Shown here: piece by piece, positions 1 through 64,000 of the stretch
How positions within the stretch are numbered: position 1 is the first letter of the stretch
Layout of the letters: each line of letters opens with the position of its first letter
Notes under the pieces: model-generated
The model's input: the letters and a program-made list of their open reading frames with translations, nothing else
Told to the model about the DNA's origin: nothing
Databases searched by the model: none
Position numbers and translations under genes: made by a program
NCBI GenBank assembly: GCA_948514155.1
Contig: CAOQYA010000004.1
Coordinates: forward strand, 855 to 64,854
DNA from: an uncultured Eubacteriales bacterium
GTDB lineage: Bacteria > Bacillota > Clostridia > Christensenellales > UBA1242
Direction of reading: 5' to 3'
Length of the DNA: 64,000 bases

Positions 1-43
1 TTTAAAATTTTACAAAAATGTCGGAATTTGATAAAATGATATT

Positions 44-571
44 ATGAGAGTTGTATCAGGAACTAAAAAAGGCAAACGCTTACTTGAAAATAAGTGCTCG
101 CATATTCGGCCAACGACCGATAAAGTTAAACAGGCGCTTTTCACAAAACTTCAATTTTTTGTTGAGGGGGCAAGGGTGCTTGATCTTTTTTGCGGCACAG
201 GCGCACTTGGAATTGAAGCGCTTTCGCGCGGCGCAAGCGAAGTTATTTTTGTGGATAATAATGTTAAAAGCGCTTCGCTTACAAAAGCCAACCTTAAAAA
301 CTTGGGGCTGGTTTCTAAGGTTGTCACGGCCGACGCCAGCAAGGTCATAAAAAAGAGTTGGGGAAAGTTTGACCTCATTTTGCTTGACCCGCCTTACAAG
401 TCGGGGCTTTATGAGCCAACACTTAAACAAATTTATGAACAGCAACTTCTTAATGAAGAGGGGATTATTGTTTGCGAACACGCGAAAGAGGACACTTTTG
501 ACTATTCGCCATTTAAGGTGGCTGACGAAAAGCGCTATGGCACGATTATGCTCACATATTTGACGCTTTAA
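44..571 (+). CDS. rsmD: 16S rRNA (guanine966-N2)-methyltransferase RsmD
   Basis: 175-aa ORF with a class I SAM-MTase glycine loop (LDLFCGTGALGIEALSRG) and the DPPY catalytic motif typical of RsmD. Confidence 0.85.
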   Translation: MRVVSGTKKGKRLLENKCSHIRPTTDKVKQALFTKLQFFVEGARVLDLFCGTGALGIEALSRGASEVIFVDNNVKSASLTKANLKNLGLVSKVVTADASKVIKKSWGKFDLILLDPPYKSGLYEPTLKQIYEQQLLNEEGIIVCEHAKEDTFDYSPFKVADEKRYGTIMLTYLTL

Positions 572-600
572 AAAAACTTTGCGATTTGCAAAGTTTTTTT
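570..600. terminator. bidirectional rho-independent terminator
   Basis: Stem CTTTGC/GCAAAG flanked by an A-run and a T-run, between convergent rsmD and the GDPD gene. Confidence 0.7.
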
Positions 601-603
601 AAA

Positions 604-1332
604 TTAAATTTTAGGCTCGAAACCTTCGAATATGATGTTGTCGCAATATTTGACAACTCTTAAATATTCTTCTTGGCTTTTCACCGTCCAAGCAAGAAGC
701 GGAAGTTTTTTAAATTTCTTAACAAACCTATTTGGCAGCGTTTTTGCTTCATACATAATAAAGTCGGCAGCGGCCATTTTCTTTGTGAGCAGCATTCTTT
801 TCATGCCCCAGCGGGTGAGGAATTTCATTTTGACATTCTTTAAAAAGCCTGCAAGTTGGCCGCGAAGAAGGCTTGGCGCGTGCTCTTTGAAATATGAAAG
901 CACGAGTGGGTTGAAAGATGCAACTGCAACTTCGCCGCTGTATCTTTCGAGCGTGTCAATAACCTTTTGCTCCAGTTGTCCCACTTTGGAGTTGTTTTTA
1001 ACTTCAATAATAACAGGGGTTTGGCCGTCGATTGCCGAAAGTGCTTCCTCCAGTGTTGGAATTGTTTCCTTGCTGCCAGCAAGTTTGAGCATAGGCAGGT
1101 CTTGTTTAGTTAAAAATTTAAGATAGCCGTCATTGCCGGTCATTCTTGAAAGGCTTTCGTCGTGGAAAACAACAACAGTGCCGTCAGAGAGCATTTGCAC
1201 ATCAAGTTCAATCACATAGCCGTGAGCGATTGCGTTTTTAAAAGCCGAAATGGAATTTTCGGGAATTTCATTATTATGGAGGCCGCGGTGAGCGATAGGC
1301 GTTTCAACGAGCCAAGATTTGAAAAGGTCCAT
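604..1332 (-). CDS. glycerophosphodiester phosphodiesterase family protein
   Basis: 242-aa ORF with GDPD hallmarks: IAHRG, ENS...AF and ELDV near the N-terminus, then HD and EVK motifs. Confidence 0.8.
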   Translation of the reverse strand: MDLFKSWLVETPIAHRGLHNNEIPENSISAFKNAIAHGYVIELDVQMLSDGTVVVFHDESLSRMTGNDGYLKFLTKQDLPMLKLAGSKETIPTLEEALSAIDGQTPVIIEVKNNSKVGQLEQKVIDTLERYSGEVAVASFNPLVLSYFKEHAPSLLRGQLAGFLKNVKMKFLTRWGMKRMLLTKKMAAADFIMYEAKTLPNRFVKKFKKLPLLAWTVKSQEEYLRVVKYCDNIIFEGFEPKI

Positions 1333-1480
1333 ACTTTTTTCCTTAAGATTATTTTTATATAACCAGTATACTACTTTTTTTTACATTTAACAAAGGTTTT
1401 TGCGACAAAATTCAAATTTAAACATTTCCTTTGTCAAAATGATTGTTTTATCGCTAAATTTTGATATAATTGAGGAGGTT

Positions 1481-3280
1481 ATGAAAGAAAACATTAGGAA
1501 CTTTTGTATTATTGCACACATCGACCATGGAAAAAGCACGCTTGCTGACCGACTTATGGAGCAGACGAATTCTGTTGCGAAACGCGATATGCAGTCGCAA
1601 CTTCTTGACAGCATGGAACTTGAACGCGAAAAGGGAATAACAATCAAACTCACCCCAACTCGCATGAATTATTCATTTGAAGGCAAGGACTATGTGCTCA
1701 ATCTTATCGACACGCCGGGGCATGTTGACTTCACATATGAGGTGTCGCGCTCGCTTGCTGCATGCGAGGGTGCAATTCTTATTGTTGACGCTTCGCAAGG
1801 TGTGGAGGCTCAGACGCTTGCAAACGCATATCTTGCAATCGACGCAAACCTCGAGATTTTGCCGGTGATAAATAAAATAGACCTGCCTTCGGCGCGTCCC
1901 GACGAAGTTAAAAAGGAAATAGAGGATGTTGTGGGCTTGCCGGCCGAGGATGCGCCTTGCATTTCGGCAAAAGAAGGCACCAACATCGACGAGGTGCTCA
2001 GGCAAATTGTTTCCACTTTTCCTGCGCCTAAAGGCGACCAAAGTGCGCCGCTTAAGGGACTGATTTTTGACAGTTTTTACGATAACTTTAAGGGCGCAGT
2101 TTGTCTCGTTAGAATTTTTGATGGCGAGATTAAGGCGGGCGACCAAATTTTATTCATGCAGACTGGCAAGAGATTTGATGTGACAGAAGTGGGCATTTTT
2201 ACTCCGAAAATGGAGAGCGCAAATTCTCTTTCGGCGGGCGAAGTTGGATATGTAACAGCCTCAATTAAAAGCCTTTCCGAAGTCAATGTGGGCGACACTA
2301 TAACACATGTGGAGAGACCGACATTGGAGCCTATGCCTGGCTACAAAGTTGTGCAGCCGGTTGTTTATTGCGGAGTATTTGCAGTGGACGGGTCGAAATA
2401 TAACGAACTTAAGGAAGCACTGTTAAAACTTAAACTTAACGACGCCAGCCTTCAGTTTTCGCCCGAAGTTTCGCAGGCGCTCGGCTTTGGATTTAGATGT
2501 GGATTTTTGGGCCTATTGCACCTTGAAATTATCACCGAGCGCATCGAGCGCGAGTTTAATATCGATATTATCACCACCGCGCCGAGCGTGTCATATAAGG
2601 TGATAAAAACAAATGGCGACGAACTGGAAATTTCAAATCCGGCAAACTTACCTACGCCAGTTGAAATTGAAAAGATATATGAACCTATGCTTAAGGCAAG
2701 TATTTTCACGCCTCCAGCATATGTTGGTGCAATTATGCAGTTGTGTCAAGATAAGCGTGGCGTGTACAAGAACATGGTTTATCTTGATGCGTCTAGGGTG
2801 CGCCTTGAGTACAGCTTGCCGCTCGGCGAAATTATTTATGATTTCTTTGACAGGCTTAAATCGGCTACGAAAGGGTACGCAAGTTTTGACTACGAAATGG
2901 ACGGTTTTGCAGTAAGCAAACTTGTGAAGCTTGACATTCTTCTTAACGGCGAGAAGTGCGATGCGCTTTCTCTTATCGTGCATGAAGAGTCGGCATATTC
3001 GAGAGGAAGAGCAATTGCTGAGAAACTTAAAAAGATTATCCCTCGTCAACTTTTTGAAGTGCCTATTCAAGCCGCGATTGGAAACAAGATTATCGCAAGA
3101 GAAACGATTAGTGCGCTTAGAAAAGATGTGCTTGCAAAGTGCTATGGCGGTGATGTGACAAGAAAAAGAAAACTCCTCGAAAAGCAGAAGGAGGGTAAAA
3201 AACGAATGAGACAAATCGGGTCGGTGGAAATTCCTTCTGAAGCGTTTTTGTCAATTCTCAAATTGGATGACGAACAATGA
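1481..3280 (+). CDS. lepA: translation elongation factor 4 (LepA)
   Basis: GTPase motifs [17 protein letters not shown] and NKID plus the LepA C-terminal domain. ATG 1481 chosen because GAGGAGG lies 5 nt upstream; the track ORF starts at 1400. Confidence 0.95.
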
Positions 3281-4359
3281 TAGCCATATATGTGCATATT
3301 CCATTTTGTGAAAGTAAATGCGTTTATTGCGCATTTGCTTCTTTTTTGACGGGCGAGAAGGAAAGAGAAAAATATTTTGAAGTGTTAAAAAAAGAGATTG
3401 CGGCTTGCGATTTTGACGACCGCGATGTGCAGTCAATTTATTTCGGCGGAGGCACGCCGTCGTGCGTGAGTGAAGAGAAAATCGCAAGTGTTTTAGAGAC
3501 GATAAAAAAGCACTTTCGTGTGCTTGAAAATGCCGAAATAACAATCGAGTGTAACCCTTGCTCGGCGAGTGAAAAGAAACTTGCCTCTTACAAAAATATG
3601 GGAATAAATCGCATCAGTTTTGGAGTTCAGTCTTTGGACGAAAATATGCTTAAATTTTTAGGCAGACGGCACAATAAGTTGGGCGCGCTTGATGCGATAA
3701 AGCGCGCCACTGCCGCCGGCTTTGAGAACATTTCTGCCGACCTTCTTCTTGGTCTGCCGGCGGGGGATGTCAAGAAAGACGCTGCAAGGTTAATCAGAAA
3801 TGGCGTCAAACACATATCGGCATATATGCTTCAAATCGAAGAGAAGACTCCGCTTAAAAAAATGGTGGAGAGGGGAAAATTAAAATTGCCATCTGATGAT
3901 GAAACGGCCGATAATTATCAAAAATTGGCTTCATTTTTACAAAAAAAGGGCTTAAAGCGCTATGAAATCTCTAATTTTGCTCTTCCTAGCTATGAAAGTA
4001 GGCACAACTCGGCTTATTGGACGGGTGGGCAATATATCGGCTTTGGCCTTGGCGCACATTCCTTTGACGGCAAAAATAAACGCTGGGCAAACGCCTCAAA
4101 CTTTGAAGACTACTATGCTGGCCGCGTGCAAATTGAATCTCTATCAACGAGCGAGCGCGACGAAGAAATAATTATGCTTGGACTTAGGTGCTCGTTTGGA
4201 TTTAACATAAAAGAACTATCATTTGATATTTCAAAAAACAAAAGCTTCAACGAACTTTTGAAGCAAAACATTATCATTAAAAATGGTGATATAATCACCC
4301 TTAATTCCGATTTCTACGGCGTTTCCAACTCAGTGATTTTAAAACTTTTGGACGATTAA
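3277..4359 (+). CDS. hemW: radical SAM heme chaperone HemW (HemN-like)
   Basis: CxxxCxxC radical-SAM cluster ([10 protein letters not shown]) near the N-terminus, ~360 aa, ATGA overlap with lepA. lepA-hemN/W synteny is typical of Bacillota. Confidence 0.85.
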
Positions 4360-4389
4360 AAAAACAAGGCGGGAAGCCTTGTTTTTTTG
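4358..4389. terminator. bidirectional rho-independent terminator
   Basis: Stem CAAGGC/GCCTTG flanked by an A-run and a T-run, between convergent hemW and the orphan gene. Confidence 0.7.
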
Positions 4390-4393
4390 TGTA

Positions 4394-5398
4394 TTATCTG
4401 GAGAGAACTTCATCGTTAGGGTTTTTAACTATTTTGCTAAAGTCTGCTACGATTTGTTGCGAGTGACTATTATTCAATTTTTCCTCAAATTTATAAAGTT
4501 CATAATCTTTCATTTCTTTTGTTGCGCCGTCAAGATATAGTAAGGTGTTTTCATATGATGTATTTTCCGATAGAATGAAGTTATCGAGATTTCGAACAAT
4601 AAGAAAATTTTTTAAGTTTCTATGTCTGCATGCTTTAAGCATCTCTATTTGTTCTGGAGTAACTTGTTTTGGCAGATTATTTACTTTGTAATCTTTCATT
4701 GGATCGTTGCTTGTTAAAATGCAAAGCGTATCTTCTATTAAATTGAATTGATTGCCTGCTTCATACGCTATAAAATCTAGTGCAAGATTGGGATCGATAT
4801 TGGGAACTTCGTAAAGCATTTTAAAAAATGTTTCCATTCCATTAGAATAATTTTTTTGAAATTGTTTGTTGCAATAAGCACATTCTGATTGTATACATTT
4901 TTGAAGGGAAGAAACTTCTTCTTTGGTTTTTACTTTCTTCATAATTTGCATAGTTAAGCTCGTATTGCAGGAGTGTTGTTCTTCAATATACTCAAGCAAA
5001 ACTTTCGTTAATCCTTTCGTCGTTGGGCAATTTATGTTCGACAAATAAAGGTTTATAGTTTCTCCGCCATAATAATGAGTTAGTTCTTTCCCTGTCATTG
5101 TTTCAAGTTTTTTTAATATTGCAAAATCTTGTTGCTCAAGATGTGGCGCTACAGCGGCAAGCCTCGCATAATCCCACACATTTTTCATATGAGTTGCTCT
5201 TAATGCAACTTTACGCAATTGTGTCCAATCTAATTCTTTATAAAAGTAACCTCGAACATATGCCTCGCTTGCAAAATCTGCGCATCGGTCTGGATTGTCT
5301 AATTTTACAAGCAGATCAATTTTTTTTTGCATGCTCGCAATATCCCATGGTTGTAACCATTCGTGTAAAAGTTTATTTTTCGTTCTAAAAATTTTCAT
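4394..5398 (-). CDS. hypothetical protein (AT-rich orphan, 334 aa)
   Basis: Long ORF; ATG 5398 has AAGGAGAG 4 nt upstream. The longer 5596 start would overlap ylxM and its promoter. No motif recognised, no TM segment or signal peptide. Confidence 0.6.
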   Translation of the reverse strand: MKIFRTKNKLLHEWLQPWDIASMQKKIDLLVKLDNPDRCADFASEAYVRGYFYKELDWTQLRKVALRATHMKNVWDYARLAAVAPHLEQQDFAILKKLETMTGKELTHYYGGETINLYLSNINCPTTKGLTKVLLEYIEEQHSCNTSLTMQIMKKVKTKEEVSSLQKCIQSECAYCNKQFQKNYSNGMETFFKMLYEVPNIDPNLALDFIAYEAGNQFNLIEDTLCILTSNDPMKDYKVNNLPKQVTPEQIEMLKACRHRNLKNFLIVRNLDNFILSENTSYENTLLYLDGATKEMKDYELYKFEEKLNNSHSQQIVADFSKIVKNPNDEVLSR

Positions 5399-5459
5399 TA
5401 TATCTCTCCTTAAGCTCATTTTATCATAAATAAAATATTTGTCAATAGGGGATTTTTTG

Positions 5460-5489
5460 TTGACAAAGGGGAAAGGAGTGTGATATACT
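5460..5489 (+). promoter_or_regulatory. sigma-A-type promoter of the ylxM-ffh operon
   Basis: TTGACA (5460-5465) followed by GTGTGATATACT, an extended -10 with TATACT at 5484-5489. Confidence 0.5.
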
Positions 5490-5526
5490 CGGGTTGTAAA
5501 GTAAAAATGCTTTACGGAGAGAAAGG

Positions 5527-5766
5527 ATGAGTTTAGAGAACAATTTGCTTCTTGGCACGCTTTTTGATTTATATGGTCCGCTGCTTTCAAAGGCACAGCG
5601 TGGGATGATGGAGGACTATCTTTTAAAAGACCTCACCATTTCCGAAATTGCTGAAAATCAGGGCATTTCGAGGCAGGCTGTTAAGGACGCTGTTTCAAAA
5701 GCGGAAAAAAAGTTAAAAGAATATGAAAGTAAACTTGGCTTTCTTAAAAGATTAAATGGAGAGTGA
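5527..5766 (+). CDS. ylxM: YlxM/UPF0122 putative DNA-binding protein
   Basis: 79-aa ORF with a sigma-70 region-4-like HTH (LTISEIAENQGISRQAVKDAV), in the conserved position just upstream of ffh. Confidence 0.85.
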   Translation: MSLENNLLLGTLFDLYGPLLSKAQRGMMEDYLLKDLTISEIAENQGISRQAVKDAVSKAEKKLKEYESKLGFLKRLNGE

Positions 5767-5767
5767 T

Positions 5768-7075
5768 ATGGCGCTTTTTTCCTCATTATCAGATAGATTT
5801 AATCACATATTTTCCAAACTCACAAAGCGCGGAAGGCTGACCGAACTTGAAATTAAAGAAGCAATGCGCGAGGTGAGGATTGCTCTTCTTGAAGCCGATG
5901 TTAACTACATGGTGGCAAAGGACTTTGTTAAACGCGTTTCTGAAAAAGCGGTGGGTGACGAGGTTTTGAAGAGCCTCACGCCTTCGCAACAAGTGATTAA
6001 GATTGTTCGTGACGAACTGACTGAACTTATGAGTTCGAATAATCAAAAATTGACGATTTCTTCTGCACCGCCAACTATTATCATGCTTTGTGGATTGCAG
6101 GGCGCTGGAAAAACAACGATGTGCGCTAAACTTGCGGCACATTTAAAAAAGAGTGGCAAAAAACCTTTGCTTGTGGCTTGCGATATTTACAGACCGGCCG
6201 CGATTAGCCAGCTTCAAGTTGTTGGCAAGCAAGCAAACGCAGAAGTTTTTGAGCGCGGAACTCAAAACCCTGTTAAGACTGCAAAACAAGCGCTTGAACA
6301 TGCTAAAAAACAGGGCTTCGATGTTGTTATTCTCGATACAGCGGGGAGACTGCATATAAACGAAGAATTGATGGACGAACTTAAAGCCATAAAAAAAGAA
6401 GTTTGTCCGCATGAAATCTTGCTGACGCTTGACTCCATGACCGGTCAGGACGCCGTCAATGTTGCAGAGGCGTTTAATAACGCACTTGACGTGACCGGCT
6501 TTATTCTCACAAAACTTGACGGTGACACCCGCGGCGGCGCTGCGCTTTCGATTAAGGCTATCACTGGCAAGCCGATTAAGTTCACCGGTGTGGGTGAGAA
6601 AATTGGCGATATCGAGCCGTTCTATCCCGACCGCATTGCTAGCCGAATTTTAGGCATGGGCGATGTTCTGTCGCTTATCGAAAAGGCGCAAGAGGCTGTG
6701 ACCGAAGAAGAAGCCAAGGCGATGGAGAAAAAACTTAGAGAAAACTCCTTCACCTTTGAGGACTATCTTGTGCAAGTGGAGCAAATGAAGAAAATGGGTT
6801 CGCTGACTGATATTCTTGCAATGATCCCAGGAGCGAGCGCCAAACTTAAAGGCGTGCAAATTGACGAAAACGAAATTCAAATCAACAAACACATCATTCA
6901 ATCTATGACGCCGGAGGAGAGGAGAAATCCTGATATAATCAAAGCCTCGCGTCGTCAGAGAATTGCAAAGGGAAGCGGGACAAGTGTTCAGCAAGTGAAT
7001 GCGCTTCTTCGGCAATTCGCTCAGTCCAAAGAGATGATGAAGATGTTTAAGAACAAAAAGGGACTGAGATTTTAA
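5768..7075 (+). CDS. ffh: signal recognition particle protein Ffh
   Basis: SRP54 N and G domains (GLQGAGKTT, DTAGR, TKLDGD) and a Met-rich M domain. ATG 5768 follows the ylxM stop. Confidence 0.95.
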   Translation: MALFSSLSDRFNHIFSKLTKRGRLTELEIKEAMREVRIALLEADVNYMVAKDFVKRVSEKAVGDEVLKSLTPSQQVIKIVRDELTELMSSNNQKLTISSAPPTIIMLCGLQGAGKTTMCAKLAAHLKKSGKKPLLVACDIYRPAAISQLQVVGKQANAEVFERGTQNPVKTAKQALEHAKKQGFDVVILDTAGRLHINEELMDELKAIKKEVCPHEILLTLDSMTGQDAVNVAEAFNNALDVTGFILTKLDGDTRGGAALSIKAITGKPIKFTGVGEKIGDIEPFYPDRIASRILGMGDVLSLIEKAQEAVTEEEAKAMEKKLRENSFTFEDYLVQVEQMKKMGSLTDILAMIPGASAKLKGVQIDENEIQINKHIIQSMTPEERRNPDIIKASRRQRIAKGSGTSVQQVNALLRQFAQSKEMMKMFKNKKGLRF

Positions 7076-7200
7076 TCGGGGAGCGCGCGAGTGCCCCCTT
7101 GCCATGCGCAGCATTGGCAAGGGGGCGGGCGCCACGCCGCCGTGCGGCGTGGCGCTGGGCGGCCGGCATGGCCGGCCGAAACTCGCGCGCGGAGAGAACG
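7076..7200 (+). repeat. GC-rich structured intergenic element (three hairpins closed by a GCGCGC stem), copy A
   Basis: Closing stem 7082-7090/7181-7189 encloses perfect hairpins at 7092-7125, 7128-7154 and 7159-7177. The same architecture recurs at 34139-34275. Confidence 0.75.
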
Positions 7201-7255
7201 ATATATCTTCGCATATGCGAATTTATATAAAACAAAATTTACAAGGAGGAAAAAC

Positions 7256-7507
7256 ATGGCAGTTAAAATCAGACTTACAAGACTTGGAGACAAGAAATCA
7301 CCTTTCTACAGAGTTGTTGTTGCCGATTCAAGAAGCCCAAGAGACGGAAAGTTCGTTGAAATCATCGGAACATATGACCCTCTCAAAAACCCTGCAGAAA
7401 TCAAAATTGATGCAGAAAAAGCTTCAAAATGGCTCAAAAACGGCGCTACTCCAACAGAAACAGCTAAATCTGTGCTTGTGAAAGCGGGCGTTATTGAAAA
7501 GAAATAA
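7256..7507 (+). CDS. rpsP: 30S ribosomal protein S16
   Basis: [26 protein letters not shown] is the canonical S16 N-terminus, with AAGGAGG upstream. The track's N-terminal extension lies in the GC-rich element and is rejected. Confidence 0.95.
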
Positions 7508-7518
7508 AGGAGACGGGC

Positions 7519-7749
7519 ATGAAAGAACTCGTGGAATATATCGTTAGAAGCCTTGTTGAAAACAAGGATGCTGTCAGCGTTGCAATTGAAGAGAGTGAAG
7601 AAGAGACAATTGTTCGCGTGAATGTTGCAGACGAAGATATGGGCAGAGTGATTGGCAAAAATGGCAAAGTTGCGTCAAGCATCAGAACTATTGTTAAGTC
7701 CTTTGCTGGAAAAGACAGACGAAAAACATTCGTTAAATTCGGAGACTAA
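7519..7749 (+). CDS. khpA: KH-domain RNA-binding protein (KhpA/YlqC)
   Basis: 76-aa ORF with the KH motif VIGKNGKVASSIRTIV, in the conserved position between rpsP and rimM. Confidence 0.8.
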   Translation: MKELVEYIVRSLVENKDAVSVAIEESEEETIVRVNVADEDMGRVIGKNGKVASSIRTIVKSFAGKDRRKTFVKFGD

Positions 7750-8237
7750 TGGAAAAGTTACTTATCGCAAAAGTGTCAAAGCCTCAAGGCATCAAGGGTG
7801 AACTTAAGTGTCAACTGTTCACCGATGTTTTTGAGGCTGTCACAAAGGCGAAAAGAGTTTTTATCGAAGATAATATCTGCGAAGTGGAAAGGTCGGCAAT
7901 AAGAGGTGGCGACCTTTATTTAAAACTTCTTGGCATAAATGACAGAAACAACGCGGAAATTTTCAGAAATGCGCTTATCTATCTTCCAAAAGAGGAAATT
8001 GCTGAGAAAAAACAGACCGATTTTCTTGTTGATGACCTGCTTGGCATGACGCTCTATGATAAAAGTGGCGAACTTGTTGGCCAGATTGTCGATTATGAGG
8101 ACTATGGCAGCGCGCCTATTCTTTCAATCGAAGAAAGGGGGCATGTTTATGAAGTTCCATATATCTGCGAAGTTTTCATCACGGACGGGGACAGGCTTGT
8201 TGTCGACAGAAAAAAATATGAGGAGAATAGAATATGA
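7749..8237 (+). CDS. rimM: 16S rRNA processing protein RimM
   Basis: 162-aa ORF. N-terminus (GKVSKPQGIKGELK-like) and PRC-barrel C-terminus; rpsP-rimM-trmD synteny. Confidence 0.85.
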   Translation: MEKLLIAKVSKPQGIKGELKCQLFTDVFEAVTKAKRVFIEDNICEVERSAIRGGDLYLKLLGINDRNNAEIFRNALIYLPKEEIAEKKQTDFLVDDLLGMTLYDKSGELVGQIVDYEDYGSAPILSIEERGHVYEVPYICEVFITDGDRLVVDRKKYEENRI

Positions 8238-8905
8238 AAATTGACATTCTCACTCTTTTTCCCGAAAGTTTCAAGCCTTTTGAAGAAAGCATAATTGCAA
8301 GGGCAAGAAGGGCAGGCAAACTTGAAATTAATGTTATCGACATACGCGATTTCACCTTAGACAAACACAAAAAATGCGATGACACTCCATTTGGTGGAGG
8401 AGCTGGCATGCTTATGAGCGTGCAGCCAGTTTTTGACGCCGTTAAAAGCGTGCTTACAGACAAAAGCAAGGTGATTTTTCCGTCGCCAAGCGGAAAAGTT
8501 TTTGATGCGGCCAAAGCAAAATCTTTGGCACAAAATGAGCACCTTATTTTTGTTTGTGGACACTATGAGGGCATAGACCAGCGCCTTATCGAAATCTTCA
8601 ACATGGAAGAAATTTCGATTGGAGACTTTGTTCTTACAGGTGGAGAAATCCCAACAATGGCGATTGTGGATAGCCTTTGCCGTTTTGTTCCCGGTGTGCT
8701 TAAAGAGGGAAGTTTGGAAGAAGAAAGTTTCTCGGACGGGCTACTCGAATATCCGCAATACACAAGGCCTCAAGTTTTTGAGGGGCTGGCTGTGCCAGAG
8801 GTGCTCTTGAGTGGCAATCACGGCGAAATTGCAAAGTGGAGAAAGGAGATGGCTCTTAAAAAAACGCGAAACGTAAGACCCGACCTACTTAATGAAGATA
8901 AATAA
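8234..8905 (+). CDS. trmD: tRNA (guanine37-N1)-methyltransferase TrmD
   Basis: MKIDILTLFPE..., DDTPFGGGAGMLM and GHYEGIDQR motifs; 4-nt overlap with rimM. Confidence 0.95.
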   Translation: MKIDILTLFPESFKPFEESIIARARRAGKLEINVIDIRDFTLDKHKKCDDTPFGGGAGMLMSVQPVFDAVKSVLTDKSKVIFPSPSGKVFDAAKAKSLAQNEHLIFVCGHYEGIDQRLIEIFNMEEISIGDFVLTGGEIPTMAIVDSLCRFVPGVLKEGSLEEESFSDGLLEYPQYTRPQVFEGLAVPEVLLSGNHGEIAKWRKEMALKKTRNVRPDLLNEDK

Positions 8906-8921
8906 TTGCAAAGGAAGAATT

Positions 8922-9578
8922 ATGAAAATCGGATTTGTTATTGCTTGCGATGAGGAAATAGAAGCGCATTTAAAATATTTTGAAAAACTTAAAACAATTC
9001 AAGTTGAGAATATGACATTCTATAAAGGAAAATACGCAAAGCATACAATTTTTCTTTGTAAGTCTGGCCCATGCGAAATCAATGCTGGAGTTTTTACTCA
9101 GGCAATGATCAGTCATTTTAAACCTGACATCATTATTAACAGCGGAACTTGCGGTTCATTTGAAGAAAAATGTAAAGTTTGCGACACGCTTATTGTTGAC
9201 AATGCAACCTTTTGGGATATCAAAAAAGGATTTATTGGAGAAATTACATATAGCTGCGATGAAAAATTGAAAGATTTTGCACTTTCACTTGATAAAAAAT
9301 TAAAGCCAGGAAAACTTGTAACCGGAAATTCTTTTGTGGGAACGGCAGCACTCAAAAAGAAATTAATCAAAGATTTTGGTGCAAATTGCTGTGATATGGA
9401 AGGTGTTGCGGTTGTTTACACTTGCCAAAAAAATAATGTCCCTTGTTTTCTTATCAAGTGTATTTCGGACAGCGGAAACGAAGAAGAGTTTGATAAAAAC
9501 TTCAAAAAGGCTAGTGCAAAAGTGGCAAAAGTTACTTTTAATTGCATCGAAAAATTGACTAGAAAAGTTTTAAGATAG
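8922..9578 (+). CDS. MTA/SAH nucleosidase family protein (PNP_UDP_1 fold)
   Basis: Collinear by eye with MtnN: MKIG.I...EE, SG.G..NA, INSGT.G, CDMEG.A and ISD. ATG 8922 has AAGGAAG upstream. Confidence 0.65.
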   Translation: MKIGFVIACDEEIEAHLKYFEKLKTIQVENMTFYKGKYAKHTIFLCKSGPCEINAGVFTQAMISHFKPDIIINSGTCGSFEEKCKVCDTLIVDNATFWDIKKGFIGEITYSCDEKLKDFALSLDKKLKPGKLVTGNSFVGTAALKKKLIKDFGANCCDMEGVAVVYTCQKNNVPCFLIKCISDSGNEEEFDKNFKKASAKVAKVTFNCIEKLTRKVLR

Positions 9579-9587
9579 GAGAAAATA

Positions 9588-10403
9588 TTGAAGATTAACT
9601 GGTTTCCAGGGCATATGAAAAAGGCTTTGGATGAAATGAGGAATGAACTTACTAAAGCAGATGTTATTGTGTATGTGCTGGACTCTCGCGCGCCAAAAAG
9701 TTGCCTCAATCCAGAACTTTCACGCCTTACAAATGGCAAACCAATTCTTTACATCTTGAACAAAATTGACCTTACAGATTTTGACAGACTTGAAAAAATG
9801 CAAAATGATTTCAAGGGTGAAAAAATTGATTGCATGCTTGTTAATTCTACTCAAAGTGGGCTTGGAAGCGCAGTTTGCGCAAAAATTAAACAACTTTGTC
9901 GTGATAAAATCAAAAAGTTCCAAGACAAAGGCATCGGCGTGACGGTGAGAGCGCTTGTTGTTGGAGTTCCAAATTGCGGCAAAAGCACTCTTGTTAACAA
10001 CCTTTGCAAAAAGGCTAAGGCTGTGACGGGCGACAGGCCTGGAGTGACCAAGGGCAAGCAATGGTTCAAAATCGGAAATGGTGTGGAGATTTGCGACACG
10101 CCGGGCACACTTTATCCCGACCTTAACGACCAAGAAAAAGCAAAAAGCCTTGCCTTTATCGGCTCAATTCGCGACGAAATTTTGGACGAGGTTGAACTTG
10201 GAAATGAATTTATCGCTCGTCTTGAAAAGCTTTATCCCGGAAGAATTGCAGAGCGCTACAAAACTGCCGGCAGCCTCGAGGAAATTTGCCGCGTGAGGGC
10301 ATTTTTACTGCCGGGCGGAGAATTTGACATCTCCCGCGCGGCTAAAGCGGTGATTTCAGATTTCCGCAGTGGAAAACTCGGCAAGATTATGATTGAGGGC
10401 TAA
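9588..10403 (+). CDS. rbgA: ribosome biogenesis GTPase A (RbgA/YlqF)
   Basis: INWFPGHMKKA N-terminus and circularly permuted GTPase motifs (NKIDL ... GVPNCGKST ... DTPG). TTG start. Confidence 0.9.
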   Translation: MKINWFPGHMKKALDEMRNELTKADVIVYVLDSRAPKSCLNPELSRLTNGKPILYILNKIDLTDFDRLEKMQNDFKGEKIDCMLVNSTQSGLGSAVCAKIKQLCRDKIKKFQDKGIGVTVRALVVGVPNCGKSTLVNNLCKKAKAVTGDRPGVTKGKQWFKIGNGVEICDTPGTLYPDLNDQEKAKSLAFIGSIRDEILDEVELGNEFIARLEKLYPGRIAERYKTAGSLEEICRVRAFLLPGGEFDISRAAKAVISDFRSGKLGKIMIEG

Positions 10404-10748
10404 ATGAAAAAGGAAAACAAAGTTAAAGGCGGAATTGGCGAAGCAAAAGTTTATCACTATCTTGAAAAAAGCGGCTACAAAATTTTAGAGACAAATTTTG
10501 AGAATATTTATGGAGAGATTGATATTATCGCTTTAAAAGATAGAAAAATTGTTTTTATTGAAGTTAAAGCGCGCTCGTCCTATGCTTTTGGCAGACCTTG
10601 CGAAGCAGTGACGCCATACAAACAAAACAAAATTCGTCAGGCGGCCGAAGCATATCTTATCAAAAAGAAACTATATGAGCGCGACATGAGTTTTGATGTT
10701 ATTGAAGTGCTGGACGACGAGATAAATCATTTAAAGAGTTGTTTTTAA
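10404..10748 (+). CDS. yraN: YraN family endonuclease (UPF0102)
   Basis: 114-aa ORF with GEIDIIA...VFIEVKAR, the PD-(D/E)xK-like YraN signature. Confidence 0.85.
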   Translation: MKKENKVKGGIGEAKVYHYLEKSGYKILETNFENIYGEIDIIALKDRKIVFIEVKARSSYAFGRPCEAVTPYKQNKIRQAAEAYLIKKKLYERDMSFDVIEVLDDEINHLKSCF

Positions 10749-10768
10749 GTGGCTTCGCCACTTTTTTA
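10747..10768 (+). terminator. rho-independent terminator
   Basis: Stem AGTGGC/GCCACT followed by a T-run directly after the yraN stop. Confidence 0.65.
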
Positions 10769-10824
10769 TCAAATCATTTTGAAAAACAAAGCAAACGCTT
10801 TAAAATATCACCATAGGAGAAAAT

Positions 10825-11607
10825 ATGAACAAAGTTGTGATTATCACCGGCGCAAGCAGTGGAATTGGCCTTGCGACCGCCAATTATTTAATAGGGAAGG
10901 GCTGCACCGTGTATGGGGTTAGCAAGCATGAATACTCGGCTGAAAATTTCATATGCTATACTTGTGATGTTAATAACTCGGCGCGCATGGCAGAAATTTT
11001 TGAGGAGATTTTTGTTAAAGAGGGCCGAATTGACTGCCTTGTCAACAATGCCGGCTTTGGAATTGCAGGCGCGATTGAGGATGTCAAACTTGAAAATGTT
11101 GACGCAATTGTTGCCACTAACCTCAGCGCAGTTATCAAACTCTCCAGCCTGATTATTCCATATCTTAAAAAGTCGGGTGGAGGCAAGATTGTAAGGATCT
11201 CGTCCGTGGGCGGAATTGCGCCGCTTCCATATCAAGCTTGCTACTCGGCGACCAAGGCGGGCGTGGAAATTTTCAGTCGCGCACTTTCGGGCGAAGTTCG
11301 ACCATACAATATTAAGACAACGGCCATTCTGCCGGGCGATTTGAACACCGGCTTCACAAGTGCAAGAGTGGTGGACGAAAACAAAGCATCGGTCAACGAG
11401 CGCATGCGCAAATCGGTGAAGAAAATGGAAAAATCGGAGCGCAAAGGCGGCAGCCCGATTGTTGTTTCAAAAGTTATTTACAAAGTGCTTAAAAAGAAAA
11501 ACCCGCCGCTTCGCGTTTCTGTGGGCTTTATCGCAAAACTTGAAACTTTACTTATTCGCATCTTCCCAACAAAATTTGTGCGCTGGGTGATTAGGCTGCT
11601 CTACTGA
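10825..11607 (+). CDS. SDR family oxidoreductase
   Basis: TGASSGIG cofactor loop, NNAG and the YSATKAG catalytic motif. Confidence 0.85.
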   Translation: MNKVVIITGASSGIGLATANYLIGKGCTVYGVSKHEYSAENFICYTCDVNNSARMAEIFEEIFVKEGRIDCLVNNAGFGIAGAIEDVKLENVDAIVATNLSAVIKLSSLIIPYLKKSGGGKIVRISSVGGIAPLPYQACYSATKAGVEIFSRALSGEVRPYNIKTTAILPGDLNTGFTSARVVDENKASVNERMRKSVKKMEKSERKGGSPIVVSKVIYKVLKKKNPPLRVSVGFIAKLETLLIRIFPTKFVRWVIRLLY

Positions 11608-11627
11608 GAGTTTTCGAAAATTGCCTA

Positions 11628-11656
11628 TTGACATATCGGGGGAAGTGTGATAGAAT
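11628..11656 (+). promoter_or_regulatory. sigma-A-type promoter
   Basis: TTGACA, a 17-nt spacer, then TAGAAT with an upstream GTGTGA extended -10. Confidence 0.5.
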
Positions 11657-11679
11657 GGTGGCATATAAGAGAGGAAAAA

Positions 11680-12135
11680 ATGAAAGCAAAAACAAGCAGA
11701 ATTGGAAGAGTTAAACAGGCAAGAGTTGTTAGTGCAGCGCCAGAGACAATGGCTGCGGCCAACACTGCAAAAAACATAAAACACCCAGTTTTAAAGGGCT
11801 TTTTAATCGGCCTTGGATGCGCAACTGGCGTGTCTGCTATTGGAATTGCGGCCTACTGCGGCTATTTCTACGGCTCGCCGAAAGATAACCTTGTTTCAGG
11901 TATTCATGACAACAACCCAAGCATCGGCTATGATAAGCCTTCGGACGACGAAAACTACTACGAACAGGGCTCGTCGAACAATGGCTCCGCCTCTAAGGAC
12001 GAAATTAATTCTGGCGAAGGCGACAAAGCCGAGAATGACCCTAACAGAGAGGACCCGATCGACCCGGACGCTGACCTTTCAAGAATGCTCAAGGCATACA
12101 ACAGCACCCGCGACGAACTTGGACTTGGCAGATAG
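11680..12135 (+). CDS. hypothetical membrane-anchored protein with a disordered acidic tail
   Basis: ATG 11680 with a purine-rich SD (AGAGGAAAAAA). One hydrophobic segment (FLIGLGCATGVSAIGIAAY), then a low-complexity D/E/N/S-rich C-terminus. Confidence 0.55.
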   Translation: MKAKTSRIGRVKQARVVSAAPETMAAANTAKNIKHPVLKGFLIGLGCATGVSAIGIAAYCGYFYGSPKDNLVSGIHDNNPSIGYDKPSDDENYYEQGSSNNGSASKDEINSGEGDKAENDPNREDPIDPDADLSRMLKAYNSTRDELGLGR

Positions 12136-12164
12136 TTGCTTAAAGAAAGTTTAAATTTACAAAA

Positions 12165-12191
12165 CAAAAAATCGACATTGTCGATTTTTTC
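12165..12191 (+). terminator. rho-independent terminator
   Basis: Stem ATCGAC/GTCGAT flanked by an A-run and a T-run. Confidence 0.7.
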
Positions 12192-12345
12192 TTTGTTATT
12201 TTCTAAATTTCGACATTTTCGTTTGACTTAAATTTAAATTTTAATTAAAATAGACGCTATGAACAGAGGCGCGAACAAAAACCTTTTCTTCAACTGCGAA
12301 AAACATTGCAGCAAACTGCAATCTTTTGTGCCGAAATGTTACCTC

Positions 12346-12356
12346 GGGGGGGGGGG
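12346..12356 (+). repeat. G11 homopolymeric tract
   Basis: Eleven consecutive G read directly from the sequence, ~113 nt upstream of the start codon of the GLUG-like surface protein. Confidence 0.95.
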
Positions 12357-12468
12357 TGTGTAACCTTATCGCTTCCGCCGCTTTTCCACTTTTGAAGCGT
12401 GTTGAATTTTCAACATAGCTTTTTTTGTGTAATTTAACAAAAATTACAGATAATATAGAGGAGAAAAC

Positions 12469-14784
12469 ATGAGTAAATCAAAATCTAAAATTTCCTTAAT
12501 TTCATTTGCGATTTTATTCTGCCTTGTAACATTACTTGGAGGGCTGTGTTTATCATTCAATAAGCCGGTGGAAGTTGACAATGGCTTTTCTCATGCCGCA
12601 CCTCCGCAGCAGCCCAAAGATAACCAGGCTTGGACGGAAGAACGATTTACAAGTCCTATTTATTCAGACAGAATTATATCAAAACCTGAGCAACTTGCTT
12701 ACTTAGCGGCGAAAGTAAATATAGTGAAAGATCCAGAGGCTCAGCGTGGAACTTTTTTCCTTGAAACAACGATAGATTTGTCCGCGCATGTTTGGTCGCC
12801 AATAGGCACACAAGAATTTCCATTTATGGGTCAGTTAATCAGCCAAACCGGCAACGGAAAAATCACAGGCATGTTTGTGGAAAGGAGCGCAACGAGTGAT
12901 GTTCCGGCTAACGCAGGGCTTTTTGGTGTTCTTGCTGGTGAGGCTATTGTTGGCGGGATAAAATTAGAATATTCACTTGTTAATTGTCTTTCCCAATCAA
13001 CATCTTGCATTTCTGCAGGAGGCATTGCTGGAAGAATAAATGGTGGCAAATCAGCAGGCGTATATGAGTGCCAACTTGAAAATGTTTTTGTGTGGGGCCA
13101 ACAAAATGCCGGCGGCATAGTGGGTGATAGCATCGGAAGCGAAATGATAGTGGACTGTCACACTACATCTGGTGGAGTTGACAACCCTTCATGTGAAAAC
13201 GCTGGCGGCATAGTGGGCATCATAAGTGGCAGTGGTGGAATTAAAGCTTGCACGAATGGGAACACGGTTAAAGGCAAAGTTGCAGGCGGAATAGTTGGAT
13301 ATTCAGATAAAACCAGTGCATATATTTCGTCGTGCTCTTCAAGTGGAACAATAACCGCAACTATCGACGGCGGCATTGCGGGGCGATTTGTCGGAAGCAT
13401 TTCAAATTGTGAAAATACCTCTGCAGCAAGAGGTGGAATTGTTAACGAATTGTCGGGCGGAAGAATTACAAATTGCACAAACACTGGAAAAACCAAGGCA
13501 GGCATTGTTTACAGCGCAATGAATAAGTCTGTGATAAAAGATTGCGTTAACAGAGCTGCAAATCTAAAAGGCGGCATTGTTAACACGCTCACAAACAGCA
13601 CAATTCAAAATTGCACAAATTATGGTCAGGGCGTGAGTGGCGGCATTGCTTACACTTCTACGGGGACTTCAATAATTGAAGACTGCAAAAACTATGGAGC
13701 AAATTGCCAGGCCGGAATAGTTTGGTCAAGTTCCGGAACTATCAAGAATTGTTTTAATTATGCTTTAAATGCCGATAGTGGAATTGTTTACACTGCTGGA
13801 GGGTTAGTTGACTCTTGCGTCAATTATGGCACTTGCACCGCTGCGGGAATTTGCGGAAGGTTAAATGGTGGAATTGTTCAAAGTTGTGTTAATCGAGGTA
13901 ATGTTGACGGCGCAGGAATAGTGTATTCCGCACATGATGCGCAAATTAGAAGATGCGCAAATTATGGCGAAATAAGTGGCACATGCGCAGCTGGAATTCT
14001 TTCAGTGTCAGAATATTATGTCATAATCAAGAACTGCATCAATCAAGGAAACATAATAGGTGGCAACTATGGCGGAGGAATTATCGCCTACTTTGCACAA
14101 GACGGAGAAGTTACATGTTGCTCAAACAGCGGAACAATTCGCGGAGAAGATACTGCTTCTATTGGTGGAATTGTTGGATGTATTGAAGCAGGTTCAGTTG
14201 CCAAGTTTATAAGTTGCTTAAACACAGGAGCCATTGTCCTTACTGACGCTGTGACATGTGCCGGCGGCCTTTGCGGAATGATGTTGGATAGCCAATACAT
14301 TGAGTTTATCGGTTGTTTCACAAAGCATGATATTATCAACGAAACAACAGGGCTAAATATGGCCGTAATTTATGCGGGCAGCATGCTCGGACTTCAAATT
14401 GGATCTAATGACGGAAATGCACTGAAAGGCTGCGGGGCTGTTGTTGGAGGTGACGGGCTTATTGTTGGAAACAAGTTCTATGCCGACGCAACAAGCATTA
14501 ACCCCGAATACTTTGGAGCCGAAGCGTTGCCAATTAAGATTGACTCCTCTTATGCGCTTGTGTATGATATATCAACAGAAGGCCATGTTGCAGCAGTTGC
14601 TAATAGTATCGACTCTACACATGAAGATTTCTTCTCAGTTAATGATAATTTTATGGATGGTTATCCTGTGCCGAGAGATATATTTTGGATAGGAGAACAC
14701 ATAGAATACGCCAGCCATGGCGGCATTATTGCACTTTTGCAAAATATTGCTAATAATGTTGAAGAATACGACGGCAATGTTTAA
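12469..14784 (+). CDS. secreted or membrane-anchored GLUG-like repeat protein (predicted beta-solenoid)
   Basis: N-terminal signal/anchor (ISLISFAILFCLVTLLGGLCL). About 20 or more tandem ~19-25-aa units of the form C-x-N-x-G ... (A/G)GI(V/A). Strong GAGGAG SD. Confidence 0.8.
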   Translation: MSKSKSKISLISFAILFCLVTLLGGLCLSFNKPVEVDNGFSHAAPPQQPKDNQAWTEERFTSPIYSDRIISKPEQLAYLAAKVNIVKDPEAQRGTFFLETTIDLSAHVWSPIGTQEFPFMGQLISQTGNGKITGMFVERSATSDVPANAGLFGVLAGEAIVGGIKLEYSLVNCLSQSTSCISAGGIAGRINGGKSAGVYECQLENVFVWGQQNAGGIVGDSIGSEMIVDCHTTSGGVDNPSCENAGGIVGIISGSGGIKACTNGNTVKGKVAGGIVGYSDKTSAYISSCSSSGTITATIDGGIAGRFVGSISNCENTSAARGGIVNELSGGRITNCTNTGKTKAGIVYSAMNKSVIKDCVNRAANLKGGIVNTLTNSTIQNCTNYGQGVSGGIAYTSTGTSIIEDCKNYGANCQAGIVWSSSGTIKNCFNYALNADSGIVYTAGGLVDSCVNYGTCTAAGICGRLNGGIVQSCVNRGNVDGAGIVYSAHDAQIRRCANYGEISGTCAAGILSVSEYYVIIKNCINQGNIIGGNYGGGIIAYFAQDGEVTCCSNSGTIRGEDTASIGGIVGCIEAGSVAKFISCLNTGAIVLTDAVTCAGGLCGMMLDSQYIEFIGCFTKHDIINETTGLNMAVIYAGSMLGLQIGSNDGNALKGCGAVVGGDGLIVGNKFYADATSINPEYFGAEALPIKIDSSYALVYDISTEGHVAAVANSIDSTHEDFFSVNDNFMDGYPVPRDIFWIGEHIEYASHGGIIALLQNIANNVEEYDGNV

Positions 14785-14814
14785 CAGATTTTTTCGGAAA
14801 TTTGGCAAAATCGC

Positions 14815-14843
14815 TTGAAATTTTTATCGGAATATGATAAGAT
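14815..14843 (+). promoter_or_regulatory. sigma-A-type promoter of rplS
   Basis: TTGAAA, a 17-nt spacer, then TAAGAT with a TGA extended -10. Confidence 0.5.
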
Positions 14844-14921
14844 ATTCAAGACTTCGGGTGGTCCGCTTGGAATGAGCCAATGAACACTTTGTCGAAAATC
14901 TGAAAAAAGGAGATAAGTCAA

Positions 14922-15269
14922 ATGGCAAATATTATTGACCAAATCGAGAAAGAGAACATGAAAGAAGCCGTTCCTGCTTTCAATATTGGTGACACTGTTA
15001 AAGTTGGCGTGCGCATCAAGGAAGGTGATAAGGAAAGAATTCAGGGCTTCGAAGGTGTTGTTATTGCAAGAAGAAATGGCGGCATCCGTGAAACTTTCAC
15101 CGTTAGAAAAATTTCAAACGGCGTTGGCGTGGAAAGAACTTTCCCTCTTCACTCTCCACTTGTTGCAGGAGTTGAAGTTACAAGAAAAGGAAAGCCAAGA
15201 AGAGCGAAACTTTACTATGTTCGCCAGCTTACTGGAAAAGCAGCCAAAATTAAATCTGCGGAAAACTAA
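14922..15269 (+). CDS. rplS: 50S ribosomal protein L19
   Basis: 115-aa ORF; F.IGDTV.V...[17 protein letters not shown] is canonical L19. Confidence 0.95.
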
Positions 15270-15274
15270 AATGC

Positions 15275-15303
15275 AAAATCTCGCAATTTGCGAGATTTTT
15301 TTA
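15275..15303 (+). terminator. rho-independent terminator
   Basis: Stem ATCTCGCA/TGCGAGAT followed by a T-run. Confidence 0.8.
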
Positions 15304-15326
15304 TTTTCCTTATGAAGGGCATTTGT

Positions 15327-15355
15327 TTGCTAAAATGTGACGAATTTGTTATAAT
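15327..15355 (+). promoter_or_regulatory. sigma-A-type promoter
   Basis: TTGCTA, a 17-nt spacer, then TATAAT preceded by TGT. Confidence 0.5.
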
Positions 15356-15387
15356 CAAAAAGTATTATTTTTCACCAAGGAGAAAAG

Positions 15388-16932
15388 ATGCTTTCAAAAA
15401 TTCACAGTTTTGGCTTACAGGGCATTGACGGCTTTACAGTCGAAGTGGAGACGGACATCAGCATTGGCCTTCCGCACTTTGAAATGGTGGGCTTAGCGGA
15501 TGCCGCGATTAAAGAGGCAAAAGAGCGTGTTCGCTCGGCTGTGCGCAACTCTGGATACAACTATCCGGTTAAGCGCATCACCGTTAATCTTGCGCCGGCC
15601 GATGTTAAGAAAGAAGGGCCGATGTATGACCTTGCCATTGCCATTGGCGTTATGTGCGCAGACACGGAGAGTGGCGTTCGAGGGCTGACCTCTGCAAAGG
15701 CGCGCAATTTTGTTATGCTGGGCGAACTTTCTTTGAATGGGGAGGTTAAATCGGTGCGCGGTGTGCTGCCTATTCTTATCTCCGCTCGCAAGGCAGGCTA
15801 CAAAAAATTTATCATTCCGGCGGCAAACGCCAATGAGGCAAGTTTTATCGAGGGGATAGAGGCATATGCCGTTCGCTCTTTGGGCGAGGCGGTGGAGTTT
15901 ATCGCGGGAAGTTTGCAACTGCAACCTGTGAAAGTTAATAGATTTGAAGCGGAACTGCGAGGCGCTAGCGACGCTCTTGATTTTAAATATGTTAAAGGCC
16001 AGGCACGGGCAAAGCGCGCCCTAGAAATTGCTGCGGCGGGCGGACATAATGTGCTCATGATTGGGCCACCGGGCAGCGGAAAGAGCATGCTTGCAAAGTG
16101 TTTTCCGTCCATTTTGCCGGACATGACCTTTGAGGAGGCGCTTGAGGTGACGAAAATTCACTCGATAGCCGGCGAACTTGATTTCAAAAAGGGCATTGTG
16201 GGCGTGAGACCATTCAGAACGCCGCATCATTCAGCGTCGGCGGTGAGTTTGACCGGCGGCGGTGCGCACAGCAAGCCGGGCGAGATTTCGCTTGCGCACA
16301 ACGGAGTGCTCTATCTTGACGAGATGCCCGAATACTCCAGGCATGCGCTTGAAATGTTGAGGCAGCCGCTTGAGGACGGCACAATCACAGTTGCAAGAAC
16401 TGCGCTGACTGTCACATATCCGGCGAACTTCACGCTTATTGCGTCCATGAACCCATGCCCATGCGGCAACTATGGCTCGCGCGATAAGGAGTGCAAATGC
16501 TCGCCGTCGCAGATACATAAATACCTCTCGCGCATTTCGGGACCGATTTTGGACAGAATTGACATTCATGTTGAAGTTGACAATGTCACCTTCGACGATT
16601 TAAGGTCGCAAATTCAAGAAGAGTGCTCCAGCGAAATTAAAAAGCGGGTGGACAGTGCTCGCGAAAAGCAACTTGAACGATTTAGGGGCATGAAAAACTT
16701 TTCAAATGCAAAAATGAGCGTGCCTGCAACTAAGAAATTCTGCTTACTTTCAAGAGAGAGCGAAGAACTTCTCAAGAGCGCTTTTGAAACCCTTAAACTT
16801 TCGGCGCGCGCTCATGACCGCATATTAAAAGTTTCGCGCACCATTGCCGACCTTGAAGGTGAGACAGAAATTTTACCAGAGCACATTGCCGAGGCAATAG
16901 GCTACAGAACGCTTGACAGAAAATATTTATAG
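15388..16932 (+). CDS. comM: YifB/ComM family Mg-chelatase-like AAA+ ATPase
   Basis: Lon-like N-terminal domain and AAA+ core (GPPGSGKSM, LDEMPE) with a Cys-rich insert (CPCG...C.C). 514 aa. Confidence 0.9.
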   Translation: MLSKIHSFGLQGIDGFTVEVETDISIGLPHFEMVGLADAAIKEAKERVRSAVRNSGYNYPVKRITVNLAPADVKKEGPMYDLAIAIGVMCADTESGVRGLTSAKARNFVMLGELSLNGEVKSVRGVLPILISARKAGYKKFIIPAANANEASFIEGIEAYAVRSLGEAVEFIAGSLQLQPVKVNRFEAELRGASDALDFKYVKGQARAKRALEIAAAGGHNVLMIGPPGSGKSMLAKCFPSILPDMTFEEALEVTKIHSIAGELDFKKGIVGVRPFRTPHHSASAVSLTGGGAHSKPGEISLAHNGVLYLDEMPEYSRHALEMLRQPLEDGTITVARTALTVTYPANFTLIASMNPCPCGNYGSRDKECKCSPSQIHKYLSRISGPILDRIDIHVEVDNVTFDDLRSQIQEECSSEIKKRVDSAREKQLERFRGMKNFSNAKMSVPATKKFCLLSRESEELLKSAFETLKLSARAHDRILKVSRTIADLEGETEILPEHIAEAIGYRTLDRKYL

Positions 16933-16961
16933 CGTTAATATCATGATTTGGAAGGGAAAAC

Positions 16962-18023
16962 ATGAACAAAAATCAATTTATACGCTTTTTATCGGCTTTT
17001 GAACTCTCACATTCCAAAATAACTAAGATTTTGGAGGAAATGGAGGGCGAGTTTTCTTTCGAGAAATTTTATCTTTCCGATAAAATTGAAGAAATTCTTG
17101 GCAAGGACTACACTTCGATTGCCAAAAAGTCGAATGAAGAATATTTCAAAATGTATGAAGATCGCTTGAAAGAGAAGGGAATTGGCATTGTCACATGCGA
17201 GGACGAAGATTATCCCGAAAAGTTCGTCAAAATTGACGACGCGCCATATTACTTTTTCTATATCGGCGACTTAAGCCTTTTAAAATTGCCGGCTGTAAGC
17301 ATGGTGGGAACCCGCTCGCCGTCTGGCTACGGGGCTGTTATCACCGAAAGATTTGCTGGCGATATCGCGTCAGCCGGGGGAGTTATCATAAGCGGCCTGG
17401 CATATGGCGTGGACGGGCTTGCCCACCGCAAGGCACTTGCAGTTGGAGGAAAGACAATTGCTGTGCTTGCCGGCGGCTTTGACAAAGTTTATCCCGCCGA
17501 GCATAACGGACTGTTCAGAGAAATCTGCGAAAAGGGGCTTGTTATCAGCGAACTTCGCCCCGACATTAAAGCGCTCAAATTTCATTTTCCGCAGAGAAAC
17601 AGAATTGTGGCCGCGCTTGCCGATGCACTTCTTATCACCGAGGCGGGCGCAAAAAGCGGAACAAGCATAACAAAGGACTTTGCTCTTGACTACGGCGTGC
17701 CTATTTATGCCGTGCCAGGCAATATCACTTCCGAAAAGAGCGAGGGAACGAATAATCTTATCGCGTCTATGCAAGGAATTTGCGTTTTGGAGCCTAAGTT
17801 TATTATCGACGAACTGGGGCTTAAACAAAAAAAAGTGCAAAGCGTGCAACTTTCCATGAATGAGAGCCTAATCACCGATGCACTTAAAGGCGGACAGCTT
17901 TCCATGGACGAAATTGCACAAATTTCCAAACTTAACATTGCAAAACTTTCCAGTCTTTTGACAAGTCTTGAAATAAAAGCTATAATTAGAAAAGTGCCAG
18001 GTGGCTTTTACACGCTGGCATAG
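16962..18023 (+). CDS. dprA: DNA processing protein DprA
   Basis: Rossmann-like DprA core (VGTR..S.YG, SGLA.G.D..AH, FP.RNRI.A) upstream of topA, as in Bacillota. Confidence 0.9.
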   Translation: MNKNQFIRFLSAFELSHSKITKILEEMEGEFSFEKFYLSDKIEEILGKDYTSIAKKSNEEYFKMYEDRLKEKGIGIVTCEDEDYPEKFVKIDDAPYYFFYIGDLSLLKLPAVSMVGTRSPSGYGAVITERFAGDIASAGGVIISGLAYGVDGLAHRKALAVGGKTIAVLAGGFDKVYPAEHNGLFREICEKGLVISELRPDIKALKFHFPQRNRIVAALADALLITEAGAKSGTSITKDFALDYGVPIYAVPGNITSEKSEGTNNLIASMQGICVLEPKFIIDELGLKQKKVQSVQLSMNESLITDALKGGQLSMDEIAQISKLNIAKLSSLLTSLEIKAIIRKVPGGFYTLA

Positions 18024-18032
18024 GAGGAACTT

Positions 18033-20081
18033 TTGGATCTAGTCATTATTGAAGCACCTGCTAAAAGGGAAACACTTAAAAAATATCTCGGCAGCGGCTA
18101 TGATGTTTTTGCCACTAAAGGCCACATTAGAGACCTGCCTCAAAAGTCTTTTGGGCTGGATATGCACAATCATTTCGAGCCTAAATATGAAATCATGCCG
18201 GACAAGAAGTCGCTTATCTCCGAACTTAAGAGTAAAGCGTCGGGCGCTGAGCATGTTTTAATCGCGACTGACCCGGATAGAGAGGGCGAGGCGATTGCTT
18301 GGCATATTGCAAATGTGCTAAGCCTGCCAGAGAACAAAAAATGCAGAATTCAGTTTAACGAAATCTCGCAAAAGGCGGTGCAGCATGCGCTCACCCAGCC
18401 GCGAGAAGTTGATAAAAAACTTGTGGACGCTCAACAAGCGCGACGCGTGCTTGACAGAATTGTGGGCTACAAACTTTCACCTATTCTTTGCAAGAAGATT
18501 AAGCCGCGCCTTAGCGCCGGAAGGGTGCAGTCTGTTGCGCTTAAACTTGTTGTTGACAGAGAAAAAGAAATTGAAGCGTTTAAGCCGGAAGAGTATTGGC
18601 CGGTGACTGCTTTTCTTGTTAAGAATAATGAGATTTTTAAATCTAACCTTGAAAAAAGAAAGGGCAAGAAATATCTTCCAGCAAAGGAAGAGGAAGCCAA
18701 GATCGTTGTTGACGCTGTCAAGGACGAAAATTTTATTGTGGAAAAAATCAAGCGTTCCACAACAAAATCGCATGCTCCAGCACCTTTCACCACATCAACG
18801 ATGCAGCAGGACGCGCTTAATAAAGCGGGGCTTAGCGTTAAGCGCACCACCAGCGCAGCGCAGCAACTCTATGAAGGTGTGGATGTTGCAGGCGAGGGCA
18901 AGATTGCGCTTATCACTTATATAAGAACAGACTCCACTCGTGTGTCAACAGATGCTCAGAACGCATGCCGCGAATTTGCACGCAAACTTTATGGCGACAA
19001 GTTTGTGCCAGAAAAGCCGAATATCTATGCCAAAAAAGCATCCGCACAAGATGCGCACGAAGCGATTAGACCTATTAACATGAACATAACTCCGGAAAAG
19101 GTGAAAAGTTCGCTTTCGCCGGACAACTATAAACTCTACAAACTGATATATGAACGCTTCCTTGCCAGCCAAATGAGCGAGGCCGTTTATTCGAATGTGA
19201 CTGCAAATATCACCGCCGGTGAATATGAATTTAAATCGGTGGGCAAGACAATGGAATTTGCCGGCTACACTGCGGCATACAAGGAATTTGAAGGCGACGA
19301 GAAACAGGAAATTTCGCGTCTGCCAGCGCTTGAGGAAAAGGAAGCGCTTAGGGCTAAGGAAGTTAAGGCCGAGCAGAAATTCACCAAGCCTCCGGCACGC
19401 TACACTGAAGCGAGCCTTGTTAAAGCAATGGAAGAAAAGGGCATTGGCCGTCCTGCAACATATGCCGCAACAATCATGGTGATAACATCGCGTGAATATG
19501 TGGTCAAAGAGGGCAAAAGTCTGATGCCGACCGAACTTGGACGAAATGTGACTGAATATCTTGACAAGTTCTTTAGTTCTGTTATCAATGTTAAATTCAC
19601 CGCGCACATGGAAAACAGACTCGACGACATCGCAAGCAAAGACGACGACTGGCACGACGTGGTCGATAGTTTCTGGACGGGATTTTCTAAGTTGTTGTCA
19701 GAGTCTGACGCATCAGGCTTCTCACTTAAAGCAGAGCCTGTCGAGACCGACATTGTTTGCGATAAATGCGGACACAAGATGCTACTTCGCGAGGGAAGAT
19801 ATGGCAAGTTTCTTGGCTGCTCAAACTTCCCGGCATGCAGAAATATCATGCCATATGAAGACGAGAAAAAGGTTGTGGGCAAGTGCCCAGATTGCGGCGG
19901 TGATGTTGTTGCAAGAAAGTCGAAGAAGGGCAAAACTTTCTTTTCTTGCAAAAATTATCCAGACTGCAAATTCATGAGTTGGTATCCGACAACTGGTCAA
20001 AGATGCCCAGAATGTAAAGAGCCACTTATCATTAAAAACAAAAAAATAGTTTGCTCCAGTTGCAACTATAAAGAGGCATGA
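18033..20081 (+). CDS. topA: DNA topoisomerase I
   Basis: TOPRIM N-terminus (VIIEAPAKR, TDPDREGEAIAWH), active-site region (YIRTDS) and C-terminal Cys4 zinc ribbons. TTG start with AGGAGG upstream. Confidence 0.95.
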   Translation: MDLVIIEAPAKRETLKKYLGSGYDVFATKGHIRDLPQKSFGLDMHNHFEPKYEIMPDKKSLISELKSKASGAEHVLIATDPDREGEAIAWHIANVLSLPENKKCRIQFNEISQKAVQHALTQPREVDKKLVDAQQARRVLDRIVGYKLSPILCKKIKPRLSAGRVQSVALKLVVDREKEIEAFKPEEYWPVTAFLVKNNEIFKSNLEKRKGKKYLPAKEEEAKIVVDAVKDENFIVEKIKRSTTKSHAPAPFTTSTMQQDALNKAGLSVKRTTSAAQQLYEGVDVAGEGKIALITYIRTDSTRVSTDAQNACREFARKLYGDKFVPEKPNIYAKKASAQDAHEAIRPINMNITPEKVKSSLSPDNYKLYKLIYERFLASQMSEAVYSNVTANITAGEYEFKSVGKTMEFAGYTAAYKEFEGDEKQEISRLPALEEKEALRAKEVKAEQKFTKPPARYTEASLVKAMEEKGIGRPATYAATIMVITSREYVVKEGKSLMPTELGRNVTEYLDKFFSSVINVKFTAHMENRLDDIASKDDDWHDVVDSFWTGFSKLLSESDASGFSLKAEPVETDIVCDKCGHKMLLREGRYGKFLGCSNFPACRNIMPYEDEKKVVGKCPDCGGDVVARKSKKGKTFFSCKNYPDCKFMSWYPTTGQRCPECKEPLIIKNKKIVCSSCNYKEA

Positions 20082-21223
20082 GAAGACCGCCGGTCAACAT
20101 AATTGGCGGAGGCTATGCCGGCTCGGAGGCTGCACTTGCACTCGCTCAAAACGGGGTGGAGGTGCACCTTTTTGATGTCAATAATTTTAGTTATGACGCT
20201 ACCGAAAACACTAAGTTAAATGAAAGAATTAAAAATGAACTGCTTGCCCTCGGCTGCCAAAGCCTGGAGGGCGGAGAAATTGATAATTTATTAAATTTAC
20301 ATGAAAATATCGATAAAAAACTTAAAAATTGCGATAAAATTAAGATTTTTAATGAAAATGTGTGTGAAATCTCTCTTTTAGAGCCCACACTGATTGCAAC
20401 AGGCAGCAAAACATCTGCCCCGCTTTTTTCGCAAATTGAAAACTTTGTGGGCAAACTTAGGGCGCATAAGACGCAGGGCATTTTTCCAAAATTCAGAGGA
20501 AAAATTGAGGGCGCAATCGAGGAAAATGGGCATGCCATTTTGCCACTTGAAAAAGAGAAAGTGAGGGAGGCTTTCACCTTTTTGAAAGGCTTTTCTTCCG
20601 AAAAAGATTGCCTGGAAAAATGGGTGCAGAGCGGCGAGGCTATGCTTAGAGCCAAAGCCTTTCGCCCAGTTATTGCGGGCGGCAAGGTTTATGAAAGCGC
20701 GATAAGGTTAAAAATAGAGGGAGAAAATTTGCTGCTTGAAAATTTTCAAACGGAACTTTCCAAAGAAAATCAGCGCAAACTTTTCGCAATATTTCCGCCG
20801 CTTAGAAATCTTGAAATTGTGGAATATGGCGGGGTGGAAAATTCCACTTTCATTTGCCCCGGCGCGGCTTTGAACAAGCACCTTCAAAGCGTTAAGAATG
20901 AAAGCGTTTTCTTTGCAGGAAAGGTGATGCTTGCAAGCGGACAATTGGAGGCAATTGCCACCGGTCACCTTGCGGCGCTGAACATTCTTAATTACATCGA
21001 CGGCCGCAAACTTGTGACCTTTCCGAAAGAAACGATTGTTGGCAAGTTTGTCGACAAATTATTTTCGTCAGAGGCATTCAAACACAATGATATTTGCTTT
21101 GATTGTGATATAATTAGTTCGGTTGAGGAGAGCGGCGCGCTGGCGCGGCTAAAGAAATTTAAGGAGGAATATAATGCACGAGTTTCGTGGCACAACAATT
21201 TGTGCAGTAAAAAAAGATGGTAA
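20078..21223 (+). CDS. TrmFO/Gid-like FAD-binding protein, divergent and shortened
   Basis: Holds the trmFO slot between topA and hslV. Keeps the dinucleotide loop ([14 protein letters not shown]) and C-terminal blocks ([19 protein letters not shown]). It is ~50 aa shorter than typical TrmFO, and its 3' end overlaps hslV by 50 nt. Confidence 0.6.
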
Positions 21224-21710
21224 AATTGCAATTGCGGGTGACGGACAGGTCACGCTTTCTAACTCCGTCATTTTCAAGAATAACGCAAAAAAGGTGAGAA
21301 GAATTTTCAACGATAAAGTTGTGGTCGGCTTTGCGGGCAGTGTGGCTGATGCCTTTTCGCTCACAGAAAGATTTGAGGAAATGCTTAACAAATATTCTGG
21401 CAATCTCATGCGAAGCAGCGTGGCGCTTGCACAACTTTGGCGAGACGACAAAGTTGCAAGAAAACTTGATGCGATGATGATTGTTGCAGACAAAAACACT
21501 CTTCTTGTGCTTGACGGCACCGGCGATGTTATCGAGCCTCAAGACGAAGTTTGCGCAATCGGCTCGGGCGGAAACTATGCTCTTGCTGCTGCAAAAGCGC
21601 TGAAACAAAACACCCAGCTTTCGGCACACGAGATTGCAACTCGCGCGCTGAAGATTGCCAGCGAAATTTGCGTTTTTACAAATGATAATATCTCGGTCGA
21701 AGAAGTGTAA
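21174..21710 (+). CDS. hslV: ATP-dependent protease subunit HslV
   Basis: [21 protein letters not shown]-terminal Thr-protease signature, with AAGGAGG upstream. Confidence 0.95.
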
Positions 21711-21722
21711 GGAGACAAAAAT

Positions 21723-23015
21723 ATGGAATATTCACCAAAAGAGATTGTTAATGAACTTGATAAATACATTATTGGCCAGGCCAAAGCCAAGCGGGCTGTT
21801 GCCATTGCACTTAGAAACAGATATAGAAGAAGCAAACTTTCCAAAGACCTTCGCGAGGAGATAACCCCGAAGAACATTATCATGCGCGGCCCGACCGGTG
21901 TGGGAAAAACGGAGATTGCAAGAAGGCTTGCAAAACTTGTTAAGGCGCCTTTCATTAAAATTGAAGCCACAAAATACACCGAAGTTGGATATGTTGGCAG
22001 AGATGTTGAAAGCATGGTGCGCGACCTTGTTGAAGTGTCGGTGCGCATGGTCAAGGACGAAAAACAGCACGCGGTGGAAAACAAAGTTGCGCCAATTGTG
22101 ACAAGCAAGATTATCGACGCTATCGCTGAGGCAAGAAAAGATAGCGGGCTTTCGACCGATAAATCTGAAATCAAGGCTTCGCTGCTTGAGGGCAAACTTG
22201 AGGACGAACTGATTGAAATTTCTGTCACCGACCAGCCAAAGCCGATGCTTGCAATCGGCGGGCCGGAGATTTCGCTTGGCTCGATGTTTGACGGGCTGCT
22301 TCCTCACAGAAAGGTTAACAAGCGCATGCCGGTGCGCTCCGCGCGTGAGGCGCTCATGAACGAAGAGAGCGAAAAACTTATCGATTTTGACAATGTAAAC
22401 TCAGAGGCCATTCGCCGCGCTGAAGAAGAGGGAATAATCTTCATTGACGAAATAGATAAAATAATCGGCCCAAGCAGCAACAACTCGCAAGATGTTTCTC
22501 GCGAGGGCGTGCAGCGTGACATTCTTCCAATCGTGGAAGGCTGCACAGTGGCAACAAAATATGGAAACATTAAAACAGACTTCATTCTCTTTATCGCTTC
22601 GGGCGCTTTCCATGTTTCCAAGATTGAAGACATGATACCCGAACTTCAAGGCCGCTTCCCAATTCGTGTTGACCTTGATAGTTTGACCGAAGAAGACTTT
22701 AAACGCATCCTTTCGCAGCCAAAAAATGCTGTGACAATTCAATATGCTTCGCTCTTGAAGGTGGACAACATCAACTTAAGTTTCACAGACGACGCACTCG
22801 ACGAAATTGCTGCCATGGCGGCGGCCGAAAATGAGACCAGCGAAAACATCGGCGCAAGAAGACTGCACACAATCATGGAACTATTATTGGAAGACATCTC
22901 TTTCAACGCGAGCGGCTCACATCCGATGCTTGATGTGACAATTGATAGAACATATGTTCAAAATGCATTTAAAGAAACAAAAAGAAAATTTGACCTTAAA
23001 AAATATGTGTTATAG
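21723..23015 (+). CDS. hslU: ATP-dependent protease ATPase subunit HslU
   Basis: [41 protein letters not shown] and [10 protein letters not shown] motifs. Confidence 0.95.
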
Positions 23016-23024
23016 GAGGAAAAT

Positions 23025-23336
23025 ATGAAACAGATTAACGCTAATGAATTTGAAGAGGCAGTTAAGTCGGGAGTGACTGTTGTTGACTTCTTCGCAACTT
23101 GGTGCGCGCCGTGCCGCATGATGGGAATAATACTTGAAGAGGTGAGCGAGGAGCATCCAGAGTTTAATATCGTTAAAGTCGATGTTGACCAAAACGAAGC
23201 CTTAGCAAGAAAGTTTGGAGTTATGAGCATTCCAACAATCGTTATCATGCAAGACGGAAAGCAGGTTGAAAAGCATGTCGGCCTCATGCAGAAGGAAGAC
23301 CTTGTTGACCTTGTTAATTCATATATCGATAATTAA
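23025..23336 (+). CDS. trxA: thioredoxin
   Basis: 103-aa thioredoxin fold with active site WCAPC (variant of WCGPC) and the cis-Pro region (MSIPT). Confidence 0.9.
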   Translation: MKQINANEFEEAVKSGVTVVDFFATWCAPCRMMGIILEEVSEEHPEFNIVKVDVDQNEALARKFGVMSIPTIVIMQDGKQVEKHVGLMQKEDLVDLVNSYIDN

Positions 23337-23362
23337 TAAACGAGTGAAAAACTCGTTTTTTT
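23337..23362 (+). terminator. rho-independent terminator
   Basis: Stem ACGAGT/ACTCGT followed by a T-run. Confidence 0.75.
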
Positions 23363-23382
23363 AACTTTTTTCAAAGAGCGTA

Positions 23383-23411
23383 TTGACACCCGGGGTGGGG
23401 AGTGCTATACT
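23383..23411 (+). promoter_or_regulatory. sigma-A-type promoter
   Basis: TTGACA, a 17-nt spacer, then TATACT with a TGC extended -10. Confidence 0.5.
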
Positions 23412-23429
23412 TACCATAAAGGGGAAGTT

Positions 23430-24143
23430 ATGCACAGTTTTAAGGATAACGAAAACACAACAAGCGTGGATAATGTGAATGTAAATATTGACAATCAAGA
23501 AGGAAAAGAGATTGAAGATAGAACTGGATTTGAATTCGAGAATTTTAAGCCATGGATGAAAGCCGACTTTTCGAACGAAAACGAAGAAGACGCTATCGAA
23601 AACTTTGCTCAGAACTGGGAAATTCCTGAGGATATAAAAGCTTGCTACGGGAATTTAGAAGAAGAGAACGAAGCTGAAACTGAGAAAGAAATAATCACAG
23701 ACCCAGAAGAAATCAAGCGTGAAATTGAACAAGCGGAAAAGTGGCGCAAAAGACGAATTTTGAAGAGAAAGGTTGTTGATGTTGCTATAACTAGCGGTCT
23801 TTTCCTAGCAGGAGCCGCATTTGTTGGTGGAGCCATTGGCGCGTTTACTGAAATTTTTGCTGAGGTTGCCGGAAATTGCTATGTAAAGGAAGATTTAAAA
23901 GCACAGGGCATTGAATATAAAGCAGTCAGTGATGGATTTGAGTTCTATAAAGACGACAACTTAAATTATCTTTATGGCACAGTTAAAGATAAATCGGGAC
24001 AAGAATGGGATGTCTACTATGACCTTCGTGGCACAAAGCATGGCAAGATTAAAGACCCTGTCAACTTTGCAAATGCGGCAAGAGAACTTGAGCCAATTGT
24101 TGTTGAGAGAAAAAGAGAAATTCCGGAAGGACTTTCTAGATAA
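23430..24143 (+). CDS. hypothetical single-pass membrane protein with an acidic N-terminal region
   Basis: GGGGAAG SD. D/E/N-rich N-terminal half, one TM segment (VAITSGLFLAGAAFVGGAIGAF) and a ~90-aa C-terminal domain. Own promoter and terminator. Confidence 0.6.
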   Translation: MHSFKDNENTTSVDNVNVNIDNQEGKEIEDRTGFEFENFKPWMKADFSNENEEDAIENFAQNWEIPEDIKACYGNLEEENEAETEKEIITDPEEIKREIEQAEKWRKRRILKRKVVDVAITSGLFLAGAAFVGGAIGAFTEIFAEVAGNCYVKEDLKAQGIEYKAVSDGFEFYKDDNLNYLYGTVKDKSGQEWDVYYDLRGTKHGKIKDPVNFANAARELEPIVVERKREIPEGLSR

Positions 24144-24168
24144 AGAAGGCAAGTCGCCTTCTTTTTTT
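24142..24168 (+). terminator. rho-independent terminator
   Basis: Stem AGAAGGC/GCCTTCT followed by a T-run. Confidence 0.75.
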
Positions 24169-24216
24169 AAATTCTTCATTTTGTGGCAAAAATTAGGGGA
24201 AAATTAAAATTTTATA

Positions 24217-24245
24217 TTGACTTAAACGCTTAAAAGTGATAAAAT
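24217..24245 (+). promoter_or_regulatory. sigma-A-type promoter of nifS-nifU
   Basis: TTGACT, a 17-nt spacer, then TAAAAT with a TGA extended -10. It covers the track's GTG 24236 start, which is therefore rejected. Confidence 0.5.
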
Positions 24246-24268
24246 TAGCGTGTAAAAGGAGATTTATC

Positions 24269-25444
24269 GTGACAAGAAAGGTTTATCTTGATAATGCTGC
24301 AACAACATATGTGTCCGGCGAAGTTCTTAACGAAATGATGCCTTGCTTCAATGTGCTGTATGGAAACCCAAGTTCCATCCACAGTTTTGGAAGAGAAGCG
24401 GCGGCTATCGTTGACAGAGCAAGAGACAGAATTAAAGCGGCAATCAATGCAAAAGGCGCGAACGAAATATATTTCACTGCTGGCGGCTCAGAGTCTGACA
24501 ACTGGGCAATAAAAGGGCTGGCGCATGCTTACTCGAACAAGGGCAAGCACATTATCACATCGAAAATTGAGCATCAGGCAGTTTTGGAGGCGTGTGCCGC
24601 TCTTGAGAAAGAGGGCTTTGAAGTGACATATTTGCCGGTTGACAAATATGGCCTTGTGAGCATCGCCGAACTTATGCACGCCATTAGAAAGGACACAATT
24701 CTTATTTCAATCATGGCTGTTAACAACGAAGTTGGCACAATTCAAAACATTAAAACAATCGCAAAAACTGCGCACGAAAATGGAATTTTGTTCCACACAG
24801 ACGCAGTTCAGGCGCTCGGCGCTGTTAAAATTGACGTTCAAGATATGGAAATCGACGCACTCAGCATTTCGGCTCATAAACTCTATGGGCCTAAGGGCTG
24901 CGGCGCATTGTATTTAAAGAACGGCATCCGCATCGACAGCCTTATCAGCGGCGGAAATCAAGAGCGCGGCAAACGCGGCGGCACGCTCGATGTTCCGGCA
25001 ATCGCGGGCTTCGGCAAAGCGGTTGAAATTGCGGTGAGAGACCTTGCAATCAATCAGCAAAAACTCCGCTCGATTAGAGAGTATTTCCTCTCAAAAGTGA
25101 GGGAGAGAATTGATTACATTCAGGTCAACGGCCACCCACATCAAAAAATTAACGGCACGCTCAGCATTTCCTTCGAAATGATTGAGGGCGAGAGCATTGT
25201 TATGCTTCTCGACCTTGAAGGCGTTGCAACTTCAACATCGTCTGCTTGCACTTCCAACTCGCTTCAGCCGTCTCATGTTTTAAGAGCAATGGGCATTGAA
25301 GACGAGATTGCACAGGGCACAGTGAGATTTTCATTCGGAAAAAATCTTTCGAGAGCGGACATCGACTATGCTGTTGATGTGCTTGAGGGCGCTGTTAAAA
25401 AACTTAGGTCTATTTCACCTATCACAAAAGCAGGAAGGAGGTAA
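24269..25444 (+). CDS. nifS: cysteine desulfurase NifS
   Basis: Class V aminotransferase with the PLP lysine (SAHKLYGPKG) and catalytic Cys loop (SSACTS). GTG 24269 has AAAGGAG 7 nt upstream. Confidence 0.9.
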   Translation: MTRKVYLDNAATTYVSGEVLNEMMPCFNVLYGNPSSIHSFGREAAAIVDRARDRIKAAINAKGANEIYFTAGGSESDNWAIKGLAHAYSNKGKHIITSKIEHQAVLEACAALEKEGFEVTYLPVDKYGLVSIAELMHAIRKDTILISIMAVNNEVGTIQNIKTIAKTAHENGILFHTDAVQALGAVKIDVQDMEIDALSISAHKLYGPKGCGALYLKNGIRIDSLISGGNQERGKRGGTLDVPAIAGFGKAVEIAVRDLAINQQKLRSIREYFLSKVRERIDYIQVNGHPHQKINGTLSISFEMIEGESIVMLLDLEGVATSTSSACTSNSLQPSHVLRAMGIEDEIAQGTVRFSFGKNLSRADIDYAVDVLEGAVKKLRSISPITKAGRR

Positions 25445-25446
25445 GT

Positions 25447-25869
25447 ATGTATAACAAAAAAGTTCTTTCCATTTTTCAAAATCCAAAAAACGCCGGCGGC
25501 ATGAAAGGTGCTAACGGAATTGGCAAAGTGGGCAACGCTGCTTGCGGCGACATCATGAAAATTTATCTTCTTATCGAAGACGGAATTATCAAGGATGCAA
25601 AGTTTAAAACTTTTGGCTGCTGCGCGGCTATAGCTTCAACAGAAGTCGCTTGCGACCTTATCAAAGGCATGAGCATTGAGGATGCTCTCAAAGTTACAAA
25701 CAAACAGGTGTTTGACATTTTGGGAGACCTTCCACCACACAAAATTCACTGCTCAGTGCTTGCAGAGGAAGCAATTAAGGCGGCAGTTGACGACTACAAC
25801 AAAAGATTGGAAAAAGAAAATAAGAAAAACAAAAAATCTGCTGAAACTGAAACAGAAGACGAAGATTAA
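25447..25869 (+). CDS. nifU: Fe-S cluster assembly scaffold NifU/IscU
   Basis: Three conserved Cys contexts (ACGD, FGCCAAIAS, HCS) of IscU-type scaffolds, immediately after nifS. Confidence 0.9.
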   Translation: MYNKKVLSIFQNPKNAGGMKGANGIGKVGNAACGDIMKIYLLIEDGIIKDAKFKTFGCCAAIASTEVACDLIKGMSIEDALKVTNKQVFDILGDLPPHKIHCSVLAEEAIKAAVDDYNKRLEKENKKNKKSAETETEDED

Positions 25870-25895
25870 AAAAACAGCCATTCGGCTGTTTTTAT
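25868..25895 (+). terminator. rho-independent terminator
   Basis: Stem ACAGCC/GGCTGT followed by a T-run. Confidence 0.75.
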
Positions 25896-25983
25896 TTTAC
25901 TAAGTGAGTTTATTGTTTCAAAAACTTAGGATGCTATACATATTTTAACATCTTCTGCCCAAACTAAGTCTGTGGAGGGAAAA

Positions 25984-26157
25984 ATGAAAGATGTTTTAAT
26001 GCTTATGGGCTTTGGAATGGGACTTGTGACCGGCGCACTTTTGTATAAATACAGCCAGCCAGTTAAAGAGGCTGTAAACAAGGGTGAAAAAGCGGTCATG
26101 AAAGAAGTTGACAAGGCCACTCAAAAAGCAAAACAGGTTCAAAAGAAGGCAAAATAG
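25984..26157 (+). CDS. small membrane protein (YtxH-like)
   Basis: 57 aa from ATG 25984, with GGAGGG upstream. One N-terminal TM segment, then a Lys-rich helical tail. Confidence 0.5.
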   Translation: MKDVLMLMGFGMGLVTGALLYKYSQPVKEAVNKGEKAVMKEVDKATQKAKQVQKKAK

Positions 26158-26249
26158 CCTCTCTCTAACAGAAAAAAGGCGGGGAAAATTACGACCTCGT
26201 CTTTTTTTTCATTCAGCAAAAAAAGCAAGACTCTGGCCTTGCTTTCTTG

Positions 26250-26520
26250 ATATCCCGAGCACATGTTTTGTCTAATTTAAACCAACTGCCTCAAATTTTC
26301 CTGGCTCCACCAAAGCTTCCTTATGGCACACGAGTGTATTCCCTTAATGATGCTTCCGTCAGGACCTGACATGGTTCAGGAGCATTCGTTGCATAAGACC
26401 TTGACTTCATTGCCAAAATAGTTTGCACATATTTGACTTAAACTAGCCGAGACATGCGGTCAATCCTGCTGTAGCGGGTTGCAGGTTACAGGGCACCGCT
26501 AACTCCCCATTTAGCTCGGT
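26250..26520 (-). ncRNA. ffs: signal recognition particle RNA, large Bacillus-type (scRNA)
   Basis: The minus strand reads GUCAGGUCCUGACGGAAGCAUC (SRP domain IV). The ends CCGAGC/GCUCGG pair, a GGUGCC Alu-like 5' region is present, length is ~270 nt, and it has its own promoter and terminator (26212-26245). Confidence 0.85.
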
Positions 26521-26526
26521 TTTGTT

Positions 26527-26555
26527 ATTATAAACTATTCGGGCGAAAAAATCAA
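26527..26555 (-). promoter_or_regulatory. sigma-A-type promoter of SRP RNA
   Basis: The minus strand reads TTGATT, a 17-nt spacer, then TATAAT, ending ~7 nt before the predicted RNA 5' end. Confidence 0.55.
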
Positions 26556-26621
26556 GGAAAATTGTTTTTTATTTTTTGTCAAATCTGATAGAATAAGAGT
26601 ATAAAGTTAAGAGGAGAAAAT

Positions 26622-27344
26622 ATGGCTGAAGAAAAAACAAGGGCGGAAAGATTTATCGACGCATTCAACAGCATCGACTATTCGCTCCGCGCCAGATATG
26701 GCCTTAACAGAAGCATGGGCTTTTCCGACCTTATCAGAAAATCGGTGAGCCTTAACTACATCGTCAGAAAATATGAGGACGATTTGATTGACTATGGCCG
26801 TCTTCGCAATGCTATCGTGCATCAGGGCAATAAAGACTTTGTCATTGCCGAGCCGCACGAGAATGTTGTTAATCATATCGAAAAAATCGACAGGCTGATT
26901 AACACTCCGCCTAAGGCGATAGATATCTGCCGCCGTGATGTGCTGACCACTGATGCGTCGGTGTCAATGGAAGATGTGATAAAACTTATTGCCTCTTCGA
27001 ACTATTCGAACATTCCTGTGTATAAAGACGGCGAACTTCTGGGCGTGGCCAACGGTCAAAAAATCTTAAACGCATTTGGCATGTATCTGCTTTCGGGGGG
27101 GAAAGCGCTCACATTCCTTCGCAATGCTAAAATTGAAGACATGCTGACAAAGATTAAAAACTCGGGCTACTACGAAGTGTGCACCACTGAACTAACTGTG
27201 GAAGAGGCACTTTCTAAATTCCATGAAAACCCAAAACTTCTGGCTATTTTGCTGACGAAGAAGGGGGTTGCAACAGACGAGCCGCTGGGAATTGTGACCG
27301 GCGCAGACGCTATCGAAATGAATAAAGTGCTCGACACTTATTAA
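26622..27344 (+). CDS. HEPN-like (Rx4H) N-terminal domain fused to a CBS pair
   Basis: AGGAG-containing SD (GAGGAGAAAA). Residues ~1-90 are helical with RNAIVH (an Rx4H motif, Swt1-like HEPN pattern). Residues ~95-235 form two CBS repeats. Confidence 0.65.
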   Translation: MAEEKTRAERFIDAFNSIDYSLRARYGLNRSMGFSDLIRKSVSLNYIVRKYEDDLIDYGRLRNAIVHQGNKDFVIAEPHENVVNHIEKIDRLINTPPKAIDICRRDVLTTDASVSMEDVIKLIASSNYSNIPVYKDGELLGVANGQKILNAFGMYLLSGGKALTFLRNAKIEDMLTKIKNSGYYEVCTTELTVEEALSKFHENPKLLAILLTKKGVATDEPLGIVTGADAIEMNKVLDTY

Positions 27345-27348
27345 ATAT

Positions 27349-27377
27349 TTGACAAATTAAATTTAAGATGCTAAAAT
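27349..27377 (+). promoter_or_regulatory. sigma-A-type promoter of the ileS leader
   Basis: TTGACA, a 17-nt spacer, then TAAAAT with a TGC extended -10. Confidence 0.6.
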
Positions 27378-27384
27378 AACAAAG

Positions 27385-27625
27385 AAAAGCGTTGATGGAA
27401 GACAACAACTTCTTCTTAATCTTTCAGAGAGTTGCCGGCCGGTGCGAGGCAATAGAAAGGGAAAAAGTTTATCGCTTTCGGAGCTGCGGGTTGAAATCGA
27501 CTTGAGCGAGATTAGGCTTTGCCGGGAGTTCCCGTTATAGGACGGTCGCGTCATGTGCGCGAAGGAGCAAGCAAGTGGTTAACCCTCGGCGGGTCTTGTC
27601 TGCCGGGGGACTTTTGTTTTTTAGG
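27385..27625 (+). promoter_or_regulatory. T-box leader (Ile) with intrinsic terminator
   Basis: Stem I elements are present (UGAUGGAAG GA motif, AGAGAG box, GGUGCGAG distal loop). An AUC triplet sits just 5' of the stem I base pairing (AAAGCG/CGCUUU). The T-box-like AAGUGGUUAACCCUCGGC overlaps the 5' arm of terminator 27583-27622. Confidence 0.75.
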
Positions 27626-27633
27626 AGGAGAAA

Positions 27634-30600
27634 ATGTATAAAAAAGTTGACACCAAACTCGATTTTGTGGGAAATGAAAAAGAAGTTCTTTCCTTTTGGA
27701 AGGAGAGGGGAATAATCGAAAAGGGCTTGCACCTGAATGAAAATTCGGGCAAGGTTTTTTCCTTTTATGAAGGCCCGCCAACTGCAAATGGCCTGCCGCA
27801 TATCGGCCATCCTTTAACCCGCTCAATCAAGGATGTCTTTCCGCGCTTTAAAAGCATGAAAGGCTATTTTGTGCCACGAAAAGCCGGCTGGGACACACAC
27901 GGTCTGCCGGTTGAGGTGGAAGTTGAGAAAAATCTTGGGCTTAACGGCAAGCAAGACATTGAAAAGTTTGGCGTTGACAAGTTTATCGCACTTTGCAAGG
28001 AGTCCGTTTGGAAATACAAGGGACTTTGGGAGAAAATCACCGACCGCATGGGCTACTGGATAGACATGAACGACCCTTACATCACATATGACAACAAATA
28101 TATCGAGTCAGTTTTCTGGGCGCTCAAAGAAATGGACAAGAAGGGGCTTATCTATGAGGGCCACAAGATTGTGCCATATTGCCCGCGTTGCGGCACCAGC
28201 CTCTCCAAAATGGAGGTTGAAAATGGCGACAACTACAAAAATCTTAAAGAAAACTCCATTTTCGTGCAAATGAAAAGTTGCGAAGAGGAGAACACATATT
28301 TCCTCGTCTGGACAACAACGCCTTGGACGCTTCCTTCCAATGTGGCGCTTTGCATGAACCCGAATGAAATCTATGCCAAGATTTATTCTAATGGCAAAAA
28401 CTATATCATGCTTAAAAAACTTATTCCTTCGCTTTTCGAAGAGGGGACATATAAACTTGTCTACGAAAAGAAGGGAAAAGAGTTTGAATTTCATAAATAC
28501 GAGCCGCTTTTTGACTATGTTAAATCGCAAGTCAAGAAAGCATATTTTGTGACTGTCGACGACTATGTCACCACCGAGGACGGCACGGGAATTGTGCATA
28601 TCGCTCCTGCATTTGGCGAAGAAGATTATCAAGTTGGCAGAAAATATGACCTCGACTTTGTTCAACTTGTTGACGAGGCGGGAAACATGTCTGGCAACAC
28701 CGATTTTGGAGGAATTTTTGTTAAGAAGGCAGATAAATTTGTAATTGAAAAACTGCAAAAGGAAGATAAAGTGTTTAAAGTCTTCCCATTTGAACACGCA
28801 TATCCTCACTGCTGGCGCTGCGGCTCTCCGCTGCTCTATTATGCCCACAAAGCCTGGTTTGTTAAAACTACGGCGATCAAGAACACACTTGTTAAGAACA
28901 ACGCCTCAGTTAAATGGCTGCCGGAGACGATTAAGCAAGGCCGCATGGGCAATTTCCTTGAAAACAACATCGATTGGGGAATTTCGCGAACAAGATATTG
29001 GGGAACACCGCTTCCTTTCTGGACCTGCGAGAATGGTCATAAACATGTTGTGGGAAGCGTGGAGGAACTTAAAAAATTATCTGGCGTCAGCGGCGAACTT
29101 GACCTTCACAAGCCGACACTTGATAAAATCACCTTTGCTTGTCCTGAGTGCGGCAAGAAAATGACCAGAACACCTGAAGTTATGGACTGCTGGTTTGACT
29201 CCGGCTCCATGCCTTTTGCGCAATATCACTATCCATTTGAAAATAAAGAACTTTTTGAAAAATCGTTCCCGGCCGATTTTATCGCTGAGGGAATTGATCA
29301 GACAAGGGGCTGGTTCTACACCCTGCAGGCGGTCAATTCTGCAGTGTTTGGCAAAAGCCCATACAAGACTTGCCAAGCAATCGGGCTTGTTAATGACCGC
29401 AACGGCATAAAAATGAGCAAGCACCTTGGCAATGGTATCGACCCATGGTCAATTCTCGACAAGGAAGGTGCGGACGCGCTTAGGTGGTATTTCTTCTACT
29501 CATGTGCGCCCGGCCAGGGACTATCGTTTAATGAGGATAATCTTATCGACCTACAACGCAAGTTCATGGGCACGCTTTGGAATGTGTATGCTTTCTATGT
29601 GCTCTATGCCGAAATTGATAAGTTCGACCCTTCGAAGATTAAACTTGAAGGTTGCAAGTTAAGCCTGCTTGATAGGTGGCTGCTTTCTAAATATAACGAA
29701 CTTATTTCACAGGTTGATAACAACCTTGAAAAATACGACCTTCAATCTGCGACGCGTGCAATCACAAGTTTTGTTGACGAACTTTCCAACTGGTATGTTC
29801 GCCGCAGCCGCGAACGCTTCTGGCTAAGTGGCATGGCAGACGATAAGAACGCGGCATTTAGAACGCTCTATGAAGTGCTCTCTTCGCTCACAAAACTTAT
29901 CGCGCCGTTTGTGCCTTTTATCGCGGAAAGCATCTATCAAAATCTTGTTCGCAGCGTGGATAAGTCTGCGCCGGAAAGTGTGCACTTCTGCGCATATCCA
30001 GTTGCCGACGAAAAACTGATTGACAAGAAACTTAATCGTGGCATGGAGAAGGTGCTCGATATCGTAATTCTCGGCCGCGCAACAAGGGCGGCAAGTTTAA
30101 TCAAAAATCGCCAGCCGCTTGCAAGCGTTATTGTTTGTTCGGCAAACAAGATTTCGCTTGATAAACAGCTTATCGACCTTATCAAAGACGAACTTAATGT
30201 TGAAGAAGTTCGCTTCAGCCACGACGCAGGCGTGTATGTGAATTTTGAACTTAAGCCGCAGCTTAAAACTTTGGGGCCAAAGTATGGCAAGCGCCTCGGT
30301 GAAATTAGAGAGTTCTTCTCCTCCTGCGACAGCGCGGCTGTGGTCGCTTCGCTTAGAAAGGGTGAAAATCTCTATATTGGCGACATGCTTCTAACAGAGC
30401 AAGATGTGCTTGTTGCTGTTAAGAATAAAGAGGGCTTTGTCAGCGAAAGCAACGGCGATGTGACAGTTGTTTTGGATGTGACACTCACAGACGAACTTAA
30501 AGAAAAGGGCACAATTCGCGATTTTATCTCCATCGTGCAACAGACGAGAAAGGACATTGGTCTTGAAGTGACCGACCATATCGCGATCACAATAAACGGC

Positions 30601-30744
30601 GACGAAGAACTTAAAAAACTTATTAAAGCCCATTCGCAAGTTGTTATGGCCGGCACCCTTTGCGACGAAATAACTTTCGGCGAAGGCAACTTTGAATTTG
30701 CCTCGAATGGCAAAATTATCAAATTTAATGTTAAAAAGCACTAA
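27634..30744 (+). CDS. ileS: isoleucine--tRNA ligase (type 2, ~1036 aa)
   Basis: HIGH (PHIGHP) and KMSKS (KMSKH) motifs and the CP1 editing domain. The length and a C-terminus without the type 1 zinc-binding tail fit type 2 IleRS. Confidence 0.95.
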   Translation: MYKKVDTKLDFVGNEKEVLSFWKERGIIEKGLHLNENSGKVFSFYEGPPTANGLPHIGHPLTRSIKDVFPRFKSMKGYFVPRKAGWDTHGLPVEVEVEKNLGLNGKQDIEKFGVDKFIALCKESVWKYKGLWEKITDRMGYWIDMNDPYITYDNKYIESVFWALKEMDKKGLIYEGHKIVPYCPRCGTSLSKMEVENGDNYKNLKENSIFVQMKSCEEENTYFLVWTTTPWTLPSNVALCMNPNEIYAKIYSNGKNYIMLKKLIPSLFEEGTYKLVYEKKGKEFEFHKYEPLFDYVKSQVKKAYFVTVDDYVTTEDGTGIVHIAPAFGEEDYQVGRKYDLDFVQLVDEAGNMSGNTDFGGIFVKKADKFVIEKLQKEDKVFKVFPFEHAYPHCWRCGSPLLYYAHKAWFVKTTAIKNTLVKNNASVKWLPETIKQGRMGNFLENNIDWGISRTRYWGTPLPFWTCENGHKHVVGSVEELKKLSGVSGELDLHKPTLDKITFACPECGKKMTRTPEVMDCWFDSGSMPFAQYHYPFENKELFEKSFPADFIAEGIDQTRGWFYTLQAVNSAVFGKSPYKTCQAIGLVNDRNGIKMSKHLGNGIDPWSILDKEGADALRWYFFYSCAPGQGLSFNEDNLIDLQRKFMGTLWNVYAFYVLYAEIDKFDPSKIKLEGCKLSLLDRWLLSKYNELISQVDNNLEKYDLQSATRAITSFVDELSNWYVRRSRERFWLSGMADDKNAAFRTLYEVLSSLTKLIAPFVPFIAESIYQNLVRSVDKSAPESVHFCAYPVADEKLIDKKLNRGMEKVLDIVILGRATRAASLIKNRQPLASVIVCSANKISLDKQLIDLIKDELNVEEVRFSHDAGVYVNFELKPQLKTLGPKYGKRLGEIREFFSSCDSAAVVASLRKGENLYIGDMLLTEQDVLVAVKNKEGFVSESNGDVTVVLDVTLTDELKEKGTIRDFISIVQQTRKDIGLEVTDHIAITINGDEELKKLIKAHSQVVMAGTLCDEITFGEGNFEFASNGKIIKFNVKKH

Positions 30745-30816
30745 AAAATTAAAAAAACACTTAATTTTAACTTAATTTTTACTTCTGTGTGTTAAAATTA
30801 AAATATCGAGGGCGGA

Positions 30817-31686
30817 ATGAAAGTAGCACAAGGCTGGAAGGACTTTGAAGTTCTCTCCACCGGCGACGGAAAGAAAATTGAAAACTGGGGCGGACATGTT
30901 TTGGTGCGCCCCGACCCACAAATCATTTGGGGGGATTTTTCTGCGCGAAGAAAAGAGTTTGAAAAAGATATCTGCGCCGAATACATGCGCTCTTCTTCGG
31001 GCGGCGGCTTTTGGGAGGAGAAAAAGCGTCTGCCAAGTCAGTGGACTTGCGCATGGAAAGATTTAAAGTTTATTGTTAAGCCCATGGGCTTTAAACACAC
31101 CGGCGTTTTTCCCGAGCAGGCTGTTAACTGGCAAAGGATGCAAGAACTTGTTGAAGGGGCAAAGAGAGAGATTAAAGTTTTAAATCTTTTTGCATACACC
31201 GGCGCGGCTTCTGTGGCCTGCGCTAGGGCGGGTGCTAAAGTCACACATGTGGATGCGGCAAAAGGCATGGTGGAGCGTGCAAAAGAAAATGCGGCCATTA
31301 ACAACATTTCAACAATTCGCTTTATTGTTGACGACTGCCAAAAATTTATCGAAAGAGAAATTAGACGCGGCAATTTCTATGACGCTATAATCATGGACCC
31401 GCCAAGTTATGGCAGAGGCCCAAGCGGCGAGATGTGGAAGATTGAAGATAACATATATGACTTTGTAAAACTCTGCAAAAAAGTGTTGTCCGATAAGCCG
31501 CTTTTTGTGTTGATAAATTCCTACACAACAGGGCTGCAAGCGGGAGTCATGAAAAATATCTTAAGTCTCATTTTTGGAGGCGAAGGCGTTGACGCTGACG
31601 AGATAGGCCTTGCAACGAGAGAGGGCATTGTGCTTCCTTGCGGCAACAGCGCGTTTAAGATTTGGAAAACTAAGGGGAAGAAATAA
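30817..31686 (+). CDS. class I SAM-dependent RNA methyltransferase (RlmI/RlmK-like catalytic domain)
   Basis: 289 aa with a SAM loop (VLNLFAYTGAAS) and the DPPSYGRG motif. Confidence 0.7.
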   Translation: MKVAQGWKDFEVLSTGDGKKIENWGGHVLVRPDPQIIWGDFSARRKEFEKDICAEYMRSSSGGGFWEEKKRLPSQWTCAWKDLKFIVKPMGFKHTGVFPEQAVNWQRMQELVEGAKREIKVLNLFAYTGAASVACARAGAKVTHVDAAKGMVERAKENAAINNISTIRFIVDDCQKFIEREIRRGNFYDAIIMDPPSYGRGPSGEMWKIEDNIYDFVKLCKKVLSDKPLFVLINSYTTGLQAGVMKNILSLIFGGEGVDADEIGLATREGIVLPCGNSAFKIWKTKGKK

Positions 31687-32369
31687 TGCAAGTTGTATAT
31701 GAAGATAATCACATCATTGTTGTAATCAAGCCGCAAAATCAGCCGTCACAGAAAGACGAGTCGGGAGACCTTGACCTTTTGAGCGAAGTTAAAGAATATG
31801 TGAAGGAAAAATATAACAAGCCGGGTGAGGCGTTTATTGGACTTGTACATCGTCTCGACAGGCCGACCGGCGGGCTTATGGTGTTTGCACGAAATTCTAA
31901 GTCTGCAGAAAGGCTTTGCAAGCAGATGCAAGAGGGGAAGTTTAACAAGACTTATTATGCCGTTGTGGACGGCAAGGTGTTGAAGCCGTCCGAAAGGCTG
32001 GTGCACTATCTTAAGAAGGACGAGAAAAATAATATCGTCAAAGTTTGCCCCGCTCTTGAAGAGGGTGCGAAAAAGGCGGAACTTGTTTACAAAACTCTTG
32101 AGAGGACAGACAATAGGTCATTAATGGAAATTCGCATTCTCACTGGGCGCTCGCATCAAATTCGGGTGCAACTTTCAAGTATAGGCTTCCCAATTTTTGG
32201 CGATATGAAATACAATAAAAAGGCCTCAAAAGGAAATCTTGCACTTTGGGCGGGCAGACTGGAGTTTACTCACCCTGTAACGAAAGATAAAATGGTCTTT
32301 GTCTCTTCTCCGGACGAAGGCAAGATGCCATGGAAAGATTTTAAAATTTCTAAATATTTCGTGAGGTGA
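31686..32369 (+). CDS. RluA family pseudouridine synthase
   Basis: HRLDRPTGGLMVFA catalytic Asp motif and GRSHQIRVQL. Confidence 0.85.
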   Translation: MQVVYEDNHIIVVIKPQNQPSQKDESGDLDLLSEVKEYVKEKYNKPGEAFIGLVHRLDRPTGGLMVFARNSKSAERLCKQMQEGKFNKTYYAVVDGKVLKPSERLVHYLKKDEKNNIVKVCPALEEGAKKAELVYKTLERTDNRSLMEIRILTGRSHQIRVQLSSIGFPIFGDMKYNKKASKGNLALWAGRLEFTHPVTKDKMVFVSSPDEGKMPWKDFKISKYFVR

Positions 32370-32371
32370 AA

Positions 32372-34138
32372 ATGAAAAGAAGTCAAGTTGCTTCCAGATA
32401 CAAGTGGGACTTAAGTCAGTATGCAAAAAGTGAAGAAGATTTTCTTGCTCGGGCGAGAGCGCTAAAGAAATATCCCGATATTTTCAAAAAATATGAAAAC
32501 AAACTTTCAGACGATAAAAAACTTTTGGAAGTTTTGAATTTATCAAGCGAATATGCAAAAGAGGTGAGTCTTCTTGCCAATTTTGCGCAGCGAAAACTTG
32601 ACGAAGATTTAAATAATAGCCGCGCGAATGAAAATTTGCACATGCTTTTAAAGATTGACAATGACATCTCAGTTGCATCCTCTTTTATCACGCCGGAGAT
32701 TTCCGCTTTTTCGGACGAAAAGTTAAGCGCGCTGCAAAATGACAAGCGTTTTAAAGCGCATAGATTGTTTTTTAAGGACATCATTAGAGAAAAGCCACAC
32801 ATCTTGCCAAAGGCGGAGGAAAAACTGCTTTCCGGAATGGGCGAGTTTTTGGGTGGCTTTAGTGATAATCACGACAACTTTTCTGACGCCGACCTGAAAT
32901 ACAATGATATCAAAGACAGCCGCGGCAAAAATTATTCTTATCACTCTTCCAAATATGGACTTTACTTGAGAAGTGCGGACAGGCAGCTTAGGAAAAACGC
33001 TTTCAACGAACAAAATGGCGCATATGGGCGATATATCAATTTCCTTGCGGGAAATTATATTTCAGATGTTAAAGCCGACTGCTATTTTGCAAAGATTAGA
33101 AATTACAACTCGGCGCTTGAGCGTGCCATTCATGGCGAGGAGGCAAGTGTTAAGGTCTATAATCTGCTTATCGAATGTATTCACGAAAACCTGCCGATTT
33201 TATACAAGTTCTATGAAAAGAAAAGGCAGATTTTGGGGCTTGATAAGTTTTACATTTTCGACCAAGCCGCTCCGATTGGCAAGGGCTCGGCAAAAAAATA
33301 TGGCTATGACGAAGCTATTGAACTAATAAAAGATGCGGTCAAGCCTTTGGGCGAAGAATATGTTTCCCTTATTCAAAAAGCCAAGGACGAAAAGTGGATT
33401 GATGTTATGCCAAATGACGGCAAGGCGGGCGGAGCATATTCGTCCTCTTCATATGGCGCAAATCCAATTGTGCTGACAAATTTCACCGGCAATTTTGAGT
33501 CTGTTAGCATTTTAGCGCATGAACTTGGACATGCGATGCATTCTTATTTTTCACAGCGCGTTCAAATTTTTGAGGAAAGCGACTATGTTATCTTCGTGGC
33601 GGAGGTCGCATCAACTGTCAACGAAATGCTTTTAAGATTAAAGAAACTTAATGAAAGTCGTTCGCTTATAGAGAAGCGAGAGATTATCGACGACATTTTC
33701 TGTGATGTTAAAAGCACAATCTTCAGACAGACAATGTTTGCCGAATTTGAAGAATGGGTGCATGCCGAATATGAGGCCTCGCGTCCACTTTCTAAAGACA
33801 GATTGTGCCAAAAATATTTGGAACTTAACAAACTTTATTTTGGTAAAAAAGTGGCACTTACAAAAGAGACCCAATATGAATGGGCAAGAATTCCGCATTT
33901 CTTTAGGCCATTCTATGTCTACAAATATGCCACCGGTCTTATCAGTGCGCTCAACATTGTTAGCCGCATTTTGAATGGCGAGGAGGGTGCAGTAGAAAAA
34001 TATCTAAAATTCCTTTCTGCGGGCTGCACGAAGGACCCAATATCGCTTTTGAGGGATGCGGGATGTGACCTGGAGAAAAAGGAAACTTTTGACGAAGTGT
34101 TTGCTCTGCTGAAAAGGCTGCTTTGCGAATTTAAATAG
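32372..34138 (+). CDS. pepF: oligoendopeptidase F (M3B)
   Basis: HELGHAMH zinc motif and ~590 aa. ATG 32372 preferred; a GTG at 32366 is also possible. Confidence 0.9.
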   Translation: MKRSQVASRYKWDLSQYAKSEEDFLARARALKKYPDIFKKYENKLSDDKKLLEVLNLSSEYAKEVSLLANFAQRKLDEDLNNSRANENLHMLLKIDNDISVASSFITPEISAFSDEKLSALQNDKRFKAHRLFFKDIIREKPHILPKAEEKLLSGMGEFLGGFSDNHDNFSDADLKYNDIKDSRGKNYSYHSSKYGLYLRSADRQLRKNAFNEQNGAYGRYINFLAGNYISDVKADCYFAKIRNYNSALERAIHGEEASVKVYNLLIECIHENLPILYKFYEKKRQILGLDKFYIFDQAAPIGKGSAKKYGYDEAIELIKDAVKPLGEEYVSLIQKAKDEKWIDVMPNDGKAGGAYSSSSYGANPIVLTNFTGNFESVSILAHELGHAMHSYFSQRVQIFEESDYVIFVAEVASTVNEMLLRLKKLNESRSLIEKREIIDDIFCDVKSTIFRQTMFAEFEEWVHAEYEASRPLSKDRLCQKYLELNKLYFGKKVALTKETQYEWARIPHFFRPFYVYKYATGLISALNIVSRILNGEEGAVEKYLKFLSAGCTKDPISLLRDAGCDLEKKETFDEVFALLKRLLCEFK

Positions 34139-34275
34139 GGTGGCGCGCCTGTGCCCGAAAGGCCGCAGGCCTTTCGGGCGTGCCCACGGTGCGGACGCGG
34201 CTTGAAAAGCCGTGCCGCCCCGTGGGCGGGGCCGCCTTTTTTTCTCAAAAAAAGGCGGCGACATGCGCGCCCCGA
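34139..34275 (-). repeat. GC-rich structured intergenic element (three hairpins closed by a GCGCGC stem), copy B
   Basis: Closing stem GGCGCGC (34142-34148)/GCGCGCC (34265-34271) encloses hairpins at 34153-34179, 34182-34227 and 34231-34259. Its reverse complement begins like copy A (TCGGGG-GCGCGC...GCCNCCTT). Confidence 0.7.
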
Positions 34276-34286
34276 GACCATCCGAT

Positions 34287-34319
34287 AAAAAACGCTTAAG
34301 AATTCTCTTAAGCGTTTTT
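34287..34319. terminator. bidirectional rho-independent terminator
   Basis: Perfect 14-bp stem AAAAACGCTTAAGA/TCTTAAGCGTTTTT with a 4-nt loop, between convergent pepF and the Cys-rich gene. Confidence 0.8.
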
Positions 34320-34320
34320 C

Positions 34321-34524
34321 CTAACATTTTTGCCCGAGCAAGAACCCTCCCGCGAAAATAAGTAGGCTCATAGGGATTGCAACATTTATGCAGCCGCAAG
34401 AGCCTCCACACGGCATGGGACAAGAACATCCATAATGCGGCGGAAAGGGTGGAGGGCAGCACGGGGAACAAAAATTGTGGCACGGCATGTCAAAATAGCA
34501 GCCTTGCCTATAGCACTGTGTCAT
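34321..34524 (-). CDS. small Cys/Pro-rich protein with a C-terminal hydrophobic segment (67 aa)
   Basis: ATG 34524 lies 6 nt after GGAGGTG. It has 12 Cys (CSPCC, GCSCPMPCGGSCGC) and many Pro, then INVAIPMSLLIFAGGFLLG. Confidence 0.6.
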   Translation of the reverse strand: MTQCYRQGCYFDMPCHNFCSPCCPPPFPPHYGCSCPMPCGGSCGCINVAIPMSLLIFAGGFLLGQKC

Positions 34525-34626
34525 TGTAAGCACCTCCCATAATCATGATATTAGCGGGAAGTTTTTAAAGTGCATCAGAAAAACATTAGGAGCAAAGTTT
34601 CTTTAAACTGTTTCAGACAAAGTATG

Positions 34627-35385
34627 CTATTTAACAAACATATTGCCGATTGTTTTAATAAACCAAGATTTTGGCACAAGACGAGAGATAAAATAAAGAT
34701 ATTTTTGTTTGCCAATGATAATCTGCGGCTTTAGTTTTTTCTTTTCGATAAATCTTGTCATTTTCTTGACCGCATATTCCACGCTCATGCGTTTATCTTC
34801 GTGGCTGTCGATATGGCTAGTCGACTTTTCCACGCTGTCGCCATATCGCGAATTAGTTGCAAAGTCTTTCACTCTGTTTTTTGTGAATGCAGTTTTAACT
34901 TCGCCGGGACAGATTGCCGCAACTTGAATGCCTGTGTTTTTAAGTTCCATTCTCAAGCCGTCTGTTATCATGCTCACAGCCGCCTTGCTTGCGCAATAAT
35001 ATGACCTGAAAGGAAGAGGAAACAGCGCGCAAGTTGAACTTATGTTGATAATCTTGCTTTTTTCTTTCATAAGCGGAAGCGCCCTCTTTGTTACATCCAC
35101 AAGCGCGAAAAAGTTGAGGTCAAACTGCTTTTTGATTTCCTTTTCGCTTGTAAGTTCCACCGCGCCAGAAAGCCCTTGCCCAGCGCAGTTGATAAGAATA
35201 TCAAATTTCTCATTTTCAAACTTTTTGAAAGCCGCATTTAGCGCGTCCTTATTAGTTATGTCACATGGCAAATCTTCGCTGCGGCGCGATAGGTCAAAAA
35301 CTCTGTCGCCAGCGCGCAGGAAATATTCTTTTAGGCCCGCGCCTATTCCGCTTGAGCCGCCTGTGATTAAGATTGTTCTATTCAT
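34627..35385 (-). CDS. SDR family oxidoreductase
   Basis: TGGSSGIG, NCAG and YCASKAA motifs. ATG 35385 has AGGAGAA upstream. Confidence 0.85.
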   Translation of the reverse strand: MNRTILITGGSSGIGAGLKEYFLRAGDRVFDLSRRSEDLPCDITNKDALNAAFKKFENEKFDILINCAGQGLSGAVELTSEKEIKKQFDLNFFALVDVTKRALPLMKEKSKIINISSTCALFPLPFRSYYCASKAAVSMITDGLRMELKNTGIQVAAICPGEVKTAFTKNRVKDFATNSRYGDSVEKSTSHIDSHEDKRMSVEYAVKKMTRFIEKKKLKPQIIIGKQKYLYFISRLVPKSWFIKTIGNMFVK

Positions 35386-35434
35386 ATTTTCTCCTAAATT
35401 CATTATACATTATTTTGATATATTTGCTAAATAT

Positions 35435-35463
35435 TTGACAAAATTTTTATAAAGTGCTATCAT
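35435..35463 (+). promoter_or_regulatory. sigma-A-type promoter
   Basis: TTGACA, a 17-nt spacer, then TATCAT with a TGC extended -10. Confidence 0.45.
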
Positions 35464-35516
35464 TCGAATGATAAAAAAATTGTAACTGAATAGAATAAAG
35501 GAGAAAAGAGGTTATT

Positions 35517-36095
35517 ATGAACAGAACAAAACAAATTCTTATTAAGATTAGCGGCATTTTGTCAATTCTTGAAGCGGTTGGCCTTATTATCGCAACAATC
35601 GTTACCGCTTTTGGCTTTGGCTATATTGGAGTTATCAATGACGGCCTTAATCAAATCGATCCAGGCAATGGGGCATGGGAGCCGGCTGTGAACATGACTG
35701 CTGGAGTGCTTGTTTTTATTGTTATCATTGAAGTTATCTTTGCAACACTTGCTCTTGTTGGCGGAATTCTTTTGCTTAAGTCTGTTTCAGACCCAAATAT
35801 GTTTAAAAATAAAAAAGGACTTTACACAGGCGGTGCAATTTGCACAATCATTGCTTCGGGTGCCATTGGGCTTTCGGCAATTCTTCTCTATGTATCATTT
35901 GCACTTAGAGACGAGCCTGAAGTTTACGCTCAGCCAAACACAATCGATGTGCAGCCTGGGCAATCTCAAAAATCGACCATGTCAGACGAGCAAATTAAAT
36001 CTCAAATGGATGTTTTAAGAGAAATGAAAGAGCGCGGAGAAATCTCAAATGAAGAGTTCAAAGAAATGATGTTTGAACTCATTAAAAAATCATAA
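35517..36095 (+). CDS. multi-pass membrane protein with a C-terminal SHOCT domain
   Basis: Several hydrophobic segments, then LREMKERGEISNEEFKEMMFELI, the SHOCT-type short C-terminal motif. Confidence 0.65.
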   Translation: MNRTKQILIKISGILSILEAVGLIIATIVTAFGFGYIGVINDGLNQIDPGNGAWEPAVNMTAGVLVFIVIIEVIFATLALVGGILLLKSVSDPNMFKNKKGLYTGGAICTIIASGAIGLSAILLYVSFALRDEPEVYAQPNTIDVQPGQSQKSTMSDEQIKSQMDVLREMKERGEISNEEFKEMMFELIKKS

Positions 36096-36100
36096 TTAAA

Positions 36101-36129
36101 GAAAAAACCGATTAAATATCGGTTTTTTT
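36101..36129. terminator. bidirectional rho-independent terminator
   Basis: Stem CCGAT/ATCGG flanked by an A-run and a T-run. It overlaps the tadA stop codon. Confidence 0.65.
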
Positions 36130-36561
36130 ACGCTTTTTTTTGAAAAAGTTGGATAATAGCTGCTGCGCGCGCTTGTTTGGCATATATTCAATTTCCACTT
36201 TGTGATTAAGTCTGTTTGAGGAAAGAATGATTGGCATCAGCCTGTCGCCAGAGGTTTTTTCTTCGGCGGCATAGATAAGTTTTTTAATTCTGGCATTGGC
36301 GATTGCGCCCGCGCACATTGGGCAGGGCTCCAGTGAAACATATATTTCGCAGTTTTCAAGCCGCCAAGACTTAAGTTTTTTGCAAGCCTTTTCGATTGCA
36401 ACGATTTCGGCATGCTTTGTTGCCGACTGCTTTTTTTCGCGGCAATTGCAGCCTTTTGAAATGATTTTTCCGTCGCAAACAATGATAGCGCCAACGGGAA
36501 TTTCTCCCTTTCTGCCTGCCTTTTCTGCAAGATTTATTGCCTCTTCCATAAACATGTTCAT
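36112..36561 (-). CDS. tadA: tRNA-specific adenosine deaminase TadA
   Basis: HAE and PCPMCAGA zinc-binding deaminase motifs; 149 aa. Confidence 0.9.
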   Translation of the reverse strand: MNMFMEEAINLAEKAGRKGEIPVGAIIVCDGKIISKGCNCREKKQSATKHAEIVAIEKACKKLKSWRLENCEIYVSLEPCPMCAGAIANARIKKLIYAAEEKTSGDRLMPIILSSNRLNHKVEIEYMPNKRAQQLLSNFFKKKRKKTDI

Positions 36562-36619
36562 GCTGATATTTTATACAAAAAAGTTTTGTTTGTCCAGCAA
36601 AATAGTGTATACTTTTTAT

Positions 36620-37630
36620 ATGTCAGATAAAAAAATTACACATAAAACATTTTCAAAAGAAAAGTTCTACACAGTCTCTGATGTTGGGCCTGCTTATTTG
36701 TGCGCACTGATTGCACCATATGCAATTGCAATTTTGGTGCTCATTGGTGGCATGGCAGCCATGAGTGCGGGGCTAAGCAATGAACAGCTTAATGCGTCAG
36801 TGGTCTACAAACTATTTTCCTTTTTGGCAAGTCCAATCGGCTTTTGCATTATGTTTTTTGCTTTTAATAAAGTTCGAAACAAAAGCATATTGGCCTCAAA
36901 AGTTAAGTTCAAAATTGGCTGGTGGAATTTGGTAATTTGTTTCGTCATTCCGCTTGTGTCTGTGTTTGGCCTCAATTTCTTTATTGGCGGAATTGACCGC
37001 CTGCTCGTCAGTGGCGGCTACAAATTTTCTGCTCTAAACTTGCCACTCGACCATTTCGGCTGGTATGTTTTGTCAATTATCGTGCTTGCACTTTTGCCGG
37101 CGATATTCGAAGAGTTAATTTTCCGCGGCATAATTTTAAACGGTCTTGTTAAAAGGCTGGGTGAGGTGGGCGCCATATTTATGTCTGCGCTTTTGTTCTC
37201 ACTCATGCACGCGTCGCTGCAACAACTTCTCTACACATTTATTTTGGGAATTATATTAGGCTGGATCGCCACTCGCACCGGCTCAACATTCTCGAGCATG
37301 ATTGTTCACTTTTTAAATAACGCTATTGTTGTGACAATTAGTTTCATTCAAAAACAGAAGGGCATTGTGGAAAACATGCAGCCATACAATGTTTGGCAAT
37401 GGCTGTTTTCGGTGGCACTTGTGATTGTTGCCGCAGTGATAATTTTTCTTATTGAAAGATACTACTTTAAACACAAAAACAAAATCTGCTATAAAGAGGA
37501 AACTTTTGACCCTCAGCCTCAAGACCCAAAAAAGGGCAAAGTGCCAATTCTTGTGTGGGTGGGCGTGGCAGTCAGCGCGCTGCTTTTGGTGATAAACACA
37601 ATATCTTCATTTCTTCCACCCGCAGCTTGA
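36620..37630 (+). CDS. CPBP (CAAX/Abi) family intramembrane metalloprotease
   Basis: EELIFRG, FSLMH and HFLNN motifs in a polytopic membrane protein. ATG 36620 chosen because the track ORF start (36296) is antisense to tadA. Confidence 0.8.
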   Translation: MSDKKITHKTFSKEKFYTVSDVGPAYLCALIAPYAIAILVLIGGMAAMSAGLSNEQLNASVVYKLFSFLASPIGFCIMFFAFNKVRNKSILASKVKFKIGWWNLVICFVIPLVSVFGLNFFIGGIDRLLVSGGYKFSALNLPLDHFGWYVLSIIVLALLPAIFEELIFRGIILNGLVKRLGEVGAIFMSALLFSLMHASLQQLLYTFILGIILGWIATRTGSTFSSMIVHFLNNAIVVTISFIQKQKGIVENMQPYNVWQWLFSVALVIVAAVIIFLIERYYFKHKNKICYKEETFDPQPQDPKKGKVPILVWVGVAVSALLLVINTISSFLPPAA

Positions 37631-37668
37631 CGAATGAGGCGGGGAATAAGGGAATATAATAAGAACAT

Positions 37669-38772
37669 ATGGAAAAAAGTAAAAGTTACAATTTCGCTAT
37701 TCTGACCTATTTTTTAATAGTTATCTGTTTTGTGCTGCTAAGGCTGCTGTCGAGTTTTGGACTGCTCTCCTTTTTGGGCGGGGCGGGAGATTTTGTCTTC
37801 ACCGCAGTTGTTCAAATTGGCCTTCTCTTTTGTGGGTCAATCTTTCTTTTCTCTGCCTTTAAAAAGCAGCGCCCTAAACACACTTTTTCGCAGTTTGGGG
37901 TGAGAAAGGTCTCTTGGAAGGTGATTTGGCTGAGTGTGGCACTTGGCGTCGTGGTCTTCTTTTTAAACACCTTTGTTTCGGCCACTTTCAATGGGCTGAT
38001 AGAACTTTTTGGCTATGAGCATTCGAGTGGCACGCCGATAACTTCCTATTCCTTTGGCTCGCTTGTTCTAAATCTCATATTCACAGCTCTTTTGCCGGGA
38101 ATTTGCGAGGAAATTGCACATCGCGGAATGCTGCTTCGCTCGCTTACTCCAATGGGCGCGTGGAAGGCAATTCTTCTCTCCTCGCTGTTGTTCGGCCTTT
38201 TGCATCTTAACATCGAACAGTTTTTCTACGCCACAATAATCGGAATTTTTCTTGGCGTGCTGACTATGATGTCGAATTCGATTGTCCCTGCCATGATAGT
38301 GCACTTTATGAACAATGCGCTCAGCACCTATCTGCTCTTCTCGCGGGTCAATGGTCTGCCGTTTGGCAAAGTGGTCGCATGGGTCGACGGGCTATTAAGT
38401 TCCAGCATATTTATTGGCATGATATTGTCTGTTCTTTTAATCTGCGCACTTAGTTATCTTCTTGTCTTCCTCACTCGCAAGATTTTCCAAAACAGATTTA
38501 AAGACGATATCGAGCTTGTGCAAAGGCAGTTTAATCGTGATCTTATCAGACAGAGTTATCTTTTGGATGTTGAAAAGGCTAAACTTGGAGGGGATATCGA
38601 ACTTCAAAAGGATGCGCTGCTTCTTGAAAAATTAAAGGAGTTTATCGCATCCGAAGATATCTTGCAGGAGGAAAAGTTTAAGCCTAGCAAATATGCCAAA
38701 GTGCTGTCGTGGGTGACGCTGGGGCTGGGCGTGATAATAACAATTTTCACTTTTGTGTGGGGTGTGCTGTGA
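37669..38772 (+). CDS. CPBP (CAAX/Abi) family intramembrane metalloprotease with a C-terminal extension
   Basis: EEIAHRG, FGLLH and HFMNN motifs. An extra ~110-aa charged helical region and a terminal TM segment follow. Confidence 0.8.
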   Translation: MEKSKSYNFAILTYFLIVICFVLLRLLSSFGLLSFLGGAGDFVFTAVVQIGLLFCGSIFLFSAFKKQRPKHTFSQFGVRKVSWKVIWLSVALGVVVFFLNTFVSATFNGLIELFGYEHSSGTPITSYSFGSLVLNLIFTALLPGICEEIAHRGMLLRSLTPMGAWKAILLSSLLFGLLHLNIEQFFYATIIGIFLGVLTMMSNSIVPAMIVHFMNNALSTYLLFSRVNGLPFGKVVAWVDGLLSSSIFIGMILSVLLICALSYLLVFLTRKIFQNRFKDDIELVQRQFNRDLIRQSYLLDVEKAKLGGDIELQKDALLLEKLKEFIASEDILQEEKFKPSKYAKVLSWVTLGLGVIITIFTFVWGVL

Positions 38773-39227
38773 TAACAATCAATTTAGTGTGCGTTGGAAA
38801 TTTGAAAGAAAAGTTTTGGGCGGAGGCTCAAAACGAATACATAAAAAGGCTTGCCAAGTTTTGCAAGTTTAACATTATTGAGGTGGCGGAGCAAAATCGC
38901 ACCTCTTCTGTGCCCGAGACAATTGCAAGAGAGGGCAAACTTATCTTAGAAAAGTGCAAGGGTTGCACCTTTCTTTTCGACCTTGGCGGGAAGAATTTAT
39001 CAAGTGAAAACTTCGCCTCGCTTATCGAAAAGGAAAGCCAGCTTTCAAGCACAATCACTTTTGTTATTGGCGGGTCATATGGTGTGAGCGAGCAGGTTAA
39101 AGCCCGTGCAAAGGCGCTTATAAGTTTTGGCGCGCAGACACTGCCGCATAACCTTGCCCGCATCGTGGCCCTCGAACAGATATATCGCGCCTTCAACATA
39201 ATCGCCGGCACAAGTTATCACAAATAA
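38769..39227 (+). CDS. rlmH: 23S rRNA (pseudouridine1915-N3)-methyltransferase RlmH
   Basis: SPOUT family: I..VGK.K..., IGG..G and the C-terminal knot region (L.L.H...R..L.EQ.YRA). GTG 38769 forms a GTGA overlap with the upstream stop. Confidence 0.85.
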   Translation: MITINLVCVGNLKEKFWAEAQNEYIKRLAKFCKFNIIEVAEQNRTSSVPETIAREGKLILEKCKGCTFLFDLGGKNLSSENFASLIEKESQLSSTITFVIGGSYGVSEQVKARAKALISFGAQTLPHNLARIVALEQIYRAFNIIAGTSYHK

Positions 39228-39250
39228 AATCGCCGTTTCGGCGATTTTTT
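39226..39250. terminator. bidirectional rho-independent terminator
   Basis: Stem ATCGCCG/CGGCGAT flanked by an A-run and a T-run. Confidence 0.75.
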
Positions 39251-39854
39251 ATTTGATGTATTTTTTGATTTCTTCGCGGTGGTCGTAGGCATATTTCACG
39301 GCGTTTTGGTGGTCTTCGTCCACGCGCTTTGTGCCGTGTGTTTTGGAAAGAAGAAAGTGTATGCAAGTGTGGCCGTCGATGCCATTATTTTCGATATAAC
39401 TCTTGCCGTGCGGATAGCCATTGATGCTTGCCGCCACAAAGTTGCCTTCGCCAAGTTCCACCCAAACAGGTCGTCGCGCCCAACTCCATGTGCCGTTGTA
39501 TAAACTCTTGAATATTGCGGTGTTAACTTCGTCAATCGGCTCAACATCGGCATGATTGTGCCCGCCGTTTCGATAAACATAATATGTCTTGCCCGATTTG
39601 ATGTCAATCACCCTTGTTTTTTGATAGGTCTTGAACATGGTGTTGACCGTCTCAAACCAGTTGAGGCTGGAAACGCTGACCGCTCTGCCCGGCGCATAGA
39701 TTATGCTTTCGCCTTCGTGATAGTTATTTATGTTATACACGTCACGAGCAGTGAGATTGGTGTATTTGGAAACCACCGGATAGGGGAAAATACAGGAAAG
39801 TATTCCTGCTGTCACGATAAGAATTATTACATAAAATGGAAAAAGTCGTCTCAT
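39249..39854 (-). CDS. hypothetical exported or membrane-anchored protein
   Basis: N-terminal anchor (LFPFYVIILIVTAGILS), His-rich C-terminal domain. No family recognised. Confidence 0.55.
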   Translation of the reverse strand: MRRLFPFYVIILIVTAGILSCIFPYPVVSKYTNLTARDVYNINNYHEGESIIYAPGRAVSVSSLNWFETVNTMFKTYQKTRVIDIKSGKTYYVYRNGGHNHADVEPIDEVNTAIFKSLYNGTWSWARRPVWVELGEGNFVAASINGYPHGKSYIENNGIDGHTCIHFLLSKTHGTKRVDEDHQNAVKYAYDHREEIKKYIK

Positions 39855-39906
39855 ACATTGTTATAATATGTAATTTTCTAAAAAATAAAAAAATATATTT
39901 AATTTA

Positions 39907-40875
39907 ATGAAAAAGACTTTTTCGGCCGTCATGATTATTATCGGCACGGTGATTGGCTCCGGCTTTGCCAGCGGCAAGGAAATTGCCGTCTATTTTTCGC
40001 GCTTTGGCTCGGCGTCTTACTTTTTCATTGCACTGACCTTCTTTCTCTTTTTTGGATTGATATATTCTTTTTTCTCTTTTGGCGAAAGGGCGCTGGACAA
40101 ACTTGCCTCTTCTAAACTCTTTTCGGTGATTTGCATAATAATATCGCTGATTTTCACCGCATCTATGTTCGCCGGAACAATCAATGTGCTTCCAGAAAAC
40201 ATTTTTGTGAGAATTGCATTCGGAGCGGCGCTTATCGGCGTTTGCTGCTATGTGGCGCGGCGGGGCATTCCATTTCTATCGAAACTTAACAACTTTCTTA
40301 TTCCGCTCACTCTTGTGAGCATGCTTGTTGTGCTTCTTTCCAATTTTTCCCTGCCAAAAGCTGGGCTTGCGGGGCAGAATGCGTTTGCCGGGCTGTTTTT
40401 CACCCTTCTTTACTCTGTTTTAAACTTTTCCATGAGCAGCATTGTGATTGCAAAATCGGGAATTGGCATGAGCAAAAAAGAAAAAGTGTGGGCTAGTTTA
40501 ATTTCCAGCCTCACACTTTGCTCTTTTCTTTTGCTGACCAATTTTGTCCTTTTGTCGCATCCTGAAAGTATGCAGGAAGCGATGCCACTTGTATTTATCG
40601 CCAGCGGAGTTTGCGGCCACTTAATTAGATTTGTGGTCTTTTCGGGCTGCATAACAACGCTTTTCTCTTTGGTGTTCACAACTTCCGAAAGCCTTAAAAA
40701 ACTGGGATGCAAGGGCTGGGGAATATATCTAATCGCGATATTTTTTCCCTGCATTTGCTCGCTGTTCGGCTTCGGGACTATCGTTAGTTTCTTGTATCCG
40801 TTTGCAAGTGTGCTTGGGATATTTCTTTTGCTTATTTTGTTTTTCTTGCCGTCAAGGGCGGCAGACAGCTCCTAG
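39907..40875 (+). CDS. YkvI family membrane protein (putative transporter)
   Basis: The N-terminal IGTVIGSGFASGKEI motif is typical of YkvI-like proteins; polytopic. Confidence 0.65.
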   Translation: MKKTFSAVMIIIGTVIGSGFASGKEIAVYFSRFGSASYFFIALTFFLFFGLIYSFFSFGERALDKLASSKLFSVICIIISLIFTASMFAGTINVLPENIFVRIAFGAALIGVCCYVARRGIPFLSKLNNFLIPLTLVSMLVVLLSNFSLPKAGLAGQNAFAGLFFTLLYSVLNFSMSSIVIAKSGIGMSKKEKVWASLISSLTLCSFLLLTNFVLLSHPESMQEAMPLVFIASGVCGHLIRFVVFSGCITTLFSLVFTTSESLKKLGCKGWGIYLIAIFFPCICSLFGFGTIVSFLYPFASVLGIFLLLILFFLPSRAADSS

Positions 40876-41699
40876 CGGGAGTGCCATTTTTCTACAAGGC
40901 AAACCACCATATACATGAGTGCGGCAAGCACGCACAAAAGCACGGTGCTGGTCATGACTAGGTCAATTTTGAAGACCTGGCTGCCATACACAATCAGATA
41001 TCCAAGTCCGGCACTGCTGGAAAGATATTCGCCCATGATTGTGCCGACCCACGCCATGCCTACATTTATTTTCAGCACGGAGATAAATTCAGCCGTTGCG
41101 TTGGGGAGAATGAGTTTCCAGAAAATTTGGAACTTGTTTGCGTGCATAGATTTCATGAGTTGAATTTTATCGGCGTCGCACGAGTTAAAGGCGTTGAGCA
41201 TGGTTATCGTTGTTAAGATTATACATATAAGCACACACATCACTATAATTGCGCTCATTCCCGAACCTACCCAAAGGATAATGATAGGCCCGAGTGCAAT
41301 TTTAGGAAGGGAGTTCAAAACAACTATATATGGCTCTAAAACTCGCCTTAATCTTTTATTCCACCACAGGAGAATTGCGATAAGCGTGCCACCAATAGTG
41401 GCCACCGCAAAACCTATGATAGTTTCAAGCAGCGTTATGCCAATATGTTTCCAAATTGTCCCGCCTTGCACCAGACTTACGAACATATTGAATATTCTTG
41501 ACGGGCTGCTAACGAAAAATGGGTCAATCACTCTTGTTGCGGTCAGCAGTTCCCAAAGTCCGATGAATAACACTAAGATAAGAATTTGAAAGATTATAAC
41601 AAATATTTTATCATTCCTCAGCCTTCTCAAATATCGTTGATGAGCCTTGGAATATGGTGCTGCCTTCGAGATTTTAGGTTTTAGTATTTTCTTTTTCAT
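40872..41699 (-). CDS. ABC transporter permease (NitT/TauT-like)
   Basis: Polytopic with an EAA-like loop (MKSMHANKFQIFWKLILP). Overlaps the upstream ATPase gene. Confidence 0.8.
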   Translation of the reverse strand: MKKKILKPKISKAAPYSKAHQRYLRRLRNDKIFVIIFQILILVLFIGLWELLTATRVIDPFFVSSPSRIFNMFVSLVQGGTIWKHIGITLLETIIGFAVATIGGTLIAILLWWNKRLRRVLEPYIVVLNSLPKIALGPIIILWVGSGMSAIIVMCVLICIILTTITMLNAFNSCDADKIQLMKSMHANKFQIFWKLILPNATAEFISVLKINVGMAWVGTIMGEYLSSSAGLGYLIVYGSQVFKIDLVMTSTVLLCVLAALMYMVVCLVEKWHSR

Positions 41700-42453
41700 T
41701 CGTAAGTTTCTTCCAAATCAGGTCGAAAAGCGCGCCAAAAGTTGGGTCTTCTCGTCTTGAAAGTGGAGTTTTTCCATTTAAATTTAAGTTTTGCACAAAT
41801 TTGACGGAAGCGGGACGCGATGAAAGCACTATGACTTTATCGGACATGGACAGGGCTTCCGAGATGTCGTGGGTCACAAGAATGGCCGTCTTTTTCTCGC
41901 TTTTGATTATCTCGTGCACATCGTCGCACACTTTTAATCTTGTTTGAAAATCGAGGGCGGAAAAGGGCTCGTCGAGAAGCAGAAGCTTCGGCTCCATAAC
42001 AAGCGTCCTTATCAGTGCAACCCTTTGACGCATGCCGCCGCTAAGTGAGCGGGGTTTTGCAGAGATAAAATCAAATAGGTCATACTTTTTAAGTAGCTCG
42101 CGGGCAAACTCTTTTTTTTGGTCAGCATCCTTGGGCTTTGTCAGTTCAATGCCCAGTGTCACATTCTGCCAAATAGTTCGCCAATCGAAAAGATGGTCGC
42201 GCTGAAACATGTAGCCAATGCGGTCATCGTGTTTTACGATAGGCTTGCCGGCGAGAAGTATCTGGCCGGAACTGTTTTCCAAAAGCCCGGCAGTTAAGGA
42301 CAAAATTGTAGTTTTGCCGCAGCCACTTGGCCCAACAATAGAAGCAAATTCTTCGTCGTCAACAACAAAGTTGAGGTCGCGCAGTGCGTGTATCTCCTCT
42401 TTTTTTGTTTGATAGAAAAAATTTACATTTTTGAACTCAAGCATGGCGCTCAT
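41674..42453 (-). CDS. ABC transporter ATP-binding protein (NitT/TauT-like)
   Basis: Walker A GPSGCGKTT, signature LSGGMRQR, Walker B LLLLDEP. Confidence 0.9.
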   Translation of the reverse strand: MSAMLEFKNVNFFYQTKKEEIHALRDLNFVVDDEEFASIVGPSGCGKTTILSLTAGLLENSSGQILLAGKPIVKHDDRIGYMFQRDHLFDWRTIWQNVTLGIELTKPKDADQKKEFARELLKKYDLFDFISAKPRSLSGGMRQRVALIRTLVMEPKLLLLDEPFSALDFQTRLKVCDDVHEIIKSEKKTAILVTHDISEALSMSDKVIVLSSRPASVKFVQNLNLNGKTPLSRREDPTFGALFDLIWKKLTNEKENTKT

Positions 42454-42534
42454 AAATTACCTCTACATAATCATTCTACTTTGCTTGATGCGAATGTGTG
42501 ATAAATTGGCTGAAAAATTTTGTGGCACTCCGGC

Positions 42535-42563
42535 TTGATATTTGGCTGCTTGGGCTTTAAACT
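42535..42563 (+). promoter_or_regulatory. candidate sigma-A-type promoter of the phage-like module
   Basis: TTGATA, a 17-nt spacer, then TAAACT. A second candidate extended -10 (GTGTGATAAATT, 42496-42507) lies upstream. Confidence 0.35.
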
Positions 42564-42593
42564 TTGGCTATCATTTGCAAGGAGGAGTGTGCT

Positions 42594-42911
42594 TTGAGCG
42601 AGTTAAGCGAGGAAAAACTTAAAAAGGCGCTGCTTAAAAAGGCGCTCGGCTATGAAACTAAAGAGCAAGTTTGCGAATACTCAATCGGCGAAAACGGAGA
42701 GGCGGTGCTTTCCAAGAAGAAGGTCACAAAAAAACAGATGTCGCCAGATATGAGTGCCCTTAAACTTTTGCTTGAACGCTTCTACGCTGAGATTGAACCC
42801 GAAAAGATGACCGACGAAGAACTTGAGAAAGAGCGCACAAGGCTTTTGCAACTTTTAAAAGAGGAGGAAGAAAATGCAAATAGAGAAAGTGAGCAAAGTA
42901 ACCAAGTGTGA
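42594..42911 (+). CDS. small-terminase-core-like protein lacking an N-terminal HTH
   Basis: TTG 42594 lies 6 nt after GGAGGAG. ALGYETKEQV...KKVTKKQMSPDMSALKLLLER resembles the oligomerisation core of SF6/SPP1-type TerS; the C-terminus is an acidic coiled coil. Confidence 0.4.
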   Translation: MSELSEEKLKKALLKKALGYETKEQVCEYSIGENGEAVLSKKKVTKKQMSPDMSALKLLLERFYAEIEPEKMTDEELEKERTRLLQLLKEEEENANRESEQSNQV

Positions 42912-43095
42912 TTTTGTGGGCTGCAGCAATCTTGCGGACTACTCATTCAGCACCAAAGGAATTTTGAAGCGGGAACTTGCTTTTTGCCAGGAATGCCTGA
43001 CGGGGATGTATGAAGAAATCGGCCGCCTGCAAGTGCCTAAAGCGGTGGAAGCGCCCTTTAAACTTAAATCACGAATTAAAAAGGAGAAAAAATGA
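42874..43095 (+). CDS. small zinc-ribbon-like protein
   Basis: 73 aa with strong AGGAGG. Cys pairs Cx4C and CxxC (CDFVGC ... CQEC) and a basic tail. Confidence 0.55.
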   Translation: MQIEKVSKVTKCDFVGCSNLADYSFSTKGILKRELAFCQECLTGMYEEIGRLQVPKAVEAPFKLKSRIKKEKK

Positions 43096-44966
43096 AAAAG
43101 ATAACAAAAAATGAGGAAGAGATAGTTAAGTTTGTGCTTGACGACTTTACTTCTCGTCAATATGCGAGAAAGAGTTTTGAGACACAATGGCAAATGAACA
43201 TGAACTTTTACATGGGCAATCAGTTCTGCGACATTGGCTATGGCGGAGAAATTGAAGACCTTGACAAACAATATTTCTGGCAGGAGAGGGAGATTTTTAA
43301 TCACATTGCGCCAATTGTGGATGTGCGACTTGCAAAACTTGGCAAAGTCCGCCCTAAGACATCCATTTTGCCAGCCTCTAATGACGAAAGAGATGTTTAC
43401 GCTGCAAAGGTCTCCAAAAAGATACTCGACAGCGTTTCAAACAAACTTGCACTTTCCAAAAAAATTAATGACGCAATGAACTGGAGCGAAATTTGCGGAA
43501 CAAGTTTCTATAAAGTCACATGGAACCCATGTCTTGGACAAGTTGTTGCAAAAGAGGAAGACGGGAAAGAGGTCAGAAGCGGTGAGGTGGAAGTCACCGT
43601 CTGCTCGCCTTTTGAAATTTTTCCAGACAGTTTCACATGCGAAAGCCTTGACGCCTGCCAGAGCATTATTCATGCGCGTGCGCTGGATGTTGAAAAAATT
43701 AAAAGCACATATGGCATTGAAGTTGAGGGGCAGGAGATAAATGTTTTTTCGCTTGACTCAACAAGTGTTGGCCTTGGCGGCCTCGGCTATTCATCTTCCG
43801 CGCCTAAGATTTGCCACGGAGTTAAGAAGTCGAGCGCGCTTGTTATTGAAAGATACGAAAAGCCGAGCCCTTCGCGGCCAAACGGTCGCCTGACAATTGT
43901 TGTCGGGGGCAGACTCTTCTTTGACGGCGACCTGCCATATGCAGTCGGCAAAGATGGGGTGAGAGATTTTCCGTTTGTTAAGCAGGTGTCGTTAAATCAA
44001 GTTGCATCTTTCTGGGGTGCGAGCGTGATTGACAGGCTTATTCCTGTTCAGCGCGCATTTAATGCCGTGAAGAACAGAAAACATGAATTCATGAACCGAT
44101 TGACAATGGGCGTGCTTAAAGTTGAAGACGGCTCGATTGATATTGACAACCTCGAAGAAGAAGGACTTTGCCCGGGCAAGATATTAGTTTATCGCCAAGG
44201 CTCAATCGCTCCTGAATTTTTATCGGGAGACAACATCTCTTCAAGTTTCAGCGACGAAGAGGAAAAACTGATAAGCGAGTTTCAAACTATAAGCGGCGCA
44301 AATGAGATGCTTAACAATGACAACATCTCCACAAAGATGTCGGGCGTGGCACTGGAAGTTATGGTGGAGCAGGACGAACTTAAACTTAACAACACCGCCG
44401 ACAACATCAAACAGAGCGTGATTGCAATTTCACAAATGGTGCTTAGGCTTTACAAGCAATTTGCAATCATTCCGCGTCTTGCAAAGATTGTTGGCGACAA
44501 CGGCGAAGTGGAACTTTTCTATTTCAACTCCAGCGACATTTCCAGCGACGACATTCAACTTGAAGCGCAAAACGAACTTGGCGAAAGCCTTGCTCAGCGC
44601 AGACAAATGGTCTTTGACCTCATTGATGCCGGTCTTCTAAACGACACCGATAAGGGCATGTCAAACAAAATGAAAGTTAAAGCACTCGACCTTCTTGGCT
44701 TCGGAATTTGGGAGAACGCGCAAGATACGAACGAACTTCACCTTAAGAAAGCGGAGAACGAGAACCTTAAACTCACATCCGGCGGAAAGGTGAAAGTGCT
44801 TGAAATTGACAATCACGAACTGCACATTGACCGTCACATTGCCTACATGCTTAGCGGCGACTACGAGAAAAAAGCCGCCATTAACCCAGCGATTGAAGAA
44901 AGATTTCTTTCGCACATTCGTGAGCACAAAAAACTTGAAAACAGCGAAAATAACGAAAAAAATTAA
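43092..44966 (+). CDS. phage portal protein (putative)
   Basis: 624 aa. The WQMNMNFYMGNQ motif near the N-terminus, the size and the position directly upstream of scaffold and capsid genes all fit a portal. No Walker A, so it is not TerL. Confidence 0.65.
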   Translation: MKKITKNEEEIVKFVLDDFTSRQYARKSFETQWQMNMNFYMGNQFCDIGYGGEIEDLDKQYFWQEREIFNHIAPIVDVRLAKLGKVRPKTSILPASNDERDVYAAKVSKKILDSVSNKLALSKKINDAMNWSEICGTSFYKVTWNPCLGQVVAKEEDGKEVRSGEVEVTVCSPFEIFPDSFTCESLDACQSIIHARALDVEKIKSTYGIEVEGQEINVFSLDSTSVGLGGLGYSSSAPKICHGVKKSSALVIERYEKPSPSRPNGRLTIVVGGRLFFDGDLPYAVGKDGVRDFPFVKQVSLNQVASFWGASVIDRLIPVQRAFNAVKNRKHEFMNRLTMGVLKVEDGSIDIDNLEEEGLCPGKILVYRQGSIAPEFLSGDNISSSFSDEEEKLISEFQTISGANEMLNNDNISTKMSGVALEVMVEQDELKLNNTADNIKQSVIAISQMVLRLYKQFAIIPRLAKIVGDNGEVELFYFNSSDISSDDIQLEAQNELGESLAQRRQMVFDLIDAGLLNDTDKGMSNKMKVKALDLLGFGIWENAQDTNELHLKKAENENLKLTSGGKVKVLEIDNHELHIDRHIAYMLSGDYEKKAAINPAIEERFLSHIREHKKLENSENNEKN

Positions 44967-45022
44967 AAAAATCACAAAAAAACAGCAATTTTAAATAAAT
45001 TTTCTTAAATTTAGGAGGAAAT

Positions 45023-45634
45023 ATGGAAGAGAAAATAATCGAGGAACAACCAGCGGCAGAGCCGGCAGAGGCTTTAGATAAAGCAAATGAGAGTGTCGAG
45101 AGCGCAGCGGGCTCCTCGAATGAAAATGGGAACTTAGGCAAGTTTAAAACGCCGGAGGCTCTTTATCAAGCATACAAGGCGCTTGAGGCCGAGTTCACCA
45201 GAAAAAGCCAAAGGCTGAGCGAACTGGAAAAAGACAAAACGGAGAAAGCAACCGTCGATGAAAAACGCGTGGATGACGAACTTTCTTCCTTCCTTTCGAA
45301 ACGAAGCGAGGCAAGTCCTTATGCCGACAAACTTAAATCTAAAAGTTTGCAAGAGGGCGGGAGAGTTGATTTTGAAGAAATGCTGGCTGCAATCTTACTT
45401 GAAAATTTAGAGACAGGCTCTTCAAAACTCGACAACCCAATTATAACAAAATATGTTTTTCAAGACGAAGAACTAAAAAATCATGTTATCGAAAATTACA
45501 TGAAAGAACTTAAAACGGGAATGCCTCCATTTGTTATCAGTGGCGACAAAGGCGAAAAAGTGACCGGTCAAAAGCCGGCCACTCCGGCGTCGCTTGCAGA
45601 AGCAAAAAAGATTGTGGAGGACATGTTCAGTTAA
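45023..45634 (+). CDS. phage scaffolding protein (DUF4355-like)
   Basis: Acidic helical 203-aa protein. GKFKTPEALYQAYKALEAEFTRKSQRLSELE resembles scaffold proteins encoded just before HK97-fold capsid genes. Confidence 0.6.
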   Translation: MEEKIIEEQPAAEPAEALDKANESVESAAGSSNENGNLGKFKTPEALYQAYKALEAEFTRKSQRLSELEKDKTEKATVDEKRVDDELSSFLSKRSEASPYADKLKSKSLQEGGRVDFEEMLAAILLENLETGSSKLDNPIITKYVFQDEELKNHVIENYMKELKTGMPPFVISGDKGEKVTGQKPATPASLAEAKKIVEDMFS

Positions 45635-45651
45635 AATTTTAGGAGGAAAAA

Positions 45652-46878
45652 ATGATTACATTACAAAGTGCGGAAAATGCACTCAAATCTGTTTATCTGG
45701 GTGTTATTGCAAATCAGCTTAACATTGCATCAAACCCACTTCTCACAAAAATTAAGAGAACAAACAAAGATGTTTGGGGAAAGGAAGTTATTAAACTTGC
45801 TCCAATAGGCATCAACGGCGGAATTGGAGCCGGCACAGAGACGGGAACTCTTCCTGCTGCTGTGGGCAACACATATGCTCAATTTAAGGCAACACTTAAA
45901 AACCTTTATGGAAGAATTGAATTGTCTGACAAAGCAATTCGCGCTTCACAAAACAGTGCAGGCGCTTTTGTTAACCTTCTTGCTGACGAAATGGAAAGCC
46001 TTGTTAAAGCAAGCACTTTCAACCTTGGAAGAATGCTTTATGGCGACGGAACAGGAATTGTTGCAAGAGCAATCGCTAACACCGACGACGGCATGATACA
46101 ATGCTCGAAAGTTAACACACTTGTTGAGGGAATGCTTATCGATTTCTGGAATGATCAGGGACAGCAGGAACTTATCAAATGCAAAGTTTTATATGTTGAC
46201 AGATTAAACAAGAAAATCAAGATTGACAAAAACTTTAATGTAAAAGAAGAAGGCAGCAACATTGTTGTGCAAGGCTCAAGAAACAATGAAATCACCGGCC
46301 TTGGCGCAATCTTCTCTGACTCTGAGACCCTTTATGGACTTACAAGAGCGGAGCACAAATGGCTTTCTCCATACAAATCAACAACAAGCACCGAGATTTC
46401 TGACAGCCTCATTCAAACTGCGATTGACTTCCTTGACGAGAACGCTGACTCTAAAATCAACTTTATCGCTTGCTCAAGCCCAGTGAGAAGAGCATATCAG
46501 GCATATCTCAACGCTTACAGATCCAATGTTGACATCATGAACCTTGAAGGCGGCTTCAAAGCAATTTCTTACAACGGAATTCCACTTGTTGCTGATAGAT
46601 TTGTTGATGAAGACACAATGTATCTTCTTAACACTAACGACTTTGTTATGCACGAACTTTGCGACTGGAAATGGATCGAAAATCAAGACGGCGGCGTGCT
46701 GAAACAAAACTCGAACAACGCAACTTACACTGCAACACTTGTTAAATATGCCGAACTTATCTGCGATAAGCCAAACGGTCAGGCAAAAATCAGCGGAATT
46801 AAATCTACTGTAACAAACCCTTTTGCTTCAAATGTTACAGTTAATGTTCCAAGCACAACACCTGAAGTGACTGAGTAA
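45652..46878 (+). CDS. phage major capsid protein (HK97-fold type)
   Basis: 408 aa. Blocks such as LYGRIELSDKAIRASQ, AFVNLLADEMESL and FNLGRMLYGDGTG are typical of Firmicute phage MCPs. Strong SD. Confidence 0.75.
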   Translation: MITLQSAENALKSVYLGVIANQLNIASNPLLTKIKRTNKDVWGKEVIKLAPIGINGGIGAGTETGTLPAAVGNTYAQFKATLKNLYGRIELSDKAIRASQNSAGAFVNLLADEMESLVKASTFNLGRMLYGDGTGIVARAIANTDDGMIQCSKVNTLVEGMLIDFWNDQGQQELIKCKVLYVDRLNKKIKIDKNFNVKEEGSNIVVQGSRNNEITGLGAIFSDSETLYGLTRAEHKWLSPYKSTTSTEISDSLIQTAIDFLDENADSKINFIACSSPVRRAYQAYLNAYRSNVDIMNLEGGFKAISYNGIPLVADRFVDEDTMYLLNTNDFVMHELCDWKWIENQDGGVLKQNSNNATYTATLVKYAELICDKPNGQAKISGIKSTVTNPFASNVTVNVPSTTPEVTE

Positions 46879-46886
46879 AAACAAAG

Positions 46887-46917
46887 AAGGGGCTAAAATT
46901 TAGGCCCCTTTACTTTT
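46887..46917 (+). terminator. hairpin / partial terminator after the capsid gene
   Basis: Stem AAGGGGC/GCCCCTT with a 10-nt loop, followed by TACTTTT. It may attenuate or stabilise the transcript. Confidence 0.4.
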
Positions 46918-46927
46918 AGGAGAAAAA

Positions 46928-47242
46928 ATGAAAGACCAAATTTTGCTTGAGGGCGACCCATTTTATATCGCGGAGCGAATAAAAGAGATTGACGAAAACT
47001 ATTTTTTGGTGTTTAACAAAAAAAGAGGCGTTTTCGAATTGCATAATTCTTCGCAGCGTTCGTCCACTTTCGCACTTACAATTCCATATGACACGCTTGA
47101 CGAGAGGGCTATCTTTCTCGCTCGCAAGACCAGGCGGGAGAACATCGATAAATTGATTGAAGAGATGGACAAAGAAAACGAACTGCGCACCAAAAACCTT
47201 GTCAAGAGGGCGGCCGAGCAAATACAAGAGGTGATTGAATGA
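46928..47242 (+). CDS. hypothetical phage-module protein (104 aa)
   Basis: Strong SD (AGGAGAAAAAATG) and a 4-nt overlap with the next gene. No family recognised. Confidence 0.55.
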   Translation: MKDQILLEGDPFYIAERIKEIDENYFLVFNKKRGVFELHNSSQRSSTFALTIPYDTLDERAIFLARKTRRENIDKLIEEMDKENELRTKNLVKRAAEQIQEVIE

Positions 47243-47784
47243 AAATTAACGAAGTAATCAAACTAAGTTGCGATTTTTTGGGGCTGGGAGAGTTGAAAAG
47301 CGAACTTGATGCAGGAGGCGAAATTGAGAACGAAAAACTCAGCAGGCTGCTTACATGCTTAAATCTTGCATATGAGGAGATTGTCACCGAATATCTTCCC
47401 ATTCTCACAACAGAAAAAGTGGGAGTTTTAGGCGGCAAAGTTCTTTATTCTTCGCTTTCGAAGCCTATCAGCGGCATATCTTGCGTCAAAAACGAAAAAG
47501 GCGAGGAGATTTGTTATCAAGTTTCAGCCGACCATATCGACATCGACGCAAAAAGTGCGGAGATAACTTACCAGATTATGCCAGAAAAATGCGAGTTTGG
47601 GGAGGAAGTGAATGTGCTTTTTCCAGAAAGACTGCTAGCATATGGCACCGCCAGGGAATATCTGTTTATCGAAGGAATGTCGGACGAGGCTATTTTATAT
47701 GAAAAGCGTTTCAAGGAAGCACTTGTGAATTTCGTTCGCAAGAAATCGATTGCTCGCCTTCCAAAAAGAACATGGAAGGTGTAA
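47239..47784 (+). CDS. putative head-tail adaptor (P22 gp4 / T7 gp11-sized)
   Basis: 181 aa, placed after the capsid gene and before a ~490-aa protein, which parallels podovirus head-completion order. Assigned by size and synteny only. Confidence 0.35.
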   Translation: MKINEVIKLSCDFLGLGELKSELDAGGEIENEKLSRLLTCLNLAYEEIVTEYLPILTTEKVGVLGGKVLYSSLSKPISGISCVKNEKGEEICYQVSADHIDIDAKSAEITYQIMPEKCEFGEEVNVLFPERLLAYGTAREYLFIEGMSDEAILYEKRFKEALVNFVRKKSIARLPKRTWKV

Positions 47785-47794
47785 GGAGGCAAAT

Positions 47795-49270
47795 ATGTTT
47801 AATAAAAAAGATTTTGCCACAAGAAAAAGTAAATCGATAAAGGTCAGACTTGATAGATTTGACGAGTGGAAGGAGGGCGCCGACGGGGCGACCGTCAAAG
47901 TGGGGCAGACTGTTGATAGTTACAACTTTGCAACTAAGACGGGCGCGCTCACGGCGGGGCTGGGACTGAAAAAGCCCACCCTTCCAAGAAAGCAAACTGA
48001 AAACGAAATGTTTGAGTTTGATGTGGACGCCACCGAGGTGCGTGCGCTTTATCCCTTCACCACCTATGACAATCTGACCGAAACGGACAGATATTATCTT
48101 TTCTATCTCGACACCGGCAATCAACTTTGCTTCTTTGACCTTCTGGGCACAAAATCTATGCGCCGAACGGAAGTGTCATTCAACGAAATTCCTAACGCCG
48201 CTGCATTTAAAATCAACAGCGATGTTGACACCGTTTTCTTTTCTTCGCCGTCTGATAAGACGCTTGGCTACAACAACGCCGGGCCGGCTTACTATGACAA
48301 CATTCCAAAGTTCACTTCCGGATGCTGGCACGGGCCATATCTGTTTATGGTCACTGTGGGCGATACAAACAAACTTATCTACAGCAAGAAAAGGGTGGAC
48401 ATTTGGAACTACGACAATGTTGAGGAGGTTCCTTTGCCATATGACATCCGCGGGGGACTGACCAAACTTGTGTCGCTGCGTGACAGCATGTATCTTTTCA
48501 GAAACTACGGCATAACGAGGCTCAATCTCTATTCGCTCAAGGCGGAACTGTCATTCACAAACATATTTGAGTCGCATTCTTACATCTATCCAAGGTCGAT
48601 TTCGATATATGGCGACAAAATTGTCTTTCTCACCGACGAAGGTCTCTTTTCGGTGGAGGGCAATGCTGTTAACAAAATTAAAATGCCAATTGAAGACAAT
48701 ATTATGCCGGCAAATCACGACTGCATTGGCGTTTGCTTTAACGGAAAATACTATCTTGCTTGCAAATATGACTTTAAAGACGACGATAAAATCGGCGAGG
48801 AGATAAACGGCTGCAAGAACAATGCGCTTATCGAGTTTGACCTTGAAAACAAGTTGTTTGAAATCTGCCGCGGCGTGGATATTAGCGATATGACCGTTAT
48901 TCAAACCCCAAAAGCGAGAAAACTTTTTGCCTCCGTTCGTGGAGAGCACAAGGCGCATCTTGGTGAGGTCGCGCATAACGGCATGATTTTCGATAAACCT
49001 TTGCATAAAGTGTGGAAGGTCGAAAATCTCGATTTTGGCTTCGGCGGCAGGGACAAATGCGTGACCGATATCACAATTAAGCCGGGTGCTTCGGGGAAAT
49101 TCACCATTGCCTCGGATGTTGATAGTCAAACAATTGATGTTCCGCTCTCGACACGCACTCAGCGCCTGCGCACCCGAGTGTTTGGCAAGACTTTCAAAAT
49201 TTTGATAGAGTCGGACGAGCCTTGTCCTGTTATTTCCTGTCCCGAACTTAGTGTTAAGGTTCTTTTATGA
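47795..49270 (+). CDS. putative tail hub/nozzle-like structural protein (P22 gp10-sized)
   Basis: 491 aa from ATG 47795, with AAGGAGG upstream. Beta-rich sequence with repeated hydrophobic/aromatic strands. Assigned by size and synteny only. Confidence 0.35.
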   Translation: MFNKKDFATRKSKSIKVRLDRFDEWKEGADGATVKVGQTVDSYNFATKTGALTAGLGLKKPTLPRKQTENEMFEFDVDATEVRALYPFTTYDNLTETDRYYLFYLDTGNQLCFFDLLGTKSMRRTEVSFNEIPNAAAFKINSDVDTVFFSSPSDKTLGYNNAGPAYYDNIPKFTSGCWHGPYLFMVTVGDTNKLIYSKKRVDIWNYDNVEEVPLPYDIRGGLTKLVSLRDSMYLFRNYGITRLNLYSLKAELSFTNIFESHSYIYPRSISIYGDKIVFLTDEGLFSVEGNAVNKIKMPIEDNIMPANHDCIGVCFNGKYYLACKYDFKDDDKIGEEINGCKNNALIEFDLENKLFEICRGVDISDMTVIQTPKARKLFASVRGEHKAHLGEVAHNGMIFDKPLHKVWKVENLDFGFGGRDKCVTDITIKPGASGKFTIASDVDSQTIDVPLSTRTQRLRTRVFGKTFKILIESDEPCPVISCPELSVKVLL

Positions 49271-49434
49271 AAATTTTTGATAAAAGTTATTCGGCTTTTA
49301 TATCAAGGCTTTCAAAGAAAGGAGAAAAGCGGGAAATGAAAAATTTAATCGAAGAGATTTTATCTGATAACAATCAAATGGCAAAAAATGGGCAGAGTGA
49401 AGACTGCATTCTGCCGACAGGAAAGAAAGTTTGA
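49267..49434 (+). CDS. small hypothetical protein (55 aa; not in ORF track)
   Basis: Hand-translated. ATGA overlap with the upstream stop and a TGATG overlap with the downstream start. An alternative internal start at 49336 follows AGGAGAAAAG. Confidence 0.4.
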   Translation: MKIFDKSYSAFISRLSKKGEKREMKNLIEEILSDNNQMAKNGQSEDCILPTGKKV

Positions 49435-49682
49435 TGTGGCAAGAAATTGTGAGCGTGATAATCAGCAACGGAATTTTTGCGGTGCTGTTCGTGCTCTTGT
49501 TTTGCTATCAACTTAAGGACAGCAAAAGACGGGAAGAGAAATATCAAAAGACGATTGAAGATTTGACCGAACACATAGGCGTGATTGATAAAATTAAGGA
49601 CGATGTGGAATATCTTAAGGACGCATTAACTCCAAAAAGAAGGAGGAAAAATGAAACTGAAAAACTTAATTCGCTCTTATAG
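49434..49682 (+). CDS. BhlA/UviB family holin-like protein
   Basis: NGIFAVLFVLLFCYQLKDSKRREEKY closely resembles the BhlA signature (GPFAVLF..LLFYV.K.SKERE). One TM segment plus a coiled coil. Confidence 0.7.
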   Translation: MWQEIVSVIISNGIFAVLFVLLFCYQLKDSKRREEKYQKTIEDLTEHIGVIDKIKDDVEYLKDALTPKRRRKNETEKLNSLL

Positions 49683-49929
49683 TTTTTGGACGACGCTTGC
49701 CGGTGCACTTTGCATTTTAATGAGCGCGCTTGGCAGAGCCTTCAGCTTTAAGGTGGAAGAAAAAATCATATCAGACATAGTTATGGCCATTGCCGGAGTG
49801 CTTGTGGCTGTTGGCATTGTTTCAATGCCTGCAAAAAAGGAGGAAGGGGAAAATGCTTCTTCCGATTTGCCGCAAGAGGCGCAGGAGAATTCTGACGCAC
49901 AAGACGAAGAAGGCGCGGACCAAAAATAG
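49651..49929 (+). CDS. two-TM holin-like membrane protein
   Basis: 92 aa with AAGGAGG upstream. Two hydrophobic helices, then an acidic tail. Confidence 0.5.
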   Translation: MKLKNLIRSYSFWTTLAGALCILMSALGRAFSFKVEEKIISDIVMAIAGVLVAVGIVSMPAKKEEGENASSDLPQEAQENSDAQDEEGADQK

Positions 49930-49933
49930 CAAC

Positions 49934-49962
49934 AAAAAAGGGGGCAATCGCCCTCTTTTTTA
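49934..49962 (+). terminator. rho-independent terminator
   Basis: Stem AAAGGGGGC/GCCCTCTTT (one G-U pair) followed by a T-run. Confidence 0.7.
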
Positions 49963-49965
49963 TTA

Positions 49966-49994
49966 TTGACTTTTGCTGCGAAATGTGATAGACT
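49966..49994 (+). promoter_or_regulatory. sigma-A-type promoter
   Basis: TTGACT, a 17-nt spacer, then TAGACT preceded by TGTGA. Confidence 0.5.
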
Positions 49995-50013
49995 TAAAAA
50001 GTAGGAGAGAAAC

Positions 50014-50661
50014 ATGGAAAAAGTGTTAAACAAGAAATTTTTTGATAATATTTTGGAAGTTTCCGCAGCCGGTCAGGACGGCATTGTGCAATTGGTGCTT
50101 AAAAACGGGCTCGTTAAGAACTTTGATTTGAAACTTATGCAAGAGACGGACAGAGAATTTAAAAAAGATCCAATCATTTGGCAGATGCTTGAGACAGCGG
50201 CCGGAGCAGCGGCTGGCAGAAGTAGAATGAATTTTGAAGATAAAGTCGAGTTCTTGGGCGACGACGCACTTCTGCACATTAAAGCCACAGATTTTAATCA
50301 CCCTGTAGATTTTAAAGGAACATACAATGTTTCAAATGCTACTCATATTCCGGTTGGAAGAAAAGACGGCACAAGAGTCTCGCACCCAGCCCTATATGCA
50401 ATCGCTTTTTCGGCATATATTGAGGGCGCAGCAAACGGCATCAAAATGTTCGATAGCGAACTTTTACTTGATAAAGATTGTGCCTCTGACCTTGTGAGTG
50501 CATATAAAACCTTCAATTCTTTAGTTCTCGGGCATGACCTTGAAGACAGTCAAGAATTTGCAAGACTTTTCAAAAATAAAGCCGACGGCGAAACGCAAAG
50601 AGTGCTTTCAAAGCAAAAAGAAGAGAGCCAAATTGATAATATTCTATCAAACTTGAAATAA
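50014..50661 (+). CDS. hypothetical protein (215 aa), its own transcription unit at the right edge of the phage-like module
   Basis: Strong SD (AGGAGAG), own promoter and terminator. No TM segment and no lysin or regulator motif recognised. Confidence 0.55.
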   Translation: MEKVLNKKFFDNILEVSAAGQDGIVQLVLKNGLVKNFDLKLMQETDREFKKDPIIWQMLETAAGAAAGRSRMNFEDKVEFLGDDALLHIKATDFNHPVDFKGTYNVSNATHIPVGRKDGTRVSHPALYAIAFSAYIEGAANGIKMFDSELLLDKDCASDLVSAYKTFNSLVLGHDLEDSQEFARLFKNKADGETQRVLSKQKEESQIDNILSNLK

Positions 50662-50688
50662 AAAAACGGGGAAGCCCCGTTTTTTTTG
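50660..50688 (+). terminator. rho-independent terminator
   Basis: Stem CGGGG/CCCCG followed by T8. Confidence 0.75.
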
Positions 50689-50740
50689 TGCAAATGATTT
50701 TTGAAAAAAGTCGGGAAGATCCCGGCTTTGATAAACTAAA

Positions 50741-51013
50741 TTACTTTGCGTTTTTGATTTTATCAAGTTCCTTAGCGAATTTTGATTTTCTTCTTGCTGC
50801 GCAATTTGCGTGAATAACGCCGTCAGCAACCGCCGCGTCGAGCACAGATGTAACTTCGCTGTATGCTTTTTCGCTGAGTGCAATATCATTTGAAGCAACT
50901 GCTGCTTTGAATTTCTTTGTGTAAGTCAAGATTTTAGACTTAACTGATTTGTTCTCTGCGCGTTTCTTTTCAATCACCAAAATTCTCTTCTTAGCCGATT
51001 TGATGTTTGCCAT
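50741..51013 (-). CDS. rpsT: 30S ribosomal protein S20
   Basis: MANIKSAKKRILVIEKKRAENK is the canonical S20 N-terminus. Confidence 0.95.
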   Translation of the reverse strand: MANIKSAKKRILVIEKKRAENKSVKSKILTYTKKFKAAVASNDIALSEKAYSEVTSVLDAAVADGVIHANCAARRKSKFAKELDKIKNAK

Positions 51014-51065
51014 TTCTGTCTCCTTTTCAAGTGTCTAGAGAGAGTATATCATATCAAACTAACTT

Positions 51066-51872
51066 TTGCAAGTGAAAATAAATAATTTTTTTGCATTGCT
51101 TCAAAATATTTGTATGGTAGATTTAATTGACGAATGCGGGCAAGATTTGAAAAGCCTAGGCTATGAAAACACCTTTTCAGGCAAGTTTTCTCTTTCTGTG
51201 GGAAGACTGGAAGTTGATACTAGCGAAAAAGCCAAGGCTGTGGGCTTTGATAAGGGAAGTTATATCATATATAACTGCCCGCTTTTGCACGGCTTTGGAA
51301 GGGAGTGTTTTGAATATGTTTCCGGCGAAGTTTGCAAAGGCTTAAAGCGCCTTCTTAAAAAGCACGGCCTCACAAAAAAATCGAGAATTCTTGTTGTGGG
51401 GCTTGGTAACCCTCAAATTCTTGCGGATGCAATCGGCGGTCGGGTGCTGGAGAAAATTGAACTTGATGTTTTTAGAAAAGAAATTCGAGTGTTTAAGTTT
51501 GCGCCTAATATTTTCGCAAATACCGGAATAAACTCCTTCGATGTTGTGCATATGCTGGCCATTTGGCTGGATGTGGACGGGGTGATTGTTATTGACGCGC
51601 TTGGAACTGATAGCCCGTCGCGTCTGACAACCTCCATTCAAATTAACGATGTTGGCATGACGCCGGCAAGCGCAGTGAATAATCTCGGCAAAAAACTTTG
51701 CGCTTCCTCGCTTGGCGTGCCCTGTTTTTCTGTTGGCGTTCCCACCATGCTGCTTGCGGGCAAGATTAGCCCAGAGGTTCCTGAAAGCATGATTTTGACC
51801 CCTAAAGACATTCGCGAGGAACTTGAAAACTTATCAAAAATTTTGGCACTTGCAATAACGGCGGCTATTTAG
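51066..51872 (+). CDS. gpr: GPR-type germination protease (A25 family), short form
   Basis: VVGLGNPQILADAIG, VIDALG..SPSRL.TSIQINDVGMTP and LGVPCFSVGVPT are collinear with Bacillus GPR, and rpsT-gpr divergent synteny is conserved. The start is uncertain (TTG 51066 or ATG 51114; no clear SD). Confidence 0.7.
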   Translation: MQVKINNFFALLQNICMVDLIDECGQDLKSLGYENTFSGKFSLSVGRLEVDTSEKAKAVGFDKGSYIIYNCPLLHGFGRECFEYVSGEVCKGLKRLLKKHGLTKKSRILVVGLGNPQILADAIGGRVLEKIELDVFRKEIRVFKFAPNIFANTGINSFDVVHMLAIWLDVDGVIVIDALGTDSPSRLTTSIQINDVGMTPASAVNNLGKKLCASSLGVPCFSVGVPTMLLAGKISPEVPESMILTPKDIREELENLSKILALAITAAI

Positions 51873-51886
51873 CATATCATGTAAAT

Positions 51887-52600
51887 ATGAAAAAAGTTGC
51901 GGTGATAGACAGCGGAAGTGGTGGGCTTAACACATTAAAGGAACTTTTCTATTCCACCACAGGTTGCCAGTTTTTGTTTCTGGCCGACGAGAAAAATGCG
52001 CCATATGGCGAAAAAGAGCCCTGCGAGCTTAGAAAGATTGCGGCCTCTTTAATAGACCTTTTAAATTCTTTTTTTAAGCCCGATATAGTGGTGGTGGCTT
52101 GCAACACACTGACAAGTGTTGCGATAGATTTTTTACGGGCAAAATATCCCGAGATTGTCTTTATCGGCTGCGAACCAGCCATTATGCCGGCATGCAGATT
52201 TTGCGACGAAGAGGATGTGCTGCTGCTTGCAACGCCGGTGACGATAAGGGAGAGTTCTCTTGTGAAAGAGCACCCAAATATTCGCGCTCTCGCGATTGAA
52301 AATCTGCCAATTCTAATCGACAGAAATCTCTTCGACCTTGACAGCCTTATTCCATATCTTGAAGAGAATTTGGAGGGTCTTGAGCCTCAGGCGATAGTGC
52401 TTGGCTGCACGCATTTTGAGACGATAAAAAAGCAGCTCTCTTCAATTACTTCTGCCAAACTTTTTGGCAGCAGCGAGGGAATTTGCCGTCAACTTAAAAA
52501 ATATTGTTCGGACGAAGGTGGCAACGACTGCTCTTTCATGTCCACCGGCAGCGGCGACCACCTGCCGGCATTTTTCCATTTTTTAATGAAAAATGATTAA
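51887..52600 (+). CDS. murI: glutamate racemase
   Basis: VIDSGSGGL, ACNT and GCTHF catalytic-Cys motifs. Confidence 0.85.
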   Translation: MKKVAVIDSGSGGLNTLKELFYSTTGCQFLFLADEKNAPYGEKEPCELRKIAASLIDLLNSFFKPDIVVVACNTLTSVAIDFLRAKYPEIVFIGCEPAIMPACRFCDEEDVLLLATPVTIRESSLVKEHPNIRALAIENLPILIDRNLFDLDSLIPYLEENLEGLEPQAIVLGCTHFETIKKQLSSITSAKLFGSSEGICRQLKKYCSDEGGNDCSFMSTGSGDHLPAFFHFLMKND

Positions 52601-52639
52601 AATTTACTAAAAAACATGAAAAAAACATTAAAAAGACGG

Positions 52640-53368
52640 CTATTTTAATTCAGCCGTCATATTTCTGTAAATTTCTAAAATCTCCACAGCCTTGTATTTT
52701 ACATCTTCCGGTTTTGCTGAGCACAGAGAAATACTTTCAAGTTCGTCAGCAAGATATTCGCCAAGAGCGGTCACTTTTTCGCTTTCAAATTCTTTGAAAC
52801 TCTCTGCAAAATTTACTTGAAGTTTAGAGAGGCGCTGTTTGATTTTATCAAGTTTTTGGGCGGCTGCGTCTTTTGAATAAACTCCCGTCTCCAGTCCAAC
52901 GGCGATGTCATTTACGCCCTTAAAAGTTTGCATGAAACTTGCCGCTGCCTCAGTTGCAAGTGTGTGCTGCTCGGCCGAGAATGGCGCGTCGATAGAAATT
53001 GGCTGAAAGGCGAGTTTAACAATCTCCGCAGCCTGCCCATTTTTTTGAAGCAGGCTCACAACTCTTGCAGCGTCATTTTCCTGCTCACAAGCCGAGTGGA
53101 TAACATGAAAATATTCGTCTTCTTTCCAGATATATCCGCTGCAGGAAATGTCCTTGGAAAGTGCCTCGGCTTCAAGCGCCGATTGTGACTTAGCAACGCT
53201 GACAAGATATGCCGAACTTGAAACATTTTGCATTGTGCCAGTTGTGTTTTGAATGGCGCCCATGAAAAGCGAGGAAGTAAAATATGAGGCAAGGCTCATT
53301 GCGCCAAGTGCAACAAGAGCGAAGGTTATCGCAGATAAAATTTTAATCGTCAGAGATTTGTTTTTCAC
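52640..53368 (-). CDS. hypothetical membrane-anchored protein
   Basis: N-terminal TM segment (ILSAITFALVALGAMSLA). A possible SPOR-like segment (GYIWKEDEYFHVI...NDAARVVSLLQKNG) and a helical C-terminus. Confidence 0.55.
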   Translation of the reverse strand: MKNKSLTIKILSAITFALVALGAMSLASYFTSSLFMGAIQNTTGTMQNVSSSAYLVSVAKSQSALEAEALSKDISCSGYIWKEDEYFHVIHSACEQENDAARVVSLLQKNGQAAEIVKLAFQPISIDAPFSAEQHTLATEAAASFMQTFKGVNDIAVGLETGVYSKDAAAQKLDKIKQRLSKLQVNFAESFKEFESEKVTALGEYLADELESISLCSAKPEDVKYKAVEILEIYRNMTAELK

Positions 53369-53480
53369 AAAATATTTTTATGACTTTATTTGACAAAGTA
53401 TGCCCAAACTTATGGCACATTCGCTGGACAAACGGCGAAGAGCGTAGTAAAATATAGGCATATATCAAGGAGGAAAAATC

Positions 53481-53762
53481 ATGAAATTAAAACCGCTTTT
53501 CGATAGAATTGTGCTGCTTCCAAAAAAAGCAGAAGAGACAAAAGGTGGAATATTGCTTCCGTCTGTCGCTCAAGAAAAGTCGCAGATTGCAAAGGTTGTG
53601 GCTGTTGGCCAGGGAGGAACTTGCGACGGCAAGGACACGCCGATGCTTGTTAAGTTGGGCGACGAGGTGCTCTTTTCCAAATATGCAGGCGTCGAATTTG
53701 AAGACAATGGTCAGACTTTTATAATCGTTCGCCAGGCCGATATCTTGGCGGTAATTGAATAA
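53481..53762 (+). CDS. groES: co-chaperonin GroES
   Basis: MKLKPLFDRIV..., canonical Cpn10. Confidence 0.95.
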   Translation: MKLKPLFDRIVLLPKKAEETKGGILLPSVAQEKSQIAKVVAVGQGGTCDGKDTPMLVKLGDEVLFSKYAGVEFEDNGQTFIIVRQADILAVIE

Positions 53763-55385
<1,623 letters not shown>

Positions 55386-55423
55386 ATCAGCACTATCAGC
55401 ACGAAATTAAAGCCATGTTTAAT

Positions 55424-55464
55424 CTCTCTCGCAGTTGTCAATAAAGTGCGGGAGAGGTTTTTTA
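55424..55464 (+). terminator. rho-independent terminator after groEL
   Basis: Stem CTCTCTCGC/GCGGGAGAG (one G-U pair) followed by a T-run. The 3' arm doubles as the SD of the next gene. Confidence 0.55.
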
Positions 55465-55465
55465 T

Positions 55466-55978
55466 ATGAGAATGCTAAAAAAGATTAAATATCTGATTTT
55501 CCCAGTGCTTGCCGCGCTTCTTTTTGCCGGCTGCGAGCAGACCAATGACCTGATTGTGGCCTCTTTTTCTAACGCCACTGCTGACGGCAGCGAAAATTTT
55601 GCCGCAAAACTCAATTTTCAGCAAGATAGGCGATTGGAAGAGAAATATTATGACATCCAAATCATGACCGACACGGAAAACTCGAAAATCGTTTTTTGGA
55701 AGGAAGGAGAGGATAAGGTGACCACCACGATAAAGGAAAAAAATCGTTGGAAGTCGCTTACAAGTTTGAAAGTGGGCGCGGCAGGGCTTGCCGGCACGGA
55801 GACCTTCCAAAAACTTAAGGATGCGGTGGATGTGACCTACATCTTCAACACCGAAAAGCCAATCAAAATCTTTTTGCGAGTGGTGTCGGGCGAAGAAGTG
55901 GATAACAGCGCCGGGACGGGCAAGATTTTGGCAAACACCGAGCCTGTCAGCCAAGATTTCGTGCTTGAATGCAGATAA
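55466..55978 (+). CDS. hypothetical lipoprotein
   Basis: Signal peptide with a lipobox (LLFAGC). Confidence 0.65.
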   Translation: MRMLKKIKYLIFPVLAALLFAGCEQTNDLIVASFSNATADGSENFAAKLNFQQDRRLEEKYYDIQIMTDTENSKIVFWKEGEDKVTTTIKEKNRWKSLTSLKVGAAGLAGTETFQKLKDAVDVTYIFNTEKPIKIFLRVVSGEEVDNSAGTGKILANTEPVSQDFVLECR

Positions 55979-56048
55979 CAAAAATGAAAGCGTTTAAATT
56001 CGCTTTTATTTTTTTAAAAAGTATAGTAGAATGAGACTAGGAGTTAAT

Positions 56049-56714
56049 ATGCTTTCAATAAAACATCTTTATCATAAATACACAAGAGAATTTTTCGCAC
56101 TATATGACATCAATTTGGAGGTGGAAGACGGCGAAAAAGTGGCGTTTGTTGGTGCGGACGACAGCGGAAAAACGAGTTTGATTCGTATTATTGCCAAACT
56201 TGAAAAGCCAAGCAAGGGCGAGATATATCTTAAAGACAGGCCACTTAAAAAAGTGAATTTCATGTCCGACATAAGCGCCGGATATGTGCCCGCGACCCCG
56301 GTTTTTCTTGAAAATAAAACAGTGTATGAAAACTTGAAATATATTTTAAGCGAGCGAAAGGTGCCGGCCATGGATATTGAAAGCAAAATCAACGAGGCGG
56401 TTATCGATTTTTCGCTTGAAAAAATCAAAGACGAAAAAGTTTGCAATCTAAGTGTGGAAGAAAAATATATTCTCTCGCTTATCCGCCTGTCATTCAGAAA
56501 ACTTGATTTTCTTATGATAGACAACATTTTCGAGGGGCTTTCGGAGTTTTACATTGAGGTTATCGAGGAGATAATGGAAAAACTCGTCTCGCCGTCCACA
56601 ACGCTTATCCTTGCAACGACAGACGAAAAAATTGCAGAAAGGTTCTGCAAAAGAAAGGTCTATTTTAAAAGTGGCTCCATTGTTTCTGCAAGCGAGTTCA
56701 ACGAAGAAAACTAA
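56049..56714 (+). CDS. ABC-ATPase-like protein with degenerate signature and Walker B motifs
   Basis: Walker A is present (GADDSGKTS). The signature reads LSVEEK instead of LSGGQ, and Walker B reads LMIDNI instead of hhhhDE. No permease gene is adjacent. Confidence 0.6.
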   Translation: MLSIKHLYHKYTREFFALYDINLEVEDGEKVAFVGADDSGKTSLIRIIAKLEKPSKGEIYLKDRPLKKVNFMSDISAGYVPATPVFLENKTVYENLKYILSERKVPAMDIESKINEAVIDFSLEKIKDEKVCNLSVEEKYILSLIRLSFRKLDFLMIDNIFEGLSEFYIEVIEEIMEKLVSPSTTLILATTDEKIAERFCKRKVYFKSGSIVSASEFNEEN

Positions 56715-57067
56715 GTTTCGGGAAATTCTTTTTCCTCGGTGCTAGGCGCCGGGGAATTTTTTTTGTTGCCGGGAAGCGACCCAAAAATTGCCGCTAGGGG
56801 ATTTGAACTGTCCGCGCCTAAACTCTTCAGCATGTCGCCGCCGAGCGCCGAACTGCCGCCGCCCATAGACTTTAAAAGAAGTGGCAAAAGCGCGCTCATG
56901 CCGTTGCCGCCGCTAAGAAGAGCGCCGAGCATCCCGCCATTTTGGCCATTTTGATTTTGCTCATTTGGCTGCGAGAAAGTTTGGGCGCCGTCATTGACAA
57001 AAGCGCGATTATTGTTTTGCTGCGAATATGCCTCCTCTGGATAGAGCGGCGGAAAAGAATTATTCAT
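56711..57067 (-). CDS. hypothetical low-complexity (N/Q/G-rich) protein
   Basis: 118-aa ORF with an N/Q-rich N-terminus and G/L/S-rich repeats (GGMLGALLSGGNGMSALLPLLL). Coding status is supported only by its length and its position in a gap between other genes. Confidence 0.4.
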   Translation of the reverse strand: MNNSFPPLYPEEAYSQQNNNRAFVNDGAQTFSQPNEQNQNGQNGGMLGALLSGGNGMSALLPLLLKSMGGGSSALGGDMLKSLGADSSNPLAAIFGSLPGNKKNSPAPSTEEKEFPET

Positions 57068-57162
57068 GCTATTTGTATATGCGCCCGCTTTAATATTTGC
57101 AACAAATTTGTGGAAAAATCAATGTCAAACTCATATCATGTATAAGTAGTAAGGGAGACGAT

Positions 57163-57453
57163 ATGAGCAAAAACTTTGCCGATTTCAAAGCCGAAAGGCC
57201 GCAGTCTAATGAAAAAAAGAGTGCCGCGTCCAGCACAAATTCTGCTGAGCAGGACCTTAAAAAAGCATATGACGAACTTAAAGACCTCGACTCTAAATCG
57301 CTGGCTGCAAGGCTGAGCGAAGAGGTGAAGCGGCAAAAAAATAACGGCACTTTCAACTATCAGATGCTTCTCGAGAGTGTGGAGAGTATGAGAATGTTCA
57401 TGCCGCAAGAGTCTTACATCTCGCTTAAAAATCTACTTGAGAATATTAAATGA
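57163..57453 (+). CDS. hypothetical small helical protein (96 aa)
   Basis: ATG 57163 has AAGGGAG upstream. Its stop overlaps the S8 protease start (ATGA). Confidence 0.5.
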   Translation: MSKNFADFKAERPQSNEKKSAASSTNSAEQDLKKAYDELKDLDSKSLAARLSEEVKRQKNNGTFNYQMLLESVESMRMFMPQESYISLKNLLENIK

Positions 57454-58595
57454 ACATGAGAAAAATTGATGCGTCGCTATTGAAATATGCGGCGGCGGAA
57501 AGTTCGGGCAAAAGAATATGCTGCCTTGTCAGCGCCAGAGGCTTTGGCGAACTTAAAAAAATCTTACAAGAGAAGAAGATTGAGATATTAAATGAATATT
57601 TATTCATAAAGTCTTTTTTTGTCGCTGCAACAAGGGAGGAGATAATTTTTCTTTCCCGTTTGGGGAGCGTCAAGTTCATTTCTTCCAACACGAGTGCGCT
57701 TGCGCTTATGCATGTTGCGCGCAGGGTGCTAAATTTTCCTGTCTGTCCTCTTTCTGGCTTGGGAGTGGGCGCGGCTTTTATCGATACCGGCATCAGCGCA
57801 CATTGCGACTTCTGTCTTGGGAAAAATCGCATAAAAAAATTTGTTGATCTTGTGGGTAACAAAAGCGCGCCATATGACGATAATGGGCACGGCAGTTTTG
57901 TGGCCGGCGTGTGCGCCGGCTCGGGAGCGGGGAGCGCCGGCAAATATAAAGGCTTCGCGCCGCGCGCGGACATATTTGCTTTGAAGGCGCTCGATAAAAA
58001 TGGCGAAGCTTATTCCAACAAAATTCTTTCCGCAATGGAATGGGTATTCGATAATCACAAAAAAGAAAACATTCGCGTTGTGTGCATGAGTTTTGGCAGC
58101 GAGCCGCTTGGCTTCAATGACCCAATCATGAACGGTGCGGAAGAACTTTGGAAAAGCGGAGTGATTGTTGTTGCCGCGGCGGGTAACAGCGGTCCCGAAT
58201 ATCAATCGATAAAAAGCCCCGGCGTTAGCAGAAAACTGATAACCGTCGGTGGGCTGGACGATAACAGATATGACGACAACTCTTTCTCGCACTCGCTTTT
58301 TGAGATTGCAGACTTTTCTTCTCGCGGTCCGTCATTTAGAAGTTTCAAGCCCGATGTTGTTGCGCCGGCCGTTGACATCACATCTTGCGCGGCGAGTGGA
58401 GGCTATTGCAAACTTAGCGGCACAAGTGTAGCCACGCCAATGATTGCCGGAATTATGTGTCTAATGTGTGAGCGCTATCCTGGCATAACTCCCGACGAAG
58501 CAAAGCGCAAACTTCTTTCAGTTTGCAAGCCAATTTGCTTTAACAGAAATCATGAGGGCTTTGGCTATCCGGACCTAACTAAACTTTTCGATTAA
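57450..58595 (+). CDS. S8 family (subtilisin-like) serine peptidase, apparently intracellular
   Basis: Catalytic triad contexts FIDTGIS (Asp), HGSFVAG (His) and GTSVATP (Ser). There is an N-terminal I9-like propeptide segment and no signal peptide. Confidence 0.85.
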   Translation: MNMRKIDASLLKYAAAESSGKRICCLVSARGFGELKKILQEKKIEILNEYLFIKSFFVAATREEIIFLSRLGSVKFISSNTSALALMHVARRVLNFPVCPLSGLGVGAAFIDTGISAHCDFCLGKNRIKKFVDLVGNKSAPYDDNGHGSFVAGVCAGSGAGSAGKYKGFAPRADIFALKALDKNGEAYSNKILSAMEWVFDNHKKENIRVVCMSFGSEPLGFNDPIMNGAEELWKSGVIVVAAAGNSGPEYQSIKSPGVSRKLITVGGLDDNRYDDNSFSHSLFEIADFSSRGPSFRSFKPDVVAPAVDITSCAASGGYCKLSGTSVATPMIAGIMCLMCERYPGITPDEAKRKLLSVCKPICFNRNHEGFGYPDLTKLFD

Positions 58596-59612
58596 CTTAA
58601 TAATTTTTTCATTTGCCTCATTAACACCTGCTTTTTGCAGGTTTTTTTTGTAAAAATTAATGTTTTTGAACATTTTTTCGATTGTTTGGCTCAATTTTTC
58701 TTGAGAAAGATTTTCGTCTAAAATCATTTCTCCATAGCCAAGTTTAGAAAAAAGTTTGGCGTTTTCTATCTGGTCGCCTCGCGATGCGGCTTTGGAAAGA
58801 GGAAGCATAAGCATCGGCTTTTTGAGCGCAAGAAGTTCATTTATAACGCCCGAGCCGGCGCGAGTAACAACAAGGTCGGCTGCGGCATAGAAGTCGGCGA
58901 TAGGGTCAAGATAAGCAAGCGGGAAATAGCCCGGCTGCACAGAAATGGAGGAAATGTTATTCTTTCCAACTGCATGAATAACTGTGAAACCCTTTGTTAA
59001 AAAGGAAGGGTCTTTTAAAAGTTCATTCATTCGAACAGAGCCTAAACTTCCGCCCACAAACAAAATAATCGGCTTGTTTGAATATCCAATTTTTGCCAGC
59101 ACCTTGCTTCTGTCGCCCGAAAGAATTCCCCGCCTTATCGGCTGTCCCGTCCAAATATAGTTTTTGTTTAACTTGCTTGTTTCATAGAATGTTGTGCAGA
59201 CGGCTTTTGCCGAGCGTGCGATAAGTTTGTTCGCTAGCCCCATGCTTAAGTCGGACTCGTGTGTGATAACAGGGATGCCCAACTTTTTTGCCGCCCTCGC
59301 AACCGGGACGGAAACATATCCGCCCTTTGAAAAAATCACATTTGGACTGATTTCTTTAAGCACTTTTTTTGCCGCCGTAACTGCCTTTAAAAGTTTGAAG
59401 GGAAGAAGCGCGTTTTTAAAAATATGCGCTCTGTCAAACTTGACGGTTTCAATTTCGTGAAAAGAAATTCCGCCAAACTTTTTGACGATATCTTCTTCCA
59501 TGCCATGCGAGCCGATATAGTGCATCTCAAAGCCTTTAAGTTCTTCGGCGATTGCGAGATTTGGATATATGTGTCCCGCAGTTCCGCCGCCGGTGAAAAC
59601 AATCTTCTTCAT
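58575..59612 (-). CDS. murG: undecaprenyldiphospho-muramoylpentapeptide beta-N-acetylglucosaminyltransferase MurG
   Basis: FTGGGTAGHIYPNLAIAEEL N-terminus and a GT28 C-terminal domain. Confidence 0.9.
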   Translation of the reverse strand: MKKIVFTGGGTAGHIYPNLAIAEELKGFEMHYIGSHGMEEDIVKKFGGISFHEIETVKFDRAHIFKNALLPFKLLKAVTAAKKVLKEISPNVIFSKGGYVSVPVARAAKKLGIPVITHESDLSMGLANKLIARSAKAVCTTFYETSKLNKNYIWTGQPIRRGILSGDRSKVLAKIGYSNKPIILFVGGSLGSVRMNELLKDPSFLTKGFTVIHAVGKNNISSISVQPGYFPLAYLDPIADFYAAADLVVTRAGSGVINELLALKKPMLMLPLSKAASRGDQIENAKLFSKLGYGEMILDENLSQEKLSQTIEKMFKNINFYKKNLQKAGVNEANEKIIKLIEKFS

Positions 59613-59732
59613 TTTTTAACTCCTGTGTTTTAATATATTTTACGCAACAAGAAGTGAATATATTTATGTGATTTAATGAATATTTATACATAAAAAAGAA
59701 TAAATTCTCAGCCCGTAAAGTGTCGAAAAAAT

Positions 59733-59761
59733 TTGGCTAAAAATTTCAAATATGTTAAAAT
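59733..59761 (+). promoter_or_regulatory. sigma-A-type promoter of parE-parC
   Basis: TTGGCT, a 17-nt spacer, then TAAAAT with a TGT extended -10. The track's TTG 59733 start is the -35 box itself. Confidence 0.5.
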
Positions 59762-59795
59762 ATATCTAAGCAGAAAGATTTTTACAGGAGAAAAT

Positions 59796-61742
59796 ATGGC
59801 TGAGTATAAATCGAAAGACATCGTTGTTCTTGAAGGGCTTGACGCAGTGAGGCTGAGGCCGGGCATGTATATCGGAACAACGGGCGCAAAAGGTTTTCAC
59901 CACATCCTTTGGGAAATCGTGGACAACGCGATAGACGAAATTTCAAGCGGCTATGGCGACACAATCAACATCACTTTAAATCAGGACGGCAGCGCCACCG
60001 TAGAAGATAACGGGCGCGGAATTCCGGTTGACAAACATCCGACCATGAAAAAATCCGGCGTCGAAGTTGTTTACACAACTCTTCATGCGGGCGGAAAGTT
60101 CAACAGTTCAAACTATAAATTCTCGGGCGGTCTTCACGGCGTGGGTGCGTCTGTGACGAATGCGCTCTCTTCCTGGTGCGATGTCACAGTTTTTCGTGAC
60201 GGCAAAGAGCACAACATGCGTTTTGTCTCCAAGGAAGGGGCCGACGGCAAGGTTCATGGCGGCATAGTTGAAAAGCCGCTTGAAGTTGTGGGTGCTGCAA
60301 AGAAGACGGGCACAAAAGTATCCTTCCTGCCGGACGAACTTATTTTTGGCAAGCAATCGTTCAGTTTTGAGGCCATTTCCAAGCGAGCACGCGAACTTGC
60401 TTTTCTTAATAAGAACTTGAAAATAAACGTTATCGATAAAATTGGCGGTGGCCAAGCATTTTTTCACTATGAAGGCGGAATTGCCGACTTTGCTGAATAT
60501 CTTGTGGAAGGCAAAAATAGACTTTTCTCAAAGCCTATCTTTATCGAAGGCGAAGACGAAGATTTCCGCATGGAAATGGCGCTTATTTACACTGACGGCT
60601 ACACAGAAAGTTGTTTTTCATATGTCAATAATATTCCGACCACCGAAGGTGGCACGCACGAGACTGGCGCGAAAAGTGCAATCACCAAGGTGTTCAACGA
60701 CTATGCCCGTGCAAACGGCGTGCTGAAAGAAAAAGACCCAAACTTCCTAGGCGAAGACTTCCGCGAGGGTGTGACAATGGTGCTCTCAGTGAAAATGAAC
60801 AATGTGCAGTTCGAGGGTCAGACCAAAACTAAACTCGGCAACCCCGAAGCGCGTGTTAAGGTGGAAGCACTTGCAATCAAGGCGCTCGGTGAATTTCTTT
60901 CGAGCAAAAAAGTTGCGCCGGTTGCAGAGGCGATTTTGAATAAGGCTAAGGCCGCGCTTAAAACAAGAGAGGCGGCAAAGCGCGCAAAAGAACTTTCGCG
61001 TGCCAAAAACTCGGCAGACAATTTTAATTTGGTGGGCAAACTTGCGGCCTCTTCCTCACGAAATCGTGAAAAGGCGGAATTGTTTATCGTGGAAGGAGAC
61101 TCCGCGGGCGGCAGCGCAAAGCAGGGCAGAGACCGCTCTTTCCAAGCCATTCTTCCTCTTCGCGGCAAGCCGCTAAACGCCGAGAAAAAACGCATTGACC
61201 AGGTGCTGGGCAACGAAGAAATTCGCACAATCATTTCCGCGCTCGAAACAGGAATCGGCGAGGATTTTGACCTATCCTCTCTTCGTTACAATAAAGTGAT
61301 TATCTTGTCGGATGCCGACCAAGACGGCGCACACATCCGTGCGATACTTTTAACTTTCTTTTTCAGATATATGCGTGAACTTATCAACGACGGGCATGTG
61401 TTTATCGGACTTCCGCCGCTCTACAAAGTTTTCAAAAAAGGCTTTGAAGAGTATGTGTATTCGGACGCCGAACTTCCGGCAGCCGTGGCGCGTTGCGGAA
61501 AGGGCTATATGATACAAAGATATAAAGGTCTTGGTGAAATGAACCCCGACCAACTTTTTGAAACGACCATGGACCCAGAAAAGCGCTCTCTCATTCAAGT
61601 GACAATCGAGGATGCGGCCGAGGCCGAGAAAATGGTGGTCACGCTTATGGGTGACGATATCGATGCAAGAAAGGAATATATTTCAAAGCACGCCAACTTT
61701 GATAGGGTTGACGAGTTTATGAATGAATACAAGGGAGGTTAA
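59796..61742 (+). CDS. parE: type IIA topoisomerase subunit B (probably topoisomerase IV ParE)
   Basis: GHKL ATPase ([29 protein letters not shown]) and TOPRIM ([15 protein letters not shown]). It is paired with a ParC-like A subunit and is not next to dnaA/dnaN/recF. Confidence 0.8.
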
Positions 61743-61744
61743 CG

Positions 61745-64000
61745 GTGGAAGAGATTATATATAGGTCACTCGACGAAGTTCTTCATAATTCCATGATCCC
61801 ATACACCGAGCATGTTGTGCTCGACCGCGCACTTCCAAGAGTAGAGGACGGACTCAAGCCGGTGCAGCGTAGAATTCTCTATTCGATGCTGGAACTTGGG
61901 CTTCAGCCGGAAAAACAATATAGAAAATCGGCAAGAATTGTCGGCGATTGCATGGGCAAATATCACCCTCACGGCGACAGTTCTGTCTATGACGCAATGG
62001 TGAGAATGAGCCAGGACTTTGTGCTGCGCGCTCCGCTTGTGGACGGGCATGGAAACTTCGGCTCGGTGGACGGCGACAGCGCCGCGGCCATGCGTTACAC
62101 AGAGGCAAAACTTGCCCCGCTTGCCATGGAACTTCTTCGGGACCTTGAAAAGGACACGGTGAAATGGAGCCTTAACTTTGACGACACTTTGAAAGAGCCG
62201 GACATGCTTCCGGGCAGATTTCCAAATCTTCTTGTCAATGGCGCATCGGGCATTGCTGTTGGCGTTGCAACAAACATTCCGCCTCACAACTTGGGCGAGG
62301 TGATTGACGGCGTGGTGGCATACATCGATAACCCAAAAATCTCGCTTGAAAATATGATGCAAATAATTAAGGGTCCCGACTTTCCAACCGGCGGGGAACT
62401 TATCTTCGGTGACGGCCTAAAAGCGGCATATGAGACCGGCAAGGGCAAAATCACTATTAGGGCAAAAGTTGGCATTGAGAGCAATGGCGATAAGACCAGC
62501 CTTGTTATCACAGAGCTTCCATATCAGGTGAATAAGGCCGCGCTCCTGCAAAAAATTGTTGAACTTAAAGAAGCGAATAAGGATAAACTTGCCTCCATCA
62601 GCGAAATTCGCGACGAAAGCGATAAAAATGGCATGCGCGCGATAATTAGGCTGAAAAAGGATGCAAATCCTAAAAAAATCCTTGAAATTTTGTATAAATC
62701 CACAAATTTGCAGGTTTCATATGCCATCAACATGGTGGCAATTGCAGGTGGCAAGCCTCGTCTTCTTGGCCTTATGGATGTGATTTCCTATTACACCGAC
62801 TATCAGCGCGAGGTGATTATTCGTCGCACGCGTTTCGACCTTAATGCGGCAAAAGATAGGGCACACATCGTGGAAGGATTGTTGAAGGCGATTGCTAATA
62901 TCGACGCCGTGATTAAGATTATCAAAACAAGCCCGAATATCTCCGAAGCCAAGGTGCGCCTAAGAGCCAAGTTTGGTTTTTCGGAAAAACAGACGCAAGC
63001 GATTTTGGATATGCGTCTTGCTCGTCTTGTGAACTTGGAAGAGGATAAACTTAAGTGCGAACTTAAAGAACTTAAAGAAACAATCGACACGCTTACAAAA
63101 ATTCTTGGCAGCAAAACACTGCAAAACAATGTGATTAAGAAGGAGATTTTGGAAATCAAACGCTCCTTCGGCTCGCCAAGAAAGAGCCATGTTTTGAAAA
63201 GCGCAGACATCAAAGTTAAAGAGATTAACGCCGAAACTGTCTCCGCTCAGAACTATGTTCTTGCCTTGACTGCTGGCGGCACAATAAAGAAAGTGAGCGC
63301 GAAAAACTATTCGATGTCGAATAAAGCGCTTTCCGATAATTCCGCGCTCACCGATGTTCACTCTCAGGTTGTAAGTTGCACCTCTCTTGACACAGTTCTC
63401 ATTTTCTCCGAAAAGGGAAATGTAATCAAACTCTCTGCAGACAAGATTAAAGAGTGCAAGTGGCGCGACAAAGGCTTCTCCATGCACGAACTCGACGCGA
63501 ATGCTCCGGCAAGCGAAAGGGCTTCAAAAATTCTCATTGCAGGCAAGGGCAGCGAAGTTCTTTTCTTCACGCGCACGGGCATGATAAAGCGCTCCACGCT
63601 CGCGGACACACTCGCTCAAAAATCTTTCTATCAAGCGGTTAAAATTCAGGACGCGGATAGCCTGATAAATGTTGAATATCTGGACCCGGCCAAGAAAGTT
63701 CTCATGCTTTCCTCTCAAGGAATGAGCCTTGCCTTTGACGCGGCGGAGGTGCCTTGCCAAGGCAGAGTTTCGATTGGCGTAAAGGGAATAAACATGGAAG
63801 AGGGCGACAGCGTTGCCTTTGCAGGGCAGTTTAGCGCTTCCGAAAATGTTGTTGCAGTCTCGGCAAATGGCGAAGTTAAGAAGATTGAATGCAAGCACTT
63901 TGCTCTCTCGTCTAGATATAGGAAAGGTTTAAAATATTTCTCACTGGACGGCAAAAACAGCGTGGCCTTTGCCTCGATTGGAGAGCAAACACTTGCGGTA
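61745..64000 (+). CDS. parC: type IIA topoisomerase subunit A (probably ParC), 3'-truncated by the window end
   Basis: Hand-translated from GTG 61745, with GGGAGG upstream. It is open to the window end and absent from the ORF track. Motifs [22 protein letters not shown] and AAMRYTE are present. The CTD lacks a GyrA box and has a KWRDKG motif like Gram-positive ParC. Confidence 0.85.

Follow-up and report, generated by a model that had tools for sequence, protein, structure and literature searches.

Results

A four-way-junction element between ffh and rpsP

The window, by which we mean the whole 64-kb stretch of DNA that was analysed, contains a ylxM–ffh–rpsP operon, and within this operon a short element, copy A, lies between the ffh stop codon (TAA, 7073–7075) and the SD sequence of rpsP (7244–7250; rpsP ATG at 7256). 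In copy A a closing stem encloses three near-perfect hairpins, so as to form a four-way junction at 7083–7190. Its parts, and the spacer sequence that follows it, are listed below.

7077–7199, + strand: whole inserted block, ~122 nt (spacer of 180 nt, against 58 nt in L010)
7083–7091, + strand: 5' strand of the closing stem, GCGCGCGAG, partner 7182–7190 (fold and inverted-repeat search)
7182–7190, + strand: 3' strand of the closing stem, CTCGCGCGC (fold and inverted-repeat search)
7093–7104 and 7115–7126, + strand: hairpin 1, GCCCCCTTGCCA / TGGCAAGGGGGC, 12 bp, 100% complementary
7129–7140 and 7144–7155, + strand: hairpin 2, GCGCCACGCCGC / GCGGCGTGGCGC, 12 bp, 100% complementary, loop CGT (3 nt)
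7160–7167 and 7171–7178, + strand: hairpin 3, CGGCCGGC / GCCGGCCG, 8 bp, 100% complementary, loop ATG (3 nt)
7200–7255, + strand: ancestral ffh–rpsP spacer module (GATATA, small hairpin, TTTATATAAA, SD), not part of the element and present in nearly all relatives, element-bearing or not

A preliminary description of this DNA had read a closing stem and three perfect hairpins from the sequence. Both a repeat search and the minimum free energy (MFE) fold recover that structure in the place then given, between the ffh stop codon and the rpsP SD sequence, although each arm position was one base too low and has been shifted by +1 here. The MFE fold of 7070–7205 is exactly the four-way junction, with an energy of −97.8 kcal/mol, and the 10-nt tip of hairpin 1 (7093–7126) contributes 3 extra bp; none of 200 dinucleotide shuffles folded as well (−66.6 ± 3.5 kcal/mol; z −8.9). 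The GC content of copy A is 0.80, as compared with 0.434 for the whole window, and the spurious open reading frames that had been reported on both strands do run across it. The only non-coding GC islands of the window are copy A and the second element described below, copy B; a third GC island (57881–57972) lies inside a subtilase gene. GC skew is positive throughout the window.

Most of the DNA runs in which the window sequence occurs are metagenomes of the mouse gut. Three candidate RNA runs were found, and their contigs either fail to reach copy A or belong to other organisms. Short-read contigs often end inside copy A, within 7121–7164; nevertheless, at least seven MAG or Logan assemblies, all independent of one another, agree exactly in the sequence of the ffh–rpsP spacer, so that copy A is no artefact of assembly. 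Six differences, all in or beside copy A and mostly in loops, junction or flank, were seen in a single variant contig, whose depth is too low for trust.

A second element, copy B, after pepF

The element of like build that had been noted near 34139–34275 was confirmed at 34142–34271, starting 3 nt past the stop codon (TAG, 34136–34138) of pepF, which encodes a peptidase M3; a bidirectional terminator-like hairpin (34288–34319) stands 16 nt downstream of it.

34142–34271, + strand: whole element (fold; ORF and Pfam context)
34142–34152, + strand: 5' strand of the closing stem, GGCGCGC-C-TGT, partner 34261–34271 (dot-bracket fold)
34153–34179, + strand: hairpin 1, 12 bp, perfect, loop GCA (inverted-repeat search, 100%)
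34181–34228, + strand: hairpin 2, ~21 bp with three single-base bulges, loop GAA (fold)
34231–34259, + strand: hairpin 3, GCCGCCTTTTTTT/AAAAAAAGGCGGC, 13 bp, perfect, loop CTC (100%)
34261–34271, + strand: 3' strand of the closing stem, ACA-T-GCGCGCC (dot-bracket fold)

Copy B folds at −104.5 kcal/mol (z −8.6) with the architecture of copy A, its middle hairpin being longer and bulged. The two copies have in common only the GCGCGC core and the first 4–8 bases of each stem, and their interiors could not be aligned by MAFFT. Elsewhere in the window k-mers of the two copies gave chance matches only, such as one of 14 nt in a coding region at 57191. In ~10 kb of additional sequence from the same species there were no further copies, making a total of two in ~75 kb of this genome, which is low for a successful repeat.

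Known RNA and DNA elements were sought at both copies. At the gathering thresholds of Rfam 15, applied to the window and both copies, only SRP RNA passes in the window, and at permissive E-values the best sub-threshold match over copy A or B reached 24 bits, against a cutoff of at least 40; the described RNA family that the preliminary description had allowed for was thus not found at either copy. Nothing was found by Rfam in the element-bearing loci L013, L040 and L072, which are described below. A tRNA or tRNA-like cloverleaf was rejected, ARAGORN predicting no genes in the window and the arms being 8–13 bp long with 3-nt loops. The sequence that follows the structure is GGAGAGAAC after copy A and CCGAGACC after copy B; without a U tract following the structure neither is an intrinsic terminator, and a terminator scan returned only internal pseudo-sites, in copy B. 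An integron attC site was also rejected, on the grounds that the elements end in GCGCGC, that they are flanked by ffh/rpsP and by pepF, and that the window ORFs of at least 100 aa include no integrase. The check proposed earlier for a RAYT or IS200/IS605-type Y1 gene was likewise negative: among the 59 window ORFs of at least 100 aa there is no transposase, RAYT, IS200/IS605 gene, integrase or reverse transcriptase. A UPF0102/YraN-like protein, a candidate junction enzyme, is encoded at 10404–10745.

Copy A is an insertion relative to sister species

We collected 80 Ffh-related loci (70–95% identity) from GTDB genomes, all of them belonging to uncultured Clostridia or Christensenellales-like MAGs of animal-gut origin, and the ffh–rpsP spacer could be extracted in ~75. 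In most of these relatives the spacer is 50–60 nt long, whereas that of the window has 180 nt and that of L013 154 nt. It typically consists of GRTATA, a small hairpin and TTATATAAA, followed by the SD sequence. The window retains this module intact and has ~122 extra bases between the ffh stop codon and the module, the flanks aligning as TAAT/.../GATATA.

The closest relatives, L010 (the sister species of the window), L011 and L012, all have an empty site at ffh–rpsP, and the hairpins of copy A are not conserved in orthologous spacers. At the position of copy A, and with its architecture, L013 carries a 91-nt element (L013:1554–1644), whose closing stem, GGGCGCGCAA, contains the GCGCGC core of copies A and B and whose hairpins are unrelated to theirs. 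A neighbour-joining tree of ffh DNA pairs the window with L010 and L013 with L012, so that each pair has one filled and one empty site. This requires either two gains at one spot or at least four precise losses after a single gain; two independent insertions at the same ffh–rpsP spot are the simplest history. Neither of the two filled/empty comparisons, A with L010 and L013 with L012, shows a target-site duplication. No empty-site reads or excision joints at copy A were found in eight runs, and DNA runs with strain variants likewise lacked empty-site joints.

Comparable events were seen at other sites. L021:6521 and L026:2924 occupy one gene junction, at which the two genes are 2–15 nt apart in ~25 other species; the closing stems of these two elements are similar (GGCGGAAG and GGCGAGAAAG) and their hairpins unrelated. 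The sister species L071 lacks both an element that is present in L074 and the 25-nt direct repeat flanking it. In L072, one element lies between rimM and trmD, a four-unit array between ppx-like and mreB-like genes, and a two-unit array after minE. The L072 and L040 arrays are tandem mosaics with conserved linkers, and in L040 two adjacent units have the identical closing stem, ACTATGTGATG/CATCACATAGT, around different hairpins.

A family defined by shape

Pairs of GCGCGC and GC islands, when used as family markers, yielded only copies A and B and the L013 element, and were dropped because AT-rich members show that GC content is not a family trait. The family was defined instead by its structure: a closing stem no shorter than 6 bp, simple hairpins that number three and no more, pairing of 78% or more of the bases, and an intergenic position. 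Copies A and B pass the scan that finds the elements of the relatives, and nothing else of the kind in the window does. A scan for perfect stems gave 11 three-hairpin junctions, no four-hairpin junctions and a few weak two-hairpin ones. Folding of closing-stem candidates from 1.4 Mb of the relatives' sequence gave 27 three-branch, 21 two-branch and 2 four-branch matches, as compared with 2 (weak), 11 and 0, respectively, in a block-shuffled control, and the same set of elements was recovered when the opposite strand was folded. Removal of three tRNA-associated structures and one probable coding match left ~25 elements, at the following positions.

L012:5848; L013:1554; L021:943 and 6521; L026:2924, 8817 and 13902; L032:9292
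L038:3507 and 18194; L040:3198 and 3335; seven in L072; L073:4885
L074:15567; L078:4074 and 12380; L088:6403; copies A and B of the window

All of these elements are intergenic. Several start 0–7 nt past a stop codon, and further ones are situated between convergent genes or within an operon. Units are 65–130 nt in size and are present either alone or as tandem arrays. Their GC content ranges from 0.23 to 0.80, in host genomes of 0.28–0.55, and the ‘almost pure GC’ character first attributed to copy A does not extend to the family, copies in relatives being as low as 23% GC. Closing stems are 6–25 bp long and are conserved within subfamilies: one with a GCGCGC core (A, B and L013), one with GGCGAGAAAG-like stems (L026, L032 and L021) and one with ACTATGTGATG (L040, L072 and the metagenome loci described below); the hairpins are not common to the members. 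The surmise that copy A belongs to a dispersed repeat family is thus borne out by copy B, the L013 element and the ~25 scan elements, and the family behaves as inserted DNA rather than as an ancient conserved leader. As the structure scan selects for folding, covariation among its matches is not independent evidence.

An independent sample of one subfamily

Metagenome contigs were searched for the 11-mers ACTATGTGATG and CATCACATAGT spaced 45–75 nt apart, with the interior left unconstrained. Since these loci are selected on the closing stem only, they provide an independent test of the architecture. The search returned 20 loci, and three-hairpin junctions were present in 15 of the 20 (16 matches); the same pattern had no matches in viral contigs. 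Each of two samples contained five dispersed copies (at least five per sample). Beside the metagenome copies lie housekeeping genes, those for RF2, Ddl, thioredoxin reductase and RNase Y, and neither a transposase nor a RAYT gene was found there. Orientation relative to genes is mixed, five copies being co-directional directly after a stop codon and three to four opposite, which fits mobile DNA better than a cis-acting RNA.

The interiors of this subfamily are of two types, alpha and beta. Its conserved 5' domain consists of TTATATTATCGGAAGCCGAAC, a hairpin and then GGTGAGGCTGATGGTCATACAT, and a constant TTATATT stands on the 3' side. TTATATT is present at both ends of the metagenome units; its constancy across units indicates element or target sequence and not a duplication.

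MAFFT alignment of mixed alpha and beta units followed by RNAalifold recovered the closing stem only, because the alpha and beta interiors cannot be aligned by sequence. This alignment was replaced by one of 19 distinct units made with a covariance model built from eight alpha units. The alpha model detects the beta and L072 units in consistent orientation and added one further unit, L093:1096–1178; copies A and B were not detected by this model of an AT-rich subfamily. In the covariance alignment 95.7% of cells are paired and 21 of the 34 pairs have changed on both sides, the pairing being somewhat inflated as the alignment was fitted to the structure; the contrast with slid controls is nevertheless still large. 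Cells in which both partners had changed numbered 87, as compared with 25.3 ± 4.7 in shuffles (none of 500 as high) and 7–26 with slid partners, while one-sided changes of the G-U type were seen in only five cells. The homology of the GC-rich copies (A, B and L013) to the AT-rich subfamilies is not demonstrable by sequence and rests on architecture, context and insertion behaviour only.

Discussion

Interpretation of the elements

Short structured repeats such as REP, BIME, MITE and NIME sequences influence the stability of mRNAs, the polarity of operons, recombination and the assembly of genomes; to our knowledge, hardly any work has been done on them in those uncultured Clostridia that are dominant in the guts of animals. 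With moderate confidence, we assign copies A and B to a family of short, non-coding, palindromic insertion elements that is defined by structure and resides in uncultured Christensenellales-like gut Clostridia. Comparison with sister species identifies the elements as insertions. The same permissive locations are used repeatedly, directly after a stop codon, between genes that converge or within an operon, and within a subfamily the closing-stem sequence is conserved while the hairpin arms change by paired Watson–Crick substitutions. In every unit the closing stem forms a terminal inverted repeat that encloses precisely three near-perfect palindromes, and either strand can consequently fold into the four-way junction.

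We propose that the elements may spread as DNA by way of this folded single strand, which a putative trans-acting enzyme would recognize, much as with REPINs and RAYT or with the ends of IS200/IS605 elements. Only copies that still fold would propagate, and the stems would thereby be kept perfect. Copies would persist where promoters and ribosome-binding sites stay undamaged; survival only at such permissive intergenic positions would explain why the elements hug stop codons and why the rpsP leader is intact. Copy A, lying inside ylxM–ffh–rpsP, is presumably transcribed, and its RNA would be expected to form a hyperstable junction, most plausibly acting as a passive barrier to 3'-to-5' exonucleases that stabilizes the upstream cistron and probably not as a sequence-specific regulator.

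Three features make this family unusual. The conserved feature is a four-way-junction topology with perfect Watson–Crick arms; the sequences of those arms are almost completely turned over between copies that share their ends; and what appear to be independent insertions have occurred at one position in a core ribosomal-protein operon. The family therefore offers a tractable case in which to separate selection for folding on a replicating element from selection on a host RNA, and in which to ask which enzyme recognizes the fold. In practice, short-read assemblies break at the elements, spurious ORF calls arise from them, and repeat finders that rely on sequence would miss them.

Weighing other explanations

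The elements could instead be cis-acting RNAs of benefit to the host, the four-way junction being retained in the mRNA for protection from decay or for processing by RNase III; we regard this as unlikely. Such a junction might shield the upstream cistron from 3' exonucleases or the downstream cistron from 5' decay, or its coaxially stacked helices of ~20 bp might form an RNase III site; expression of rpsP would in this way no longer be tied to that of ffh. Copy A is expected to be transcribed as part of ylxM–ffh–rpsP, copy B lies between the pepF stop codon and a terminator, their folds are extremely stable, and the eight AT-rich copies of one subfamily share the order of their hairpins relative to the upstream gene. 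The strong compensatory change is equally to be expected from selection on an RNA. Nevertheless, the closest relatives do without the element at the same sites, and in the subfamily with the best sampling the copies face either way with respect to genes. Pairing bears on the question in both directions. In 24 elements the stems are almost purely Watson–Crick, with G-U pairs commoner on the ffh-sense or gene-sense strand (19 of 933 pairs) than on the other (3 of 922). We rejected this asymmetry as decisive proof of RNA-level selection, because it would equally be expected from a bias towards C-to-T mutation on the leading or sense strand; it fits RNA-level tolerance of G-U and mutation bias equally. 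Moreover, in an RNA family one would look for far more G-U pairs than the 2% seen here (five one-sided against 87 double changes), and the hairpin spacers are minimal (0–5 nt) and unconserved. The near absence of G-U, with pairing equally good on both strands and several copies having fully paired junctions with 0–1 unpaired bases, would be in keeping with the idea that the folded single strand or extruded cruciforms served the host at the DNA level, as sites for structure-specific proteins such as gyrase or HU (as at BIMEs), junction-binding or junction-resolving enzymes, or factors for priming or restart on the lagging-strand template. Recognition would then be sequence-independent. This explanation seems to us improbable: the elements show no tie to replication or recombination landmarks, no protein partner has been identified, their density is low, and their presence or absence between sister species speaks against an essential role.

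It is much less probable still that the units, especially the arrayed ones that follow a TATAAT-like sequence, are independent small-RNA genes whose self-promoted transcripts act in trans or as decoys. The arrays do sit in long intergenic regions, and ...TATAATATAAAC... precedes each L072 unit; this TATAA motif is, however, part of the conserved linker and is found in the opposite orientation too. It also abuts the closing stem, and a transcript starting 6–8 nt downstream would lack the 5' strand of that stem. Copy A is inside an operon, no promoter-like site flanks A or B, and no terminator follows the units. As for chance GC-rich palindromes or an assembly artefact, nothing speaks for them beyond the frequent breaks of short-read contigs inside copy A; z-scores of about −9 against shuffles for both copies, the identical sequence in the independent assemblies, and 27 three-branch matches against 2 in the shuffle control refute both, and we give them practically no weight. 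Mobile DNA remains the best-supported reading, ahead of a cis-acting RNA, a DNA-level host function and small-RNA genes.

A bolder version of the mobile-element reading is that the element is coded by shape, the machinery recognizing only the topology of the folded strand (fully paired and resembling a Holliday junction) along with some short sequence at the ends. Changes in the three arms would then be tolerated so long as the two sides of an arm changed together, and mobilization might be by a junction-specific nuclease or recombinase rather than by a classical transposase. We think this unlikely, if a little less so than a host function for the folded DNA. Were it true, what is conserved in this bacterial repeat family would be the fold and not the sequence, and the family could make ready-made hyperstable RNA or DNA junctions available for co-option by the host.

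Comparison with known repeat classes

A REP is a short imperfect palindrome with GTAG or CGTC at one end, highly conserved within a genome and present in tens to hundreds of copies; a REPIN consists of two inverted copies of the same REP, and the cognate RAYT (Y1 HUH) gene is flanked by the repeats. REPs, BIMEs and REPINs are found in Enterobacteria and Pseudomonas and are mobilized by RAYT Y1 transposases, and the REPs between malE and malF stabilize the upstream mRNA. The elements described here resemble them in being intergenic, palindromic, non-coding and often GC-rich, in occurring singly or as tandem mosaics with linkers, and in being located after genes, where REPs can stabilize the upstream mRNA. 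In the strict sense, however, the REP/BIME-like nature suggested for copy A in the preliminary description fails. Copy A contains no GTAG, CGTC, CTAC or GACG, and no RAYT or IS200/IS605 gene is present among the window ORFs of at least 100 aa. In A, B and L013 alike, hairpins 1 and 3 are unrelated; neither is an inverted copy of the other, so that the two do not make up a REP doublet. A closing stem with three unrelated hairpins contrasts with the single 20–40 bp palindrome or inverted doublet of REPs, between-copy sequence conservation in one genome is far lower and copy density, at two in ~75 kb, is low. In REPINs, too, compensatory changes preserve the hairpins, and an alternative ‘clover’ fold has been drawn; the changes were attributed to folding as single-stranded DNA for the RAYT transposase (PMC3116915).

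Reviews describe MITEs as small non-coding elements with terminal inverted repeats, whose transcripts fold stably (PMC3184786, PMC10969869). The suggestion of a MITE-like, palindrome-associated element pointed to the right neighbourhood: like the Correia/NEMIS, RUP, bcr1, ERIC and QMITE elements, those studied here are small and non-coding, have terminal inverted repeats in the form of their closing stems, prefer intergenic positions and show insertion polymorphism between close relatives. They part from MITEs in that no target-site duplication was seen and no parent IS with matching ends was found in the window or among the metagenome neighbours. In addition, typical MITE copies can be aligned throughout, whereas the three perfect palindromes of our elements are almost wholly different between copies that share their ends.

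The neisserial intergenic mosaic elements (NIMEs), with variable RS blocks between conserved dRS3 inverted repeats, and the modular pneumococcal BOX elements (A-Bn-C) likewise have conserved short inverted repeats that bracket variable modules, and form tandem mosaic arrays, as do L040, L072 and the metagenome subfamily. The sequences and organisms differ, however, the interior of our units is always three hairpins in a four-way junction, and the family is without a known link to phage or to an IS110-type integrase. Integron attC sites resemble the elements in that the folded single-strand structure outweighs sequence, in lying directly after the upstream stop codon and in their variable length; they differ in the R''/R' core (GTTRRRY) and the pattern of extrahelical bases, both absent here, and neither a cassette array nor intI is nearby, the flanking genes being core housekeeping genes.

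In the literature, including three reviews of small repeats (PMC3184786, PMC10969869, PMC2229807), we found no family defined by a three-hairpin four-way junction, and the present one appears to be undescribed so far. Our best reading is that, while a member of none of these classes, it is a mobile or mosaic structured repeat, non-coding and of the REP/BIME/NIME/MITE kind.

Internal repeats and flanks of the junction elements

Within copy A, the four-way-junction element inserted between ffh and rpsP, positions 7123-7134 (GGGCGGGCGCCA) and 7157-7168 (GGGCGGCCGGCA) are direct near-repeats, each spanning the junction and the beginning of hairpin 2 or hairpin 3, respectively. These near-repeats hint at an origin of the hairpin modules by local duplication. 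In short-read assemblies from several runs, contigs end within copy A (7121-7164) or exactly at its edges, the starts of loci L008 and L009 being among these ends; copy A is a cause of coverage drop-outs or assembly breaks.

At another locus (L074:15500-15680), a 25-nt direct repeat, ATGTAGAAGGAAATATCGCGAAGCG, lies on the flanks of a junction element, and the block that it bounds begins directly 3′ of a terminator T-tract. Nothing of this block, neither element nor direct repeat, is present in L071, its sister species.

Structures resembling junction elements

Two sets of structures at other loci share features with the junction elements:

L012:4768-4880, L014:623-737, L027:202-323 and L043:109-222, look-alike structures beside a minus-strand tRNA gene
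L091:574-642, L096:3152-3221 and L098:1075-1144, long perfect palindromes with arms of 25-33 bp that reach into the flanks

In the tRNA-adjacent set, which at L012 occurs as two units in tandem, an inverted copy of the T-arm pairs with the 3′ half of the tRNA, and this pairing surrounds a conserved hairpin, GCAAAGATTT..AATCTTTGC, and a terminator; the structure thereby mimics a three-branch junction. It may be the scar left at an integration site, or else a conserved RNA in its own right. The palindromes have the same termini as the junction elements (ACTATGTGATG/CATCACATAGT), yet form a single hairpin.

Other genes of the window

4397-5419, minus strand, 341-aa ORF divergent from ylxM
10404-10745, UPF0102/YraN-like (NERD nuclease-related) gene, 3 kb downstream of copy A
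12469-14781, 771-aa ORF forming an insertion between rplS and the genes on the trmD side
34321-34533, minus strand, Cys/Pro-rich 70-aa ORF (…CSPCCPPPFPPHYGCSCPMPCGGSCGC…) convergent on pepF
43092-50658, phage-like block

The UPF0102/YraN-like protein is a candidate structure-specific nuclease for the folded element; its gene is probably unrelated to copy A, because the family is widespread. The 70-aa ORF lies just past copy B, the second junction element, and the shared terminator. Pfam gave no hit, even at E 0.01, for the 771-aa or the 341-aa ORF, the latter being called in same-species MAGs as well. In the phage-like block, the gene for a P22-like portal protein (43092-44963) comes first; several ORFs for which Pfam gave no match lie after it.

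The ffh–rpsP spacer

7200-7255, spacer module: GATATA, small hairpin TCTTCGCATATGCGAA, TTTATATAAA and SD, in that order

In another species (L019), the same spacer is 228 nt long and is occupied by clustered small hairpins whose loops are of the TTA type (GTGCCTTAGGCAC, TGCATTATGCA, GTGCGCATTATGCGC and others); this cluster may represent an insertion of another kind, or a decayed one. The conserved GATATA/hairpin/TTTATATAAA/SD block is present in nearly all of ∼75 relatives, and may serve rpsP as a leader, promoter or attenuator. Compared with Rfam families, the module gave a sub-threshold match to ‘caiA RNA’ (29.7 bits, below the cutoff of 55.5; E 0.0024).

Follow-up and report, generated by a model that had tools for sequence, protein, structure and literature searches.

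An intact podovirus-derived head, tail-nozzle and holin operon fixed in Christensenellales-like Clostridia probably encodes a GTA-like particle maker

Organization of the locus

The window (the whole 64-kb stretch of DNA that was analysed) contains a block of 12 ORFs, all on the + strand, with housekeeping genes as neighbours (an ABC importer, rpsT, gpr, murI and groES/EL). Eleven of the ORFs are co-oriented and intact at 42594–49929, while the twelfth (p12) is transcribed separately. The features of the block are:

42523..42563, + strand: operon promoter, TGGCACT-N5-TTGATA-N17-TAAACT, a family-specific composite motif
42594..42911, + strand: p1, 105 aa, small conserved protein, 3′ of TerL in contiguous relatives; possibly TerS-like, without a DNA-binding domain
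42874..43095, + strand: p2, 73 aa, Cys4 zinc-ribbon-like (Cys pattern only)
43092..44966, + strand: portal protein, P22-like, 624 aa (PF16510, P22_portal, 3e-13; phrog_156, 2e-34)
45023..45634, + strand: scaffold-like protein, 203 aa, called by position only (portal–capsid interval, as in phages Brad and Shocker)
45652..46878, + strand: major capsid protein, podovirus type, 408 aa (NCBIfam NF033394, capsid_maj_Podo, 3.5e-83; phrog_14242, 3e-53)
46928..47242, + strand: p6, 104 aa, head-completion or connector candidate, conserved in the family
47239..47784, + strand: p7, 181 aa, probable portal–nozzle adaptor by position (like T7 gp11)
47795..49270, + strand: tail nozzle (tail hub), 491 aa, predicted beta-propeller and beta-sandwich (AF2 and Foldseek)
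49267..49434, + strand: p9, 55 aa, small, poorly conserved ORF (ORF and gene call)
49434..49682, + strand: BhlA-family holin (p10), 82 aa (PF10960, 1e-16; phrog_2429, 1.5e-13)
49651..49929, + strand: second holin (p11), 92 aa, two TM segments (phrog_297 holin, 4.5e-8; Phage_holin_1, 0.0011)
49934..49959: hairpin terminator, stem-loop AAAAAAGGGGGCAATCGCCCTCTTTTTT, at the 3′ end of the p1–p11 operon
49966–49994: p12 promoter, TTGACT-17-TAGACT
50014..50661, + strand: p12, 215 aa, own promoter, hypervariable slot
50653..50693: bidirectional terminator, inverted repeat I23, in the p12–rpsT interval

The single-strand block of 12 ORFs described in the initial annotation was recovered in our ORF analysis, and the same ORF lengths were returned by independent gene calls on public contigs; all five junction overlaps were also reproduced (42874/42911, 43092/43095, 47239/47242, 49267/49270 and 49431/49434). 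AGGAG-type Shine–Dalgarno sites had been ascribed to nearly every ORF and are present 5′ of all but p9 and p10, whose sites are weak. The start codon of p1 is a TTG at 42594. A sigma-70 scan lists TTGATA-17-TAAACT 5′ of p1, and the separate transcription proposed for p12 agrees with its own promoter and with the hairpin that closes the p1–p11 operon. The TGTGATA element previously remarked on in candidate promoters is over-represented in the window (16 versus 4 expected) and is present 5′ of both p1 and p12. Composition is host-like, as had been judged by eye, with a GC content of 43.3% for the block versus 43.4% for the window.

Profile searches bore out the earlier portal, capsid and holin calls. 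The portal has 22% identity to Jasminevirus portals across 93% of its length, and relatives of the capsid protein form 281 clusters at 50% identity (E < 1e-30). For the 491-aa protein, formerly annotated as a tail hub, the AF2 model (pLDDT 79.4, pTM 0.82) had phage VP1 as its top Foldseek match in the PDB (8zkk_O, E 9e-17, TM 0.69), followed by the Pa223, SU10, GP4 and T7 gp12 nozzles; judged from this model, the protein is a podovirus tail nozzle of the T7 gp12 type. The remaining assignments are less firm. That p1 is a TerS-like protein is possible from its weak match to phrog_309 (TerS; 6e-4), although a 29-sequence profile of p1 (A8) found no match in Pfam or the PDB. The zinc-ribbon and scaffold calls agree with the Cys pattern of p2 and with the position of the 203-aa protein, respectively, but neither protein has a family match in Pfam, PHROGs or NCBIfam; p12 has none in these databases, p6 has none in Pfam, PHROGs or the PDB, and p9 gave no tblastn match in related loci. 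Among p7 orthologues, 5 of 23 match phrog_2941 ('virion structural protein', best E 0.004); p7 has no PDB match and its single-sequence AF2 model (pLDDT 41) was too low for use. The portal, capsid protein and nozzle of a P22/T7-like podovirus head–tail module are thus present, with p7 the probable portal–nozzle adaptor by position only.

None of p1–p12 contains a Walker A motif and tblastn found no TerL in the 64-kb window; neither were an integrase, replication gene or lysin detected in the window by Pfam, PHROGs and NCBIfam scans of the 12 proteins, nor a tRNA or an att-like flanking repeat, in line with the absences listed in the initial annotation. Scans that included the flanks in relatives detected no integrase, replication or lysogeny genes in any locus examined, and the family loci examined contained no recognisable tail fibre, receptor-binding protein or endolysin.

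Conservation and inheritance of the operon

Comparison of the rpsT/ABC locus across relatives placed the same 11 genes 3′ of the ABC ATPase in at least 14 other species-level genomes, at one shared chromosomal site; rpsT–gpr is also downstream in 7 of the 14 syntenic genomes. Full-length matches to the module genes were found in all related loci examined, the genes are intact in every locus, and a fuller prophage at this site was found in no relative examined. Divergence of the module tracks that of its flanks (Spearman 0.85, Mantel p 2e-4) and dS is equal in the two. The structural genes have low dN/dS (0.02–0.23), versus 0.02–0.14 in flank genes; gene by gene the values are 0–0.07 for the BhlA holin; 0.06–0.23 for p1, which is conserved across the family; about 0.01 for p2 (29–77% identity across the family); 0.02–0.03 for the portal; 0.12–0.23 for the scaffold-like protein; 0.05–0.06 for the capsid protein; 0.06–0.15 for p6 and 0.04–0.08 for the nozzle. 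The p12 slot is occupied by a fast-replaced gene in relatives: between loci L013 and L014 it is 55% identical with a dS of 1.0, versus 0.15–0.2 for the adjoining genes.

The operon is intact, vertically inherited, under strong purifying selection and co-diverging with its flanks. Two features by which a GTA is recognised were hence found here: vertical inheritance with purifying selection on the structural genes, and a chromosomal cluster of phage-derived structural genes without integration, replication or lysogeny genes. The synteny, co-divergence and housekeeping-like dN/dS also agree with the earlier view that this is not a randomly decaying prophage. Findings that would have spoken against the initial annotation, namely a TerL or integrase among the ORFs, a fuller prophage with relaxed selection in relatives, or mistaken portal and capsid calls, were not made. 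The proposal of a domesticated module that would form particles is strongly supported by the synteny at one site, the co-divergence with the flanks and dN/dS values as low as those of housekeeping genes.

Position of TerL in the family

Relatives of TerL were found in no fewer than 577 species genomes, all of them Christensenellales-like Clostridia, and fall into at least 4785 groups when clustered at 90% identity. The usual contiguous order is putative activator, reverse-strand gene, TerL, p1, p2, portal, scaffold, capsid, p6, p7, nozzle and holins; most family members have x165/x198 (a putative ArpU/RinA-like activator), a reverse-strand gene of 257 aa and TerL directly 5′ of p1. A fast-evolving surface protein adjoins TerL in relatives.

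In four relatives the layout is split, and TerL lies on a different contig within the assembly (L022 with L104, L016 with L134, L017 with L137 and L015 with L142); these pairs are from MAGs and some chance of mis-binning remains. Mean column identity among the orphan TerLs is 77%, and their Walker A and B motifs are intact. The layout in the window is a derived split form, some lineages having the operon apart from the TerL block. A search for TerL in the same genome found none in the window or in the 10 kb to each side of it; the upstream 10 kb, which is where TerL lies in split relatives, is occupied by glnS and two giant repeat proteins. Among the matches listed, none was tied to any of the 11 genomes of the closest clade (L004–L014). 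Because relatives encode TerL at a second locus, the lack of a packaging ATPase is a trait of this locus and not necessarily of the system.

The promoter motif is common to the two loci. Across 2.46 Mb of related loci, TG[GT]CA[GC][TA]-N5-6-TTG[AC]..-10 was found at 61 distinct sites, versus 0–3 in shuffles; 34 sites are 5′ of x165/x198 at the TerL locus, 15 are 5′ of p1 (14 in split loci and one in a contiguous locus, L095) and four are 5′ of lexA. The p1 operon and the TerL locus (x165 gene) therefore have the same unusual promoter motif after the split. The suggestion that the locus is half of a split prophage was correct in that the cluster is split, with TerL elsewhere in four relatives; the cluster is, however, domesticated and not a prophage.

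Comparison with known systems

FpGTA of Faecalibacterium prausnitzii forms holin-linked particles that carry ~8.5 kb of host DNA (Borodovich et al., Nat Commun 2026; PMC12946183). Like the system in the window, it is a chromosomal, non-replicating, podovirus-like cluster of gut Clostridia at more than one locus and, like the window's family, it has TerL, portal, scaffold-region protein, capsid and conserved hypotheticals. The FpGTA capsid, however, carries an N4-gp56-family annotation and adjoins a Prp-like protease gene, whereas the window capsid matches capsid_maj_Podo only and there is no Prp gene; FpGTA has TerL in its head operon with holin and endolysin in operon II, whereas the window has its holins in the head operon, from which TerL has been separated, and no endolysin was seen. 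These differences set the operon outside the FpGTA family on the basis of the FpGTA annotations (supplement file 4, PMC12946183).

RcGTA, CcGTA and BaGTA are also domesticated, vertically inherited structural clusters under purifying selection and without integration or replication genes; their loci are dispersed but answer to a common regulator, and their TerS has no clear DNA-binding domain. These alphaproteobacterial GTAs differ in being siphovirus-like, with an HK97-type head–tail cluster that includes TerL and tail genes, in another phylum, and have no sequence relationship with the window operon. The closest cultured phages are Jasminevirus (Arthrobacter phages Brad, Adat and Jasmine) and Microbacterium phage Shocker, with 22% identity for the portal and 25–27% for the capsid; their gene order is as in the family (terminase, two small ORFs, portal, scaffold-position ORF, capsid), but these are lytic podoviruses of Actinobacteria whose complete 45-kb genomes also encode lysins, tail proteins and replication functions.

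Compact clusters of murine gut Clostridia have been likened to cf-PICIs or satellites in a preprint (PMC13371034). Like the window locus, cf-PICIs have genes for capsid, portal and connector but none for tail fibres; unlike it, they are mobile and bring an integrase, modules for replication and regulation, and a terminase of their own. PBSX of Bacillus subtilis is likewise a defective phage that has become a fixed part of a Firmicutes chromosome; it packages random host DNA and leaves the cell through holin-mediated lysis. It is, however, myovirus-like and ~28 kb in size, has its terminase, tail, lysin and repressor genes together in one locus, and is unrelated in sequence.

A probable GTA-like system derived from a podovirus

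The source of the operon is an ancient short-tailed phage, domesticated in gut Christensenellales. We consider it probable that the operon at 42523–49959 supplied the structural and lysis functions of an element that came from a podovirus and is now a fixed, vertically inherited gene set of Christensenellales-like Clostridia, with the GTA (viriform) as its nearest known kind. Judged from its genes, the operon is probably a GTA-like particle maker, and the best reading of the system is a new podovirus-derived GTA-like system that is not an FpGTA orthologue.

Among other explanations, it is unlikely that the terminase was truly lost in the window's lineage and the head–nozzle–holin operon kept for another purpose, such as to pirate a co-resident phage's terminase, in the manner of a capsid-forming satellite that is not mobile, or to release empty or protein-loaded particles. 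The failure to find TerL in the 64 kb, in the upstream position used by split relatives or, among the matches listed, in linkage with the 11 closest genomes is consistent with such a loss, as is the strong purifying selection that the structural genes of that clade experience all the same. The searches, however, covered the best 80 loci or relied on peptide patterns specific to the query, and could easily have missed a TerL there; the family promoter motif and p1, the neighbour of TerL in contiguous relatives, are still conserved in the clade, and the four more distant operons that lack TerL have it elsewhere. A PBSX-like defective phage, selected for competition or programmed lysis by particles and not for gene transfer, is rather improbable. 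It would fit the two holins of the operon, and the hypervariable 3′-end gene together with the fast-evolving surface protein by TerL in relatives is a pattern of specificity or immunity loci. Nothing at the locus tells killing from transfer, but there is neither a contractile tail nor a bacteriocin-like effector, and the capsid and portal, with the highly conserved TerL of relatives, imply DNA packaging.

Phage-like gene content, and the flagging of such fragments by phage-detection tools (239 related contigs in IMG/VR), would suit a functionless cryptic prophage remnant or a mobile phage or satellite that re-integrates at one site. We regard this as very improbable. Every locus has all genes intact with dN/dS of 0.02–0.2, dS is the same in the module as in its flanks, and the distances of the two are correlated. 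Integrase and replication genes, att repeats and tRNAs are all absent, and searches of IMG/VR and GenBank phages yielded no complete phage genome whose TerL exceeds 49% identity. A decaying cryptic prophage is at odds with the full-length matches in all loci, the low dN/dS and the lack of a fuller prophage at the site; a capsid-forming PICI or satellite is at odds with the syntenic, co-diverging locus without integrase, att or replication module. The earlier idea of a satellite that borrows TerL and tails finds no support: integrase, replication module and mobility are lacking, and inheritance is vertical.

For the GTA-like system, we propose that, on induction, one common regulator would turn on both loci in a subpopulation of cells, and that procapsids would be assembled from portal, scaffold and capsid protein. 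TerL acting in trans, perhaps with p1 as a TerS that lacks a DNA-binding domain, would fill these, probably with host DNA, by a headful mechanism, and the portal would be sealed by p6, p7 and the nozzle. Release of particles would be via the BhlA and second holins, and the wall hydrolase must be encoded elsewhere because none was found at this locus.

It is doubtful that the window's clade lost the terminase block yet long kept the portal–capsid–nozzle–holin operon under strong purifying selection, as a terminase-less, chromosomally fixed capsid system; if true, this system would borrow its motor from unrelated resident phages or act without packaging DNA. GTA-like packaging has been reported from nanopore data for Christensenellaceae genomes (MAGs), with no locus named (PMC12946183), and the operon described here may account for it.

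Gene content of the operon and its surroundings

The twelve plus-strand ORFs recognised in the initial annotation (p1–p12) were recovered at the same positions, and the same twelve products are called on public contigs that encode identical proteins. The overlaps at their junctions are real; a good Shine–Dalgarno site is present in 10 of the 12 ORFs. The features of the locus are:

40872–42453, minus strand: ABC permease and ATPase genes adjoining p1
42523–42563: promoter motif, 30 nt before p1
42594–50661, plus strand: p1–p12
49934–49959: hairpin terminator of the p1–p11 operon
50014–50661, plus strand: p12

Profile searches confirmed the portal, which is P22-type (PF16510, 3e-13; phrog_156, 2e-34), the BhlA holin (PF10960, 1e-16) and the second holin (phrog_297, 4.5e-8). 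They likewise confirmed the capsid call, the protein being a major capsid protein of the podovirus type (phrog_14242, 3e-53; NCBIfam capsid_maj_Podo, 3.5e-83). The 491 aa protein had no match by sequence; its AlphaFold model (pLDDT 79, pTM 0.82) resembles podovirus tail nozzles, the best structural match being that of phage VP1 (8zkk_O, E 9e-17, TM 0.69), followed by Pa223, SU10, GP4 and T7 gp12. p1 matches a TerS profile weakly (phrog_309, 6e-4), and a TerS identity was not borne out when 29 family members were scanned against Pfam. PDB sequence-profile searches with p6, p7, p8 and p1 returned nothing significant. The scaffold protein and the p7 adaptor are assigned by position; a single-sequence AF2 model of p7 reached a pLDDT of 41. 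p12 is, as proposed, separately transcribed, with a predicted promoter of its own and a bidirectional terminator between it and rpsT.

The absence of a packaging ATPase held: none of the proteins contains a Walker A motif, and tblastn of the 64 kb with three large terminases (TerL) of the family gave no match. Of the further absences listed initially, those of an integrase, a replication gene and a recognisable fibre or lysin were reproduced in profile scans. Neither a tRNA nor flanking direct repeats were found at the locus, which does not differ from the window in GC content. The neighbours are housekeeping genes, with dprA, topA, hslUV, ileS and the ABC importer to the left and rpsT, gpr, murI, groES/EL, murG and parE/parC to the right. 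TGTGATA occurs at 16 sites in the window versus 4 expected, two of them upstream of p1 (42497) and p12 (49984).

Conservation and inheritance of the operon

Screening one genome per species yielded 21 loci whose capsid proteins are 56–75% identical, all in uncultured Clostridia. In 14 of these the same genes lie in the same order downstream of the same ABC ATPase gene, and half of the 14 also have rpsT-gpr-murI-groEL downstream; all genes are full length across the syntenic loci. dN/dS, computed on non-saturated pairs, was as low in the module as in its flanks:

dN/dS of module and flanking genes
Portal: 0.02–0.03
Capsid: 0.05–0.06
Nozzle: 0.04–0.08
p6, p7: 0.06–0.15
Holins: 0–0.13
Flanking genes: 0.02–0.14

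Module dS equals flank dS, and pairwise distances of portal and capsid track those of the ABC genes (Spearman 0.85, Mantel p 2e-4). Given the synteny, full-length genes, low dN/dS, equal dS and correlated distances, the operon is a vertically inherited functional gene set and not a remnant; the initial rejection of a decaying prophage is thus supported by intact syntenic genes, low dN/dS and co-divergence with the flanks.

Between the operon terminator and rpsT, by comparison, lies a slot with a hypervariable gene, which in the window is p12 and in related loci lies at:

L005: 14433–14873
L007: 14549–15214
L008: 14556–15233
L009: 5220–5888
L013: 14456–14890
L014: 14453–14896

A short hydrophobic motif is the sole feature common to these genes. 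Those of L013 and L014 are 55% identical, with a dS of 1.0 and a dN/dS of 0.3, whereas neighbouring genes have a dN of 0.01 and a dS of 0.15–0.2; this pattern suggests allele replacement by recombination, and the slot gene could determine specificity or immunity.

The contiguous layout in the wider family

In a distant locus (L019), a 472 aa TerL (Terminase_6N/6C) is encoded immediately upstream of p1. Relatives found with this protein occur in at least 577 species genomes; the TerL family comprises at least 4785 protein clusters at 90% identity, and IMG/VR holds 239 related contigs. All are from Clostridia, the named ones being Christensenellaceae or Candidatus Onthoplasma (Christensenellales). 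This contiguous layout is common: x198 or x165, a putative activator gene; a 257 aa gene on the opposite strand; TerL, p1, p2, portal, scaffold, capsid, p6, p7 and nozzle; and, in most loci, holins at the 3' end. The similarity of x165 to ArpU/RinA-type phage transcriptional activators is weak (phrog_248, 5e-6; TIGR01637, 0.015). A sigma factor gene adjoining contiguous loci was considered as part of the element and proved to be host SigG.

In the nearest cultured phages, Jasminevirus and phage Shocker, a terminase is followed by two small ORFs, the portal, an ORF at the scaffold position and the capsid, just as in the contiguous loci; judged from this common gene order, the contiguous layout is ancestral. 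Searches of GenBank phages gave distant portal and capsid relatives only (17–27% identical), and IMG/VR yielded no complete phage whose TerL exceeds 49% identity.

Family members vary in content. Some (L094, L103, L114, L124 and L130) have a tandem pair of capsid-protein genes (e.g. L094, 14838 and 16018), 42–50% identical to the query capsids. Others (L085, L086, L092, L101 and L127; e.g. L086, 17095–18949) have two extra conserved genes between nozzle and holins, both lacking from the window, one encoding about 380 aa and the other 233–333 aa with a match to DUF7934; neither matched a tail fibre or lysin, and the two genes are candidates for encoding the tail parts that are missing. L151 and L152, whose TerL is 43–45% identical, show a compact and more remote variant made up of a sigma-factor-like gene, TerL, a short 350 aa portal, capsid, a p6-like gene and BhlA; it may represent a further domesticated lineage. 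In L019 the element is closely followed by a gene for a ToxN type III toxin (15241–15807; PF13958, 4e-46).

Separation of the terminase from the operon

In some genomes a fast-evolving gene lies between TerL and p1, encoding a 770–810 aa protein that combines a signal peptide and a GLUG-like beta-helix with a C-terminal membrane anchor. Other genomes have a split cluster: a first block runs from lexA through x165, the 257 aa gene, TerL, this big gene and an NMT1-type binding protein gene to rsmD, GDPD, lepA and hemN, with p1–p11 elsewhere. In four assemblies the TerL-less operon and the TerL locus were found on different contigs of one assembly:

JAGASX: operon L022, TerL locus L104
CAZVYB: operon L016, TerL locus L134
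CADBOH: operon L017, TerL locus L137
JAGAKV: operon L015, TerL locus L142

Few proteins of the system are as conserved as the separated TerLs (77% mean column identity), with Walker A (GGNRSGKTECG) and Walker B intact. The absence of a terminase at the window locus is best explained by this split architecture. The ABC permease and ATPase genes adjoining p1 in the window are without a binding-protein gene; one of the NMT1 type adjoins the TerL block in split relatives (L142, 10116–11114, minus strand). Each half of the phage-derived cluster may adjoin one half of a broken transporter operon.

A promoter motif common to both loci

A composite motif, TG[GT]CA[GC][TA]-N5-6-TTG[AC], followed about 17 nt downstream by a -10 box, has 61 distinct occurrences across 2.46 Mb of related loci, against 0–3 in shuffles. 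It precedes x165/x198 at 34 of these sites, p1 at 15 (14 split loci and one contiguous, L095) and lexA at four. The instance before p1 is the sole intergenic one in the window; it is kept in all members of the clade, while the remaining intergenic region has diverged. The p1 operon, once split off, thus gained the control element of the first gene of the TerL locus, and the same motif at both speaks for continued joint expression of the two halves. The series of layouts, from contiguous through interrupted by a surface-protein gene to split, is useful for understanding how domesticated viral clusters break up and keep their co-regulation.

Sigma-54 was rejected as the reader of the TGGCAC motif, as the spacing is wrong and there is no GC at -12 in the sequences read. 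In split loci lexA lies 1–2 kb upstream of x165, and its promoters in relatives (L137, 2007; L141, 1659; L143, 2909; L150, 3035; L174, 1725) contain the TGGCAC-N6-TTG motif, as before x165 and p1, with an AGAAC-N5-GTTCT palindrome just past the -10 box that is probably the LexA box of this lineage. The palindrome is present in lexA promoters and not in those of x165 or p1, and direct LexA control of the latter was rejected.

Search for a terminase in the genome of the window

The window starts (44–4359) with rsmD, GDPD, lepA and hemN, the very block found after the TerL locus in split relatives. In the window's species, the 10 kb upstream of rsmD encode, in place of the TerL, big gene and NMT1 block, glnS, radical-SAM and glycosyltransferase genes and a pair of giant GLUG-repeat proteins (780–843 and 1064 aa), with no TerL or NMT1 gene; nor was a TerL found in the 10 kb to the right of the window. 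Besides the window, this comparison covers L153 (1–10000), L170 and L173. Past the 1064 aa gene, the contig breaks off within the following gene. Four candidate TerL clusters all came from other species, and scanning metagenomes for sequence upstream of the 780 aa gene gave no match. Homology of the TerL-adjoining 770–810 aa protein to the giant proteins was confined to common GLUG-type repeats (hhalign probabilities 82–91%). In L172 (1–70) a run of 11 Gs is found close to the 5' end of the 843 aa repeat-protein gene, where the contig ends; the run may be phase-variable or mark a break in the assembly.

These searches would fit a true loss of the terminase in the window's clade, which would be the more remarkable result. 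We consider such a loss improbable, since the structural genes are under strong constraint in this clade, p1, which adjoins TerL in contiguous relatives, is kept, and the family promoter motif upstream of p1 is conserved. By these indirect arguments, the window's genome would have a TerL.

Relation to known gene transfer agents

For a long time, gene transfer agents (GTAs) were known almost solely from Alphaproteobacteria. Sequencing of VLPs in 2026 showed GTA-like packaging of whole genomes to be common in gut Clostridia, including Christensenellaceae, although a GTA locus was named and validated for Faecalibacterium only and none was named for Christensenellaceae (PMC12946183). That agent, FpGTA of Faecalibacterium prausnitzii, is podovirus-like, with a 10.5 kb head operon and a 5.5 kb tail and lysis operon, and was validated by EM, proteomics and 8.5 kb of packaged DNA (PMC12946183). 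FpGTA is the closest described system to the window operon. The FpGTA capsid is annotated as N4-gp56 family with an adjoining Prp-like gene (PMC12946183), whereas the window capsid matches capsid_maj_Podo only and there is no Prp gene; the two, set apart by annotation in capsid family and Prp gene, are therefore of the same kind and of different families. More compact clusters of this candidate kind are described for Clostridia of the mouse gut in a 2026 preprint (PMC13371034); Christensenellales are not among them. No earlier description of the window's family was found in the literature searched: the family is new, its kind already known.

The window locus is one half, comprising the structural and lysis genes, of a domesticated system that derives from a podovirus and is probably GTA-like, for which we infer particle production, DNA content and transfer. 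It points to a separate podovirus-derived family, found in hundreds of Christensenellales species and conserved like a housekeeping operon. In the Christensenellales, a heritable, health-associated gut lineage, this family is a concrete genetic candidate for a route of gene flow that has been observed and is as yet unexplained.
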